From positions 8,359,885 through 8,423,884 of the forward strand of contig NC_068991.1 of the NCBI RefSeq assembly GCF_001194135.2: a stretch of 64,000 nucleotides of DNA, given 5' to 3'. Origin of the DNA: Octopus bimaculoides (taxonomy: Eukaryota). Of this stretch, positions 1 through 64,000 are shown piece by piece; the first letter of the stretch is position 1; every line of letters begins with the position of its first letter. Under the pieces are notes generated by a model. That model searched no databases. It was not told where the DNA came from and worked only from the letters and a program-made list of their open reading frames with translations. Position numbers and translations under genes: made by a program.

Positions 1-1225
1 AAGCTCGGATTCAGTATCTTAAATTTGCTATGTTCCAGGGCAAAAATACAAAATCAATTACCTTAGAAATTTCAATCGACTTTTTATTCTGCCAATAAAA
101 TACTTTTTTTTTTTAAACGATGGTATTTTCTAAGTGTCTTTTTATGAAAGGCATACCTTTCATCTTTTACTTGAGTGAGTCATTGGACTCTGGCCATGTT
201 GGGGCACTACCCTCAAGGATAGAGTTGAACAAATCAACCTACACACTTATTTATTTTTTGTACCTGGTACTTATTCTACCCCGAATTGCCAAGCTGAATA
301 TCTCACATTTTCATGTATAGGAACACTGAAAATTTAGGCTGATGCTCTTTCGGTAAGCTATTGTAGTAGGCTAAGTTCCTGTACTTACCTTAACACAATC
401 GAATTTCACCTCTGACCTCCACTGCCACCTGTATTGTCTATTAATAACAGGAACCAAGTCTACTCAGAGCCTGACCTTCAACATGTGAGATGCAGGGGTA
501 CTTTTCAAGTGTATTTTGGAGGGGAAAAAAGTGCATTTTATGTACCAGAAAATGTATTTTTTTATCTATTATCTTTTCCTGTTATCTGTTATTAGACTGA
601 GGTGCACTGCCTTGAAAAATTTGAGCTGAACGAAATTACTCCAGTACTTATGTTTTAAGCCTGGAACTTATTTTATTGGTTTCTATTATGAAACCACTAA
701 GTTACAGGGATGTAAACAAACAAACATAAGTTGTCAACCGGTGTGGGAGACAAATACAGCCACAAGGACTCACACACACGTATATATGACAGGCTTCTTT
801 CGGAATTCCAAATATCAAGTCTATTCACAAGGTTTCAGTCGATCCAAGGCTATAGTAGAGTACACTTGCCCAAGGTGCCACACACTAAGACTAGACCTGG
901 AACCATGTAGTTGGGAAACAACCTTCTAGCCACACAGCCATGCCAGCACCTATACGAACATAACAAAATCCCGCAAACTATTTTGTCAAATAGCTCCTTC
1001 CTATAACATATACATTATCGTTCAAATGAGAATAAAAATGCTTTTGATGGGGGTGGGGGTGTATTCTATTTTTCCACAGTCCTAGATAAAACCCAAATTG
1101 ATAAAATCTATTCAGAAAGGTCTTCTTGATGGCTTTATTATCTTGTATTCTTATCATCCAATCACCTCATCTTCACTTATGTATATAAGTTTACATATGT
1201 ATGTATATATTCATATATGTATGTT

Positions 1226-1306
<81 letters not shown>

Positions 1307-3641
1307 TTATGTACCTGAAAATACAAGTTTGAACAAATTGACTTCAGGACTTATTTTTCAAAGATTATTACTTATCGTATTGGTCTCTTTGCTGAACTAC
1401 TAAGTTATGTAGATATAAACACACTAACACTGGTTGCCAAGCAGTGATGGGGGATAAACATAGTCACAATGACAGACACAAACACACACACACACACATG
1501 ACAGGCTTCGTTCAGTTTTTGTCTACCAAATCCTCTCACAAGGCTTTGGTCAACCTGGAAATATAGCAGAAGACACTTGTCAAAGGTGCCATGCAGTGGG
1601 ACTGAACCCGGAACTATTTGGTTAGGAAGCAAGCTTCCTACCTCACAGTCATGCCAGCACTTATGTTCTATGTTTTATTTTTGCATTTTTCACAATTTTA
1701 CAATTTATACAACATTACATATTATAAGACAAGTACTTTTATGCTTTCTGCAATCTTCAGGTTTATTTAGTAGCAGTATTAACCAACAGCTATGCTTCGC
1801 AACTGATAACTGTAGTAGAATGCTTGAATTTCTCCTTTAAATACTTCCCAGCAGGCTCCAGCAAGTTGTATCATAAATCTTATGAACTGTATTTTAACCT
1901 ATCAGAGTACTGTTTAGATGTCACAACTTAGTGGGTGTGACCGTATTTTATTCATAAAAACATTTTGACCAATTAGCATGCAGCTTAGCAATTATGCCAA
2001 CACAGTTCATGATCATTGCCAAAGCAGCTGTCTGGCTTCCGCGCCAGTGGCACTTATATAGCACCATTTGAGCGTAATCATTACCAACGTCACCTTCCTG
2101 CCGGTGGCACGTGAAAAGACATTTGAGTGAGGTTGTTGCCAGTGCCGCCAGACTGTGCGTAACTGGTACTTATTTAATCAACCCTGAAAAGATGAAAGGC
2201 TAAGTCGACCTCGGCAGAATTTGAACTCAGAACATAAAGACAGACGAAATACTGCTAAGCATTTCGCCCAGCGTGCTAACGCTTCTGCCAGCTCGCCGCC
2301 ACTCAGTTTCTGGCTACCAAATTCACTCACAAGACATTGAGCAGCCCATGGTTATAGTAGTAGATATTTTCCCCAAGTGCCGTACAGTGGGACTGAATCC
2401 GAGACCATTTGGTTGGAAAGCAAGCTTCTTAACCCCCACAGCTATGCTTGTGCCTGTATGGTGAGATGAGAAGAATAAATAAAAACTGTTGAAATGTATT
2501 ATTTATCGAAGAAATTTTAATACGCAATATAGATAAAAATAAATAAGTTAAATAATTTGTTAAATAGATATAAAAGTCTCCTTGAGTATTTTTACATTTA
2601 TTTTCAGATTTGTATTATTATAATATAATCTGATTGTAACTTGAAGATATCGGAGTACTTTTTAAAATATAGTTTTGTGTAGTTGTTGAATAATCTCAGC
2701 TGCTGTTGTTGTAGTTGCTATTGTTGTATGACTACCTTTAGTCAACCCTGACTGAGCTGACCAGAGGCATGTAAGAGACAAATGAGAGCGACTCACAGAT
2801 CTCTTGTTTCACACACTCCACGTCTCCCATGAACTTCCTGACCATCATGGACTCAGGTCTTCTACTAACACCCACGGACTGACCAAAGAGTTGTGAGTAG
2901 ATTTTGTAAATAGGAAGTGAAAGAAGCTTGTTAATGTGTGTGTGTGTGTCTTTGTGCTTGTGTTTGTCCCCACCACCACTCAACAATAGGTATTGGTTTG
3001 TTTATGTGTGTGCATGTGTGCGTGCACATGCATCAGATACTCTCACTTTGCCTTAGATTCATGTGATAGTTGTAAACGAATGTCACCATCATACAAGCAG
3101 TGTCCTCCATTTCCAGTCTTCTGATCATGGTGAAATATTACCTTACTTGGAAACAGGTGAGGGTTGGCAACAGGAAGGCCATTCAGCTATAGAAAATCTG
3201 CCTCAACAGATTCTGTCCAACCCATGCAAGCATGGAAAAGTGGACATTAAAACAATGATGATGAGGTAGACTCTGGCATGAAGTAGTTAATGATATAGGG
3301 GAACAGCCTGAACATGTGCTCTCCTCACTGTCCACTCTATTTCTGTATACCCATAGACCCAGGTCCTAGTGTTGATCACAACAGAAGGAGCAAGTAATAT
3401 GGAGCTATGTGTGGAGACAGGTAATTGAATATTCTGGCAGTTAGATTATCCACAGATTTAACTAGTGAGATTTCTTGTAGTCATTCCCTCTACTGCTGTA
3501 AGAGACAATGTTCCCTATTAAATTCTCATCCATGCTGGAAATGTGGATTATGTTAAAATGGTTTTAAATAGGGGGATTGATATTTTCCTGTGTCCTTGGT
3601 TCAAATTTCCTGTATGTCCTACTATTTGACACTTTTAGAAT

Positions 3642-4670
3642 TCATTTTAAGTAAGACAGATCATTGTTATGAGTTTGTACACATTGGGGTGGATATATAT
3701 CCTCAATCTTATATAAAATGTCTTCATTCAGAGTGGGGGATCCCTCAACGGGTTGTAGATATAATATTTTGTCCATGTTTTGATTGCAGCAATTAGTTTT
3801 CCTCCAAATGAAATCAGTGTTCTCCAACTGCATGTTATTTACAGGTGCAGTCCCAAAATTAAAGTTGCTATTTCTGTCAAGAAATCCATGACTGCTTATA
3901 TTAATATAAGTGCCATAGTTGATGTTGCTGTTTAGTCTTGGAAAAGCATTAAAATCAATGTTGTTAGTGAAGCTGGTACCATTACTTACATCAAGAGGTG
4001 CACCAAAGTCAATGTTGCTATATATATCAGTAAGTATATCATCCTGTTTGATGTTGTTATTTACATAAAATGATGAACCAAGATTTGTGTTGTCATTTGC
4101 AAAAGACGATGTTTGGGAGTTCTCATTATCACTCCAGTCAAAAGCAGTCTCAGAACCAGCAGAATCATAACAAGGTAGACTATGCTGTGAACCAGACATA
4201 ACACTGGAAGGAGACATGTTTGAAGTGTCTGTGCAGCTATTGAAATTTCCACTGTTATGCAGATTATTTGATCCAGGGAAGCAATAAAAACCATTAAAGT
4301 TTGAAGAAATTTTAGATTGATCATATTTTTGATCAGGAACATTTACAGAAGAGGTTGCTTCAAAGGAAGCTGATGGATAATAAATTGGCTGTTGATAAGT
4401 ATTCAATGTATTTGTATGTGCGGGTGTGTTATTGATAGGATTATCAATCATGTGATTTCCTTCGTATGTTTCCTTTTGGTGATATGTTTGCATTATCCAG
4501 TTCTGAGTAATATCCCTGAAGCTAGAATGGCCGTAAAGTTCATTGTAGTTGATGTCTCTAACTTCATCTGTGACATTAGACAATAGCTTTTCCATATTTT
4601 GTTTCATATCTGTAAGTTTCCTTACAATACTTTTTAACATTATTTGTTTTTTTTCTTCTTCGAAGAGATT
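3642..4670 (-). CDS. ATF3/Fos-like bZIP, coding exon 3 (leucine zipper + ~300-aa N/S-rich tail + stop)
   Basis: Acceptor tcaatttcag| at 4672-4671, phase 0. Reads NLFEEEKKQIMLKSIVRKLTDMKQNMEKLL..., in frame with the supplied 332-aa ORF 3642-4640; stop at 3642. Confidence 0.85.
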   Translation of the reverse strand, partial: NLFEEEKKQIMLKSIVRKLTDMKQNMEKLLSNVTDEVRDINYNELYGHSSFRDITQNWIMQTYHQKETYEGNHMIDNPINNTPAHTNTLNTYQQPIYYPSASFEATSSVNVPDQKYDQSKISSNFNGFYCFPGSNNLHNSGNFNSCTDTSNMSPSSVMSGSQHSLPCYDSAGSETAFDWSDNENSQTSSFANDNTNLGSSFYVNNNIKQDDILTDIYSNIDFGAPLDVSNGTSFTNNIDFNAFPRLNSNINYGTYINISSHGFLDRNSNFNFGTAPVNNMQLENTDFIWRKTNCCNQNMDKILYLQPVEGSPTLNEDILYKIEDIYPPQCVQTHNNDLSYLK

Positions 4671-5252
4671 CTGAAATTGATAAAAGAAAGAAAATTAAAA
4701 TCCAGGTTTTTATTCAGCATTTCAGAAAGTTTAGTATATAAAACATGAGAGGTTACAATATGTTGTCTGTTTATGTTTTATAAGTCTTCTCCATTACATG
4801 GACCACTTTGACTGGCAATTTTATTGTAAGCAGGAATCTTTCAGAGAGATATTCTTCCCATTGTGTATGTTACCTATGAGTTTGCAAATGGTGATGTATG
4901 GACTTTGACAGGGATGTATAACTGATTGATTGATTATTAATGAACTGATCAATCAAAGAATTGAATAGCTCATTGGTTAAATAGTTGACCAATTAACAAA
5001 TAATAAAGAAATGAAATAGACCCAGTGTGTGTATGTTTATCATTGGCCCAATGACCCTCCCTAGATGCAACAAAGTCTCATATAATATTCTTCCGTCTAA
5101 ATGATGACACTAGCACCATCTCAAAACATTGCCCCAAACTAACATACCAGCGAGTAATTGAAATACAAATAATGTAATATATAGCTCAAGATATTCCTCT
5201 GACAAGTATAGAGGTTAACCCACACAGTATTAGTAAAGTATCGACTACTTAC

Positions 5253-5360
5253 AGCTTGAGAAAGCCTTTCTTCCCATTTTTTCTTGTTGCGACATCTAGC
5301 AGCTGCTCTCCGGTTCTGTTCTCGGCGTTTCTCTTTCTTTATCTCTTCATCAGGTCTCAA
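5253..5360 (-). CDS. ATF3/Fos-like bZIP, coding exon 2 (basic DNA-binding region)
   Basis: 108-bp phase 0-0 exon (gtgaacag| ... GCT|gtaagt) encoding LRPDEEIKKEKRREQNRRAAARCRNKKKWEERLSQA. Has the invariant N-x7-R. The 36-codon length and boundaries match the basic-region exon of vertebrate FOS/ATF3. Confidence 0.9.
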
Positions 5361-5969
5361 CTGTTCACAAAGACAAAGCAGTCATCATTAACATTCAGAA
5401 TAAATCCCCTCTTCCACCACCAACTTCATTATTTTCATTATTCGCTTCACGTGTCATACGCATGCTTACACATTCCGTCATTCTTTTATTCCTTATATCA
5501 TCATCATCATCATCATCGTTTAACGTCCGCTTTCCATGCTAGCATGGGTTATATATATCCCTGGACTGGCTCTTGTGCAGGTGGCACATAAGATGTACCA
5601 TCCTGAGCGTGACCGTTGCCAGTACCGCCTGACTGGCCTGGTAGGGTTTTCGAGCAAGATCGTTGCCAGTGCCCCTGGACTGGCTCTTGTGTGGGTGGTA
5701 CATAAAAGACACCATTTCAAGCGTGGCCGTTTTCGTGCGGGTGACACGTAAAAGCACCCNNNNNNNNNNNNNNNNNNNNNNNNNNNNNNNNNNNNNNNNN
5801 NNNNNNNNNNNNNNNNNNNNNNNNNNNNNNNNNNNNNNNNNNNNNNNNNNNNNNNNNNNNNNNNNNNNNNNNNNNNNNNNNNNNNNNNNNNNNNNNNNNN
5901 NNNNNNNNNNNNNNNNNNNNNNNNNNNNNNNNNNNNNNNNNNNNNNNNNNNNNNNNNNNNNNNNNNNNN

Positions 5970-6032
<63 letters not shown>

Positions 6033-6034
6033 TG

Positions 6035-6074
<40 letters not shown>

Positions 6075-6303
6075 AAAACGGACAGACAGACATAAACACA
6101 CACATACACAACAGGCTTCTTTCAGTTTCTGTCTCCCAGTTTCACTCATAAGGTATTAGTCAGTCCTGTGGTTAGAGTAGAGCATGCCACCAGACAGTAT
6201 CCATACTGTGGTATCCGGCAGGTTTGAAGATAAAACAGGTAGATTATTTTGGCCAGATATGGCCAGTTTAAATGCTAAAGGGTTAACAGGTAGTAAAACT
6301 CAC

Positions 6304-6474
6304 TTGATATTTTTTCTCTCCAGTAAATGTAGTATTAATCGGGTTCAGCCCATTGGCATGTCTTTTATTCAGGATATTAAGCTTCAAATACTGCTTGGTC
6401 ATAGGACTAGCAGAATTCTGCAGCTGACATTGTTTTAGGCATTCTTCAATCTCCGGATCAAGTCTTGTATACAT
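6304..6474 (-). CDS. ATF3/Fos-like bZIP, coding exon 1
   Basis: Strong acceptor (ttttttctttccttctttaaattag|) at 6481, then caaaATG at 6474; donor CAA|gtgagt, phase 0. SPMTKQYLKLNILNKRHANG resembles the ATF3 N-terminal motif TPFVKEELRFAIQNK. Confidence 0.8.
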
Positions 6475-7689
6475 TTTGACCTAATTTAAAGAAGGAAAGA
6501 AAAAAAGCTGAATATATATATATATATATATATCAACCACAGATAATTCAAAAAGAAAGAAAATGAATAATTTCAAATGTCATTCATATTGATTTTCTTT
6601 CATTTACAATCGGGCATTGTCATGAGGCTGGAAGAAATGCTGCCAGGCATTTTGTCCGAAGCACTGATAATTCTATAAACTTTTGAATTTATTGGAAGTC
6701 ATTGGCAATCTAGCATGATATTTGGAGCTAGGGTTACCATGTGAAAACTATTTTAAAGGTTGTTCAGGTTTTACATTTTGGGGGATTAAATGGGAAATAT
6801 TTGTTTTAAGGAGGTTTAGTAACACAGTTTTAAAACTTTGTTGACGTGTTTAGATGTTACTAGAAATGCATTGAGAAATAACTAGATAGTGTAGATAGAG
6901 TGGTTTGTGTCAAATTCCGCATGAACTCTCATTGTAATTTTACAATCTACGTCTACTTATCAACTAAGAGCAATGTTCATTATTACATTGTATGAAGTTC
7001 AAAATATCATTTAATTTCACTTTGTTTAACAATTATGTGGAGGAAAAATATATTCACTTTCAACTGTTTTGTTGCCAGTATTTCTAAAGAGAGAACATGC
7101 TAAAACTGATGCCTTCACATGGAATTTTTTTACCGAAAAAACTATGGTAAATTTATTCATTTTCTTTTTTGATTTCATTGCATGATCTTTCATCTTTTAT
7201 CTTTTACTTGTTTCAGTCATTGGACTGTGGCCAAGTTATGGAGACTGTTATGGAGACTGTGGCCAAGTTATGGAGACATAAACAAACCAACACAGTTTGC
7301 CATGTGGTAGTGAGGGGCGGGCAAACATAAACACAAAGACACACGCAATATATATCTATATATATATCTATATATATATATATCTATCTATATATATATA
7401 TATATATACACACACATACATACATACATATATATATANNNNNNNNNNNNNNNNNNNNNNNNNNNNNNNNNNNNNNNNNNNNNNNNNNNNNNNNNNNNNN
7501 NNNNNNNNNNNNNNNNNNNNNNNNNNNNNNNNNNNNNNNNNNNNNNNNNNNNNNNNNNNNNNNNNNNNNNNNNNNNNNNNNNNNNNNNNNNNNNNNNNNN
7601 NNNNNNNNNNNNNNNNNNNNNNNNNNNNNNNNNNNNNNNNNNNNNNNNNNNNNNNNNNNNNNNNNNNNNNNNNNNNNNNNNNNNNNNNN

Positions 7690-7738
<49 letters not shown>

Positions 7739-9514
7739 TATATATGCATATATATATCAATGATTGCTTGCAGAATGCAAACTCTTTCCAGAGAGACCTT
7801 TTCAGAACCTCGAAATATCAATGAAGAACAGTTTAGATGGAGGAAAGAAAGAAAGACGAAATGATGACCAGATAGCCACAGACAGACAGACAGAAAAGAG
7901 GTACATTCCATTTATGGAAAGTAAAGTGTGAAACCAATTCTTATGCTAGAGAAACAAAATAATTGTCTTCTAAGTCTGAGCAGTCAACAATATGACGGAA
8001 TTATAAATTGAAACCAACTAAAAGAAGTATGTTAGTTATTGGGTGAGGGTAAATAACTTTGTTGTGTAGTGTAAGCAATATTAATGAGACTGAGAAGGTT
8101 GAAAATAAAATAAGTGGGATTAAAATATATTTATGAATTTGTTCTGCAAGGTTCTTGATGTGAAATCGTGTGTTGCAACAGATATTGTTATAAAGTTAAA
8201 GAAGTGATTTAAAAATTCTCAATCGCAGGATAATGCTAATAATATAGCCTGAACAGGATAAACTACCCCTATTTTGCAGAAAAAAGTGTTGGAAAGGAAA
8301 GGGGCGAAGGCATGAGTGAGAAAGAGAGAGTTAGAAGTATTGCAATGGGACACGGGGGAAAACAACACTCACACATAGGGGTGCGAGTGTTGATAGATAA
8401 TGTAAAATTCAAAATGGAAAATGGAAAGGATTAACAGAAAGGGACAAGGGACAAATGAACTTGGAAATCCCCTTTATTGGCCATTCTAAAGAAAGACAGG
8501 TTCGGTTAACTAGCTAATGATTGGAAATGAGTAACTCTGAGTATTGGAAATCGGAGCCTTTCAGTTATAATCTATTAAAGAATACTCTGCATTTGTATTG
8601 AGTCCTGTAATTTATTGCTTCTGGTGAATCGACACACACACACACACACACACGTACAATTATCTGCCGACAAAAGTAGATAAGAGATAAAGCTTTAGGT
8701 AATGACAATGACATTAAATATATAAAAGATAAGATGTACTTCCCATATATTGACTAAAGTTTCTATTGTTTATGAATCCTATGTATGTATGTATGTTTGT
8801 GTGTCTGTATGTATTTATTTATGTATGATTCTGTGTGTGTATATATAAATGTATCTATGTTTGTACTTATAAATGTAGGTGTGTATGTGTGTCTGTATCT
8901 GCATGCACACATGTGTATATTTATACATGTGTAATGTATGTTTAGACACAGCTTGGGCACTCAGTTAAGAAGTTTGCTTTGCACTCACAAGATCCCAGGT
9001 TCAATCCATTACATGACATCTTCAGAAAGTATTATTCCTTTCATAACCTTGGGTAAATCTAAGCCTTGTGAGAGACATAATGTTGATAAAAACTGAATGG
9101 AAAATCTGTTCAATGAATTGTACCTATAGTCAAGGGGTTCTCACCCATAGACCCCTTTGATTACTATTTTATTCTAGTAGACCCCTCCCCATTTGCATTT
9201 GTTGTTTAAAAACTAGTTTTATAGAAACTTCTTTCAAAATTCCTATTTTGTTTCTCACACATTCACTTGTGTTAGTTGTTGCATTATGTAAAATGCTAGA
9301 GAAAGAAACCAAGTTATTTCTTGCAATACATACATCTGAAGCAATTTTTTTTTCAAGAACCCTTAAAATACTATTGTGGACACTCAATTTAAATTTTGTT
9401 GTGTGGAACCCCCAAAATCTTTTATGGACTCTGGTTGAAAACCACCACTTTAGTCCAATAGCCCAACCTTGTCAGACACTGTGTCAGGCTGATTTTGTCC
9501 ATGGATTACATTAA

Positions 9515-9734
9515 CCCTTTCGTTACCAACCCACCTGAAACCAGCTCTGGCTCTGAGTACAAATGTCTTGTTTTCGTAAGTTTTGAATTAAAATCTTCCA
9601 CCAAACTTTAGTTACAATTTATGTTCCTAACACTAGCTGAATGATAACTAAGTTATTTTACTTAATTCTTTGTTATATTTAAAATAATTGAAAGAAACAC
9701 AGAGCATCTCAGAAGAAATATGGTAATGAAAGGG
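9515..9734. mobile_element. piggyBac-type MITE
   Basis: TTAA on both sides; TIRs CCCTTTCGTTACCA / TGGTAATGAAAGGG (13/14). Related copies at 24946-25151, ~43230-43350 and ~46400-46570. Confidence 0.85.
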
Positions 9735-10083
9735 TTAAGGATACTCATGTCTATGGAATACTCAACCAGAAGTTCATTTGATGAAACAGATGAATAATTA
9801 TCTTTGAAGCCGACTGAGATTCATTTACTGGTTTTTTTTTTATGTAGGTATATTTGTATTCTTTTATTCTTATATTTGTTTCGGTCATTTGACTTCGGCC
9901 ATGCTGGAGCACCACCTTTAGTCAAACAAATCGACCCTAGGACTTACTCTTTGTAAGCCTAGTACTTATTCTATCAGTCTCAATTGCTGAACCGCTAAGT
10001 AACAGGGATGTAAACACACTAACATCAGTTGTCAAGCGATGATGGGGCGACAAACACAGACACACAAACATATATATACACAG

Positions 10084-10124
<41 letters not shown>

Positions 10125-11407
10125 CATATATATATGATGGGCTTCTTTCAGTTTCCATCTACCAAATCCACTCACAAGGCTTTGGTCGGCTCGAGGCTTT
10201 AGCAGAAGACACTTGCCCAAGGTGCCATGATGCAATCTTTGGCCCCATCAGATCCTGTCACACTATCTAACCTATACCGGCATTAAAAGATAATGCTGAT
10301 GACGATGATGATGATGATGATATTACTTTTACTGAGGAGCAAAATTGCTTTACTGTATTCCCACTCTAATGGGAATACAGCATAACAGGATTAATAAAAG
10401 TACAAATCTCTGCTGGATTCCTGGTAAAGCACTAATAAAAAGCACACGTAGAAAAGGAAGATGCAGCTAATTCTGTCCATTAGTTTGCCTGAAATCGTTG
10501 CGCTTGAGCTTCATATGCTGTTATATATTGCTTGCTCGGTAGCCCAGGTGTGGGGTAAAGTTAGACATAGGGGCCCAGGTCCAAGAGGGTTAAGTTACTA
10601 TTTGCTTTCAGACAAATGCTAACTTGCATCTTTACCCATGTACATAAATGTGTGTGTGTGTGTGTGTGTTTGCATTTGGTGTGCATACACAGATGTGCAT
10701 ATATCCTTTTTGTAAGTGGAAATAAAAATTTGCTCATATTTGATGGTGAATTGTAAGTCGATACAACAAAAATGACAGATTCAAATGAAGAAACTTAAAT
10801 AACAATAAATTTTCACAAACTGAAATGCATTATGAAACATTCATTATGAAGAGATGATATAACATATTTCATATATTGTGTCACATACTTCATAAAATAT
10901 ATAACAACTTACCATAGAATCCTTCATTCTTTTATTTTAAAACCACCATAAAAAGAATTATGTATTTATTATAAGATATTTTGTGGGTTTACCATAAAAC
11001 ATTTTATAAATTGTACATAAAATTTGGTTTTATTATACATTGGACATGAGCAAGAGATATGTTTTCCTCTTAAAATGAATGATGGTATATTTTATGAACT
11101 ATGGACTGACCATACAACTGTTATAGGTTTCTTTTTGGATTGACTACAAAATGTCATGTTGTCTGAAGGAATACTTATTTTAGTCACAATAAGATGATGA
11201 ATTCACTACAGAATGACTATAAAAATGCTTATGAATTAACTTATGAAATATCCATCAAAATGATTGTTGAGATTATTGTTTACTTGGAAATTATTTCGTT
11301 TTGATCTTTTTGGCTGAGAAATATCAGACACTAATGCAAAATATACAAACTGTTGACTTTACATGTGGATTTTTGGAACATATTTTGTTAAACATGTAAA
11401 CACTTAC

Positions 11408-11465
11408 AGATATATTTCCAAAATTTTGTTGCTTGTCTCTGTCCACGACTTCCTGTGAAATGAAT
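11408..11465 (-). other. Predicted non-coding first exon of the bZIP gene
   Basis: Donor TCT|gtaagtg at 11407. Inr-like TACATT/TCATTT at 11467-11458, about 31-35 nt downstream of TATATAA. The next exon has an acceptor before its ATG, so an upstream exon is required. Confidence 0.5.
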
Positions 11466-11488
11466 GTAAATAAACAAATGCACATGTA

Positions 11489-11566
11489 ATTATATACAAA
11501 TATTTATAAAAATTCCAAGAGGTGAGTCAGAGGAAAACACGTGTGATAATTTGTTGATGATGTCAT
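11489..11566 (-). promoter_or_regulatory. Predicted core promoter of the bZIP gene
   Basis: TATATAAT (11496-11489), TATAAATA (11508-11501), AP-1 TGAGTCA (11523-11529), E-box CACGTG (11538-11543) and CRE-like ATGATGTCAT (11557-11566), all within 80 bp of repeat-free DNA. Confidence 0.5.
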
Positions 11567-13136
11567 TATTGATAACACTGATTTAACGAGTGGAGTGTGG
11601 TGATTGTGGGGATGTGGAGGGTGTAATAATTGAACACCAAAATAATTTTTATTTATCTAATTTTTATTAATTAATTTTGTTCTGCTCAGATTTTTCATCA
11701 ATTTAGCGTCAATGAAATAACTACCAGTTGAGCATAGGGGTCGATATAATCAGCTAGCTCCCTGTCCCCTAAAATATTTCAGGCATTGTACCTACAGTAG
11801 AAAGGGTTATTTATTTATTTTCATTCATATGCAGTCCATAGTCTTTATAGCCTATGAGATCTTAATATAATTGAGGCATTAACCTAACTAATATTCAGCT
11901 TTACCCCTTTACAGGCCAGTAAGGCAGACATGTGAAGGTCCATGGTATAGTGGGCAAGGTATTGCATTCATGACCGCAAGGTTGTGGGTTCAATTCTCAG
12001 ACTGGGCACTGTGTTGTGTTCTTGAAATTAAAACACTTCATTTCACATTGCTCTATGATCATGTCAACATCTGATGAGTGACACAGTGTGCATCTGTGCA
12101 GGGAATGTCAGTTTGATGGAAGGAGAGATAGCTAATGTACAGCATTTAACCTTTGAGCACTTCAAACGAATCATCTGTGCAGGTTTGTTCCGCAAAAGAT
12201 GTGATTAAACATGGAGAGTTTGAGAGAGTTGTAGTTATTGAGATGAGATGAAATATTTGACACAGGGTCTAGTATAAGTCTGGAGGTCAAGAGAAAAATA
12301 GAAAAGTGTATGTATATGTGTGTATGTATATATATATATATATATATCAAAAGGATGTGTTATAATATTATTCCACAGCCATACCAACAATCCAACATAC
12401 CTCCATCATCAGCTGCCCCATGAATCTCATTATGTTTTCGACACCTGGGCAGTACCATTCAATCTGGCCTGGCGGTGTCAAAAGCACTAAAATAAGTGTT
12501 GTTTGGGAGCAAGCATACCAAATAAACCACAACTTTCAAACACATTTACCCTATGTACAACCGTACTGGTAAATAAATTCAATAAGTAAATTACGAGCAA
12601 CTCCTAAATACGTAACTAAACAGCGACAAATCTGTTATGAAGTGACAAAGTCATAACATGGGAAGAATTGAATCAATTACATCAACCTGGCGGAATTGCT
12701 TGCAAGCTGGACGAAATGCTTAGCAGTATTTCACCCATTACTATGTTCCATGTTCAAATCCTGCCAAGGTCGACTATTCAACTGTTACTTATTTGATCAT
12801 CCCCTAAAAAGATAAAAAGCAAAGAAGACCTTGGTGGCGTTTGAATCCAGAGTATAAAACCAGAAGAAATGCTGCAAATACTGTCCAGCTCACTAACGAT
12901 TCTGCTGGCTCACAGCCTTCTTAATAATTATAATGATGGTTTCAAATTTTGGCACAAGGCCAGCAATTTTAGGGGTTGGAGTAAGTTGATTACATTGATC
13001 CCAGTTGTCAACTGATACTTATTTTATTAACCCTGAAAAGATGAAAGCAGCATCTGAACTCACAATGTAAAAAGGGAGGAAATGTTGCTAAGCATTTTGT
13101 GCAGTGCACTAACGATTCTGCCAGCTGGTTGCCTTC

Positions 13137-13630
13137 ATCATCGTTTAACGTCCGCTTTCCATGCTAGCATGGGTTGGACGATTTGACTGAGGACTGGTGA
13201 ACCAGATGGCTGCACCAGGCTCCAATCTGATTTGGCAGAGTTTCTACAGCTGGATGCCCTTCCTAACGCCAACCACTCTGAGAGTGTAGTGGGTGCTTTT
13301 ACATGCCACCTGCACGAAGGCCAGTCAGGCGGTACTGGCAACGGCCACACTCAAAATGGTGTATTTTATGTGCCACCTGCACAAGAGCCAGTCCAGGGGC
13401 ACTGGCAATGATCTCGCTCGAAAATCCTTAAACATGTCACGGGCACAAGTGCCAGAAAGGCGACGCTGGGCACAGGTGCTATCCCGATTTCGCTTTCACT
13501 TGCCCCAATAAGTCTTTGCAAGCTGAGTTTCGTGTCCAATGAAGGAGATGACGTTGGCATGGGTGCCAGTCATCGAATTTAGTTCGATTTCGATTTCACT
13601 TGACTCAGCAAAGTCTTTGCAAGCGGAGTT
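13137..13630. mobile_element. Third interspersed repeat family ((CAT)n-gtttaacgtccgctttccatgctagcatggg...gtgccacc units), probably LINE-dependent
   Basis: Near-identical copies at ~5508-5759, ~22386-22756, ~43630-43785, ~45535-45940, ~46175-46390, ~61766-61880. Confidence 0.8.
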
Positions 13631-13989
13631 TAGTGTCCAATAATGATAATAATAATAATAATGATTTCAAATTTCGCCACAAGGGCAGCACTAGTTCTGC
13701 AATTGACATCTGCCTCAGTATCCCCCCCTCTAGCAATAAAGCTACCTTGGTAGGCAAGATTGACGGTGTTTTCAACAGGCTCTTGATTCAAAAGAATCTG
13801 TGTCTCTCCTTGCTTTCAGGCTTGCATCATCTTGAATTTCTCATTTTAAGACTGAAAATATTGACTGTTTCCAACAGACGTTGACAATTGGGGTAATTTC
13901 TTTTCTATTGTTGAAGAATATCTAACTTAATCAAGAATATTTATTGTTAATTCGAGTAAAAACATTTATTGTATATTTTTTCATTTATT

Positions 13990-14335
13990 CATATTGTGTT
14001 TGAGGAATTACCAAAGGTTTTCTGTTCACATGGCATTTTGTTTGAGAACAAGAATAATGCTTAAAAATACTTCATGTTTACTATAGATCAGTGAAGATTA
14101 TCACAGCAATGCTGACAAAAATATTTGATTAAAATCACATTTTTTTCATTTTTTTATGTGACCGGTGACAAGAGATAAGGCTTTGCTATTTTAAATTACC
14201 AACCTTATCATTAAAGACTATAAAGCCTACTTATATCAGGTCCTTGTGTTGCAATGGTTAAGTGTATATGGAGCAAGAAAGTGTCTAAGAGCAAAACTCT
14301 TGAGTTTATATGCAATTAATTCCACTGCATTTTAT
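13990..14335. repeat. Triplicated AT-rich module, copy 1
   Basis: Core ttctgttcacatggcattttg...aataatgcttaaaaatact..catg.ttact...ttgattaa...gagataa recurs in the same orientation at ~15250-15605 and ~17400-17625. Confidence 0.85.
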
Positions 14336-14351
14336 TGTAGATAAGGCCATA

Positions 14352-15190
14352 TTGGGTTGGCAACTAAGTTCCCACCGTTTTTTTAAATTTTGGAATTTAT
14401 TGCATTTTTAAATTTTGGATCTATTTTTTTCGAGAATTCTATTTTTGAATCATTNNNNNNNNNNNNNNNNNNNNNNNNNNNNNNNNNNNNNNNNNNNNNN
14501 NNNNNNNNNNNNNNNNNNNNNNNNNNNNNNNNNNNNNNNNNNNNNNNNNNNNNNNNNNNNNNNNNNNNNNNNNNNNNNNNNNNNNNNNNNNNNNNNNNNN
14601 NNNNNNNNNNNNNNNNNNNNNNNNNNNNNNNNNNNNNNNNNNNNNNNNNNNNNNNNNNNNNNNNNNNNNNNNNNNNNNNNNNNNNNNNNNNNNNNNNNNN
14701 NNNNNNNNNNNNNNNNNNNNNNNNNNNNNNNNNNNNNNNNNNNNNNNNNNNNNNNNNNNNNNNNNNNNNNNNNNNNNNNNNNNNNNNNNNNNNNNNNNNN
14801 NGCTATAGAGAAGCATCTTCACTCGATGGGAAAGGTTCAGAAATATGGAGCATGTGTTCCGCATGCTTTAAGTGACAACAACAAAAATCAACGAGCCAAA
14901 ATCTCCATTGGTTTGCTTGCTCATCACTGCTCAACTCATGGACACAGGCAATGATTTCTTTACCAAATCGTTACTGGCGACGAAAAATGGTGCCTGTACA
15001 TCAATATGAAGCAGCGTAAGGAATGGCTTATCCCTGGTAAACAAGCGACACCGTGATGAAATAAGATCTTCATCCACGTAAAACGATATTGTGCGTATGG
15101 TGGGACTGGGAAGGGATTATCTATTACAAATTGTTTGAATGGAACGAAACGGTCAATGCGGAACTCTATGTTCAACAGTTGGAACGACCA
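14352..15190 (+). mobile_element. Truncated, inactive mariner transposon
   Basis: TA + TTGGGTTGGCAACTAAGT left terminus. After the gap the frames give CVPHAL (WVPHxL), IVTGDEKWCLYIN and DLHPRKTILCVWWDWEGIIYY with stops and a frameshift. The right end is missing. Confidence 0.9.
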
Positions 15191-15249
15191 AGGAAGCCAT
15201 CTAATATGCCCATGCATCTTTTATACAGAGGAAAACCGTATTTATTTAT

Positions 15250-15605
15250 TAATGTCATGTTTGAGAAATTACCAAACATTTTCTGTTCACATGGCATTTT
15301 GTTCCCTTAAAGGATAATGCTTAAAAATATACTCCATGCTTACTAATGATTATCAGAGCAATGCTGGCTAAAAAAAGTTTTGATTAATCCATTTTCCCCA
15401 TTAATCCATTTTCCCCATTAATCCATTTTCCCCATTTACTACTTATTTTTTCCATTATGTTTATTTTTTAAAATTTTTATATGTGACATGCCACAAGAGA
15501 TAAGCTTTATCATTTTCAAGTGATTGGTCTTATATTTTAATTGTAAAACATTTTTATGTCTAGCCAAAGAAATGCACTTGAGTTTATATTTCATTAATTC
15601 TATGG
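15250..15605. repeat. Triplicated module, copy 2 (contains a 17-bp x3 tandem at 15384-15434)
   Basis: Aligned by eye to copies 1 and 3. Confidence 0.85.
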
Positions 15606-16355
15606 CATCTTGTTTTAGGTATGTCACTGAGCCTTTCTTTGGCTCCTATCACTAAGCAACAGAGGAGGAAAATAATCCTTTCCGATTTTGTTACAAGGTC
15701 AAGGATTTAAGGAAAGGGGGAAAATGAATACATTGACCACTGCTCAACTGTAGCTTATTTTATTGACTCCTAAAGGCAAAGTTAACCATGATCATATACT
15801 ATACATTTAATCAACATTATCCAGTGGTGCGTTGTGTCCTTGAGCAAGACACTTTATTTCCCGTTGCTCCAGTCCACTCAGCTGGCAAAAATGAGTAGTA
15901 CCTGTACTTCAAAGGGCCAGCCTCGTCACATTCTGTGTGATGCTGAATCTCCCTGAGAACTATGTTGAGGGTATGCAAGTCTGCGGAGTGCTCAGCCACT
16001 TTCACATTAATTTCACAAGTAGCTTTTTCTGTTGATCGGATCAATTGGAACGCTTCACCTCATAACTGATGGAATACCTGTTAAAAAAAAATATTAAAAT
16101 GTTTTAAATCAACACAACCATTATTCACTGTCAACATGGCTGTAACCTTCATTATCAGAACCACAACAAAATCTTCACTATCACTATTGCTCCCAGAACT
16201 CAGAACTGTTACAAACCTTATCAAAAAATACGTGTCTGTTTCTATTTATTTACAATAACGATGATGATAACAACAACAACAANNNNNNNNNNNNNNNNNN
16301 NNNNNNNNNNNNNNNNNNNNNNNNNNNNNNNNNNNNNNNNNNNNNNNNNNNNNNN

Positions 16356-16432
<77 letters not shown>

Positions 16433-17399
16433 TGGTAATATTGATCATGATAATGATACTGATAATGTTGATGATAATAAAAAGAAATTTATATTATTTA
16501 TGTTTTGGAAACTGAAATGGGGGGGGAAAAAAAAAATCCCCTAGCTTGGGTTTCTAGTACTGTTGATAAATTATCTGATTGAAATTAGTTAATTTATTTT
16601 TTAATTTATGTTACTGAAATTGATTGGACAAAAACATTTATGATGTAACACTGGTAACATGTGTTGTTGGTATTTGCTGGAGATATCCAAATATTATTCA
16701 CCAGAAAGGCATGGCTTTGTGGTCAAGCAGTGCACTTTGCAACCACATGGTCTCAGGTTCAGTCCCACTGTGTAGAATTTTGGGCAAGTGTCTTCTTATA
16801 GAACTACATTAAAGAGAGAGTCTTGTTTATAGAATTTTGCAGCTGCATACTCCTTCTTTCAATAACATTAAATCAGGAAATAATATCAGTTTTGAATTTT
16901 GGCACAAGACCAGAAATTTCGATGGAGTGAGCGGACGTTAAATGACGATGATATACATATATATATATATATATATCTGTGTGTGTGTGTATATATATGT
17001 TTATATGTTTGTGTGTCTGTGTTTGGCCCCGCACTATTGCTTAACAACCGATGTTGGTGTGTTTAAGTCCCTGTAACTTAGCGGTTTGGCAAAAGAGATT
17101 GATAGAACAAGTACTAGGCTTACAAAGAATAAGTCCTGGGGGTCGATTTGTTTGACTAAAGGTGGTGCTCCAGCATGGCCACAGTCAAATGACTGAAACA
17201 AGTAAAAGAGTAATTCCAACAGTTTTTGACGAATGAGATAATTTCTTTTCGTACTAAATCATGGAGTTATTTTAAATTAGTCGTTTTTTTTAAATTTTCA
17301 TATACCCACCAACCCTACACTTTGCAAAGAAACTCTAATTTAATCATGAAAATTTATTAATTATTCAAGTAAATTTACTTTGTATTTATTTTCAATGTA

Positions 17400-17625
17400 T
17401 TTATATGCTAGAGAAACTTGTACCAAATGTTTCCTGCTCACATGGCATTTTGTTTTGTAAATAGAATAATGCTTAAAAATACTACATGCTTACTACAGAT
17501 CAGTGAAGGTTATTTGATTAAATTATTTGATTAAATTTCACATTTTTTCATTATCAGTTTTATTCATTTATCTTTTTTTTATGGCACGCCATATGAGATA
17601 AAGCTTCAAGCAAAAACTCTTATCT
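17400..17625. repeat. Triplicated module, copy 3 (internally deleted; 13-bp x2 tandem at 17510-17535)
   Basis: Aligned by eye to copies 1 and 2. Confidence 0.82.
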
Positions 17626-19217
17626 TTTAAATATCAAATAGTATAATTCATTTTCTTTTTAATGCTGGATCTCAGAGCATGTAAAGCTATATAAATAATC
17701 CTTTGTTCTATAGGAAAATTTGGGAAAGAGGGGACTAGTCAGTGCTCAACTGGTACTTATTTTAATGATTCCAAAAGGACGAAAGGTAAAATCAACCTCG
17801 GCAGAACTTGAACTCAGAACATAAAGCTGGAAGAAACATCACAATGAATTTTGTCTGGCGTGCTGATGATTCTGCTAGCTTGCCATCATAAGCTGTATAA
17901 ATAATTCTTTCTACTGAAGGTACAAGGCCATGAAATTTTGGAGGAAGGAACTAGTAGATTACAAAAACCCAGTATTTCACTGGTACTTATTGACCCTGAA
18001 AGGATGAAAGGCAGTTCCTTGGTGGAATTTGAACTCAGAGCATAAAAACAGACAAAGTACCAATAAGCATTCGGCCCAGAGTGCTAATGATTCTACCAGC
18101 TCCCTGCCTTCAGGTTATGTAAGTAATCCTTTCTACTATAGGCACACGGCCTTGATTTTGTGGGGAGGGGGACAGTTGATCACATCGACCCCAGTACTCA
18201 ATTGGTATTTAGTTTATCGACCCTGAAAGGATGAAAGGCTACGTTGAGCTTGGCGGAATTTGAACTCAACATAGCGACGGGTGAAATACTGCTAAACATT
18301 TCGTCAGGCATGCTAATAATTCTGCCAGCTGGCTGTTTTCAAGTTGTATAAAAAATAGCATGTAAAGATTGGGTTGGAAAATCCTTTTGATTGAAGAAGT
18401 CAAATATTTACATGCTATTTATTCATAGCTTTGTGTGTGCTTCGAGATCTACTATTCTGAAAATGGATTACTTCACATTCTCTCAAAAGTTTGTAAATTC
18501 TTATGACAGAAAGCACTGATGCTGGTGCCACGTAAAAACCACTGGTGATGGCACCATGTAGAAAGAGGCTAATACACTCTGTAGTGGTTGGCATTAGGAA
18601 GGGTATCCAGCTGTAGAAACCAAGCCAAAACAGACTATGGAACCTGGCACATATGTTTATGTATATATCTATGTGTGTGTCTTGTGTCTGTCCTCCCCGC
18701 CCATCATCACTTGATAACTGGTGTAGGTGTCTTTATGTCCCTGTAACTTAGCAGTTCAGCAAAAGAAACCAATAGAACGAGTACTAGGCTTAAAAAATAA
18801 GTCTATTTGTTCAGCTACTAAAAATCTTCAAGGCAGTGCTCCAGCATGGCCGCAGTCAAATGACTTGAACAAATAAAAGAATCAAAGAAAAGTATTCATT
18901 AATGTTTTTTTTATTTAGTGGAGGGAATTAAAAACACGTAACGTACACACATTTTAGGGGTTGGGGATGGGTGTGTGTGTGGAGTGTGAAGTCCTGATTA
19001 CAAACCATAAATATCAGCATTACTTATAATTACCAATACTACTACCGGAACTTTCATCACAACCACAAGTCACCACCACCACCACCACTATTATTCTAAT
19101 CACCTCAGCTATCTCCGCTATGAACCTTATCTGAAAACGTGTCCAGTTCAATCTGTTTACAATAATAATGGCTATGGTGATGACAGTGTTGATTGTTACT
19201 ACACAAGCATGTTTTAT

Positions 19218-19411
19218 TGTCTAGGGAGGGTCATTATGCTAATATTATTAACACACACACTGGTTCAATTCCACTCCTTTATTATGAGTCAATTAGTTAA
19301 ATATCCAACTAACTAATTTAGTTGGATATTTAACCAATTGACTAATAATAAAAGGAGTGGAATTGAACCAGTGCATGTGTTAATCATATTAGCATAATGA
19401 CTCTCTAGACA
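19218..19411. repeat. 194-bp near-perfect inverted repeat (foldback)
   Basis: Arms of ~94 bp with about 6 substitutions and 2 small indels; 5-nt loop CTAAT (19313-19317). Confidence 0.92.
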
Positions 19412-21179
19412 CAGTAAAATTTGTTTCAACACACAAATTCACATAAAGAATCTTGCAAACCAGACACAAAAACATGTTTTATATTTTCAAAACTGAAATG
19501 AGAGAACTGCAGTCATTAAATAGGATACACAAACACACACACCATATTTTAAAATTTGAACTCAGAATGTACAGACAGACAAAACTTCATTAAGCATTTT
19601 GCCAAGCGAGCTAATGACTCAGACAGTCCACTGCTTGCCTCCAATGATGGAACAATGCATATCTACTAGCATTGCAATATACCACAAAGAAACATAGAAA
19701 GGTGTTCTGGTTTGGCTGAACAAAATTTATTTGAATGTAAATAGGGCTTTACAAGCAGAAAATAATTTTGTAAAACAAATGAAAGGAAAAAAAAGAAAAT
19801 CCTTTTCATTTCTTTGTTATGACATGTAAATATGAAATAAATGCACTTTTCCATTGATGTCTTGGCTTTGCTTTCTTGATTGAAAATAATGGTTTCTGCT
19901 GATTGGCAGGGACAGGATAGACAATCACCCCAGTACTGATGGTTTGATATTTTATCAACCCTGAAAGGAGGAAAGGTAAAGTTGTCCTCAACAGGATGGA
20001 TCATAAAACAATGAAGATTCTCTACAGGTAAAATATTTTATCTGAATTATTTTTTAATAAATCAGCATGGCTGTGTGGTTTAAGAAGCTTGCTTCCCAAT
20101 CACTTGGTTTCTAGTTCAGTTCCACTGCATAGCACTTTGGGCAAGTGTCATCTACTGTAGCCCCTGGCCAAGCAAAACCTTGATTGGATTTGATAGACAG
20201 AAACTGAAAGGAGTCCATCATGTGTGTCTGTTTCTGTGTACCCTTGCCTAGGCATCATATAATAATTGTTAATGAGTACCATTTACAGTTCAGTGGAAAG
20301 TTGTAACCAATCTGTTAACTGTTACCATCATCAGCATTTAATGTCTGTTTTCCATGCTGACATGGGTTGGACAGTTTGACAGGAGCTGGCAAGCCACACC
20401 AGGCTCCAATTGTCTGTTTTGACATGGTTTCTATGGCTGGATGCCTTTCTTAATGCTAACCACTTTATGGAGTGTACTGGGTGCTTTTCTTGAAACACTG
20501 GATTGGGGGTTTCTTATGTGACACCGGCACAGATGCTTTATATGTGGCATCAGCTACTGTGAGCTTGCATGGCAAGGACCTCTTGGTTGAGTGAGAGAGT
20601 GAGTGTGTGTGTGGGGGAGCATGACCATAAAGGACATACCTATACGTGTGGATGGATGGTCAGTTTTACTTAGCCTGACATGTCTTTTCAAGCACAGCAA
20701 ATCGCCAGAAGTCCCAGACCCTTGTCAACTCTTCAGTGAGGCCTAACTTCTGATGTTCCTTTCTCACCACTTCATTCCATGTCTTCCTTTGTCTACTCCT
20801 GCCACAGGTTCCCTCCACTTCTTTATGCAGCTGTCCTCATCCATACCAGCACAGTCTTCTTCTCTTTTGCACACAATTGATGTCTCTTATACCCAGTTTT
20901 CCTCTTACATCATTTACACTCTGTCATACATACACACTGACATTACCCACCCAGCAGAGCATGCTAACTTCATTTCTTTCAAGCCTTTGCATATCCTCAG
21001 TAATCACAGCCCAATTAATACGTTAAGTAGAATTTAGCTAACAGTAGTCAAATTGATATTTTTAACTAACTTCAACTGACTTTCGTTTTAATTAAAAAAA
21101 AACAAAAAAAAAACCACAAAATTCTGAATGATCATTATTTATATATATTTATATTCTATATATACAAATTTATAAAATG

Positions 21180-21297
21180 TTAAGTTGCTTTCTCAACCAC
21201 AGAGGGTTTTTTTTCTGGCATAATTTTACTGAGTATTTCATAGCAATATTCTTCTTCGAAGAGTGGAGTTTGTGGCGAGATTTCATCAACACTGTAT
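21180..21297 (-). CDS. NAA40: NAA40 exon 9 (terminal)
   Basis: ctctcttttacag|A then YSVDEISPQTPLFEEEYCYEILSKIMPEKKPSVVEKAT*. Matches the NAA40 C-terminal FEIDDSSP...SYEILS. Confidence 0.93.
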
Positions 21298-21841
21298 CTG
21301 TAAAAGAGAGAGGTTATAGTTTTACACACACACATGATCAGATATATATATATATATATTGTATGCATATGTACAAGGGCATGCTGAAAAGTTCTGTTTC
21401 TCATTTGCTAATTAGTAATAATTTGGAAAACAACTGATTTAAATTCATTTGATAATTCTAAGTCTATAATCTAGAACAGGAACAGTGGTTCTCAAAGTCC
21501 ACGAAGCCCTTGGGGGTTCTTGTAAGATTTTATTAAAATTTATGAGCAATAAATTGGTTATATTTCTACAATAGACAAAACACTTTATTAATTTTTTTTA
21601 TACAATTCCTAATAATATTTAATTCTAAAATTATAAGATTTTTGAAACATTGAATGGGTGTGAGGGTCCATCCAAGTAAAATAGGAACCAAAGAGGTCTA
21701 CAAGCCAAAAATGGCTGCGGAACACTGATCCAGAAGTTAAAAGGCTTAAGGTTAGTTTTACTTCCTCTTTAAATCAAAAAATGGTTTCGGAACGTGTCCA
21801 GTAACAGAAAAGAAATGAAGGCAAAAACAAAAGTCACTTAC

Positions 21842-21919
21842 TTTAGCTTATTTACAAAAAAATCTCTTCCAACAGGATTGTGTTTAAATATAGTCAGCAT
21901 TACTTTCTTCATGTCTGTT
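21842..21919 (-). CDS. NAA40: NAA40 exon 8
   Basis: cattatag| ... AA|gtaagt, 78 bp; TDMKKVMLTIFKHNPVGRDFFVNKLK. Confidence 0.95.
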
Positions 21920-22766
21920 CTATAATGAAGAGATTTTACGTAATTAATAATAGGAAATAATTGAGTTACTTAACAATAGAAGAAACTGATAGAATAAGTA
22001 CTAGTCCCTTGTATAAGTCTCTTGGGGTGGGGTCCAATTTGTTCAACTAAAACCTTTCAAGGCAGTGCTCTAACATGGCCACAGTCAAGTGAGTGAAACA
22101 AGTAAAAGAATAGAAGAATTCTTGGTCAAGTGATTGGCAATAAGAAAAGATCCAATTGTAGAAACCACACCAAGAATGGAACATTTGAGTGAGACAATTC
22201 TTTTTTGGAACGTTTCTATGTCTCACGACCATGCAATATCATTCTTCATACACAAGCATCGATCAACAGTTCATTCAGAGAGAAATTACCTCCGTTACCA
22301 GCACAGGCAGGAGCTCACTAAATATTAACACTTTCTTCTTGTTTTGATCACTCATGTATGCATAATTATATATATATATATATATCATCATCGTTTAATG
22401 TCCGCTTTCCATGCTAGCATGAGTTGGATGATTTGACTGGGGACTGGCGAACTAGATGGCTACACCGGACTCCAATCTGATCTGGCACAGTTTCTACAGC
22501 TGGATGCCCTTCCTAACGCCAACCACTCCGAGAGTGTAGTGGGTGCTTTTACGTGCCACCAGCGCGAGGGCCAGTCACACGGTACTGGCAACGGCCACGC
22601 TCAAAATGGTGTTTTTTATGTGCCACCTGCACTGGAGCCAGTCCAGCAGCACTGGCAACGACCTCGCTCAAATGATTTTCTAATGTGCCATCAGCACAAG
22701 TGCTAGAAGGCGACGCCGCTAACGATTATGCTCAAATGGTGCTATTTATGGGCCACTAATACTTAC

Positions 22767-22850
22767 TTATGAGCAAGCAACTCCAGGATTTGCATTAAGA
22801 ATTTGCCAAGTCCTTTTCGTCGTGCTTCAGGCATAATTTGGATTTCATAA
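22767..22850 (-). CDS. NAA40: NAA40 exon 7 (acetyl-CoA binding motif A)
   Basis: ttattttcag| ... AA|gtaagt, 84 bp; YEIQIMPEARRKGLGKFLMQILELLAHK contains the RRKGLG GNAT motif. Confidence 0.96.
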
Positions 22851-23254
22851 CTGAAAATAACAAAAACAAATGACATAAAATATGCAATAAAAAAAATGGA
22901 AATAAATATATAAAAGTTACTATGCATTCATTCTAATGAAACTAGCAAAAGTTGAATAGTCATGAATATTCAAAATCCCACTTTGAGTTGATTCCTTTTA
23001 CATAGGAACAGAGTCCCAGAAAGTTATAAAAGCTGAACATAGTGTGTTATCCGAGATCAGTGATGAATGAATCAGTGATAAATGAGGCTACATTTAATCA
23101 TGCAGATGTAAAATAAGACAAGTCATACTCCTGAAATATATGTATATACTATAGCCCAGGGGTCGGGTAACACTTTTTAACCAATGACTGAAACAAGTAG
23201 AAGATAAAAGATAAAGATACTAGTGGATTGAACATAACGGTAACACCAACTTAC

Positions 23255-23416
23255 CAATAAAGTACTTCATCATCACATTCTAAATCGAACCTAAAATGAA
23301 CACAGGCGACTGGCTTCTTACTGTCCAAATCTCTTGCTATCAAATACCATGCTTTGTCTTCTGTCATTTCAGTTTTCTTCTCTCGGTCACTCCATCCCCA
23401 ATCACTAGCTTCATAC
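23255..23416 (-). CDS. NAA40: NAA40 exon 6
   Basis: cattag| ... TG|gtaagt, 162 bp; [54 protein letters not shown]. Confidence 0.96.
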
Positions 23417-24151
23417 CTAATGTAAGTGGAAAAAGGAAAAAAAGAAAAAGAAACAATAATTAATTTTTGGAAAATGGGTAAATATGCACAAGTGATTGAT
23501 GCCAGGGCTGCCTGACTGGTTCCTGTGCCAGCGGCACATAAAAAGCACTATCCGAACATGATCGATGCCAGGGCTGCCTCCTGTGCTGGTGGTACATAAA
23601 AAGCACCATCCGAATGTGGCCGATGCCAGTGCTCCCTGACTGGTTCCTGTGTCGGTGGAACATAGAAAGCACCACAATTTGGCAGAATTACAACTCACAA
23701 CGTAAAGACATGCAAAATGCCATCAAGCCTTTTGTCCAGCTCACCACCTTTAATAATTATAATAGTAATGAATCAGGTTTGACCCCTGCAAGATTCCTCT
23801 TCCTACACTTGGATGTACATCACCTCAACCTTTCTATTACCACATTCATGTCAAAATACACTGCCTTTGTTCCAATAAATTTTGGAAATAATCATGATTT
23901 TATTAAAATAAGTTTGTCAGTGTTAACCTAGTGTTTGCAACGAAAATTAACATGATATTTTGATGCAAGTTCTTAATTTAGATCACTTTAAAATGGAATT
24001 TATATCACAGAACCATGAATGGTTGGTATCAAAGGATACATAATAGATTGAAGGCATATTCTTGGGTTTTAGGTAAATGTCTTTCCCACCACAAGTAAGA
24101 AATAAACAGAAGAAAACGTAAGAGAAATATTATAGTAAAAAAAATTCTTAC

Positions 24152-24247
24152 AATGACTGCATATTAGATTTCGTCAACTGAAATGCCCAGTCAATGGTTT
24201 CCTTATCAAGTTCAGACACCTTTGAACATTCGATTTTAATGTCTAAT
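24152..24247 (-). CDS. NAA40: NAA40 exon 5
   Basis: tttttctttttacag| ... TT|gtaaga, 96 bp; LDIKIECSKVSELDKETIDWAFQLTKSNMQSL. Confidence 0.95.
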
Positions 24248-25570
24248 CTGTAAAAAGAAAAAAAAAAAATCTCAGTGATGGACTTTGTTTAAAATTGTTA
24301 TTTTTGTTTATTAATTTTTCTCGAGCCCAAGGATTCATAATGCCAATCAACCAGTTTCCATGGTGGTGTATAAGTGACTCTAAGATCTCAACACTACTCC
24401 TGAACCGGGAGCTAGTCTGTTACAGGGTACAAGGTAAGCAATTTTGAGCGGCGAGGAGAAGTCAGTTACGTCAACCCCAGTACCTGACTGGTACTTTATT
24501 TTATTGATCCCAAAGGTATGAAAGGAAAAAAGTTACCTTCAGTGGGATTTGAACTCAGAACATAAAAACTGAAGAAATGTAGCTAAGCATTTTGTCTGGA
24601 GAAGCTAAGAATTCTGCCAGCTTACTGCCTTTAATATTAAAATAATTACATTAAATTTTGTATTAAATAAACATAACAATGACCACAAACTTAATTAGAA
24701 TATCCCTGCTTCTACTGGTGCTTTGAGGTTCTGGTAGTTGTGACACGACATTCCTGATACTGTAGAAAACAATTGTCTAGGCGTTCTCAAATTATAGAAT
24801 TCTGTATCAGCACTCTTAAAACTACCAGGTACATTTCTATGGTTACTTCCTTCACAGAAAACTGGTGCAAATAGCCTTGCATCAGAATATGACCAATTGA
24901 GAAATATGAACAAAGGATTCTTCAGCTGACATCCTCATCATTTAACCCTTTTGTTACCATATTTCTGTTGACATATACTGCCCTTTTTTTCAATCAATTT
25001 TTAAAATAATGAAGAATTTAGTAAAATAACTTTCTCATTATTAAGCTGAAGTCTGGAATAAATTAGAATCAAATTTTGATGGAAGATTATAATTTAGACC
25101 CTTTTAGAACAGCAAGTTTATGCCATGGAACCTACAGCAGTCTCAGACAGGTTAACGTCAGTTTTTCAGGCCAGCATGGACTGGATGGTATATGATATGG
25201 TCCAAGAAGCTGCAGAGTTGCATCAGGCCTCAGTATCAGCTTTGGCATAGTTTCTATGGCAGGATGATCTTCCTAATGCCAACTGATAAATACCCAACAA
25301 ACAATTAATTTTTATGACTAGTACACTGATCTAGTTTACCTTAAAAGCCATATCCAACCATAAAATACTATTTGTTTTATGTTCAAACTGGTCAAATAGT
25401 CACTTACACTTATGCTACGATGTCATACTGAAGGTAAACAATTCCATAATCAAAGATAATGCATGACTAATTCAAAACAATGTGAATAAATAAGCATTAC
25501 AATTCCAAAATGCGTTTTTTATATATGACAATTTTATCAATATTTTGTTTGCCTTCACTAAAGATTGATC

Positions 25571-25963
25571 TGTTGTTGTTGTTGGCACTCCGTCGCTTAC
25601 GACGTCGAGGGTTCCAGTTGATCCGATCAACGGAACAGCCTGCTCGTGAAATTAACGTGCAAGTGGCTGAGCACTCCACGGACACGTGTACCCGTAACTT
25701 AGTTCTCAGGGATATTCAGCGTGACACAGTGTGACAAGGCTGACCCTTTTGAATTACAGGCACAACAGAAACAGGAAGTAAGAGTGAGAGAAAGTTGTGG
25801 TGAAAGAGTACAGCAGGGTTTGCCACCATCCCCTGCCGGAGCCTCGTGGAGCTTTTAGGTGTTTTCACTCAATAAACACTCACAACGCCCGGTCTGGGAA
25901 TCGAAACCGTGATCCTATGACTGCGAGTCCGCTGCCCTAACCACTGGGCCATTACGCCTCCAC
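25571..25963 (-). mobile_element. Full-length, apparently young tRNA-derived SINE
   Basis: Head with A box TGGCCCAGTGG and B box GGTTTCGATTCC, CpG-rich body, (AAC)n tail. Confidence 0.85.
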
Positions 25964-26083
25964 TCTGAGGAGTAAGCAGAACATTAATATGTCACTACTT
26001 AGATAACTGAAAACACACATACACAACAGTCAGATATATAGCTAAAAATTATAATAAACTTATAAACCTAAATTTAAACATAC

Positions 26084-26136
26084 CCATTTCTTTCAAACTT
26101 TTTGAATGGCATCAACATAGACAGAGGGTCTTCCAG
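26084..26136 (-). CDS. NAA40: NAA40 exon 4
   Basis: ttgcag| ... GG|gtatgt, 53 bp; LEDPLSMLMPFKKFERNG. Confidence 0.93.
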
Positions 26137-26693
26137 CTGCAATATTAGAGATGAATAAGAAAGAAAAATTAGAAAAGTTTTAATTTTAAAACATGACCTC
26201 AGATCAAATTTCTTGCTAAACTTCACCATTTCATATCCACTTTTCCATGCTTGCATGGATCAGGTAATTTATTCAGGCAGATTTTTTACAGCCAGATGTC
26301 CTTCCTGTTGTCAATCTTCACCTGTTTCCAAGCAAGGTAATATTTTCCTATGGCTAGATATGTTTTTCATGGAAGACTGGAAATGAGCGACTTTGCTTGT
26401 ATGGTGGTGGTACTCATTTACAACTATCACATGATATCTAGAGTACATACAAACACATACACAATGGACTTCCTTCAGTTTCCATCTATCATATTCCCCC
26501 ACAAGGCTTTAGTTGGCCTGGGGCTACTGAAGAAGGCACTCAACCAAGTTGCAACACAGTAGAATCGAAACCAAGAACACATGGCCGGGAAGCAAGTGTA
26601 TTAGTCACAGAGCCATGCATTTTATTGCAACAGACACAGTAAAAGAATAACTTAATTCTGAAAATTGCTAGTGCAACAAATTTAATAACATAC

Positions 26694-26744
26694 CTTATTA
26701 GCAGCTTCAACTTTCGCAATTGACGCTTTTAAACGAGAAATTTC
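26694..26744 (-). CDS. NAA40: NAA40 exon 3
   Basis: tttttag| ... AAG|gtatgt, 51 bp; EISRLKASIAKVEAANK. Confidence 0.92.
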
Positions 26745-27700
26745 CTAAAAATATCAAAAAAGAAAAAAAAAAAAGTCAATTCCTAAGTTTACAAACCAAA
26801 ACCTTGCTGTCTTATTTTCACCACTATCATTGTCATTAGACTAGAAAATTATGCGAGGGGTGCTGAACAAGTTTTCAGCCCAACTTGTATTTATAACTGC
26901 AGCATTCATGCCTTACACACACACACATTCACAAGCTAGAAGCTGCTACACATACACTGACATTTCCCTGATCTAATTGATGGTATTTAGCTCCCAACCA
27001 GCCATAACTGAACAAGCTGATGATCAAATGCATTTCTGCTGTGATCATTGCATCAGTTTAAAGATATAGTGTAGTTTGAGGTACATTTAAGCTATTATTT
27101 CTCACAGACTGAACAATCATGTAGTGGCTTCCTTGTTGGTTTGTATTAATAATCAGTTGTAGCCATTTCTCTTCAGAATATTACAAACAAGCAGGATCCA
27201 TGGAAATACTATGGTGTAAGCCAGCATATTTGAAAATCTACTTCCCCTTCATCCAAGATTATGTGTATGTCTATTTTCATAATACCGATAAACATTTAAA
27301 CCTAGTAAAAAAAACAGAAAAAGGATTACTGATAGTACCCCACCATATCCTATCCACAGCCTTTGGTCTGGAACATGTAAAAGATAAAAGTGTAACAATC
27401 ACAGCTATTTACTAAGGTTATTTCACTTTAACTCATTAGTGTTTAAACGGATCATATCCAGCCAAAATAGTCTACCTGTTTTCTGTTCAAACTGGCCAGG
27501 TGTGGCCTCTCTCACCTATCCAGCAATGTCATTCTTAAAATAGACACCCACATCATTGATATCCCAAAGCTACAAGGTAATAAATGATTAATTCAAAACA
27601 ATGTGAATAAACAAGCAATACATTTGGCAGAGTAATTTGAATGCTCAAGGATTAAGATAACTGTTTACTGATATATCTTTTAATGCATAAATTTATAGAT

Positions 27701-28003
27701 CAGGGGTTCTCAACCAGGGTCCATATAAGATTTTTGAAGATCCACAATAGTATGTTAAGGGCCTCTGAAAAAATTTTGCTCTAGATATATGTATTGGCGT
27801 GTATTGCAAGAAACATCTAGGTTCCTTTCTCTAACATTTTACAAAGTTCAACCAACACAAGTTAATGGGTGAAAAACGAAATAAGAAGAAAAAAGTCTCT
27901 ACAAAACTAGTTTTTAAACATCAAATGGCTAGGGGGGGGGGGTCCACCAGAATAAAATAGTAGTCAAAAGTGTCTATCAATAGAAAATGGTTGAGAACTC
28001 CTG
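27701..28003. mobile_element. hAT-type MITE
   Basis: TIRs CAGGGGTTCTCAACCA / TGGTTGAGAACTCCTG (15/16); perfect 8-bp TSD TTATAGAT. Degenerate relatives at ~21483-21727 and ~9131-9446. Confidence 0.9.
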
Positions 28004-28490
28004 TTATAGATCTTCACGATATTGTTTGATTATGTTAAAATCAAAAATCAAATCACAATAAAAAATGGAAATTGTAGTCGTGGCTGATGCCAGTGCCGCC
28101 TGACTGGCACCCGTGCTGGTGGCACGCAATAAGCACCATTCATGTGTGGGTCGTTGCCAGTGCTGCCTGACTGGCTCCCTGTGCCAATAGCACATAAAAA
28201 GCACCATCTGAATATGGCCGATGCCAGTGCTGGTAACGATCATGCTCAAAAGGTGCTATTATGTGCCACCAGCTACTCTGACAATGATCACACTCGAATG
28301 GTGCTCTTAGTGCTCCACTGCTACAGGTGCCATCACGATTTCGCGATATAAACAAAAACACAAAAAACTGGGGGAGGGGGGGGGGCTGTTAAATTTGTGA
28401 ATTTCAATAGCATATGGAGAAAGAAAGAAACAAACGCTTAATAAACAAAACAGCTTTTTCAGTAATGGCGTTGGCACCATGCTTCCATAC

Positions 28491-28535
28491 CTGCAGTTTC
28501 TTTTGTCTTTTTTCTTTTGATTTAGCAGTTCTTCT
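28491..28535 (-). CDS. NAA40: NAA40 exon 2
   Basis: gtttcag| ... CAG|gtatgg, 45 bp; RRTAKSKEKRQKKLQ (human RKSSKAKEKKQKRLE). Confidence 0.92.
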
Positions 28536-31500
28536 CTGAAACAAGAAAAAAAAAAAAAACATCAACCTGTGTTTAGGATATTCTTGGAATACAGCAATCA
28601 TTAGCTGTGCAGTAAGAAGCTTGCTTCCCAACCACATGGCTCCGGGTTCAGTCCCACTGCGTGGCACCTTGGGCAGATGTCTTCTACTATAGTGCAAGGC
28701 CAATGAAAGCTTTGAGTAGATTTAGTAGATGGAAACTGAAAGAAGCCTGTTGTGTGTGTGAGTGTGTTGTCATAGTGTATGTGTCTCCCCTCCCACCATT
28801 TGACAACCAGTGTTGGTTTGTTTATGTCTCTGTACTCCTTCAAGGTGGTGCTCCAGCATGGCTGCACTCCAATAAGTGAAACAGGTAGAAGACTGAAGAT
28901 GTCAAAATGCAATTCTATGTGGAGAATTACCTTGGAAATCTTTCGAGAAAGTATAAACAATAACGTGTCTTGAATGGCACAACAATGCTTTCCTTGCTGG
29001 CATGGGTTGGACGGTTTGAGTGAGGGCTGGCAAGCCAGAAGGCTGCACCAGGCTTCAATCCGATCTGGCAAGGTACTTCTACAGCTGGATGCCTTTCCTA
29101 ATGCCAACCACTCCAAGAGTGTAGTGGGTGCTTTTTACATGCCACCGAGTCCCAACCTCATGGTTTCAGGTTCAGTCCCAATGCATGGCACCTGGAGCAA
29201 GTGTCTTCTATTTGCTTAATCAAAACCTTGCGAATTGATTTGGTGCATGGAAACTGAAACTCTCTGTGTTATATATGCATGTATGTATAAATGTTGAGTG
29301 TCTACTTGTTTTTGACATTGTGTAGTAGTTGTAAATGAGCATCACTGTCATACAAGCAGTGTTGTCCATTTCCAATATTCGGCAAAAGCTTGCCTAGTCA
29401 TGGGGAAATAACACCTTATTTGCAACCAGGTGAGGGTTGGCAACAGGAAGGGCATCGACCCGTAGAAAATCTGCCTCAATAATTCCGTCCAACCCATGCA
29501 AGTTTAAAAAGTGGACGTTAAACGACGACGACGACATGACATGAAGTTCTCGTTTTCCTGGCAACTAATAGGAGACAACTCTAGACTTTGAACTGAATAA
29601 GTTGATTTCAGCAATGGTACTGCAAACAAATTGCAAATAGAAATGTACAGCAAACTACTGCACACACCCAAACATCAATAGACCCCTTAAATCCAACTTC
29701 GAGAGTACCTGACAACTTTCTCAAATTTATTCCAAATGACTCAACTGCTGTCCACCAAATGAGTGCACATGAACCAAAGAAGGACCGTCTATGTGATCGT
29801 TCGACATGCTAGAAATAGCAGCCAAATCTTCCTAAAAGCCTACCGTCTTATAAAAAGATTATATTGGGTAATGTCATCCTAGATACACAACGTCTATATA
29901 AAAGACAAGTAGGTCATATTTGGAACGTCTTTATCTCTGTATAAAACTGAAGTCATTCTTGGAACGCCTCTGTTTGAACAGAAGATGGGATAGTCATTGT
30001 TGGAACACCATCAGAGGACTTTAGAAATAATGCATTTCTAAATCTCTCAGAGAGATTTGTGCAGTAGTGATACGATGAAGTAGTTGTATGCTGTCAACTT
30101 AATGTGACAGTCCCCTGAAGGGAATACTACTACTGCTGGTTAGACCTGGGAAGTTGCACCGCTTCCTGTCGGCCTTGACGCATTTCCTGTGTCCCCTTGT
30201 AAACATAAGGACATATAAAAACACGTGCAGTCACCTACAGACTGAGCTTCCAAATCCTGTTTCCTGACTGGGTGAAAATGATCAAACTTTAAACCTCTAT
30301 AACTTTTTAAAAACATTGTTCTACAAAAAGTGAAATTCAGCTTGAAAAAGTATATTAATGTGCCAAATTTTAAAATTCTCCATAAACTTTAATTTTTGAA
30401 ATGCTGGCAACCAAACTAACTAGATCCAGGTCTTGAGATTCAGCCTGAAAAATTACATCAATACACCGAATTTGAAAATTTTCACTTGGCCGCTATTTGC
30501 TTGTACTGGTCGCATCCAGAACTCGGATGTTCTCGGACCCCGCATTGCCGATTTCCTCCGTAAAATTGGGATAACAGCAGCTCGTCTGAGAAATGAGCTC
30601 TGCAAGGTGGGGGAAGCTGTTGCAGCTAAAGACACCGGCCATTTCCGCGGCAGTGCCTTTGCTATTTATGTCGACGACGCGCGGCTGAAGGTACCATTCA
30701 GACTGGGATGCACAGCCTGTTACTCTCTCCCCCCACTTTCTTTCGTTGTTTAATGCTCATCCTTTTTTATTTGTATTTTTGTTTCCTTGTTGAAGTAATT
30801 CTGTGATTGCTGTTTCGGTGGTTGATTTCTGATTTCATATTTTCCTAAAATGAGAACATTCAACAAAAGACAAGAGAGAGAGAGAGAGAAACCCTTCGTG
30901 ACTCCACGCAGTCTACGTCGTTGGCACTACGACAATAAAACATACGCGGACAACCTGGTTTAATATTCGACGACTCAGATAACCTATTTGGATAACGCAA
31001 GATGAACAACTCAGTATTGCAACGAGGTATATAGCATGATTGTTAGCTTACTTGAGCTTGAAGCGTTACGGTCAAAATCTCTCGCGGACGAAGCCTACGA
31101 ATGATTGACAACATATCTCAATGAAAAATTGTTTCAATCACTTGAACAACTGAGTGGCACAGCTCCCAGGTCTGAAGGATTCTTCCCAAAATGTTGATAT
31201 TCTCCAACTTTCGTTGGGGAATTTTCTGTACTATTTGTCAAAGTGCCAACGTCGATCTTCATTCGTTTCCTTGGTTTCTACTGTTTCACGTCATAATGAA
31301 TGGTCCAAGTTAATTTTCAAAGCCTGCCGATACTTCTTCAGTTTAAACGCAACGCGACAGCGAAAACATTTCAAAATCATTGTCCAACCTAAGTTTATTA
31401 CACGTGATTTTGATTATGCTATTCCGGCTGTATAAATATTTGAAGTGGCAGAAAAGCCACCAAGAACAGTGCAGAGGCTGCTGAAAAAGCATCTAGATGG

Positions 31501-32142
31501 CTGCAGCCGAAAAGTAGTGATCGGTGGGGTCAGCAGAAGGCCGTTTGGACACGAACCAAAGCTTGTTCAACCTAAGCCATGTTGTAAGACCAGAAACAAC
31601 CACTGAGTCCGAAGTACATTGACAATGAACCTACGTATTGCATCTGCAGATGTTTGTGGAACTATTTGAGATAAGATGTACAAACCCCAAGAATAATGAC
31701 ATTGACGAATCGTAATCAATCACAACATTTCTACATTTGGCATATTTTGCAGAGAAATAAATTTATAGAGCCAATATAAAAAAAATGTCCCAAAATTTAC
31801 TATATTATTGTCAACATTGGCGCGCGAAAGTTACATTTCGAAACATTAGTGACAGGATTTCAGCATGTAACATTTAAAAGTATTTGCATAATATATTGGA
31901 AATCTTATCAATGAAATAACACACTATAAAGGAAAACTTTTTCTAACAATGAAATAATCCAATGTAAATTTTTCTTGTAGCAATGCCAAACACCATGTGT
32001 ACGTCAAGTAATGAAACAAAGTAACTATCAGCTACAAATATTGTAAAATAAAGGATTATAAAACGGAATATTAAAAATTTATATCCAAATTTAGATGAAT
32101 CTCTAGAATTAATCTAATAAAAATTACAACTGTAATACTCAC

Positions 32143-32148
32143 CCCCAT
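32143..32148 (-). CDS. NAA40: NAA40 exon 1 coding part (Met-Gly)
   Basis: aacaaacATG GGG|gtgagt gives MG, phase 0, completing MGRRTAKS... Total CDS 693 nt = 230 aa + stop. Confidence 0.88.
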
Positions 32149-32173
32149 GTTTGTTAGTTAATGGCTTGCACCG

Positions 32174-32182
32174 TTTCCCGCC
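32174..32182. promoter_or_regulatory. E2F consensus site near the NAA40 start
   Basis: TTTCCCGCC matches TTTSSCGC. A second bipartite site, TTGGCGCGCGAAA, lies at 31817-31829. Confidence 0.4.
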
Positions 32183-33999
32183 TTTTTCCTTTATTGTTTA
32201 TATCTTCTATTGAGTTACCTCCCTTAAACAGCTGACTTGTTCCTGATTGATCTTTCCTTCAGCTGTTAAATTAGGGTTTAAATTAGTCAATGTCGGTGGA
32301 GCTATTGATAAGTAGGAAATAAAAGCGTTTTTCGATTACATATTAAGTATAATACTTTTATTATTCAATCTTTTCCCTTTTTATGTCTCTAAACAGGGAG
32401 TCTCCAACAGATATAGTTCAATTTTATTTTTTTAATAAAAACGGTTTACCATTTCTGAAATGAGTGTGAAAAACCAAACCAATATCTACATGGAGATTTA
32501 TCTAAATCGGACCACATCATTTCATCCTGTCACTATTTTTTTAATGGCTTCATTTAATTACAAAATTCGAAGGCATGATTAAACATTTTAGGAATTTACT
32601 TTCACCAGCTTACAATAAAGAGCAAAAAATATTCAAGGCAGTAATGAAATGCCTTACAGAACGGAATCATTAAATCGAGAAAAAAAAATTGTTTTATTTT
32701 CTGCATGCCCATTCTTAAAGTCCTCCTAAATATTGGATATTCTTGCGATAAAGTTCCAATTCACATCGTTGTTGTAGTCTTTTGATACTAACAGTAATGT
32801 GAAAAACATGAACATTGCACATCCCCCAGAATAATGTTACTATACCTATGTAAAATAAAGTGGAAAGTCTTTAAAAATTATAGTTGGTGAATTAAAATAT
32901 CTGAATGAATGTGAAGTTTTAAGAATAAGGTTGACATTCAAGAAATAGCAGTCAAATACCTTTCAAACTACATCATACAACCGTAGGATAATAATGGCTC
33001 TAGATAGTTTATGTCCGAATAAAGATGCAATAGTCATTGATGGAATACAGTGGAATAGCAAAGGTTTTCAGTGTCCAGGGGTAAAGACTCTTTTGGAGCC
33101 ACTATCTTAACAGGCATGAGAAGCCAGAGGATATTTTAAGAACGAAGACGACTGTTCAAACCCCGCCTATATCTGAGGTGGACTTTATTCAAAAGTTTGA
33201 TTCATGAGTACTGAACAACAACGGTAACAAATATTGTATGTTGTAAGGATCAATTACTATTTTTGCGACCGAGTTTTAATTTTCGGGTGGAACTTTGAGA
33301 TATTAATCTCACCAATATCTACAGTAGGCGAATCGCCTTAAAAATATTTCGAATACATCTTGGACATTGCACATACCACTTTCCTTCACATGTCACTTAT
33401 AGTGTGTTGATTCTTCCGAGAAAGCATTCTTGGTGAAACTTGCCTCCGCTTTTCTTCCCCACTGTTTTTATAATCTAAACTGAATATTATCTATATTAAT
33501 TCACCTCTCACGATCCTCCTATTCTTATAAAGAAAAGTTGTGAACATCATCTCATCTACACTGCCTCTACTTCCTTAAATCTGTTCAAGTAATCAATTAA
33601 AAAAACAGAAACAATTTTTTTTAAATGTAGAAAAAAATTATTAACCCATGAATGAAACTCATTGAATACTGCCTTGTCCATTGTACCAATGTTCAAATAT
33701 AGTCTTCTGCTTCTCCTAACTTGCGTTGTCACCCACATCTCCCAAACTACTGTGCCACGTTTTTCAGAACCTTGAGAATTTCTGAATTCTTTTTCTTTAG
33801 ATTTGCATTATTCTGAAACTGTACATATATCTGTTACTTTCTAGATATTTACAATAGATAATTTCTATATAATAATTCGAATTAAACTTAATCACAACCT
33901 TATATACTTATCTTAATTCTCCTGAATGTCAGATTATCAATTAAGTAGTAATTATTTTCGTTGAACACCGCTTGATTTTCATACGTAAACAAGATAAAA

Positions 34000-34095
34000 A
34001 TGAAGAATGAGAAACATGTTTTATGGTTTATTTTAATTTGCGGTTGGCTTTTATGTTCATTAAAAGCCTCCAAAAGCAAAAAGAAAGAAATTATG
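34000..34095 (+). CDS. Secreted alpha/beta-hydrolase-domain protein, exon 1 (signal peptide)
   Basis: aaaaATG ... ATG|gttagt; MKNEKHVLWFILICGWLLCSLKASKSKKKEIM has a basic n-region, hydrophobic h-region and small-residue cleavage region. Confidence 0.8.
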
Positions 34096-36033
34096 GTTAG
34101 TACTTTACTCGGTAATTTTCAACGAAATCAAATAATATCTATTTCAGTGTTAAACATATTTCAATGATTCAGTGTTGTCTCATTCATCGTGATTTTGGAG
34201 ATGGCGCACCATAGCAGACAGCTAGAAACGACCTTTTATACCATTTATTTCGTTCGGTGCTTCTCACTTTTGAATTACAATTTTCTTAGTTTTAATCTAT
34301 GCATTCTTTCACGCTAGTTTCTTTAAAACAATGTTTCAGAATCCTACTGAATCGCGATAATAAACTGTGTTCCTCTTTTCGTAATCAAACACGGACGCTA
34401 TACCAAAGAAACCTGTCCAATGTTTTCGAAATTTGTTTTTAACTAAAATCATAAAACGAACAGTTCCTTCTATTTTATTTCTTATTTTATACTACAAAAC
34501 ATTTACTCTGATTACCCATTGTTTTTATTATTTGTATTTTTTTTTCTTTTACTATTTTAGTGGGGTCAACCGGTATTTTGGGGGAGTGAAATATTTACCT
34601 AGAATATCTCTAAATTTCTTTATTTATCTATTATATTTGTTCCCATACTGATTTAGATAAATTTTATACTTGATTAATATTTCATATTCGAAGATTTTAT
34701 ACATCTTCAATTCTATTGCAGTTTAACTCCATTCTGGCAAATTTACTTTTTCATGTTCCTAAAGAAAACTTGTAGTTCTTTTCTTTATAGAAAACAACTG
34801 ATTTTGGAGGAAAAGATTTGTATATTTTAAACAAGAACTATATGAAGTTAATCTTTTCACCATGGGAATTGTGTCAACAGTTTTAATCTTCGCAGGTTCT
34901 TCTCGTGTTGAGAATGAAAAGTGAATCAGCTCCTTTCAACAATATAGGCTACGATATACATCGAATGAACGTTGATAGAAAATTATTGCAAACTCTGGAT
35001 TTAACAGTGGAAGCTAAAATTCTTCCATAGGTTTGCATGTTTATTATTGACTACAAAACTGTCCAAATTAATAAGGCACACCGTCTTTCTCGTGTGTGCA
35101 TGAGACTAAATTTGTTTTTTTTAATTAACATATGGCGTTCATACTCAACTTGGTATCTCTGATATATATTGGGGTTTTTGTTTGATTGAGAATGACCGCA
35201 GAGTCCATTTTGCTATGGATTTGGTGTATGGCAGAATGAAACGTCTCTACTTTCTGTTGGTTTCGTCTAGTTCTTCCTGAAAGAATTGATTCAAATGCCT
35301 TTGCGATCGTACGTTTTTTTCAAACTGGAACAAACGTGTCTTAGACAATTGTGTTAAAACTGTATTTAAAATATCTCTTATCGATGGTACTTGTCTGAAA
35401 AGGTAGGGGCGATAGAACTGAAGGCCTTAATGATTGAAGACAGGTTTTTTAAAAGAGATTTATGATTGCTTGGTTTGAGGTTTCTTGAAGGTTTTTTTTC
35501 CCCATTTAATTACATTCCTATTATGTCCCTTTTTCCATTGCCACATCTAGGCTCAATACAGTGTTTATTCATTTTTTATTTCTTAGTCCAATCCACGCCA
35601 GCCTGGAAAACAGATATTAAATGATGATGATAATTCCAAAGAATTATAATACCTAGGTTAAAATAAATAATGCTTTGTTTTAGTTGTTACAAATCATTTG
35701 GGGGTTTGGGGAGTTGTACCTGTCTTGCAAGTGACTTCATCTGAAACAATGTGTTGGAACTGAAGCACCTACATCATGAAAGAGCTATTCTAGCCATTTA
35801 ATAACACACTAAGCTGTTAAATTTAGTTCCTGAAGTGTTAGAATTTTCATTGCACAACTCTGACGTAGTTCCATGAAATTGCAGTTATAAGTCGTAAGAC
35901 AAATTTGTGAGGGCAATGATTTTTTTTTTTTTAATTTTGGTATAAAAAAAAAAGAGGTTTTAGTTATTACAGAATCATGGTTAAGTTTTCATTCTAATCA
36001 GTTTTGTTGATTTTATTTTATTTTTTTTTCCAG

Positions 36034-36150
36034 AAATTATTTGACTTTATTGAAAATGAAAAGAATTCAATTTCAAAACAAAAGGCTAGTTGCTCTCTCA
36101 ACTCACCAAGCTTGAAGTCAGTAGCGCACCTAAGACTCCTGGAACCACAG
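36034..36150 (+). CDS. Secreted hydrolase exon 2
   Basis: ttttttttccag| ... CAG|gtatgt, 117 bp, phase 0-0; KLFDFIENEKNSISKQKASCSLNSPSLKSVAHLRLLEPQ. Confidence 0.82.
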
Positions 36151-36656
36151 GTATGTTTTTTTTGTGTTTTATTTTTGTTAACAAAACTATTAACTGGATT
36201 TATGTCATAGAAATTAAGAAACGTCAAGACATGAAATAAATCATTTTTAACAGGTTAACTTGAAGTAGATAAATAAAAAACAGCATTTAGAATATTGGGT
36301 TAAAAAAAATTCATACACACTATTATTTGTAGTTTAATCTACATCAAGTTACACCATTAAAACGATTTATCAATTGGATTATTTTGAAAGATTAAATGGA
36401 TAGATTGTATTTTGTTTGATTAAAATTTATGAATATGATATTCCATTTTTAAAGAGAAAAAAAAAAGGAAAGAAATATATAGACCGTAGAACTATTTTAT
36501 TTGAATACTGTTTGAATATTGTTTCATATCTCATTCTGTCACATCAATTCTTGTTACATGAATTTGTTTTATATAGTTCTAATCCAGGAATAAAAGCCAA
36601 TACTTTCAGCATTGGTAACATCTAAACTTTTTGTTTCTTTTTGATTATCTCTTCAG

Positions 36657-37891
36657 AATGAAAATACTTTCCTTTGTTATTTAAAGTTCTTGGAAAATAA
36701 TCCTAATGATGGTTTCGTCTGGTCTGCTTTGGGCCATCTTTATTTACAAAAACCACAACCCCAGACCACACAAGCAAACTTTTGTTTTAAACAAGCTGTA
36801 AAACAATCTACTAAAAATAGTCTCTCTGTCAATGAATGGTATTATATCGGTCCTTTTGTCATTGGGAAAATGGAACTGGACGGAGATCCTTTGGCTGCCT
36901 ATGGTGGCATCCGTAATGTTTCATTATATCGTTTGAAAAAAAATATTAAATATTTTTCTGAAATTGTTCCTAATGGGGAAGTCAAATGGAAAGTTTATCG
37001 ACATTTAGGAGAATCCTTGATCCGAATTTCTCCTGAATTAGAATGGAATGATTTGGTTGGATCTCTTGGTTCTATGGGTATCACTGAATGGCAAGGTTGG
37101 ATTATTGGTGAGTTTGCTATCAACGAAAAAGAACAAACAGTTATTATTCAATGCCATGGACTTACTACTGCCTATGTAGATAAAATTCCAATTGTCGGAG
37201 ATGTCTATCATCGAGATCAGCTTATGTTCAGCATTACCCTCACACGCGGAATCCATACACTTTATGCAAAATTACGTGCTAAAGTAAACGCAAATTTTAA
37301 ATGTGTTTTCAAGACAGTTAGTACAAGTTTTGATATACTTTCTCCAACAATGGTACCTGATCTAGTCGATGGTTATTTGTTCAGTCAATATCTAAGTATT
37401 CCTGTGATTAATTTCCTGGGCAACAAATGGTTAAAGAATATTGGAGTTTCTCTCAAGAGTCAATCTTACGGTCAGCCAATTACTTTGGAATTGGTTGATA
37501 AACGGAATATAGCTCCTGGTCAAATTCTTGGACTAATCATTTCCATCACTTCTCCTCATAATCGTCTCACAAATGGCTGTTATTCAACAGGGATCGATTT
37601 GGTTCTGGAAATTTCTACATCAGAAGGTAGCATGGAATCTGCACCAATAAATCTTCGGTGTCGAAAACTTAATCAGTCTTTTCTATTTTCGTTCATTGAT
37701 CATGATGGTTCTGTCCAACAAGGAGCTGCTATCGCACCGATTTCTAAATGTGTCTCAAAGCTTTGCCCGGTCCTTCTCACTCTTCATGGAACTTCTGTAC
37801 CAGCACAAAACCAGGCAGACAGTTACAAAAGAATGGTTGGAAAAGATTTTGAATTTGGATTTGACACAATCTGGCTTTTGGCACCAACAAG
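36657..37891 (+). CDS. Secreted hydrolase exon 3 (TPR-like motif, beta-rich region, start of hydrolase domain)
   Basis: ctcttcag| ... AG|gtaaat, 1235 bp, open frame containing the 401-aa ORF. TPR-like FLCYLKFLENNPNDGFVWSALGHLYL...ANFCFKQAV; oxyanion-type LLTLHG. Confidence 0.92.
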
Positions 37892-38301
37892 GTAAATATA
37901 TTATTTGGATGTAACTCTTCACAAAGGTAAAAAAAACACACTAAGAGCACAATAAAACATATAATAAAGTACAGATCTTATATTGCACTGACAGTTCAAT
38001 ATACCAAGTCAGATGGTATTTCATTATGTGTTGTATTGTACTCTTCTTGTTATGTATTATTATTATTATTATTATTATTATTACTGGAAGGCAGCGAGCT
38101 GGCAGAATCATTAGCACGCTGGACAAAATGCTTAGTGATATTTTGCCCATCGCTTCGTTCTGAGATCAAATTTGGCCGAGGTTGACTTTGCCTTTCATCC
38201 TTTCAGAGTTGATAAATTAAGTACCAGTTGTGTACTGGGGTCGATGTAATGGACTACCCCCTCCCCCAAATTTCAGGCCTTGTGCCTATAGTAGATAGGA
38301 C

Positions 38302-38349
<48 letters not shown>

Positions 38350-39110
38350 CATCATCATTATCATTGTTATTATTATCATTAAGGTGGCGAGTTGGCAGAA
38401 TAAGTACCAGTTGAGTACTGGGGTCAATGTAATCGACTATACCCCTCCCCCAAATTTCAGGCCTTGTACCTATATTAGAAAAGATTATTATTTATCTTCT
38501 CCATGCTCCATATCTCATTTAAAAACAATTAGTAGGGTCTTATTGGTCACTGATTTCATTCAGGCATTTTGAAAAACAAGCTAATTTTTAAATTGCATCT
38601 TTTGGGGACATTTATGTTTGTGCTTTGAAGTGCATTTACCTGTGACTTTTCAAGGTACGTAAGTGCGTGCAAGTGTGGTTATGTGGTTAAGAAGCTTGCT
38701 TCCCAAATGTGTAGGATTGGGTTCAGTCCCACTGTGTGATACCTTGGACAAGTGTCTTCTATTATGGTCCTAGGCCGATCGATGCCTTATGAGTAGATTT
38801 GATTGACAGAAACTGAATGAAGCATATCATGTGTGTGTTTGTGTGTATGTACATGCGGGTTTGTACCCTTATCTATTTGATTTTTGCAAATGAGCATCAT
38901 CATTGTTTATGTGAAAAATGTATCTAGCCATGGACAGTATTATCATACTTGGAAACAAATTAGCGTTGGCAACAGGAAGGGCACCTGGCCGTAGAAAAAT
39001 CTGCCTTACCAACAAATTGTCTGACCAATTCAGGCATGGAACAGCAGACATTAAATGATGTTGATGATGATGATGTATAATTATACTTATCTTTATTTTT
39101 ATTTTCACAG

Positions 39111-39241
39111 GCATGGAGCACACAACTGGGAAGGGCCTGGTGCTCTGACTGCTATGACAGCCCTTGAAAAACTGCGTATCCTTGTCCAGTCAGCAGATTG
39201 GATAGAAAACAAAGTTGCAGCTGACCATGTGATTTTTTCAG
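39111..39241 (+). CDS. Secreted hydrolase exon 4 (ends at a GC donor)
   Basis: ttttcacag|G HGAHNWEGPGALTAMTALEKL...DHVIFS G|gcatgt. Only the GC donor keeps the GHSMG motif. Confidence 0.88.
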
Positions 39242-39522
39242 GCATGTTACAATGTTAAAATAATTTTCTGAATTAAACATGCAATATTTATTTAAAGATT
39301 TGCCAAGAAGTTTTGAGTAAATGTGGCTGTGTATTAAGAATTTTGCTTCCCAACCACATGGTTCCAGGTTCAGTCCCTCTGTGTGGCACCTTGGGCAAGT
39401 GTCTTCTACTATAGCCTTGGGCCGACCAAAACCTTGCAAGTGAATTTGAAAGATGCTGGCCAGATAGGAAGCTCCAATTGTCTGTTTTATTTTCACAGGC
39501 ATGTAGCTCATAACTTGTCACT

Positions 39523-39678
39523 GGCACAGATGCTTTATATGTGGCACCAGCACAGGTACTTTATATGTGACACAAGCACAAGTACTTTATATGTGGCACC
39601 AGCACAGGTATTTATATGTGGCACTGGCACAAGTGCTTTATATGTGGCACTGGTACAGGTGCTCCTTACGTGGCAATG
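39523..39678. repeat. 26-bp minisatellite, about 6 copies
   Basis: Unit gcacaggtactttatatgtggcacca with variants, related to the gtgccac units of the third repeat family. Confidence 0.8.
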
Positions 39679-39848
39679 GTATGGGTGCATTTTACATGAC
39701 ACCTGTGTAGTTCACAATTGAGCAGACCATGTATCTCAGATCAATGACAAATGAATCCGTGTTAAACTAGGATAAATGTAATACGTTTGTTTCTTATTTC
39801 TACTTTCTCATGTTAACAATACTGATAATGCCATTCACTGCTCTTCAG

Positions 39849-39975
39849 GTCATTCAATGGGTGGTCATGGAGCATGGCACCTTGCTACTCACTTTCCTGA
39901 CCGTGCCCTAGCTGTAGTCTCCCTCGCAGGATGGATCAAGAAAGAAGAATACGGGGACAGTAATCTGTTTTTCAG
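39849..39975 (+). CDS. Secreted hydrolase exon 5 (nucleophile elbow)
   Basis: ctcttcag| ... AG|gtttgt; GHSMGGHGAWHLATHFPDRALAVVSLAGW carries G-x-S-x-G; catalytic Ser codon at 39854-39856. Confidence 0.93.
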
Positions 39976-40190
39976 GTTTGTTTCAGAAATTGTTTTTTCA
40001 TCTCTTTCACAGTAAAAACATGGCTGTGTGGTTAAGAAGCCTGCTTTGTAACCACAATACAACACATAATAAAATACCATCTGACATGGTTTATTGAACT
40101 GTCAGTGCAACATAAAATGGGGTTTCTCACAAACCCCATCCGAAATTGTTTGTAGAAAGCCAAAAATGATAGTATTATCTTATATTTCAG

Positions 40191-40290
40191 ACATGATATT
40201 TCAGCAAGCCACACAGATCCATCTGTCAAAGCAATAATGGAAGCTGCTATTGCAGAAAATGATGCTGACAGACATGTTTCAAATCTTAAG
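40191..40290 (+). CDS. Secreted hydrolase exon 6
   Basis: tatttcag| ... AAG|gtaact; HDISASHTDPSVKAIMEAAIAENDADRHVSNLK. Confidence 0.9.
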
Positions 40291-41320
40291 GTAACTGTTC
40301 AATCCACTCCACAATATATTCCACAATTGCTTATTATTTCCACTATGTCTGCATATACAAGTGATAAGTTGATAATGAATTGCAATCTCTGTGAATATTG
40401 TTGGTATTTTGTTATTTTTAGAGTGAGATTTAAGATGGCTATAGAGTTTACCATTTAGTTTACCACAGAATTTTTATGTATGATCTCATATATATCATAG
40501 AAAAATGATATTTTATAATTATTGGGTAAGAAATTTGTTGCACATCCACATGATTTGGGATTCAGTACTTCTGTGTGGTACCTTGTGCAAGCGTCTTTTA
40601 TTATAGCTCTGGGCTGACCAAAGTCTTGTGAATGGATTTGATAAACAGAAACTGAAAGAAGCCTGATATATATATATACATTTTCAAAATGTAACTACAT
40701 GTGGATTGCTTTTTTTCTCCGTTTTCCTTTTCTCTTGGACTTTCCTGATTCCTGTTTCTGAAGAAGAGCTTTGCTTGAAACGTAAAACTACCTATCTTTC
40801 CTTCCCTGAGCATCTGTTAATACTTTGCATGTACTATGTCCTCGCATTGTTGCTTTTTTCTTGTGTTTTTTCTTCATTTTTGGGGGGCTTTATTTATTTA
40901 TGTATGTATATATGTATGTATTTGTGTGTGTAATGTGTGTGTTACTATCTCCTTGCCTTGACTTCAAATGATAGTTGGAAATGAGTGCCATTGTTATGTA
41001 AGTGATGTCTGTTTCTAATCTTACATGAAAGAACTCTATGTTATATATGCATGCAATAAGCTTCTTTCAGTTTCTATGTATCAAATCCACTCACAAGGCT
41101 TCACTCATCTATAGTAGAAGTCCCTCGCCCAAGGTGCCACACACTGGAATTGAACCTGAAACCATGTGGTAAGGAGGCAGATTTCCTAATTTTGATAGAA
41201 ACTGAATATCCTTTATTGTAATTAAACAAAATAATCTCTTTCTTGAAAATGTATTGTTATATTTTTCATTAATTTATTAATTAATTAACTAATTGGCTTG
41301 TTTTGTTTTTCAATCAAAAG

Positions 41321-41469
41321 GGAATTCCAGTGTTAGCAAGAATTGGAGAAAATGATAGAACTGTCCACCCCTATTTCGTAAGGCGGATGTTTCGATTGAT
41401 TTCAGAACTGAAGACAGCCATCAATTATACAGAACTCTCAGGCAAGGAGCATTGGTGGTGGGATACTTG
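41321..41469 (+). CDS. Secreted hydrolase exon 7 (candidate catalytic Asp and His)
   Basis: caaaag| ... TG|gtgagt; GIPVLARIGENDRTVHPYF...ELSGKEHWWWDTW. GxxDxxV and GxxH motifs are typical of S9-like/esterase hydrolases. Confidence 0.92.
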
Positions 41470-41998
41470 GTGAGTCAAGAAGGGAAATCAAAGAAAAACA
41501 CTGGTTTTTTTTCTCTATTATTGTTTTTTTTCTTTACTCTTCTTTCAACCCTTTCCCTTCCTAACATCAAATCACACACAAACATTCTATCAATTTTACA
41601 TTCAAACTGGCCATATTTGGTCTCTCGTGCCTAACAATGGTATCGTTGAACTCTTGAAGCTACAAAATAGTGCATGCTTAATTCAAAATAATATGAATAA
41701 ATGAGCATTATATTTGACAGAGTAATGTGAATGCTAAAGGGTTTTAAATGTTTAGGTTTTGGCTTATATTCCATCTCCTGTAAGATAAAAATCTCGTTCT
41801 TCCTGTTCTTTTAGATGTTATGATGTTTGGTGCTATTTACATGTCACTGGCACAGTATTTTTAAAACGATATTGTAGGGTAGGTGTAAGAGGCCAGATCT
41901 GTCTGGTCTGATTTTAAAATAAGTGGAATATTTTGGTCAGATATGGCCAGTTTAAATGCTAAAGGGTTAATCATGCCGTTTTCTTCAACATTTTGCAG

Positions 41999-42269
41999 GT
42001 CTGTCAATGACGGAGGTGCTGTGCATGACCAACAGTTGAGGTCATTTGCACAGAAACACGGTGGCATCTCAGAGTTCAGTAAAAGCTCAGGAAGCTGTAG
42101 TGTTGACAAAGAGCATTGCTCTAGTGGTAATCAGTATTCAATCACTGCTTCTCAACGTCCAGTCGATGGCCATCATACTCTGGTGACACTTAACCCTGCT
42201 TTCGGAGAATCTATCCATGGTATTTGTGTCCTGCAACAAATTACACCTTTCCGAACAACCACCATAGAT
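41999..42269 (+). CDS. Secreted hydrolase exon 8
   Basis: ttttgcag| ... GAT|gtaagt, 271 bp, frame continuous. Confidence 0.88.
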
Positions 42270-43449
42270 GTAAGTAAACAAATATATTAACTCCTTTAAG
42301 TCTGTAAAGTAAATATCATTGTCATCATCATCATCATCGTCGTCGTTATCGTCATCATCTGCCCAGGCAACTTACCTGAACAAATGCAACTCTCCCATGC
42401 CAGGTATCCTAATTGAGCAATACACCATAAGCATCTCGCTTGCGTTTTAGTCATATTGGTCTTTTTCTAACTGAAATATCTCATCTGTGCACAGATGATG
42501 ATAGTGGTTAGCTAACTGAACTGATTCATCTTGCCCATTGATCATTTGGTGTCTGTTCACCTGCTCAGCATCTAATGATATTTACCATTAATTCAATAAA
42601 TTCATTTGCTGAAGTAGTTCACATCATCCATCATGCTGCAGTCACCTGACTTCAATGAACCCTGACTCGGGTGGCTCACATGTTAATTAACTCAAAACTA
42701 GTACCCTGACAGATGCTACTACTCTGGGTCAGGGTAGATCCGGGAATAATAGTTAATAAGATGTGGTTCCACACTCCTCAAAAACCTAGAGCTCTTATAC
42801 TAGGGCCCCATTATTGGATGCAGTTTAAAGTCATATCCAGGGCATAGAATATATTGCCTCCATTAATTTTCAGGCTCAGCACAATTTTCGATTTTTAATC
42901 AACATTGTGGTGATTAAATTTTTGCATACTAGTGTACAGACACCAAATTAATTTGTTAAAATTGGTTGCAATTAACATCCCTTAGTAAAAAGCACTCAGT
43001 CCACTCTGTGGGGTGTTTGGTGTTAGGAAGGGCATCCAGCCATAAAGACCATGCCAAAACAGACACAATAACCTGGTGTAGTCTTCTACCTGGCTGGCTC
43101 CTGTCAAACCGTCCAACCCATGCCAGCATAGAAGACAGACGTTAAATGATGACGATGACGATGAAGTTATATGAAATATGTAGAATTCTGAAAAATATCC
43201 CACTATCAAAAATGAGTTAATCCTTTTCAAGCCAACCTACTTGTGACTACCCTTGGTTCTGTGATACAAACTTCTTGTTTTACACGGATCTAAATTAAAA
43301 CCTTCCTTTGAAATTTCATGTTAATTTCTTTTTAATAACCACCAGTTTAATAATGACTTATTTCACAAAAAAAAAAATTTTTTTTCTAAATGCTACAGTT
43401 TTTCACATTCTAACTTGAATTCAATCAATATTTCTTTGTCATTGGAAAG

Positions 43450-43557
43450 ATCCATCAAACTGGCGACTCTATTCAACTGCAAACATCAAATGTTGCTAAA
43501 TTCCAGCTTGTAAAAAGTTCAAACCGAGCAATAAACTGGACATCGGTTAATGTTGTT
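43450..43557 (+). CDS. Secreted hydrolase exon 9
   Basis: tttctttgtcattggaaag| ... GTT|gtaagt; IHQTGDSIQLQTSNVAKFQLVK... The upstream tacag acceptor would read into an in-frame TAA. Confidence 0.75.
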
Positions 43558-44094
43558 GTAAGTATGGTTATGATACTTTACTGTCTGAAATATAATAAGT
43601 TCTTATATATCATCATCATCATCATCATCATCATCGTCGTCGTTGTCATGGTTTAATGTCCGCTTTCCATGCTGGCATGGGTTGAACAATTTGACTGAGG
43701 ACTGCTGAGCCAGGAGGCTGCACCAGGCTCCAATCTGATCTGGCAGTGTTTCTACAGCTGGATGCCCTTCCTAATGCCAACCCTTTGTCTGTCCTTGTTT
43801 GTCCCCTCTATGTTTAGCCCCTTGTGGGCAATAAAGAAATAAGAACTGAGGCCTTGTCAAGCCTTCCTCCACAACTCATCTTCTGTTTTCTTCACTTAAG
43901 TACTGGGGTTGATTTGTTCAACTAAACCTGTCAATACAGTGCCCTGGCATAGCTGTAGTCCAATAACTAAAGCATGTAAAAAGGAAAATAAAAGACCTGT
44001 ATAAACTGCTTTAAGGTCTCACTTTATAATATAATTTCTGACTGGATTTCATTTTTCTATGTTACTGTTTATGTTTTGTTTATTTTTGTTTTAG

Positions 44095-44179
44095 GTTGAT
44101 ACTGACTTCACTGTTCCTCCAACCTCAGTGCACACTATGATGAACACACCTGATAAAGAACACCTGTGCAGATCTGAAG
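44095..44179 (+). CDS. Secreted hydrolase exon 10
   Basis: gttttag| ... G|gttaat; VDTDFTVPPTSVHTMMNTPDKEHLCRSE. Confidence 0.78.
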
Positions 44180-44186
44180 GTTAATT

Positions 44187-44218
<32 letters not shown>

Positions 44219-44221
<3 letters not shown>

Positions 44222-44603
44222 TGATATCTCACAGTACAAGTTTAATTCATTCCGTGACTGAACTCGTCTTATGATTTACTTGTTTTACAAATCAATTTTC
44301 CCCATTGAAGTTAACTAAAATGTAATTAATCTGTTCCAGCCCCCCAAAACCACTCGAAAATAATTTTTTATGGGTTTTAAAACAGAAAAGTTGTAGTTAC
44401 AAGTAAAATGACAATTATAAAAAAGAGAATGTAAAAGAAATATGTAAATTGGTTTTATTAATTGAATTACCTTAAAGATGGGACGACTTGTGTTCTCATA
44501 CTGTGGATTTCTGCTTGTACTTCATGACAAAAATTCGCACGAGTCTCGGCTCGTACAGTTGATTACTCGTACAATGGTGCACTCGTACTGTAAGGTTCTA
44601 CTG
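44219..44603. mobile_element. Tigger/pogo-type MITE inserted in a (TA)n tract
   Basis: TA-flanked; TIRs CAGTGATATCTCACAGTACAAGT vs reverse complement of the right end CAGTAGAACCTTACAGTACGAGT (17/23). Confidence 0.75.
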
Positions 44604-44997
44604 TATATGTATTTGCACACACACACATTTAGAGTGGACTGACTGAAATAAAAAGGAGTTCCCCACACCATGATAGAAATTAGTATTTTATTTTGGCTGA
44701 GTCTGTCTTTTGTTTGTTTGAATTTCACCTGTAGATGCACAGAATCATCAGGCTAGTTGTGACTGAAGATCCTGTAAATATACAGGTGAAACTCAGAGAC
44801 TGGCTTAACCCAAATAACATGAGGGGCTGTGTGGTAAGTAGCTTCCTTATCAACCACATGGTTCCGGGTTCAGTCCCACTGCATGGCACCATGAGCAAGT
44901 GCCTTCTACTATAGCCTAGGGCCGACCAAAAAAAAAAAAAAATCAAAGTTTATTATTATTATTATTATTATTGTTATTTATATTGTTGTCATTGAAG

Positions 44998-45099
44998 GTG
45001 AATGGTCTATATGTACCGAAAACAAGGAAACTAGCCGAGACTATCGTAACTATGGGCCTGCAAGACGTGTAGCTGAAAAACCCTTCTTGATAGTAACTG
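44998..45099 (+). CDS. Secreted hydrolase exon 11
   Basis: attgaag| ... G|gtatgt; GEWSICTENKETSRDYRNYGPARRVAEKPFLIVTG. Confidence 0.85.
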
Positions 45100-46661
45100 G
45101 TATGTCTTAGATTTTCTTACTTTCATATCAATGTAGTTTTTATTTTCAGTTTTTGCAAGTTCTTCCTTGGTCTTGTCAGTAATGGATGCTCAATCACAAT
45201 GATGGATGCTATCTCTAGCGGTCAAGCATCCATCATTGACAAGACCAATGAAGGTTGGAGTCATGTGATCATGTGATCTCGGTGCTGGAGATGGTGGGGA
45301 TTTATCTCTCCGTTAGCAATACAAACAAGAGTGTGTTTTGCACCATACTTGAATCTGTTCTGATATTACCATACATCACATTTCTGTTGGGCATATTATT
45401 ACTGTATCACATTTATCACATATCTATATATATATATATCTTATTTTTGTTTAGTATTGTGAGTCTTCCAACTATACTGTCTATCTTAAATTGCCATGCT
45501 TTATCATATTTCTGAAGCACACTTCATCATCACCATCATTTAAGATCCATTACCCATGCTGGCATGGGCTGGACGGTTTGACCAGGGCTGGTAAGCTGAG
45601 GGGCTGCACCAGACTCCAGTCCATTTTGGCATGGTTTCTACGGCTGGATGCCCTTCCTGTCACCAACCACTCCAAGTGTGTAATGGGTCCTTTTACGTGC
45701 CAATGGCATGGGTGCCAGTTGCGTGACACCAGTATCTGCCATGACTACAATTTCACTTGGCTTGATAGGTCTTCTTCTCAAGCACAGCATATTGCCAAAG
45801 GTCTCACTTATTTGTCATGGTCACCATGAGGCTCAACATTTGACAGGTGCATTTCATGTACCACTGGCATGGGTGCCAGTTGCCTTTGTGAAGCCCGACG
45901 CTTGAAGGTGCTTTTTACATGCCACCAGCACAAGTGCCATTTACTTGGGACCGGCATAATTGTCTGTTAGGAAGAAATATGTTCTTGTTGTTAACAGATA
46001 CAAATTCTCATCTTGGTGTTACCATTATCTTCCCAGTTCTATAGTATCAATAATCTATCTCCTCAATAAACAGATAAACATTTTATTATTGAGGTGATTT
46101 TTGGTTTTATATAACTTATTTAAATCATTAACTCTTTTGATGTAAGCCCACCTAAAACCATCCATGATTCACCATCATCATTTAACGTCCATTTTCCATG
46201 CTGGCATGGGTGAGACGGTTTGACTGGAACTGGTAAGCTGGAGAGCTGCACCAGGTTCCAGTCTGATTTGGCATGGTTTCTGCGACTGGACACCCTTCCT
46301 AATGCCAACCACTCCAAGTGTGTAATAGGTGGTTTTTATGTGCCTTCAGTGTGGGTGTCATTTACATGACACCGACAACGGTCATGACTACAATTTCACA
46401 GGTGCCAAATGCAAATTCTTGTTTTAAAGTAACCTAAATTAAACTTTCTATCAAAATTTCATATTAATTTATGTTCCAAACACCATCAAAATTCTTCATT
46501 ATTTCCAAAATTAATTGAAACAAAAGCATTGCATGTGAACAGAAATATGGTCATGAAAGGGTTTAGTCTGTTTTTATTCCTGATTTAAAAATTTAAAAGC
46601 GATTAATAAAAAAAAACAACCTATTTCAGACATGTTTCAATTTAGTATGTTTTAATTTCAG

Positions 46662-46793
46662 GTACTTTAGGTTCTGTAGTTACTAACCAAATACTTCTAC
46701 AACTTGCTGTATATATTTCCAACCACTTCTGGCTTTCATCAGATACTTCAGCAGCCATTGTTAAAGATACTGAAGTACCGCTAGAAAAACTAA
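46662..46793 (+). CDS. Secreted hydrolase exon 12
   Basis: aatttcag| ... A|gtaagt; TLGSVVTNQILLQLAVYISNHFWLSSDTSAAIVKDTEV. Confidence 0.87.
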
Positions 46794-46905
46794 GTAAGTT
46801 AAGCTGTTTCAATCCTAATCAAAATATGTTATCTTTCTCCTACTTTAAAGAAATTGTATATATTATGAGTAATCTTATCTTATTAATGATATATATTCAT
46901 TTCAG

Positions 46906-46992
46906 AGAAAAGAAACCTCATAATCATAGGTGGCCCTAAAGAAAACAGCTTAACATCTGAATTTCTTAAAAAAATACCTATAAACATTGAAG
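46906..46992 (+). CDS. Secreted hydrolase exon 13
   Basis: catttcag| ... G|gtaatg; KRNLIIIGGPKENSLTSEFLKKIPINIE. Confidence 0.87.
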
Positions 46993-47421
46993 GTAATGAT
47001 ATTTCATATTTTTTTCTTGCATCACCAGTTGTAGAGTATGAAACTCTTAATCTTGGGGTTGTGGGTTTGAGCCCCATGTTGAGCAAATACTTTGTAACCG
47101 TTTAGCATTTAAACAGGCCATTTCAGGCCCAAATATTCCACTTATTTTGTGTTGAAACCAACCGGATCCAGGTTCTCGGGATTCTTCTTGGTGATGTTCT
47201 AATTACATTTCTGTGATATTGGAGCTGTGATCACTCAATGCAGAGAAATAGCAGCTTGACCTGGAGAGACTCCCTCCTCCACAGATGGCCTTACCTTTGC
47301 AGGAACCCCATTTCAACTTCTTGTATTCATGATTGTATTCATTTGGTCATTACCATAATTTTAAAAGAACATGCAAATGTATACTGCTGCTATTTCCACC
47401 TTGTTATCTCTTATTCTACAG

Positions 47422-47597
47422 ATAATAAAATTATTTTGGAGAAATGCAGATTCAAGTCTTTGCGATCAGGAATCTTGTCTTTGGTACCAAATGGAGGAGA
47501 CAACTTGGCGTTGTTATTGATGGGTCAGTCTTTTGAAGGATTACTTGATATTGTTTCTCTGGCAACGCCTACTATACCACCAATGTGTAGGTCTCCC
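47422..47597 (+). CDS. Secreted hydrolase exon 14
   Basis: attctacag| ... CCC|gtaagt; DNKIILEKCRFKSLRSGILSLVPNGGDNLALLLMGQSFEGLLDIVSLATPTIPPMCRSP. Confidence 0.87.
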
Positions 47598-48912
47598 GTA
47601 AGTCTGTTGTTTTATTCTTCATCCCAATAACATTATTGCAAATACCTCTTTACTGTCTTTTTATTTATTTCCAATCTAATTCCTGCTAGTGCCAACCATC
47701 ACTGGTTTACCAGTTCTAGTGAGTGTTCTTGATGTCATAGTCTTATTTGATATTATTGAAGTGTGTGTGTGTGTGTGTGTGTGTAAGGGAGCTCTTTAAT
47801 CCTAGTGGACAATCATTCTAGTACTGGTGACACATTAAAATGTATTGTTAGCAAACAATTACCAACTTTCTGAAGCCAGGATTTGAAATCGAAACCACAG
47901 TTTCAAGCTAGTTATTGGCTAATTGTTCTCATTTTTTTTGCACTAAGAGATTAGCATGACAAAACAGTGGGCAATATTTTTTCTATTGTGTGTATATCAG
48001 ACAACAAAGAATCGTGACAATAGGAGTTGCTGCTTTTGAACAGGCCTGTCCATCCCATACCTATATAGACAAGCAAATATATAAAACAATATGCGTTCAT
48101 GCTTCTATTACTGGTATTGCTCTGGGACTGATTACCAAAAATTTGTTCTGTTTATTTTATCTGTTCTCTATTCAGCTGCCAAATATGGCCTTCCAGCAGC
48201 AACCCTATCCAGCTAGGGATTGACCACTCTCCAGCGGCTTCACATAGCTGTCTGACTTGAGCCTAAAGCCGTGTTCAAAAATGTGGAGATTGAAATCTGG
48301 CAAGCAAATGCAGTAAGAATGTCTGCTGTGTCCTTTCCTGCTAAATTTGACATACATTATTGTCAAATTTAGCCTGGACACCCTGTAAAAAGAAAGAAAA
48401 ATTTTTAAATGTTTATTATGATACATCATCATCATCATCTCTCCACTTTCCTTGCTGGCATAGGTTGGACGGTTTGACAGAAACTGGCTAAGCAAGACTG
48501 TACCAGGCTTCTGTGTCTGTTTTGACATAGTTTTTACGACTGGATGCCATTCCTAACACCAACCATTCTGCAGGGTGGTCTGAGTACTTTACACATCACA
48601 AATGAAGTCAGTTTAGACCTGGTTTTTACAGCTGGATACCCTTCCAAATGCCAACCACTTTACAGTGTCAACTGGATGTTTTTACCATTGCACCAGCACT
48701 GGCAGGGTCACCAAGTAACTTGCAAGACAAAGAGCCTTTGAGAGGGAAGGGGGAATTGGCAGAAGTGACTTTGTGCATGTTTTTTTTTTAAATGTCTCCT
48801 TAAAAATTATTTGAGATAAGTTTCTTTTTTTTTTCATAATTTATTTTTGTAAGTATTCTTTCTTATTTTCTTAATTTTTCCTTTCTTCCTTCTGTTTTTC
48901 TTATCTTTCTGT

Positions 48913-48922
48913 NNNNNNNNNN
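48913..48922. other. Assembly gap (other gaps: 5760-5969, 7439-7689, 14455-14801, 16283-16355, 61433-61650)
   Basis: Runs of N; several sit inside or next to microsatellites or homopolymer runs. Confidence 0.99.
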
Positions 48923-48982
48923 TTTTGGGGCAATGGATGGGAATTTAGGGCAGACATATCTTCATGTTCATGTCATGCATAG
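48923..48982 (+). CDS. Secreted hydrolase terminal exon, 5' part lost in assembly gap
   Basis: Immediately after the 10-N gap: FWGNGWEFRADISSCSCHA* (TAG 48980-48982). No acceptor is visible. Confidence 0.7.
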   Translation, partial: FWGNGWEFRADISSCSCHA

Positions 48983-49225
48983 GAAATAATGGCTTTCACA
49001 TCTTCCTTTCAACACATCTCAGAATTATGTTGAAGATTATGAAATTAAATTTTTCTTTTTTTTTTCATAATTTATTTTTGTAAGTATTCTTTCTTATTTT
49101 CTTAATTTTTCCTTTCTTCCTTCTGTTTTTCTTATCTTTCTGTATTGACATTTATTTCCTTTCTTGAATTATATTACATTGAAGAAGAAAAAAAAACCCT
49201 ACTGTTTCAGTCTACCAATTTCCTA

Positions 49226-49256
<31 letters not shown>

Positions 49257-50564
49257 CATATACACACACATACACATTTATATATATACACATATATATA
49301 TGTATGTATATGTTACATACATATATATGAACACACACACACATGGCCACAGCAAGATGGCTGAAATCTGTAAAACAGTACAAAAAAATTTTCTTTTATA
49401 TTTTTACATTCAGTGGATGGGAGGACCGAACAGATGTTAAGACGAAGCTGTGAAATGAAATATTCATGATAACAGAATTCCATTCCTTGTTCAAAATTAT
49501 TATTTTTATGTAATTATTCAATTGTTTCCTGATATATTCCATTATTTCAACTTTAAGATATTAAAGCCAACTGTTTTCATTGGATTATCATAGATTATCT
49601 TCACCATTTTCATGCTGCTGAGTTTTTGGCAGAATTGTTAGCACACCAGACAACTGGCTTAGCAGCGTTCCTTCCAGCTTTACGTTTTTTTGTGTTCAAA
49701 TTCTGCTGAGGTCAACTTTGCCTCTCATCCTTTTGGGGGTTGATAAAATAAGTACCAGTTGAGCACTGGGGTCAATGTAATTGACCAGACCCATTTCCCC
49801 AAAATTTCAGGCCTTGTGCCTATTGTAGAAATAATTATTTTCACCATTTACTGCTGGTTCAACTTGTTCAATGAGTTATTTTTCAAAGCATGTTTGTAAG
49901 TTTTCGTTAACGTATTCTCTTTATTCCTATCATCCTGGTTTACTATTTCTCTTAAGGTACTTTTGGGGATACACAACAGTCAGGAGGATTAAAGTTGTAA
50001 GTTACTGTCTGGCTAAGAATGTCATGAATTTAAAATCTCACTTGCTATAACCAGTATATAGTATCGTCATTGTCATCGTCATCATCATCATCATCATCAT
50101 CATCATCTAATATCTGTCTTCCATGCTGGAATGAGTTGGAAGTTTTGGTGGGAGCAGGCAAGCCAGAGGGCTGCACCAAGCTCCACTGTCTGTTTTGGTA
50201 TGGTTTCCACAGCTGAATGCCCTTCCTAATGCCAACCATGTTACAGAGGGCACCAAGTGCTTTTTACGTGGCACCAGCACCAGCAAGGTGTCTGCTTTGG
50301 TATGGTTTTTACAGCCGGATGCCCTTCCAAACACCAACCACTTTACAGTGTGGACCAGATGTGTCCTCAGATAAAATCAAGTACTCTGCTTACCTCAGTC
50401 TGCTCAAATCAGAACAGGTACAACACTCAGTTTAGTTGACTGAATGGCTGGTTGGAGGAAAAGTATCCATTGAAAAGGAAATTCTTCCACAATTCATATG
50501 TAAATGACTAAATTTGCAAAGCAATCCTCTCCATAACAATGTAAAAATACATGTACCACCATAG

Positions 50565-50679
50565 CAATAGTAGTAGTAGTAGCTGCAATAGTAATAGTAG
50601 TTGTAATAATGATGATAATAATTGATAATGAAAATGCTAAAACAAAAGCCTCAGTGGTAACAGCAGCAGCAGCAGTAGT

Positions 50680-50762
<83 letters not shown>

Positions 50763-50775
50763 CAGCAGCAGCAAT
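50565..50775. repeat. Compound (AGT)n/(AAT)n/(AGC)n microsatellite
   Basis: Direct reading; it produces the spurious poly-Thr/Ala/Val ORFs. Confidence 0.9.
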
Positions 50776-51029
50776 AATAATCAAAACTGTGGAGAGGTAG
50801 AAACAATAGAGTACCATGATAAAATGTCTTATAGTATTTAGTTCTACCTGTTTACATTTTTAGTTCAAATCCCACCACTATCAATTTTGCCTTCTTTCCT
50901 TCCAGGGTCAATATTCAGAAACTGGGATTGATGATTAAATTGACTACACTTTTTTTTTGTTCCCTCCCCACATAATTTGTGGCCTTCTGCTGATGTTAGA
51001 AATCACCATTATTTTTCATTACTTAAATA

Positions 51030-51240
51030 ACAACGACAACACAAATTGCATCATTTTGAGACAAATATTTGCTGATGACCACATGGTCATCTTTAAATAA
51101 ACAAAGGCAGACAATAATGCCCTTACACAACAGGAGACATGTTGCAAATCATCTACAATTGGGGGTGGATATTTACTTCCAAATGAAATAAGAGAATCTC
51201 TCTCTTAAAAATACTTGTGTAACTATGACAATGTTTAAGA
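51030..51240 (+). mobile_element. Highly decayed LINE reverse-transcriptase fragment
   Basis: ILRQIFADDHMVIF (F/YADD motif) followed about 40 codons later by ESLS*KYL. Confidence 0.45.
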
Positions 51241-51723
51241 AAAAAAAACAACAACAATTGAATTCTATGATTATAAAAAGAAGCTTTTTAAAAATATATC
51301 ACAAAGATACATTCCAGAAGATGCAAAACATTAATTGATATAATTTGTTTTTAACTATCGAACTTGAAGTAGATAAAGCTATAAGTATTAACATGTAGAA
51401 TATTGGGTTGAAAAACTTGTAAGGTTGAAATTATTGGGTTGAAAAACCTCTTGGATAGAAAAACGTCAAAGGCTACCCATGGGACATGAACTCACATCTT
51501 CAGTAAATGTGACAGATGTTCTATCATGGGATCAAAGCAATCCTTTAAAATTCTTTATTCATTACAAAAGCTTTGTTCTTATAAATGAGGAATGTGTGTT
51601 GTTTACATTGTAAGAATTTAGAATCTTCAAGAGATGTGAGTTCATGAGTTTGTTTTTAACTGTGGAACTCAAAGTAGAGAATCTATAAATAATAGATGTT
51701 GGCGCAGCTATGTGCATAGGCAA

Positions 51724-51884
51724 AGGCACAGCTGCGTGGTAAGAAGTTTGCTTCCCAACCTTCCAACCACATGGTCCTAGATTCAGTCCCATTGTGCAGT
51801 ACCTTGGGCAAGTGTCTTCCACTATAGCCTCGGGCTGACCAAAGCATTGTGAGTGGATTTGGTAGATGGAAACTGTAAAGAAGC

Positions 51885-51915
<31 letters not shown>

Positions 51916-52124
51916 TTTGTTGATCTTACCTTCACAGACTGTGTGTGTGTGTATGTGTTTGTCCCCCATAATTTAGCAGTTTGGCAAAAGAGACCAATAG
52001 AATAAGTACCAGGCTTTAAAAAATAACCACCCATGGGGTTGATTCATTTTACTAAAACTTCTTCAAGGCAGTGCTCCAGCATGGCCACAGTCAAATGACT
52101 GAAACAAGTAAAAGAGTAAAAGAG
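51724..52124 (+). mobile_element. Most abundant tRNA-derived SINE family, near-complete copy
   Basis: gctgcgtggtaagaagtttgcttcccaaccacatgg...ggcaagtgtcttc...(TA)n(TG)n...ggtgctccagcatggccacagtcaaatgactgaaacaagtaaaagag. Many copies, e.g. ~555-940, ~1425-1650, ~9860-10230, ~16980-17210, ~20066-20220, ~28617-28870, ~38665-38830, ~44823-44925. Confidence 0.85.
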
Positions 52125-52713
52125 TATTTCGCATCTCTTGAAGTTGTTAAATTCTTATAACATAGTTGTTAATAGACGTATTTTAATGTACAGAATATGG
52201 GTAGTATTATATGTAAGGTCGATACTCAGGTATTTCAAGCAGCTACCTCCATGCCAAGGGTCTACTTGAGAAGAGCTGATCGGTGGCTACACAACCATGA
52301 GAGTATCAAACATACGCAACATCAGAAAAATAAATATCATAATACTACATACACAAACAAATACTAAAAGAACATTCGCTTGTCAACGAGAGAGCCTCTA
52401 TCTGTTGCTTCCTAGAAATGACAGCCAAATCTCCCTCCAATTGTTCACTACCATCTTGTCTTTAAAAAAAAAAAAATGAAAAACACATCGAATAATGTAG
52501 TCTTAGTACACTATATTTGAAGAAAAGATGGATGGGATGGGATGGGATGGTCATGGTTGGAATGCCTTTGATCACAGTTTGCTCAAGGGGCTCACCAACT
52601 ACATCAATAAAACTCTAACAATCACAAACTTACAGAGAGAGTTCAAGAGTGAATGACAAATCACAATGGAAAATAAAATCACTGCACATTCAATTCCTTC
52701 TATGTAAGGATAA

Positions 52714-52791
<78 letters not shown>

Positions 52792-55708
52792 TCTTTTACT
52801 CTTTTACTGGTTTCATTTTGGGATCACCACTACTTTATTATCTCCCCTTCTTCCTAGCTCTCCTGTGTGACCCCTCTGCTGGGCAGTTGCCATATATCTC
52901 GTTTCATAACTGTTATCTCTGAAGAGCACAGGGTTACATAATTGGACTGTTATCTAAGACTCCATTGAACCCCTGGTGCGAGACCAATTGGTAAGATTGG
53001 CCATAATGGATATATAACACTTTACATTTGAATTAATACACACACACACACACTTGGATGGTAATGGATCAAGGTAGAGAGTAAGATTCCTTGATCTCCT
53101 GTTAGATTATGTGTGTTTGTATATATGTATATATATACATGTATATATATACATACATACAGAAAGATAGATATTACAAACACACAGTTACATACATACA
53201 TACCTACATGCATGCATATGTCACATATTTGAATGTAAGCTTGCATGAAATATTATATAATCCATTAGTTAACCAATTTAATTAATTCCTTTTTGTTTAT
53301 ATAAATATATAATTAACTAGTTGAGTGAATGAAATCAGCCTGTGTTTCATGACTCACCTACTACATACACTCTTTCGTAAAAGCTTTCAAAAATATGATT
53401 GTGATAACTTGCAGAGCCATTGATGGATGATTGGCTTCAGCCTAAAAGAACTTGAGACTCTATAATTTCTGTTCAGATATCAATAATATTTACTAAGATA
53501 CCAACAGAGAATGTTTTCTGTTAAGATGCCTAACTGTATTCAAGTGTGAGTATCTCTCTGCAGTTGAACATGCCTACTGTGGTAAAATGGTTGCTGTAGT
53601 AATTAGGGATACATGTATGAAGTAAGGCAAACATTCTTTGGTATTTGCAAATATTCAGACAAAGAGAGAAGAAAAAGAGTTAGCCATTTTGATATTTTCA
53701 AAATATCCTAAAAAGGATATAGCAAAGCTTACAGCATATAAAGGTTTTGATTTGCACTAAATTATTGAAGTATTGAAACTAGAAAAACTTCTGAGAAAAT
53801 CTTCTAAAGATTATACCTCTTGGAAGTGTACATATTCTTAGCATAAAACAATATTTGTTGGTAAATACAAAGACAGGGAGAAAAAGAAACAGTATATGGT
53901 TACAAATAATGCAAAATACATACATGAATAGAATACATCAGTTCACTTTGGATCAGTTAATAAATTCATAATAAAAATTATTATATCGCATCAGTAACAA
54001 TAACAATCCCATTACTGCCACCCCTCATTAACATTACAACTAATTATTTGACTGAACTCAATTCACATATTTTCATCATTATTTAATATAAATAAATCAT
54101 TTGAGGTTTAGTTTGTGAAATGTAATTTATATCTTTTATACAATTTATATTTTCTGGAATGTACAAGTTGAAGCAAATTTGTGCATCATCATTGTTATAA
54201 ATAATATAAATGTTGTATCCATATCTTAAAAATACGCACATATTTTTCATGATTTTTTTTTATAATGCAGATGTTGTTATCCTTTAAGAGAAAACTAACA
54301 TCTTTATTAATACGTTTATAATCCTCACTTAAGTATGTGAATGTATAAAATAAGTATTATTGGGATATGTATGTAATGAATTTAGAGGGAAATATGATTT
54401 TTTTTTCTCTCTCTACCTCCTAACATGAAATCAATGAAACATTTAATATTTTAAAACTGTGCCTAATTAAGTCACATATCTAAATAAATAAACAAGCCTA
54501 AAATTTAATTGTTGTCATTTTTTTAATTATAGTAGCAATTATAAGGTAATTTTAATTACATTTGCAATCGTAAAATAATTTTAAAAGAAAGTTTCGTCAG
54601 TTTTCAGCTAAAGAAACATTTAAAATTTTAATTAATACAGGTACAACATTGACTTTTCCAAAACGTTTGGTTACAAAATCATTCCATACTACTGATTTTT
54701 CCAAACCAGGTGTGGTCACACTAAATTAAACAAATATTAAAATTTTCTTAAATAATTAAGTGAAATACAAGAAATGAATTTATTAGTGCTGTACTGTGCA
54801 AGATACTGTGAAATGCGGCCACCTGGTAAATTAGTCCAGTGGCCATGAGAATTTGAAGTTTCTGTTTGTAACTTATTGCAGATTATGAGAAGTTCTGAAC
54901 CATTGGGGATTGGAATGTTAGTGTTGTACCTGTAATGAACATTTGTTCATATATAATAATATGAATTCTAAAGTTTTAATCAAATTCAGTTTAATTCAAT
55001 TCTATTCAAAAATCACTTTACTATTCTAAAAATACTAAAAAAATATAGTTTAAATTTTTACAACAGATATTATGTTGCATTTTTTTGCCAAATATGCTTT
55101 TTTGCTTGTCAAATTTCTTAAGAAATATGTATTGCTCCTGCTTTTTTGATTCAATTATGGAAAAATATTAAATGCAACTGTCCTGACAAGTCAAGCAAAT
55201 GTCTAAATTTTCAGAAGCATTAAATTTAAGAACCAACTAATTCTTTAGAACTATTCAACATTAAGGACTACAGATGAAAAAAAATATGGTAGTGTGATTT
55301 TCCAGAATATACAGTTTACAGCAGGTGTACTACTTTTACAGCTTAGACTGGTGAAGTTCAAAGGTCACTTTCAAATTTGTTTAAGTTTACTTTTGGGATA
55401 TGTGAATATTTTATACAGCAATTATAATAAATTTGACTAAACACTCCTTTTCTTTTTCCATACATAATGTTGTAGAAAAGTTAGTGCATATTAAATACAA
55501 GAATGCTCTTTCAATTTTTTTATTAGTCTATTTTTCAAATATCTGTTACTGTATGAGTTTGTTTTTTGTTATTTTTTGTTTATTTAAAAAAAAATTTTTT
55601 TTTGTCCTGTGACAAAAGTGTTTGCTCAATGTATATAAGTATAATTATTAATTGCTACATCATTTTAGATGATTAACCTTTTCTGCACACAATAATTTCT
55701 TGTACATA

Positions 55709-55899
55709 GGCCAGTGAGCTGGCAGAAACGTTTGCATGCCAGGCAAAATGCTTAGCGGTATTTCATTTGTCTTTACGTTCTGAGTTCAAATTCTGCCAAG
55801 GTCAACTTTGCCTTTCATCCTTTCAGGGTCGATAAATTAAGTGCCAGTTGCGTACTGGTGTCGATCTAAATTTTGGGCCTTGTACCTAGAGTAAAAAAG
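55709..55899 (+). mobile_element. Second SINE family copy with target-site duplication
   Basis: gagctggcagaaacg...ttctgagttcaaattc...gcctttcatcctttcagggtcgataaattaag. 18-bp direct repeat AATAATTTCTTGTACATA at 55691-55708 and 55900-55917. Other copies at ~2160-2300, ~17740-18330, ~38088-38480, ~49615-49830, ~62050-62520. Confidence 0.85.
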
Positions 55900-56899
55900 A
55901 ATAATTTCTTGTACATACATTAATCTCTTTCTGTACTAGTTTTTAAATGTGTGCATGCATAACTTTGCATGCAGAGGGAACAGTGCATGTCTCCTTGGAT
56001 TTCATTGCCCATACTTACAGAAGTGCATTATACACAAGTTGCATATTATATGAAAAAAAAAAATGGAAACTATCAGCATTTTCAGCCTCCACCTCCTCTA
56101 TAAATATCACAAGTTATTGAACAAATATAAATACATAACATAGAATTAGTTTAACATTTTCAGCAGCAATGAATCTGTATAATTTGGTAGTTTTTATCAC
56201 TTGAACCATTTCTGATATTAAAGTGGTCTGATGATCTGAACTGCTTACAGTTGTTATTTGTTGACCCACTGAAAGCAAATATCTATAACCTTGTTTCTGA
56301 AATATCAATTCCAAGTAACTGTTTGTTTAATTTTCAAGTCCAACTGCATCTTTTCCCAATAAATACAAAATCACCTAACTATTGAGGTGTAGATAATTCC
56401 AACATCAACATCTTGACGCCACCGGTTGTTTTAAACTCTTCAAAATCTGAAACCTAAATTCTATATTTCCATGATTCCGGTGTTGAAATAATAACAAGAT
56501 TAAGTACTTGGATATACTAGGCCTTGAGATTTCAAACTTTTAAGAACCAGTAGCAGTATTTTAGTGTTTACAAACCTCATCTTCATACAGGTAGTTCTAA
56601 CATAATTTGACACATTTTATAACCCATCCAATCATTTAGTTTTGAATTCAACAAATTTTATAAAGCATCCAATTGTTTAGCTCTGAACTTCTATATCTTT
56701 ATTGCTTTGATGCATTGTACAATTCTGGCATAGGGTTTGATAGATCTATGTAATGTTCAATCCTTCCTGTTTCACCTGATCAGTAAGATACAATACTCTT
56801 AGGTCAGTCTTAACTACCATATTTGTCGATGTATAAGATAACATTTTTTTATAGTTTTAAATGTATCCCCAAATTGCCCTGCATCTAACATGGCTGTAT

Positions 56900-57345
56900 T
56901 GTAGATGGGAGACTGAGTGTTGTAGGCTATGATGCCAGATGAGCTTGATCTGCTTGGTACAATAACCATTTGAGTCAAGCAAACCGTCTCCAGCACTCTC
57001 TGTACAACCTGAGAGGGCCTGTACTCCTCTGCTGTCGTTAAGTAGATTACTGGAACTGTGGCCATCCATGACTAGACTTTGGATGAATACTGGGGTGGTT
57101 TCCCATTGTCTTCTCCAAGGGTGTGAGGGTTTGAATTCAGAGACTAGAGAGCCAGAAGAAATACTGTAGAGCATTTCTGCTGATGTGCCAATAATTCTGC
57201 CACTCTCCCACCCACAGGGAACAACTTGAAATGAAGTGTTTTGCTCAAGAACACAACACACCACCTTGTCTAGGAAATGAACTCACAATCTGCCAGTCAT
57301 GAGTGCAACACCCTATCCATTAGGCCATGTACTTTCACAATAATT
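56900..57345 (-). mobile_element. Composite retroposon: tRNA-like heads joined to a Bov-A/RTE-like segment
   Basis: Minus strand reads ...gtgttgtgttcttgagcaaaacacttc...gagtggcagaattattggcac...GGAGAAGACAATGGGAAACCACCCCAGTATTC..., resembling the Bov-A/BovB motif. Confidence 0.55.
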
Positions 57346-59115
57346 GTTAGAAATAATAAAATATTGAAAACAATTCAAATTATCACAGTCTATAAAATTG
57401 CTTACAATATGTTGGCAGTTATGTGGTGAGCTCACATCATCTCATATCTCTTTCCTTGGCATATATAACCCGCATCTGATAGGCATCTTACATTATTTAA
57501 TGACTGTGCTATCTTTAAGAAACATTTGATTTGTTTATTATCCGAATGAAAAGACAAAAAGGATGATAACAGAAACACAGCTTTGGTGCACCCCCAGGTG
57601 AACGATCACCATAACACGAAACATCAAAGCCAGAAATGGGAGTTTCACATCCTGTCTAGCAATTCTCTTCACTAAAACATAAACAACTATTCAGTTGATC
57701 TGAAAGAAGATAAAGCTAAGATATTGTACTTTCATAACATAGTTTATGATAAATATATTGTGATATATACTTTATGCCAGTATCTGTCACAGCATTGTAT
57801 ATACATGCAATGAATCATACTTTTTTTCCCTTACAAAACCACTTTAAAAATGACCTTTATATCCTACTTAATTTTAAGAATACCATAAAATGGGTTTTTG
57901 TCCCCGAGAAAGCATTTCATATAGACATAAAATGTTAAAAAGCACAAAATATCAGCACTATGTGTTTATACAAGCTTCCTCAGGACAAATACTGCAGTTT
58001 TCTCATCATAATATTAACATCTATTTCCATGCTGGCATGGGTTCAATGGTTTCACAGGAGCTGGTAAGGGCCAAGGACCACACCAGGCTCCATTGTCTGC
58101 TTTGGCATGGTTTCTATATCTGGATGCCCTTCCTAACACCAGTGACTTTACAAAGTGTACTGGGTCCTTTTTACATGGCACCAGTGCATTTTATTTTTAT
58201 TTTTTTTTTGGGTTTTCTTAAAGTACATCCATGTTAAGTATGATATATAGATTGCTATTTGGTATTAATACTGCTTCTATTACTCCTAACTAATGTTTCA
58301 ATAAGTGTATGATCAAACATACCAAATTTGTTTTTCCACAAAGTATTCTTGTAAAATAAGGTGTGTGTCTTACATGCTGGCAAATACAGTAGTTGTTTGC
58401 AGGTCTTCCAAAGTCTGTCTTTGAAATAAATATTTCACTTTTACCAATTACTCATTCAACCATAAATCACATGTTCTTGGGTAAATGTCCGAATCAAGCC
58501 ATCTCTATGAATATGTCCTTGATATTCAATCTTTATTGTTAAAATTGCATATCCAACAGATAACACGCAATACGATCCACTGCAATTGCTGTAGAACCTC
58601 AAAATATTGCTTGAAAGTTATTGGTATTCCATTGAATCTTTTACAAAAGAAATCCATAAAAAAAATTCTGTAATCCTTGAATTAGACATATTTTATTTCA
58701 ATTTTCTTCTAACAAATATCACAGATATGTAATATTTTGAATTAACTGTAACTGTTTAATGTTTTCATGTCGCAGTCATTCATAAAGCCCAGGATTAAAT
58801 ATTTAGCCAGTAGTTCCTAAGTCTCATCCCTCAGTAAAATGGAGGGGCAAGGTTTGGTAGGGGGTTTAAGTTTAATATATCTGTAGACCTGAACAGGATT
58901 CTTTTTGTTTTTTTACACAGTTAAATACTAACACTATATTTTCTGGTTGATGAACACAAGACCATCATGTAACCTCGCATGAAAAGCACTGACCCCAAAT
59001 CTGTATAACAAAGTGTTAGCTATAAATTATACATATATAAAAACACTTTTAAGATCTCTTCAATACCAAGCCAACCCAATCCCTATGTAAAAGAGAAGTG
59101 TAACGTATATATAAG

Positions 59116-59183
59116 AACTTTTAAATGGAAATTCATAAACCCTTTAATGCATTAAAGGATTTATGAATTTCCATCTAAAAGTT
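59116..59183. repeat. 68-bp palindrome centred on ATGCAT
   Basis: aacttttaaatggaaattcataaaccctttaatg | cattaaaggatttatgaatttccatctaaaagtt; only 2 mismatched pairs. Confidence 0.92.
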
Positions 59184-60439
59184 ATTATTATTATTATTAT
59201 TATATTAATCTTATGCTATAGTGGGACCTTCTCATAAAGTTACTCTGGAAGATGGAAACAATAAGCAATGGCCAGAATAAATAGCATGGAAGCTTTTTAT
59301 GAACACACTCAAAAAACATTTTACACAAAGGATATATATATATATATATTAATAATCTAGAGAAGAACCACCATTGTGCAACTCACACGATGAAGGAGAT
59401 CAGACACCATCAAGAAAAGCGTACTATACAAAATACTAGTTTTAAAATCTGAAAAACCCAGGGGAAAATTTGTAATACATAAAATCTAAAAAATATTGGA
59501 CTAAAATATTTTTCATTATACAACTCAATTTGATATTAGTAAATTGTATTTCCTTGTAAGTTCGGATTTCATAATTCCCTAACATTATAATATATATATA
59601 TATATATATCCACACCCACCCACATATGTGCAGATATTATTCTAAATAGTTAAATTTTGTTTCTTAAAAATTGAAAAGACCTCTGGGGTTTGTTTGTTTG
59701 TTTTTTTTTAACTTTTTTCTGCAAATTCTATATTTAGAGCTATCACTTTTGAGGACATTCATCACATTGTAATACCAAGGAGAATGTGTAAAATAAAAAT
59801 ATAAACAATACTCTTTATTTGCCGTTATAAAAATTTTATGTTGTTCTTATTGTTATTCAAGTTTTCAACTCTCACTTCTTTCTTCCTCTGTCATTTAATA
59901 TGACTACAATCATTGTCAAAATGTACTTCTAAGTAAGATTGTTGAAATAAAACATGGAATTATTTATATATTGTTTGTTCACTAGTTATTATTAAATGTT
60001 TTTCTTCCTTTGTTTTTTGTGGAAAATCAGTCATCACCATCTACTGGTGTTTCTCCTATACTGGCATAGGTTGAGTCGATATGAACTGGTGTGCCAGGGA
60101 TCTACACCGAGTCCTAATGCCTGCTTTAGCATGGTTCCTACAGCTGGATGCCCTTCCTAATGCCATCCACTTCACAGTGTGTACTGGGTGTTTGTGGCCC
60201 TAGCACTTGAGGGTTCACCAAGTAACTCACAAGACAAGACTCACACAACTGAGTGGGGTATAGTATTGAGGGACATGAAAATTTGACAGAGGGGTCAGTT
60301 TTGAGAGTCCTAAAAGCAGCAAGATGGGAGAGAGAAGCTCAAGTTGCCCTTGATATATCTACATATGGAAAAGAAAAGCAAAAAATAGACAACCTACTTC
60401 TACCAACATTTCCCTATGCTAGAAAGACACAGAAGAGTA

Positions 60440-60770
60440 CTGTAAAACTCCAAGGATTCTGAGAGCATACTGGCAAGACCGCAAAACCAATCAAGACATT
60501 CTAATGAGAGCCAATACAAGACCAATTAGCGAAATCATCACAGAATGAAGATTAAATCTATCAGGTCACATACTCCAGTTAGCAGAACAACTTCCAAATG
60601 GATATTACCAGAGGTAAAAAGAAAGAGAGGAGAACTGAAAATTACACAGCACAGACCATAACTGACATGAGAAGCCAATATCACATGGCCGGATCCAGAG
60701 GAAAACCACAGCCAACAGAAACCAACAGCATCAAGTAACTGCTCAATGAACTTGAGACAAAAGTAGTCAA
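60440..60770 (+). mobile_element. Decayed RTE-clade LINE 3' fragment
   Basis: Translates ILRAYWQDRKTNQDILMRANTRPISEIITE*RLNLSGHILQ, typical of the post-RT region of RTE LINEs. Confidence 0.75.
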
Positions 60771-61206
60771 AGCTGGAATGCTTTTGATCATAAATCTACT
60801 TACTCAGGGTCAGGTTAAATGATAACTGAAGAAAAACCTGAAAAGACTAGGTCTTTCACTATTGTTTGGTTAAGACTAGCCAAGAATTCAGTCATAAAAA
60901 AATTTCTACAATTCTATATTTCTGAGATGAGGGATATATATTATGTATACTGTTTACATTAGTTGGATTGGCATCCTCATCTTGATTGTTGCTTCCACTA
61001 CATTTCAGTTGTGTACACTCCAGCCTTCTTTAGGTGTCTTGTGGATAAAGGTATTGCTATCAAAAGGGTTGAATTCTAATTCTCAGTATAAACCAATATT
61101 TCTTCAGTATAGCAAAATTTCAACCAAATTAAAAAATAAAAACAATTGCATGAAATCAAAGCTTTGAAATTATAACACATACGATAAAGACATCAGATCT
61201 GAATAA

Positions 61207-61220
61207 TTTATTCATTTATT
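61207..61220 (-). terminator. Tandem AATAAA polyadenylation signals of EIF3K
   Basis: AATAAA at 61220-61215 and 61212-61207, 16-29 nt after the stop codon. Confidence 0.65.
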
Positions 61221-61235
61221 TCTTCTCCCAACAAA

Positions 61236-61300
61236 TCATTGAGGGGCCACAGGAGGCACCAGCTGTCCTTTCGAAGCCATTGTCATGATGGCAGCAACAT
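61236..61300 (-). CDS. EIF3K: eIF3 subunit K, terminal exon
   Basis: ttttttcttgtag|AT then VAAIMTMASKGQLVPPVAPQ*; phase 1, matching the upstream exon. Confidence 0.88.
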
Positions 61301-62779
61301 CTACAAGAAAAAAAAAACAAGAAAACAAATCAACAAAATAAAGAATTAGTATTATATTTTTATATTTATTTTCCAGAAATTTAGGATTAAATAACAAAAA
61401 AAGTTTTTTAATTCAAAAATATTTTTTTTTTTNNNNNNNNNNNNNNNNNNNNNNNNNNNNNNNNNNNNNNNNNNNNNNNNNNNNNNNNNNNNNNNNNNNN
61501 NNNNNNNNNNNNNNNNNNNNNNNNNNNNNNNNNNNNNNNNNNNNNNNNNNNNNNNNNNNNNNNNNNNNNNNNNNNNNNNNNNNNNNNNNNNNNNNNNNNN
61601 NNNNNNNNNNNNNNNNNNNNNNNNNNNNNNNNNNNNNNNNNNNNNNNNNNTGTGTCTTGTGGCTACCCGCTCGTTAAAAAAAACGGGGAATGGGCCTGGG
61701 TATATCTATATGTAACTACTGAACAGAGAAGATGAGTAAGTTGAAATCAGTTTGTCATCATCATCATCATCATCGTTTAACGTCCGCTTTCCATGCTAGC
61801 ATGGGTTGGACGATTTGACTGAGGACTGGTGGACCAGGCTTCAATCTGATTTGGCAGAGTTTCTACAGCTGGATGCCCTTCTCCACAACATTTATAATAG
61901 TGTGGAAGCTCACCAACACAATATTGTACAGTATGTTCTATTTCAACAACTTATTGCAGAGAGCACAAACATTTTCCTTGTACTGTGACAACTCATGCAA
62001 TGAGATATGAAACCGCACAAGATAAAACGCAATTTCATATTACTACAGGATATAAGGCAGTGAGCAAGTAGAACTGTTGGCATGCTAGACAAAATGAGTA
62101 GCGGTATTTCATTTGTTTTTATGTTCTAAGTTCAAATTACACTGGGGTCGAATTTGCTTTCCATCTGTTCAGGGTTGATGAAACAGGTACCAGTTAAGCA
62201 CTGGGGGTTAATATAATCAACTTACCCGCTCCCCAAAAATCGTTGGTCATGTGCCAAAATTTGAAACTGATTTTACTGGAGGCCATTCTACAATTATAAT
62301 AATAATAGTAGTTTCAAATTTTGCCACAAGGGCAGCAATTTTGAGGGAGAGGACGAGCCATTTACATTGGCCCCAGTGTTTAACCGGTACTTATTTTATT
62401 GACCCTGAAAAGATGAAGGGCAAAGTCGACCTCGGCAGAATTTGAACTCAGAATGTAGCGGCAGACGAAATACTGCTAAGCATTTCACTTGGCATGCTAA
62501 CGATTTCACCTGTTCGTTGCTGCAGCAATAATAATAATAATAATAATAATACTAAAAGTAATGGTATCAACATATTCTATTTATAGAGCATGGCTGTGAG
62601 GTAAGAAGTTTGCTTCCTAACCAAGCAGGATACAATTCAGTTTCAGTTCCACATAACTCAACATTTATACCAAACTTTGAGCTCAAATATAAGTTTTGCA
62701 GGACTTAAACTAATCAGGACTTAAACTAATCAGATCACTCATTCGTAAAATTACATGTGTGAATTTCACTTCCACTTAC

Positions 62780-62905
62780 TTTCAAGTGTTATTGTCTCTT
62801 TAATGTTCTTGGTTTTGATGTTTTCCTCTTGAACAGCAATAAAAATGGTATCACTGTCGATCAACTTCCAACCATATTTAGCTATCCATTGATTTAACTG
62901 CATTT
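62780..62905 (-). CDS. EIF3K: eIF3 subunit K, penultimate exon (earlier exons not found; presumably beyond the window)
   Basis: ctcctttcag| ... A|gtaagt; MQLNQWIAKYGWKLIDSDTIFIAVQEENIKTKNIKETITLE vs human QLKVWMSKYGW...QIFICSQEESIKPKNIVEKIDFD. Confidence 0.92.
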
Positions 62906-64000
62906 CTGAAAGGAGAAATATAAAAAAAAAGTTTCACTAATTTTCTTTCATCAATGATGTGATGATAAATAAACAACAACACAGCATCTACTATAAATAC
63001 TTGTATCACAAATATAAATATACTGAAACTTTAAAATATGTCTGTTGTTTGTGTGTGTGTGTGTCTGTACGTACAGGGTGCGTAAGGTATTTGAGGACAA
63101 GCATTTTTTGGGTCATTGCTGCATTATTTGATAACCGTGTATAACCCCTGCCCAAAGGTGTCACTCAGTGGAACTGAACCTGGAACTATGTGGTTGGGAA
63201 GCAAGCTTTTTACACTGCTGCCACTGCTGAATTTTAATATATTTCCATTCTAGTGCTGGTGTCATGATAAAATGCACCCAGTAAACTCTCAAAAGTGAAA
63301 TTTACAAATCAGACATAGGCCTTCGATCTATCTGGGAGGGTAAAAGCTCCAAGAACTGACCAAGATCATAATAACTCATCCGTTCCAGGCCACCATGGAA
63401 GGCAAGCATAATAAGTAGCCTTGTAAGATGGATGGATGGGTGTGTGTGTGTGTGTGTTATGCAATGTCTAAGAGTTACATGAAAAGAGCTTCTGAAATAT
63501 TTCAAAGGAACAACATTTTGAGGTTATTCTTTAAAAAAAAAAAAGTAAAAATAAACATAAAACCACTGAAAATACCTGGAATGCAGCCAAGTAACTCTGC
63601 AAATACTTTCCGGCTGATTGTATCGTAGCAGATTCCAATTACGTGGCAGATGTCTGTGAAAAGATAACAGAAATTCAGAAAGTTCATCCTCATCGTCATT
63701 TAACATCTGTTTTCCATGCTGGCATGGGTAGACTGAAGCTATGAGATAATGCATGATTAAATTAAAATGATGTGAATCAGTAAGTATTACATTTGACAGA
63801 GAAACCTGAATGCTAAAGGGTTAATGATAGAATCTTCCATTGACGATGATGTACAAGCGTTCAGTTTTTGCTGAATGACCTGCTCAAATGATTTGTTTAT
63901 AGTGATCAAATGTATGTGTTGCACATAAGCACACTCCCTCCATGAAATCGAAAGTGCCTCTACTGGTGCACAAGTGTGCCACGCATCAGATGTTGAAATG

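Follow-up and report, generated by a model that had tools for sequence, protein, structure and literature searches.

An ATF3-related bZIP gene of octopus with an unusually altered leucine zipper and a long tail that is normal for its molluscan family

A locus on the minus strand of Octopus bimaculoides combines the basic region of a bZIP transcription factor with an atypical leucine zipper and a long Asn/Ser-rich tail, which raises the question of whether it is a functional regulator, a decaying copy or a cephalopod novelty, as was first proposed. It was studied within a window of 64 kb (64,000 nucleotides, the whole stretch of DNA that was analysed). The window has 35% G+C and contains just three ORFs of at least 150 aa free of N runs; since long ORFs are few and the ORF of this gene is intact in a second species, it exceeds what chance would produce. 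Another ORF, of 401 aa at 36690-37895, had no match in Pfam or PDB.

The features of the locus are collected in Table 1. The gene has four exons: an upstream exon, the ATG exon (A), a 108-bp basic-region exon (B) and a last exon with zipper and tail (C). Splicing of the three coding exons yields a CDS of 1308 nt, that is, 435 aa plus stop, and the encoded protein matches O. bimaculoides XP_014786529.1 at 100% identity. The splice model and the 435-aa bZIP protein of the initial annotation were thus reproduced, as was the ATF3-like layout that it had described (exon 1, ATG exon, 108-bp basic exon), the 108-bp exon being found in abalone as well. Exon B is in phase 0 at either end and includes the first zipper d position, Ser91 (5261-5259). 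When intron 2 was translated in three frames, stops occurred throughout and no ORF with heptad leucines appeared; likewise, translating all frames of intron 2, and of intron 1 where it is readable, revealed no zipper-like ORF that could represent a hidden or alternative zipper exon.

Table 1. Positions of the features of the octopus bZIP gene within the window
Feature	Position (strand)	Details
Promoter-like motif cluster, 5' of exon 1	11501..11565 (-)	Four motifs, all identical in O. vulgaris
CRE-like TGACATCA	11565-11558 (-)	In promoter-like cluster
E-box CACGTG	11543-11538 (-)	In promoter-like cluster
AP-1/TRE TGACTCA	11529-11523 (-)	In promoter-like cluster
TATAAATA	11508-11501 (-)	In promoter-like cluster
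Exon 1, upstream	11408..11485 (-)	Located by tblastn of A0A0L8FVJ6 N-terminus; ...ATATCT/GTAAGT, donor GT 11407-11406; conserved in O. vulgaris
Exon A, ATG exon	6304..6480 (-)	Acceptor AG 6482-6481; CDS 6474-6304 from ATG 6474, 171 nt, 57 codons; donor GTGAGT
N-terminal family motif PMTKQYLKLNILNKRHANG	6349..6405 (-)	aa 24-42; counterpart of relatives' TPL[VI]KEELKxxIxx[KR]R, from alignments
Intron 1	5361..6303 (-)	Holds assembly gap 5760-5969
Exon B, basic-region exon	5253..5360 (-)	108 nt, aa 58-93, LRPDEEIKKEKRREQNRRAAARCRNKKKWEERLSQA; acceptor ...GAACAG, donor GTAAGT
Intron 2	4671..5252 (-)	582 nt; no alternative zipper exon
Exon C, last coding exon	3642..4670 (-)	1029 nt; acceptor ...ATTTCAG; remaining zipper, tail and stop TGA (3644-3642)
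Exon C zipper part	4551..4670 (-)	aa 94-133; d2 Glu98 (4658-4656), d3-d7 = L105, L112, M119, V126, I133
Internal AG inside exon C	4568..4569 (-)	103 nt into exon C; equivalent site is the acceptor in the O. vulgaris annotation
Predicted disordered tail	3645..4532 (-)	aa 140-435; from composition and AF2
Longest fully conserved tail island YDSAGSETAFDWSDNENSQTS	4107..4169 (-)	aa 261-281; contains family W-S-[DE] motif

The JGI/UniProt model A0A0L8FVJ6 differs solely by an extra upstream exon near 11485-11408, which is coding in that model (MCICLF...GNIS), the NCBI protein beginning at the ATG of the following exon. The block formed by exon 1 and the motif cluster is 93% identical overall to that of O. 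vulgaris, and a TRE followed by TATA occurred once against 0.17 occurrences expected by chance, TGACTCA by itself showing no enrichment in the window. The cluster may act as a promoter.

The assembly gap is bordered by a (TA)n microsatellite and by a repeat-like stretch without counterpart in O. vulgaris; CM046611.1, the newer chromosome-level record, is identical here and retains the 210 N. The O. vulgaris locus (L002) contains no N and has the same exon A/B junction; intron 1 there is 921 nt long and made up of (TA)n, a repeat and (TG)n; every frame contains stops, and no exon is present. In octopus and Biomphalaria alike, 27 residues separate 'ANG' from 'REQNRR', and the family alignment opened no gap against octopus between these points. 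The reading frame is independent of the gap because exons A and B both consist of whole codons (phase 0), and the gene model is unaffected since the gap is intronic, its flanking exons are in phase 0 and the gap-free O. vulgaris sequence holds no extra exon.

An exhaustive profile search retrieved 244 relatives at E<1e-10, with matches spanning the N-terminal motif and the bZIP. A motif of this kind was present in 104 of 175 retrieved proteins, and AF2 models the region as a helix (residues 23-40, pLDDT about 85). In octopus, SPMTKQYLKLNILNKRHANG follows the pattern [TS]P..K..L[KR]..I...[KR]R..G, about 27 residues ahead of the basic region, in which the K, L, I, R and G columns are invariant or nearly so. 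The basic region, ...KRREQNRRAAARCRNKKK, proved as intact as had been stated: KKEKRREQNRRAAARCRNKKK follows the bZIP signature N-x2-AA-x2-[CS]R after a Lys/Arg cluster, the columns N73, A76, A77, C80 and R81, invariant across the family alignments, are all present, and the core R[RK]EQNRRAA is matched exactly. Gastropod and bivalve relatives share the N-terminal motif and the REQNRRAA.xCR basic region, and the 'REQNRRAA' long-tailed molluscan clade is defined here from the matches of the profile search. The family is multi-copy in gastropods. The abalone Haliotis rufescens has the same 36-codon (108-bp) basic exon with the same intron positions and phases as octopus, its last exon encoding aa 100-430, and the linker of octopus (PINTTFTGEKKYQL) is shared with Patella (AINTSATEEKNYKL). 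The 150 best relatives included ATF3/JDP2-type sequences bearing H[RK]PTC but none with the Fos-type CRNRRR; a JDP2 also matches the family profile. Octopus was placed beside abalone with an NJ bootstrap of 32/100. The names of the relatives ('kayak-like', 'c-Fos-like', 'ATF-3-like', 'fos-related antigen 1-like', 'uncharacterized') come from automatic annotation, and a literature search found nothing on this gene.

For the zipper, position 0 was set at aa 81, the Arg of 'CR'. The d positions +10, +17, +24, +31, +38, +45 and +52 are occupied by S, E, L, L, M, V and I, and the hydrophobic core spans +24 to +52, with hydrophobic residues also at the g positions I27, M34 and L41. The HMMER alignment to c-Fos (2wt7_A) is ungapped and in the same register, and the S, E, L, L, M series read earlier holds. 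MAFFT alignments of few sequences introduced gaps of 18 or 4 residues after CRNKKK, a register set aside as the alignments of 19 sequences and to c-Fos were both ungapped; Ser at +10 and Glu at +17 stand whatever the alignment. Residues 86-93 (exon B, 5276-5253) and 94-133 (exon C) are predicted to form a single helix, AF2 giving an unbroken helix from 60 to 139 with pLDDT 94-98 to residue 130. The octopus zipper is truly atypical, being the most divergent among 145 relatives (its BLOSUM zipper score never exceeded 24 with a non-octopus relative, the self-score being 237), and the protein sits on a very long tree branch. Asn at +21 occurs in 71/91 representatives of the clade and His at +45 in 82/91, with a Cys 3 to 6 residues on; octopus has Gln at +21, Val at +45 (Leu in O. 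vulgaris) and no Cys cap. The degenerate d1/d2, in turn, do not amount to the octopus novelty that had been supposed, as d1 is Leu in just 31/91 family members and d2 is Glu in 13/91, and abalone, which reads I, E, L, L, M at d1-d5, agrees with octopus at d2 (Glu) and d5 (Met). Specific to octopus are Ser at d1 and the loss of three features that the family conserves, Asn (+21), His (+45) and the Cys cap. Pfam PF00170 (bZIP_1) scored 22.9 bits (E = 9e-5), under the gathering threshold of 27.6; the O. vulgaris ortholog matched bZIP_2 alone (18.6 bits), and the abalone and scallop relatives (P0057, P0043) were also sub-threshold with bZIP_1 scores of 22.8 and 22.7, P0004, P0014 and P0038 passing.

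The Asn/Ser-rich tail of about 300 aa was recovered as described, with 309 aa after +45, 15.2% N and 11.7% S. From aa 140 to 435 it is net acidic (30 D+E versus 12 K+R) and contains 36 aromatic residues, and AF2 pLDDT falls below 50 from about residue 177 on. Long tails of low conservation, encoded in one exon with the zipper as in octopus, are common in the clade, reaching at least 200 aa in 37/91 representatives and up to 601 aa. A Trp-centred acidic motif recurs (ETAFDWSD in octopus, GETTTWSD in abalone, CETTNWSD in limpet, plus others), being found in 7/41 tails versus 0.85 expected in shuffles. Compared with the tails of hygrophilan snails, whole-tail homology was not significant (hhalign E = 0.3), just a short motif being common to both.

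These observations bear on the proposal that the gene is a cephalopod-specific ATF3/Fos paralog, remodelled after duplication and equipped with a new 300-aa activation tail. Such an origin would suit the long branch, a zipper divergence beyond that of any relative and the non-significant overall tail similarity to hygrophilan snails. Nor was an ortholog retrieved from any cephalopod besides O. vulgaris, squid and nautilus included, in word-indexed protein searches of such low recall that they missed even the O. vulgaris protein, so that absence is not implied. However, the N-terminal motif, the REQNRRAA region and the linker are common to gastropod genes, as are the intron positions, shared with abalone; long tails are frequent in the family, with ET..WSD also in abalone and limpet; and abalone also has the d2 Glu and the d5 Met. 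This origin is therefore improbable: the identification of an ATF3/Fos-type bZIP with an atypical zipper stands, and a lineage-specific paralog with an acquired tail was not borne out. Nor was its stated opposite found, a single-copy molluscan ortholog with the same tail, as gastropods are multi-copy and the overall tail sequence is unconserved.

The comparison of the two octopuses showed where the protein is constrained. In O. vulgaris, the exon A ortholog (L002 22403-22573) is identical at 55/57 residues, exon B is the same 36-codon exon with the same boundaries, exon C is intact at 1032 nt with a single in-frame 3-nt indel, and the ORF of 436 aa is intact. Between the species, dN/dS was 0.13 for the head (aa 1-93), 0.33 for the zipper and 0.69 for the tail, reaching about 1.1 in the last 145 codons. 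Purifying selection thus relaxes along the protein, from strong on the N-terminal motif and basic region through moderate in the zipper to weak in the tail, and the gene is functional because these values are joined by an ORF intact in two species. A relaxed or pseudogenising copy, with a non-dimerising zipper and a neutrally drifting tail, could explain the dN/dS of the tail and its end, the sub-threshold Pfam score and the loss of Asn, His and Cys residues that 71 to 82 of 91 relatives retain. Such decay is nevertheless highly improbable given the constraint on head and zipper, the conserved islands of the tail, the four unchanged motifs within the 93% identical upstream block, and an ORF of 435/436 codons that both species keep, its splice sites canonical and a single in-frame indel the only one between them, where aligned intron stretches show 13 and 50 gap positions.

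Taken together, the preferred reading, to which a probability of about 0.75 is assigned, is a functional octopus bZIP transcription factor gene of an ATF3-related family multiplied in molluscs, working as follows. The invariant N-x2-AA-x2-CR basic helix would read TRE/CRE-type half-sites, and residues 60-139 would form one long helix pairing with a second bZIP helix. From the first two heptads, Leu at a2 (+14) would be the sole contribution, with Ser (+10) and Glu (+17) at d; the stable hydrophobic seam would consequently start at +24 and run to +52 (d/a positions in order: L, V, L, K, M, L, V, V, I). The homodimer is most likely weak, considering this late seam, Gln at +21, Lys at +35 and the lost His(+45)/Cys cap, in which case the protein would function chiefly by heterodimerising with another AP-1/ATF-type bZIP. 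The disordered tail, acidic and rich in aromatic residues, with conserved islands such as ETAFDWSD, would most plausibly be the effector part, binding co-activators.

The same zipper residues invite two other interpretations. In one, rather unlikely, the octopod dimer interface has been rebuilt, its core shifted by two heptads from the DNA fork and both the specificity residue Asn(+21) and the His/Cys cap lost, which would bring a set of partners unlike that of the gastropod counterparts or an altered spacing or flexibility towards half-sites. In the other, the protein would form no classical DNA-bound dimer and would serve as a partner-titrating dominant-negative or pair through a non-bZIP coiled coil, as the Ser/Glu pair beside the DNA fork and the hydrophobic g residues might suggest. 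By analogy with ATF3 delta-Zip isoforms, a zipperless isoform could add to this effect, since an acceptor at the internal AG of exon C shifts the frame and gives a zipperless product. The O. vulgaris annotation uses the equivalent acceptor (CAI9730595.1, P0017), mapping to 4567-4451 in a different frame that in O. bimaculoides ends after 24 codons. The main acceptor has a far better polypyrimidine tract, however, the O. vulgaris model may be a mis-prediction, and the DNA-contact residues are invariant and strongly constrained, which argues for DNA binding and leaves such a zipper-weakened regulator quite improbable.

The functional ATF3-related gene preferred here is already annotated and is a modest curiosity, with a zipper unusually altered within a mollusc-wide family for which a long tail is normal; current understanding is not overturned. 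Its identity corrects misleading automatic database names for this sequence ('bromodomain and WD repeat-containing DDB_G0285837', 'homeobox protein 2-like') and draws attention to an uncharacterised, multi-copy molluscan Fos/ATF3 branch with long disordered tails and a relaxed first zipper half. Because ATF3, Fos and Jun respond to injury and activity, the octopus members may bear on studies of cephalopod neural plasticity and regeneration. The protein could also be a natural test of how much N-terminal zipper loss a bZIP tolerates, and a rebuilt interface, if true, would mean lineage-specific rewiring of the octopus AP-1/ATF network.

Among known systems, Fos and Drosophila kayak provide the best solved-structure matches, the FosB and c-Fos bZIPs, at a weak E = 0.005 to 0.03 in ungapped register. 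Fos carries a long activation region at its C-terminus and relies on heterodimers. Its CRNRRR sequence is absent from the 150 best relatives, the N-terminal motif and His/Cys end of the family are of ATF3 type, and octopus shows neither KCRNRRRELTD nor a Fos-type zipper. Vertebrate ATF3/JDP2 share with octopus the CRNKKK signature and the order of 5'UTR exon, ATG exon, basic exon and zipper exon; the octopus N-terminal motif also resembles TPFVKEELRFAIQNK of the human sequence, likewise upstream of the basic region. Exon C of the human ATF3 gene is said to have been described by Liang et al. in 1996 as 108 bp long. Human ATF3 comprises exons A, B, C, (D) and E and encodes 181 aa (PMC13606831). 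ATF3/JDP2-type matches differ from octopus in that their d positions read L, L, L, L, L, H, RRERNK takes the place of RREQNRR, the tail has a median length of 22 aa and the end is H-[RK]-P-T-C. Where the canonical signature calls for RRE[RK]NK.AA.[KR]CRNKKKE[KR]T, five Leu and that end, octopus has RREQNRRAAARCRNKKKWEE, followed by S, E, L, L, M at d, and lacks a His/Cys end. The nearest known relatives are uncharacterised molluscan genes, namely Haliotis rufescens LOC124121576 (XP_046340545, 430 aa), Patella vulgata LOC126821261, Pecten maximus 'fos-related antigen 1-like' and Biomphalaria 'kayak-like'. Like octopus, the long-tailed relatives have the N-terminal helix motif, the linker length, the REQNRRAA.xCR.KKK basic region, frequent non-Leu residues at d1/d2 and one long last exon with the zipper and a tail of 150-600 aa; a W-S-[DE] motif occurs among these tails. 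Only in octopus, by contrast, are Ser at d1 and Glu at d2 found together. Its residue at +21 is Gln instead of Asn, the near-invariant His at +45 is replaced by Val/Leu, the S-G-x-C / C-x-C cap is absent, and the Asn-rich tail is unalignable beyond short islands.

The ATF3-related bZIP protein encoded by this minus-strand octopus gene belongs, in strongly diverged form, to an older molluscan family of ATF3-related proteins with multiple copies, and is not the lineage-specific paralog proposed by the initial annotation, since its REQNRRAA basic region is common to the molluscan family and its intron positions are shared with Haliotis. The description of the protein itself (435 aa, basic region, Ser and Glu at the first two zipper d positions, Leu, Leu and Met at d3-d5, and a long Asn/Ser-rich tail) was confirmed in all its parts. 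Three in-frame coding exons on the minus strand, carrying the ATG (exon A), the basic region (exon B) and the zipper plus tail (exon C), compose a 1308-nt CDS of 435 codons and a stop, whose spliced product matches XP_014786529.1 of Octopus bimaculoides at every residue; the sequence of CM046611.1 in GCA_001194135.2 is the same as that of the window. The proposed layout of an exon 1, an ATG exon and a 108-bp basic exon was correct, because the JGI/UniProt model A0A0L8FVJ6 (463 aa) supplies an extra upstream exon spliced to the ATG exon. UniProt labels the protein as bZIP domain-containing protein; the automatic names that it also carries, "bromodomain and WD repeat-containing DDB_G0285837" and "homeobox protein 2-like", are artefacts caused by the low complexity of its Asn-rich tail. 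The 96%-identical O. vulgaris protein escaped the first query of the word-indexed protein search.

A run of N at 5760-5969 falls within intron 1 (6303-5361), with a (TA)n microsatellite at one edge and a repeat-like stretch at the other. Exons A and B consist of whole codons, and the reading frame is therefore independent of this gap. In O. vulgaris, the orthologous locus (L002, OX597824.1) contains zero N, and no frame of its 921-nt intron 1, which is built of (TA)n, a repeat and (TG)n, is free of stops; the annotation of this species also joins ...GEKKYR straight to LRPDEE. Moreover, the spacing from "ANG" in the N-terminal motif to "REQNRR" in the basic region is 27 residues both in octopus and in Biomphalaria, and the 19-sequence family alignment opened no gap relative to octopus between these two elements. 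It was concluded that the gap hides no exon, as indicated by the gap-free O. vulgaris intron, the direct annotated join and the equal spacing. Microsatellites of (TA)n or (TATG)n flank the gaps whose edges were read, 5760-5969 and 7439-7689 (e.g., at 5970-6048 and 7380-7438). The stretch 5467-5759, which adjoins the first of these gaps, has no equivalent in the intron of O. vulgaris and resembles a repeat inserted in one lineage.

Features of the octopus bZIP gene (window positions unless L002, the O. vulgaris locus, is stated)
Feature	Coordinates	Strand	Remarks
Upstream exon 1	~11485-11408	minus	donor TCT/GTAAGT; joins AG at 6482-6481 (A0A0L8FVJ6 model)
Exon A	6474-6304	minus	171 nt; donor GTGAGT
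Exon B	5360-5253	minus	108 nt; acceptor GAACAG, donor GTAAGT
Exon C	4670-3642	minus	1029 nt; preceded by long pyrimidine tract and CAG
Tail island YDSAGSETAFDWSDNENSQTS	4107-4169 (aa 261-281)	minus	identical in both octopuses; W-S-[DE] core
Internal AG	4568-4569; L002 ~24516	minus	acceptor in CAI9730595.1; frameshift, zipper lost
TATA box TATAAATA	11508-11501	minus	upstream of exon 1
AP-1/TRE TGACTCA	11529-11523	minus	upstream of exon 1
E-box CACGTG	11543-11538	minus	upstream of exon 1
CRE-like TGACATCA	11565-11558	minus	upstream of exon 1
O. vulgaris three exons	L002 22403-22573, 23495-23602, 24446-25477		same exons as O. bimaculoides

A profile combining the N-terminal motif with the bZIP was run against 1.84 billion representatives. 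It matched 2021 proteins at E<=0.001, of which 244 reached E<=1e-10; most matches span both elements, and two sequence types were found among them. The first, with RRE[RK]NK..A..CRNKKKE[RK]T, d positions L, L, L, L, L, H, short tails (median 22 aa) and, in many cases, H[RK]PTC, is the canonical ATF3/JDP2 type; a catfish JDP2 matches the profile. The second is defined by R[RK]EQNRRAA..CR (91 representatives), to which the octopus protein is an exact match. Its named members are molluscan (Biomphalaria, Bulinus, Lymnaea, Physella, Babylonia, Littorina, Haliotis, Aplysia, Nucella, Patella, Plakobranchus, Gigantopelta, Pecten, Argopecten and Ruditapes), with several copies within a species, at least three in Littorina and two each in Babylonia and H. 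asinina; two of the Littorina copies lie on contigs of equal length, and so do the pairs in Babylonia and H. asinina. No Fos-type CRNRRR was found in the best 150 profile matches.

In octopus, the basic region reads KKEKRREQNRRAAARCRNKKK. With Arg81 of its "CR" taken as position 0, the residues at d (d1 to d7, +10 to +52) are S, E, L, L, M, V and I, and those at a (+7 to +49) are E, L, Q, V, K, L and V; this register agrees with the ungapped HMMER alignment to c-Fos, and the zipper is ungapped in the 19-sequence alignment. Both O. bimaculoides and O. vulgaris have Ser at d1 and Glu at d2. Within the REQNRRAA type, d1 is Leu in 31 of 91 proteins, Val in 23 and Ile in 9, with A, K, T, N, E and S also found, d2 is Glu in 13 of 91, and both positions are non-hydrophobic in five of 91, octopus counted. 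Near-constant in this type are Leu at d3-d5 (78-84/91), Asn at +21 (71/91) and His at +45 (82/91), the latter followed by S-G-x-C or C-x-C. The octopus protein keeps L, L, M at d3-d5; however, it carries Gln at +21 and Val at +45 (Leu in O. vulgaris), without Cys, and its zipper reaches a BLOSUM score of at most 24 against any non-octopus relative, versus 237 against itself. The zipper had rightly been regarded as atypical, but it is not simply half-degenerate, since a hydrophobic seam runs from +24 on to +52, two heptads past the end of the relatives' zippers. Pfam bZIP_1 scored octopus at 22.9 bits, below the 27.6 threshold; relatives with Glu at d2, from abalone (22.8) and from scallop (22.7), fell short as well. 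AlphaFold2, run on a 25-sequence family alignment, predicted residues 60-139 as one continuous helix (pLDDT 94-98 to residue 130), two short helices over the N-terminal motif, and no structure from about residue 177 to the C-terminus (pLDDT below 50).

The tail past +45 comprises 309 aa (N 15.2%, S 11.7%), and its disordered part is net-acidic, with 30 D+E versus 12 K+R and 36 F/Y/W in 295 aa. Some islands, such as YDSAGSETAFDWSDNENSQTS and NNIDFNAFPRLNSNIN, are fully conserved between both octopuses. Octopus and relatives' tails gave no whole-length alignment (hhalign E = 0.3). A Trp-centred acidic motif recurs, as SETAFDWSD in octopus, GETTTWSD in Haliotis and CETTNWSD in Patella; W-S-[DE] was found in seven of 41 long tails of the molluscan family versus 0.85 in composition-matched shuffles, at least seven being reached in 0 of 2000 shuffles, although this count is inflated by the kinship of the proteins, whose shared descent is the point at issue. 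Tails of at least 200 aa occur in 37 of the 91 REQNRRAA proteins (longest, 601 aa). The tail had been considered acquired, a claim that fails on these long tails and on the abalone and limpet motifs. Part of it at least is ancestral and not gained in octopus, because the motif recurs in abalone, limpet and other molluscan tails. Long tails and a relaxed first zipper half are common in the family.

The O. vulgaris ORF is intact, with 436 codons and splice sites as in O. bimaculoides, and the exon C products share 79.6% identity with a single in-frame 3-nt insertion; aligned intron stretches contain 13 and 50 gap positions. By the Nei-Gojobori method, on small counts of non-synonymous:synonymous changes between the two species, dN/dS was 0.13 for aa 1-93 (4:7), 0.33 for the zipper, aa 94-140 (8:5), and 0.69 for the whole tail (63:22), with 0.50 in its first half (31:15) and 1.11 in its last 145 codons (32:7). 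This is the pattern of a DNA-binding head under constraint and of a disordered tail that evolves fast yet keeps its frame.

In the mechanism proposed, the invariant basic helix would contact TRE/CRE-type half-sites, and the helix that follows would form a coiled coil with a stable core from +24 to +52, Leu +14 being the sole core residue of the two DNA-proximal heptads. Several features would disfavour a strong, specific homodimer and favour pairing with another AP-1/ATF-type protein: the a position +35 is Lys, as it is in canonical ATF3-type zippers; Gln stands at +21 where most relatives have Asn; K20 and K25 make one like-charged g/e' pair; and the g positions I27, M34 and L41 are hydrophobic. 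With its net acidity, its many aromatic residues and the conserved acidic/aromatic islands, the disordered tail resembles a region for activation or for docking of co-factors.

Upstream of exon 1, all four motifs at 11501-11565 are unchanged in O. vulgaris, within a 93%-identical block. The order TRE then TATA occurs once in the window versus 0.17 expected; TGACTCA by itself showed no enrichment within the window. Judged from these motifs, the cluster is suggestive, no more, of a putative AP-1/CREB-responsive promoter. In the annotated O. vulgaris protein CAI9730595.1 (139 aa), exon B is joined to an AG 103 nt into the last exon, probably through a mis-prediction; in O. bimaculoides, the frame from this internal AG stops after 24 codons, and a zipperless isoform from this acceptor is possible. 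The longest ORF of the window, of 401 aa (36690-37895, plus strand), had no Pfam domain or solved-structure match and probably represents one large exon from a different gene. In both octopuses, an adh_short short-chain dehydrogenase gene lies ~5 kb downstream of the bZIP gene (17643-18590 in the O. bimaculoides locus L001 and 30420-31298 in L002, outside the window), called on opposite strands relative to it in the two species.

In the neighbour-joining tree, the octopus pair was placed on a very long branch beside Haliotis LOC124121576 and its H. asinina counterpart (430/434 aa), a grouping with weak bootstrap (32/100), with Patella LOC126821261 as the next commonest neighbour. In the Haliotis rufescens locus (L003, 17408-18247), the final 16 codons of the homolog (NGMYTAAGTGTHLTTC) recur four more times past the stop. 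Octopus and these gastropod genes have in common the start M-x-T-x-[LV]-D-x-E, "RH..GL" and "LR[PD]DE"; the octopus linker PINTTFTGEKKYQL compares with AINTSATEEKNYKL in Patella, and Haliotis resembles octopus in Glu at d2 and Met at d5. These shared characters support a probable kinship of the octopus gene to the Haliotis and Patella genes. Intron positions and phases of the Haliotis gene are identical to those of octopus, one exon ending at ...PVRHE|GT, followed by a 36-codon exon, LRDDEK...TAIEN, and, from AG|VYDEE..., by the remaining protein in one exon.

What the first reader, a model, noticed from the sequence alone, without database searches (positions are those of the whole stretch)
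34000..48982. Uncharacterised ~1,000-aa secreted TPR + beta-domain + serine hydrolase
Seen: 14 exons give 972 uninterrupted codons, plus a clipped last exon. Architecture: signal peptide; TPR-like helix pair; W/Y/G-rich beta region (NEWYYIGPF...YFSEIVPNGEVKW); hydrolase core with LHG, GHSMG (Ser529), GENDRTV (Asp614) and GKEHWWW (His646); C-terminal NLIIIGGP.EN and FWGNGW region. Known: S-D-H order and GxSxG define alpha/beta hydrolases (S9/esterase-like). From memory, this layout resembles fungal secreted proteins of the ARB_06907 type and bacterial S9-like proteins, and I know no vertebrate counterpart; both points are unverified. Inference: an active extracellular esterase/peptidase of unknown substrate (digestive, salivary/venom, mucus or microbial-polymer degradation), possibly with a patchy distribution or ancient transfer.
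Basis: partly seen in the sequence, partly recalled or inferred. Interest (0 to 1): 0.75.

Follow-up and report, generated by a model that had tools for sequence, protein, structure and literature searches.

The report
Uncharacterised multi-domain octopus serine esterase gene
This is an intact octopus gene for a large signal-peptide-bearing serine hydrolase whose family runs from bacteria to invertebrates, is not seen in vertebrates, insects or nematodes, and has no tested function; it is an ordinary vertically inherited gene.

Summary
A 15th exon is cut by the gap.

The gap is not continuous. About 27 codons and the splice acceptor are missing. The 92 bases left of the gap are repeated exactly just after the stop codon.

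The gene is from Octopus bimaculoides. Its product is 89% identical to an Argonauta protein that NCBI names 'uncharacterized secreted protein ARB_06907-like'. Orthologues occur in molluscs, annelids, nemerteans, brachiopods, priapulids, echinoderms, hemichordates, amphioxus, Hydra, amoebae, a fungus and many protists. About 820-aa relatives occur in Bacteroidota, Planctomycetota and Verrucomicrobiota.

Predicted architecture:
- signal peptide
- helical repeats
- a jelly-roll plus Ig-like domain pair, like the N-terminus of GH2 glycosidases
- a small alpha/beta-hydrolase closest to the esterases LC-Est1 and TmEstA
- a beta-sandwich
- an unclassified alpha/beta domain

It fails the tests for S9 peptidase membership.

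Best reading: a secretory-pathway carboxylesterase, possibly acting on glycans. No substrate was tested. There is no sign of recent gene transfer. Interest is moderate to low.

The parts
34000..34095 (+). Exon 1: start codon and signal peptide (aa 1-32, MKNEKHVLWFILICGWLLCSLKASKSKKKEIM)
   Evidence: This is the first ATG of its open segment, and the donor is gttagt. Residues 7-21 are the only strongly hydrophobic 15-residue stretch in the protein. The 'A|KKKE' junction aligns with the N-termini of the Gigantopelta and Ylistrum orthologues. The cleavage site is inferred; no SignalP was available.
36034..36150 (+). Exon 2 (aa 33-71): the first helices of the N-terminal helical-repeat region
   Evidence: tblastn with Argonauta P0001. 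The AF2 model of the orthologue has helices at 3-15 and 28-37.
36657..37891 (+). Exon 3, 1235 nt (aa 72-483). It encodes TPR-like helices (to about 36806), a jelly-roll beta-sandwich (about 36834-37337), an Ig-like beta-sandwich (about 37389-37733) and the start of the hydrolase, including the LHG oxyanion motif (37782-37790).
   Evidence: The AF2 model of this exon's own translation has pLDDT 93.3 and pTM 0.87. Its best Foldseek matches are the N-terminal domain pair of GH2 glycosidases (6qud 2.3e-5, TMq 0.26-0.28). Pfam TPR_17 is below threshold at 21.0 bits. About 400-aa ORFs from many animal assemblies stop being similar just after 'LLAPTR', where this exon ends.
39111..39241 (+). Exon 4 (aa 483-527): the nearly invariant RHGAHNWEGPG motif and a hydrolase helix. 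Its donor is GC-AG.
   Evidence: Only the GC donor (cag|gcatgt) gives ...VIFSG|HSMGG as in the orthologues.
39849..39975 (+). Exon 5 (aa 527-569): the nucleophile elbow GHSMGGHGAW, with Ser529 encoded at 39854-39856
   Evidence: G527, H528, S529, M530 and G531 are invariant in 45 sequences. The motif aligns with the GHSMGG of LC-Est1C, PDB 3wyd. In the AF2 model the serine follows strand 486-497 and precedes helix 499-510.
40191..40290 (+). Exon 6 (aa 569-602): a helical insertion (cap) between hydrolase strands 6 and 7
   Evidence: The model has helices at 548-556 and 563-570.
41321..41469 (+). Exon 7 (aa 603-652): Asp614 (41354-41356) in GENDRTV and His646 (41450-41452) in GKEHWWWD
   Evidence: D614 and H646 are conserved in at least 90% of sequences. 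They align with the Asp and His stretches of LC-Est1C. In the model they lie just after strands 575-580 and 605-610.
41999..42269 (+). Exon 8 (aa 652-742): the conserved NDGGAV motif, a variable Ser/Cys-rich linker, and the start of the second beta-sandwich
   Evidence: The linker is the only long low-confidence segment of the model (residues 647-671, pLDDT below 50).
43450..45099 (+). Exons 9-11 (43450-43557, 44095-44179, 44998-45099; aa 743-841): the beta-sandwich domain and the start of the C-terminal alpha/beta domain (YGPARRVAEKPF)
   Evidence: The model has strands from 676 to 781. No Pfam family matches this region.
46662..47597 (+). Exons 12-14 (46662-46793, 46906-46992, 47422-47597; aa 841-972): the C-terminal three-layer alpha/beta domain with the NLIIIGGPKEN and LATPTIPPM motifs
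   Evidence: The only Pfam hit is S_layer_C, below threshold (21.9 against 23.9 bits). A profile search of PDB sequences gives no significant match.
48913..48922 (.). Assembly gap that hides the acceptor and about 27 codons of exon 15
   Evidence: Argonauta residues 941-967 have no counterpart in the window. The left flank 48821-48912 is duplicated exactly at 49052-49143.
48923..48982 (+). The readable end of exon 15: FWGNGWEFRADISSCSCHA plus the stop codon
   Evidence: It is 79% identical to the C-terminus of Argonauta P0001 and 78% identical to that of Ylistrum P0003. The frame is taken from the orthologues, not from continuity across the gap.

Best explanation
The region holds an intact, vertically inherited 15-exon gene of Octopus bimaculoides. 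It encodes a protein of about 1,018 aa that enters the secretory pathway.

The protein is a single compact multi-domain serine hydrolase. Its parts, in order, are:
- a cleavable signal peptide
- about five TPR-like helices
- a jelly-roll beta-sandwich and an Ig-like beta-sandwich, arranged like the N-terminus of GH2 glycosidases
- a small alpha/beta-hydrolase catalytic domain of about 215 aa
- a variable Ser/Cys-rich linker
- a second beta-sandwich
- a three-layer alpha/beta domain with no classified relatives

Proposed catalysis follows the classical mechanism. His646, oriented by Asp614, activates Ser529 in the GHSMG elbow. The oxyanion is stabilised by the backbone after the LHG motif and by Met530. 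An acyl-enzyme forms and is then hydrolysed.

The most likely reaction is carboxyl-ester hydrolysis of a short acyl group. The most likely substrate is a glycan or glycoconjugate, with the non-catalytic domains holding it.

Shown here: the gene model, the conserved triad, the fold, and the distribution of the family. Inferred: signal-peptide cleavage, esterase rather than peptidase chemistry, a glycan substrate, and the final location. Animal proteins have no retention signal and so are probably secreted or post-ER. Many protist relatives carry -EL tails.

The confidence of 0.55 is for the esterase reading. The gene and its catalytic competence are at about 0.9 or above, and a glycan substrate is at about 0.35.
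For: Gene:
- 972 stop-free codons across 14 exons with consensus splice sites.
- 89% identity to the Argonauta orthologue and 50-59% identity to those of other molluscs.

Catalytic competence:
- G527-G531 are invariant, and D614 and H646 are conserved in at least 90% of 45 sequences from animals to protists.
- The same motifs are present in the bacterial relatives.
- All three residues align with the corresponding stretches of LC-Est1C.
- In a confident AF2 model of the orthologue (pLDDT 89.8, pTM 0.91) they lie after strands 5, 7 and 8, the canonical positions.

Esterase rather than peptidase:
- The best solved relative by sequence is the carboxylesterase LC-Est1C (E = 9e-15). Next come cutinases and polyesterases, TmEstA and esterase D. 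No S9 peptidase is among the 60 best sequence hits.
- LC-Est1 and TmEstA fall in the ESTHER family Abhydrolase_5, in Block X next to the CE1 / PHB-depolymerase group (PMC12103068).
- The best-fitting structural superpositions are esterase D (TMt 0.54-0.56, rmsd 6.2-6.6). The S9 peptidases superpose with rmsd 13-19.

Glycan link:
- The jelly-roll plus Ig pair resembles the N-terminus of GH2 enzymes.
- 12 of 45 bacterial loci have GH20, GH29, GH92 or a sulfatase within 5 kb. In Sediminibacterium, Flammeovirgaceae, Cellulophaga and Pontibacter the neighbour is directly adjacent on the same strand.

Secretory route:
- The only hydrophobic segment is N-terminal. There are 20 cysteines and 4 N-glycosylation sequons.
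- Eleven protist homologues end in KDEL-type tails.
Against: - No member of the family has a tested activity, and every name in the databases is generic.
- Across all 45 bacterial loci the gene context is not conserved. No family occurs in more than 3 of 105 other neighbours. Sulfatases and GH20 genes are common in these phyla, so the association could be partly chance.
- The GH2-like match is modest (TMq 0.26-0.28), and no sugar-binding residues were identified.
- Jelly-roll domains also accompany peptidases of the S15 family (my own knowledge).
- Foldseek ranks the catalytic domains of S9 peptidases first by E-value.
- The C-terminal 27 residues are missing from the window.
Confidence: 0.55

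Rival explanations
1. It is a serine peptidase, such as an S9-like oligopeptidase or exopeptidase, or an enzyme that trims glycopeptides. The beta domains would restrict access to the active site.
For: UniProt and PGAP name relatives 'Peptidase S9 prolyl oligopeptidase catalytic domain-containing' or 'prolyl oligopeptidase family serine peptidase'. Foldseek's lowest E-values are for the catalytic domains of S9 carboxypeptidases, aminopeptidases and DPP4. Bacterial relatives pass the PF00326 cut-off (32 bits).
Against: The window protein scores 17.8 bits against the PF00326 cut-off of 22.6. No beta-propeller is present; the N-terminus is a jelly-roll plus an Ig-like domain. The S9 superpositions have rmsd 13-19 and TMq at most 0.21. 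Sequence profiles prefer carboxylesterases.
Confidence: 0.2
2. It is a hydrolase of polyesters or lipids, such as a polyhydroxyalkanoate depolymerase, a cutinase-like enzyme or a lipase. It would act on microbial storage polyesters or on lipid esters.
For: The best NCBIfam hit is the catalytic domain of extracellular short-chain-length PHA depolymerase (8.7e-6, residues 441-633). Many cutinases, PET hydrolases and lipases match around the nucleophile at E of about 1e-4.
Against: The NCBIfam score of 25 bits is far below the cut-off of 150. The cutinase matches cover only 40-60 residues around GHSMGG. The family is kept in carnivores and in ER-retained protist forms, and the bacterial neighbours are glycosidases, not genes of PHA or lipid metabolism.
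Confidence: 0.12
3. It is a cephalopod-specific digestive, salivary or venom enzyme, or a gene recently acquired from bacteria or fungi.
For: The protein has a signal peptide. The family is absent from the vertebrate, insect and nematode hits, so its distribution looks patchy.
Against: Orthologues at 45-59% identity occur across Lophotrochozoa, Priapulus, the invertebrate deuterostomes and Hydra. In the tree animals form one clade apart from bacteria. The gene has 14 introns, and the end of its large exon appears to be shared with other animals. Bacterial relatives are only 21-25% identical. Tissue expression was not testable.
Confidence: 0.03
4. It is a pseudogene or an assembly artefact. The last exon is broken and the locus does not make the full protein.
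For: The gap interrupts exon 15. 27 codons and the acceptor are missing, and a 92-base exact duplicate flanks the last exon.
Against: All 972 upstream codons are open, with good splice sites and conserved catalytic and structural residues. The post-gap frame matches the C-termini of the orthologues up to the stop codon. The defect coincides with an assembly gap, which is the simpler explanation.
Confidence: 0.03

Closest known systems
'Uncharacterized secreted protein ARB_06907(-like)' orthologues (the NCBI and UniProt name for this family in Argonauta hians, Gigantopelta, Pecten, Mizuhopecten, Lingula, Patiria and Durusdinium)
   Same: These proteins are colinear with the window protein over their full length. 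Argonauta is 89% identical and other molluscs are 50-59% identical. They share the motifs and the length of about 985-1000 aa.
   Different: Nothing of substance differs; this is the same gene family. The Argonauta model starts at the residue that corresponds to Met32 and lacks the signal-peptide exon. I could not retrieve the fungal namesake protein, so I did not compare it directly.
LC-Est1 (catalytic domain LC-Est1C, PDB 3WYD), a carboxylesterase from a compost metagenome, ESTHER family Abhydrolase_5
   Same: It is the best solved relative by sequence (E = 9e-15). The HG oxyanion motif, GHSMGG, and the Asp and His stretches all align. From memory, the full-length enzyme also has a long N-terminal extension.
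   Different: The solved chain has 228 aa. The window protein has about 430 residues before its catalytic domain and about 370 after it. LC-Est1 is bacterial, and its natural substrate is unknown ('Undefined' in PMC12103068).
Thermotoga maritima EstA (PDB 3DOH), an esterase with an N-terminal Ig-like domain
   Same: An Ig-like beta-sandwich directly precedes a small alpha/beta-hydrolase. It matches both by sequence profile (6.8e-5) and by structure (TMt 0.39-0.41).
   Different: It has no jelly-roll, no helical repeats and no C-terminal domains, and is 375 residues long.
Esterase D / S-formylglutathione hydrolase and Pfam PF00756 'Putative esterase'
   Same: It shares the GHSMGGHGA nucleophile motif. 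It gives the best-fitting structural superposition of the catalytic domain (3fcx and 4b6g, TMt 0.54-0.56).
   Different: From my own knowledge, these are cytosolic single-domain thioesterases. The window protein scores 21.9 bits against the cut-off of 22.0 and 16 bits against TIGR02821, whose cut-off is 282.
Peptidase family S9 (prolyl oligopeptidase, DPP4, acylaminoacyl peptidase)
   Same: It has the alpha/beta-hydrolase fold with Ser-Asp-His in the same order, and it gives the top Foldseek E-values.
   Different: The window protein has no beta-propeller. Its Pfam score is below the cut-off. The superpositions are poor (rmsd 13-19).
The N-terminal domain pair of glycoside hydrolase family 2 (for example Bifidobacterium BbgIII 6QUD, and CsxA 2VZO)
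   Same: A jelly-roll 'sugar-binding' domain is followed by an Ig-like domain, ahead of the catalytic domain.
   Different: This is a structural resemblance only (9-11% identity, TMq 0.26-0.28). There is no Pfam GH2 hit. The catalytic domain here is an alpha/beta-hydrolase, not a TIM barrel.

Membership tests
ARB_06907-like protein family (orthogroup) | Full-length colinear homology to proteins carrying that name | tested here: met
   Argonauta 'ARB_06907-like' gives E = 0 and 89% identity, with all 15 exons covered. Five other proteins with this name are among the top 40 hits.
ARB_06907-like protein family (orthogroup) | Direct similarity to the Trichophyton benhamiae protein ARB_06907 itself | not tested
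   That sequence was not among the listed hits, and no paper mentions it. The link rests on NCBI's naming.
Alpha/beta-hydrolase fold serine hydrolases | A GxSxG nucleophile elbow, with the triad in the order Ser-Asp-His | tested here: met
   GHSMG with Ser529, then Asp614 and His646. These are invariant or conserved in at least 90% of sequences.
Alpha/beta-hydrolase fold serine hydrolases | Ser after strand 5, Asp after strand 7 and His after strand 8 of the central sheet | tested here: met
   DSSP of the AF2 model of the orthologue shows strand 486-497, then Ser498, then a helix. It shows strand 575-580 followed by Asp583, and strand 605-610 followed by His615.
Alpha/beta-hydrolase fold serine hydrolases | Triad side chains within hydrogen-bonding distance of each other | not testable with these tools
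   Model coordinates are not exposed to scripts.
Peptidase S9 (prolyl oligopeptidase family) | Pfam PF00326 at or above its gathering score | tested here: not met
   17.8 bits against a cut-off of 22.6.
Peptidase S9 (prolyl oligopeptidase family) | An N-terminal beta-propeller that gates the active site | tested here: not met
   The N-terminal region is helices plus a jelly-roll plus an Ig-like sandwich. The whole-chain superpositions on S9 enzymes have rmsd 13-19.
Esterase D / PF00756 putative esterase | Pfam PF00756 at or above its gathering score | tested here: inconclusive
   21.9 bits against 22.0 for the window protein. The bacterial relatives pass at 31-32 bits.
TPR repeat proteins | A Pfam TPR model at or above its gathering score | tested here: not met
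   TPR_17 scores 21.0 against 24.4. Five helices are predicted, so the region is TPR-like at most.
GH2-type sugar-binding jelly-roll plus Ig domain pair | Structural match to the GH2 N-terminal domains | tested here: inconclusive
   Foldseek gives E = 2.3e-5 to 1e-3, probability 0.9-1.0, but TMq of only 0.26-0.28. Pfam finds nothing.
Carbohydrate esterases | Deacylation of a glycan substrate | not testable with these tools
   The evidence is indirect only: the domain resemblance and the bacterial neighbours.
Secreted or secretory-pathway proteins | An N-terminal signal peptide and no other membrane segment | tested here: met
   A hydropathy scan finds only residues 5-24 strongly hydrophobic. 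The orthologues' N-termini align. No dedicated predictor was available.

The most novel reading that the evidence does not exclude
The family would be an unrecognised class of glycan or glycoprotein de-O-acylases of the secretory pathway. It would be built from a GH2-like substrate-binding module, an Abhydrolase_5-type esterase and a new C-terminal domain. It would be shared by bacterial glycan-degradation loci and most eukaryotic lineages, retained in the ER in many protists, and lost in vertebrates, insects, nematodes and yeasts. Those losses would explain why it has never been studied.
Probability: 0.2. Interest if true: 0.6.

Novelty: new member of a known kind. Interest (0 to 1): 0.35.

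Why it matters
The gene itself is ordinary. It is one more orthologue of a protein family that annotation pipelines already predict.

The family is a large 'known unknown'. It has more than 1,200 clusters at 50% identity with E below 1e-30. It has a conserved catalytic triad and two domain regions that match no Pfam model or solved structure by sequence. No member has been characterised.

Its absence from the hits for vertebrates, insects and nematodes plausibly explains the neglect.

If the glycan-esterase reading were confirmed, it would add an enzyme class relevant to bacterial glycan foraging and to glycoconjugate processing in invertebrates and protists.

Tried and rejected
I modelled the Argonauta orthologue and, separately, the window's own exon 3.
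- The whole-chain Foldseek search returned only matches to the hydrolase domain. No solved structure shares the overall architecture.
- The C-terminal 310 aa gave nothing on their own. The PDB profile search returned only noise (sortase B, E = 0.04). Pfam returned only a sub-threshold S_layer_C hit on the NLIIIGGP strand.
- Literature searches for ARB_06907 and for the family name found nothing useful.
- I looked for a conserved bacterial operon. 105 neighbour proteins hit 169 Pfam families, and none occurred more than 3 times. Only a partial association with GH20, GH29 and sulfatases emerged.
- I considered and rejected S9 peptidase membership, a recent horizontal transfer, and a second copy in the window. 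tblastn finds only this locus.
- Two full-length 'metagenome' homologues that might have been bacterial have eukaryote-type neighbours in one case (PRA1 and an IQ protein beside P0103). The neighbours of the other, P0100, were uninformative.

Full report
**1. The observation**

The finding describes a multi-exon gene on the + strand between 34000 and 48982.

I translated all + strand open segments. I aligned two orthologues to the window with tblastn, inspected each junction and joined the exons. Fourteen exons give 2916 nt, or 972 codons, with no stop. The exon coordinates are in the parts list.

Every acceptor is AG. Thirteen donors are GT. The donor of exon 4 is GC (cag|gcatgt), and only this donor gives ...VIFSG|HSMGG as in all the orthologues.

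**2. The gap (48913-48922)**

After the gap the sequence reads FWGNGWEFRADISSCSCHA-stop. This matches the last 19 residues of the Argonauta orthologue at 79% identity and those of Ylistrum at 78%.

The orthologues have 27 further residues between ...CRSP, the end of exon 14, and FWGN. Neither these codons nor an acceptor site are found anywhere in the window.

The 92 bases immediately left of the gap (48821-48912) are 100% identical to 49052-49143, which begins 70 bases beyond the stop codon.

So the two sides of the gap are not continuous. The nominal 10 N stand for at least 81 coding bases plus the end of the intron, and the join is probably a local misassembly. The reading frame of the last 19 codons is taken from the orthologues, not from the window.

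**3. Identity and distribution**

The upstream ORF at 3645-4640 on the minus strand is 100% identical to an Octopus bimaculoides protein. That identifies the source species.

The best hit for the gene's product is Argonauta hians 'uncharacterized secreted protein ARB_06907-like', at 89% identity. Then follow proteins of 45-59% identity from:
- gastropods and bivalves
- nemerteans
- an annelid
- Lingula
- Saccoglossus
- amphioxus
- sea cucumbers and a starfish
- Hydra

Proteins of 33-42% identity come from Physarum, dinoflagellates and unnamed protists. Cluster look-ups add Priapulus, a dictyostelid (Tieghemostelium), a blastocladiomycete fungus (Paraphysoderma) and a chrysophyte.

No vertebrate, insect or nematode name appears among the 120 best hits. 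That list reaches down to 35% identity, so orthologues in those groups would have been listed.

An exhaustive profile search finds 1,261 clusters (at 50% identity) with E of 1e-30 or less, and 3,184 with E of 1e-10 or less.

About 60 hits of roughly 400 aa from unannotated assemblies are translations of the large exon alone. Their similarity ends just after 'LLAPTR', where exon 3 ends. The end of this exon therefore seems to be shared by many animals.

**4. Bacterial relatives and phylogeny**

A scan of one genome per prokaryotic species found 45 loci. They are mainly in Planctomycetota, Verrucomicrobiota, Bacteroidota and Armatimonadota. The encoded proteins, mostly 790-900 aa, have signal-peptide-like N-termini. 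They match residues from about 190 to the end at 21-25% identity.

They therefore share the whole architecture from the jelly-roll to the C-terminal domain, but not the helical N-terminus.

In a neighbour-joining tree, eukaryotes and bacteria form separate groups. Animals form one clade, and the window sequence pairs with Argonauta among the molluscs.

This pattern fits vertical inheritance in animals with several losses. It gives no support to a transfer into cephalopods. The tree has no support values and is a rough test only.

**5. Architecture**

Pfam and NCBIfam detect only generic alpha/beta-hydrolase signals around residues 440-650:
- Abhydrolase_1 is above its cut-off.
- Esterase PF00756 scores 21.9 against 22.0.
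- Peptidase_S9 scores 17.8 against 22.6.
- There is a sub-threshold TPR hit and a sub-threshold S_layer_C hit.

I therefore modelled the Argonauta orthologue with a 44-sequence alignment. The result has pLDDT 89.8 and pTM 0.91. The only disordered stretch is the Ser/Cys-rich linker at 647-671. I also modelled the window's own exon 3, which gave pLDDT 93.3.

The models show, in order:
- five N-terminal helices
- a jelly-roll sandwich
- an Ig-like sandwich
- a compact alpha/beta-hydrolase with a two-helix insertion
- a second beta-sandwich
- a three-layer alpha/beta domain

Foldseek matches the exon-3 model best to the N-terminal jelly-roll plus Ig pair of GH2 glycosidases: BbgIII at 2.3e-5, then CsxA and several beta-galactosidases, mannanases and glucuronidases. 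TMq is only 0.26-0.28.

For the whole chain, Foldseek matches only the hydrolase domain. The C-terminal 310 aa have no significant relative among PDB sequences.

**6. The catalytic domain**

A profile of the family finds the carboxylesterase LC-Est1C (PDB 3WYD) at 9e-15. The HG motif, GHSMGG, and the Asp and His stretches are all aligned. Weaker matches follow to cutinases and polyester hydrolases, to T. maritima EstA (3DOH) and to esterase D.

In the ESTHER scheme, as summarised in PMC12103068, LC-Est1 and TmEstA form family Abhydrolase_5. That family sits in Block X next to the CE1 / PHB-depolymerase group, and its activity is listed as 'Undefined'.

In the model the three catalytic residues sit after strands 5, 7 and 8, the canonical positions. 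Ser and its neighbours are invariant, and Asp and His are conserved in at least 90% of 45 sequences.

S9 peptidases top the Foldseek list by E-value, but with rmsd 13-19. Esterase D fits best (TMt 0.54-0.56).

**7. Clues to location and substrate**

The only strongly hydrophobic stretch is N-terminal. The orthologues share the '...A|KKK(E/D)' junction.

There are 20 cysteines, several of them invariant across the family, and 4 N-glycosylation sequons.

Animal proteins end right after a conserved C-x-C. By contrast, 11 protist homologues, including three dinoflagellates, carry an extra 15-30 residues ending in KDEL, KIEL, SEEL, RTEL, RSEL and the like. Far fewer than one such tail would be expected by chance. 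This suggests ER retention in those lineages.

In bacteria the neighbourhood is not conserved overall. Even so, 12 of 45 loci have GH20 hexosaminidase (5 loci), GH29 fucosidase (3), GH92 mannosidase (1) or sulfatase (5) within 5 kb. The clearest examples are:
- Cellulophaga: GH20 - sulfatase - GH92 - homologue - sulfatase - GH20
- Pontibacter: SusD ... homologue - GH29 - GH29 - CBM9
- Sediminibacterium: DUF4838 / homologue - GH20
- Flammeovirgaceae: homologue - GH29 - GH29

These enzymes attack glycans that contain GlcNAc, fucose, mannose and sulfate. An esterase there would plausibly remove acyl decorations.

This evidence is suggestive, not conclusive. Such genes are abundant in these phyla, and I had no background rate to compare against.

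**8. Conclusion**

The interpretation needs four corrections:
- It is not an S9-type peptidase by any membership test. It is closest to small carboxylesterases.
- The 'beta region' is a GH2-like domain pair.
- An extracellular digestive role is only one possibility.
- Nothing indicates gene transfer into animals.

The gene is a normal member of a widespread family that is annotated but functionally unknown.

My best mechanistic reading is a secretory-pathway serine carboxylesterase, possibly a glycan de-O-acylase. I put esterase chemistry at about 0.55 and a glycan substrate at about 0.35.

Interest is moderate to low for this locus. It is higher for the family as a whole.

Noticed in passing
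window 48821-48912 and 49052-49143: A 92-base stretch is repeated exactly on either side of the gap and the last-exon remnant. The sequences immediately upstream of the two copies differ. This is probably a misjoin or a collapsed duplication at the scaffold gap.
   Followed up: partly
window 3645-4640 (- strand): A 332-aa Asn/Ser-rich ORF is 100% identical to an Octopus bimaculoides protein named 'bromodomain and WD repeat-containing DDB_G0285837' (435 aa). It has no Pfam domain and no other homologue in the 5.8-billion-protein search, so it looks lineage-restricted and its name looks doubtful. It identifies the source species.
   Followed up: partly
window 48600-48730; also 60125-60237, 50201-50351, 18574-18636 (-), 13240-13315, 43748-43786, 22490-22527, 29077-29112, 46274-46313: A dispersed repeat, possibly a SINE, has at least 10 copies at 78-92% identity in the introns and flanks. 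It creates the recurrent spurious ORFs of the type '...CWHGLDGLT...LDALPNANH...'.
   Followed up: partly
window 39241/39242 (donor of exon 4): The intron is GC-AG (cag|gcatgt). It is the only non-GT donor in the gene.
   Followed up: yes
window 38302-38381 and 39519-39695 (intron 3 and intron 4): There is a (TAT)n microsatellite of about 27 copies, and a 26-bp minisatellite of about 5.6 copies (51-bp super-period).
   Followed up: no
window 5760-5969, 7439-7689, 14455-14801, 16283-16355, 61433-61650: There are five further assembly gaps. Several are flanked by (TA/TATG)-type simple repeats.
   Followed up: no
homologues P0096, P0099, P0104, P0106, P0113, P0117, P0118, P0120, P0124, P0150, P0240: These protist members of the family carry C-terminal extensions ending in KDEL-like -EL motifs. 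None of 24 animal members does. This points to ER retention in some lineages.
   Followed up: partly
P0001 (Argonauta hians RefSeq protein) against window 34000-34095: The Argonauta model starts at the residue equivalent to Met32, the last codon of exon 1. It lacks the signal peptide, so it is probably an N-terminally truncated annotation.
   Followed up: no
L013 2337-9350, L034 4719-9937, L025 84-11023, L020 5-11468: In these loci the bacterial homologues sit directly beside GH20, GH29, GH92, sulfatase, DUF4838, CBM9 and SusD genes on the same strand. These are candidate glycan-utilisation loci in which the esterase could be tested.
   Followed up: partly
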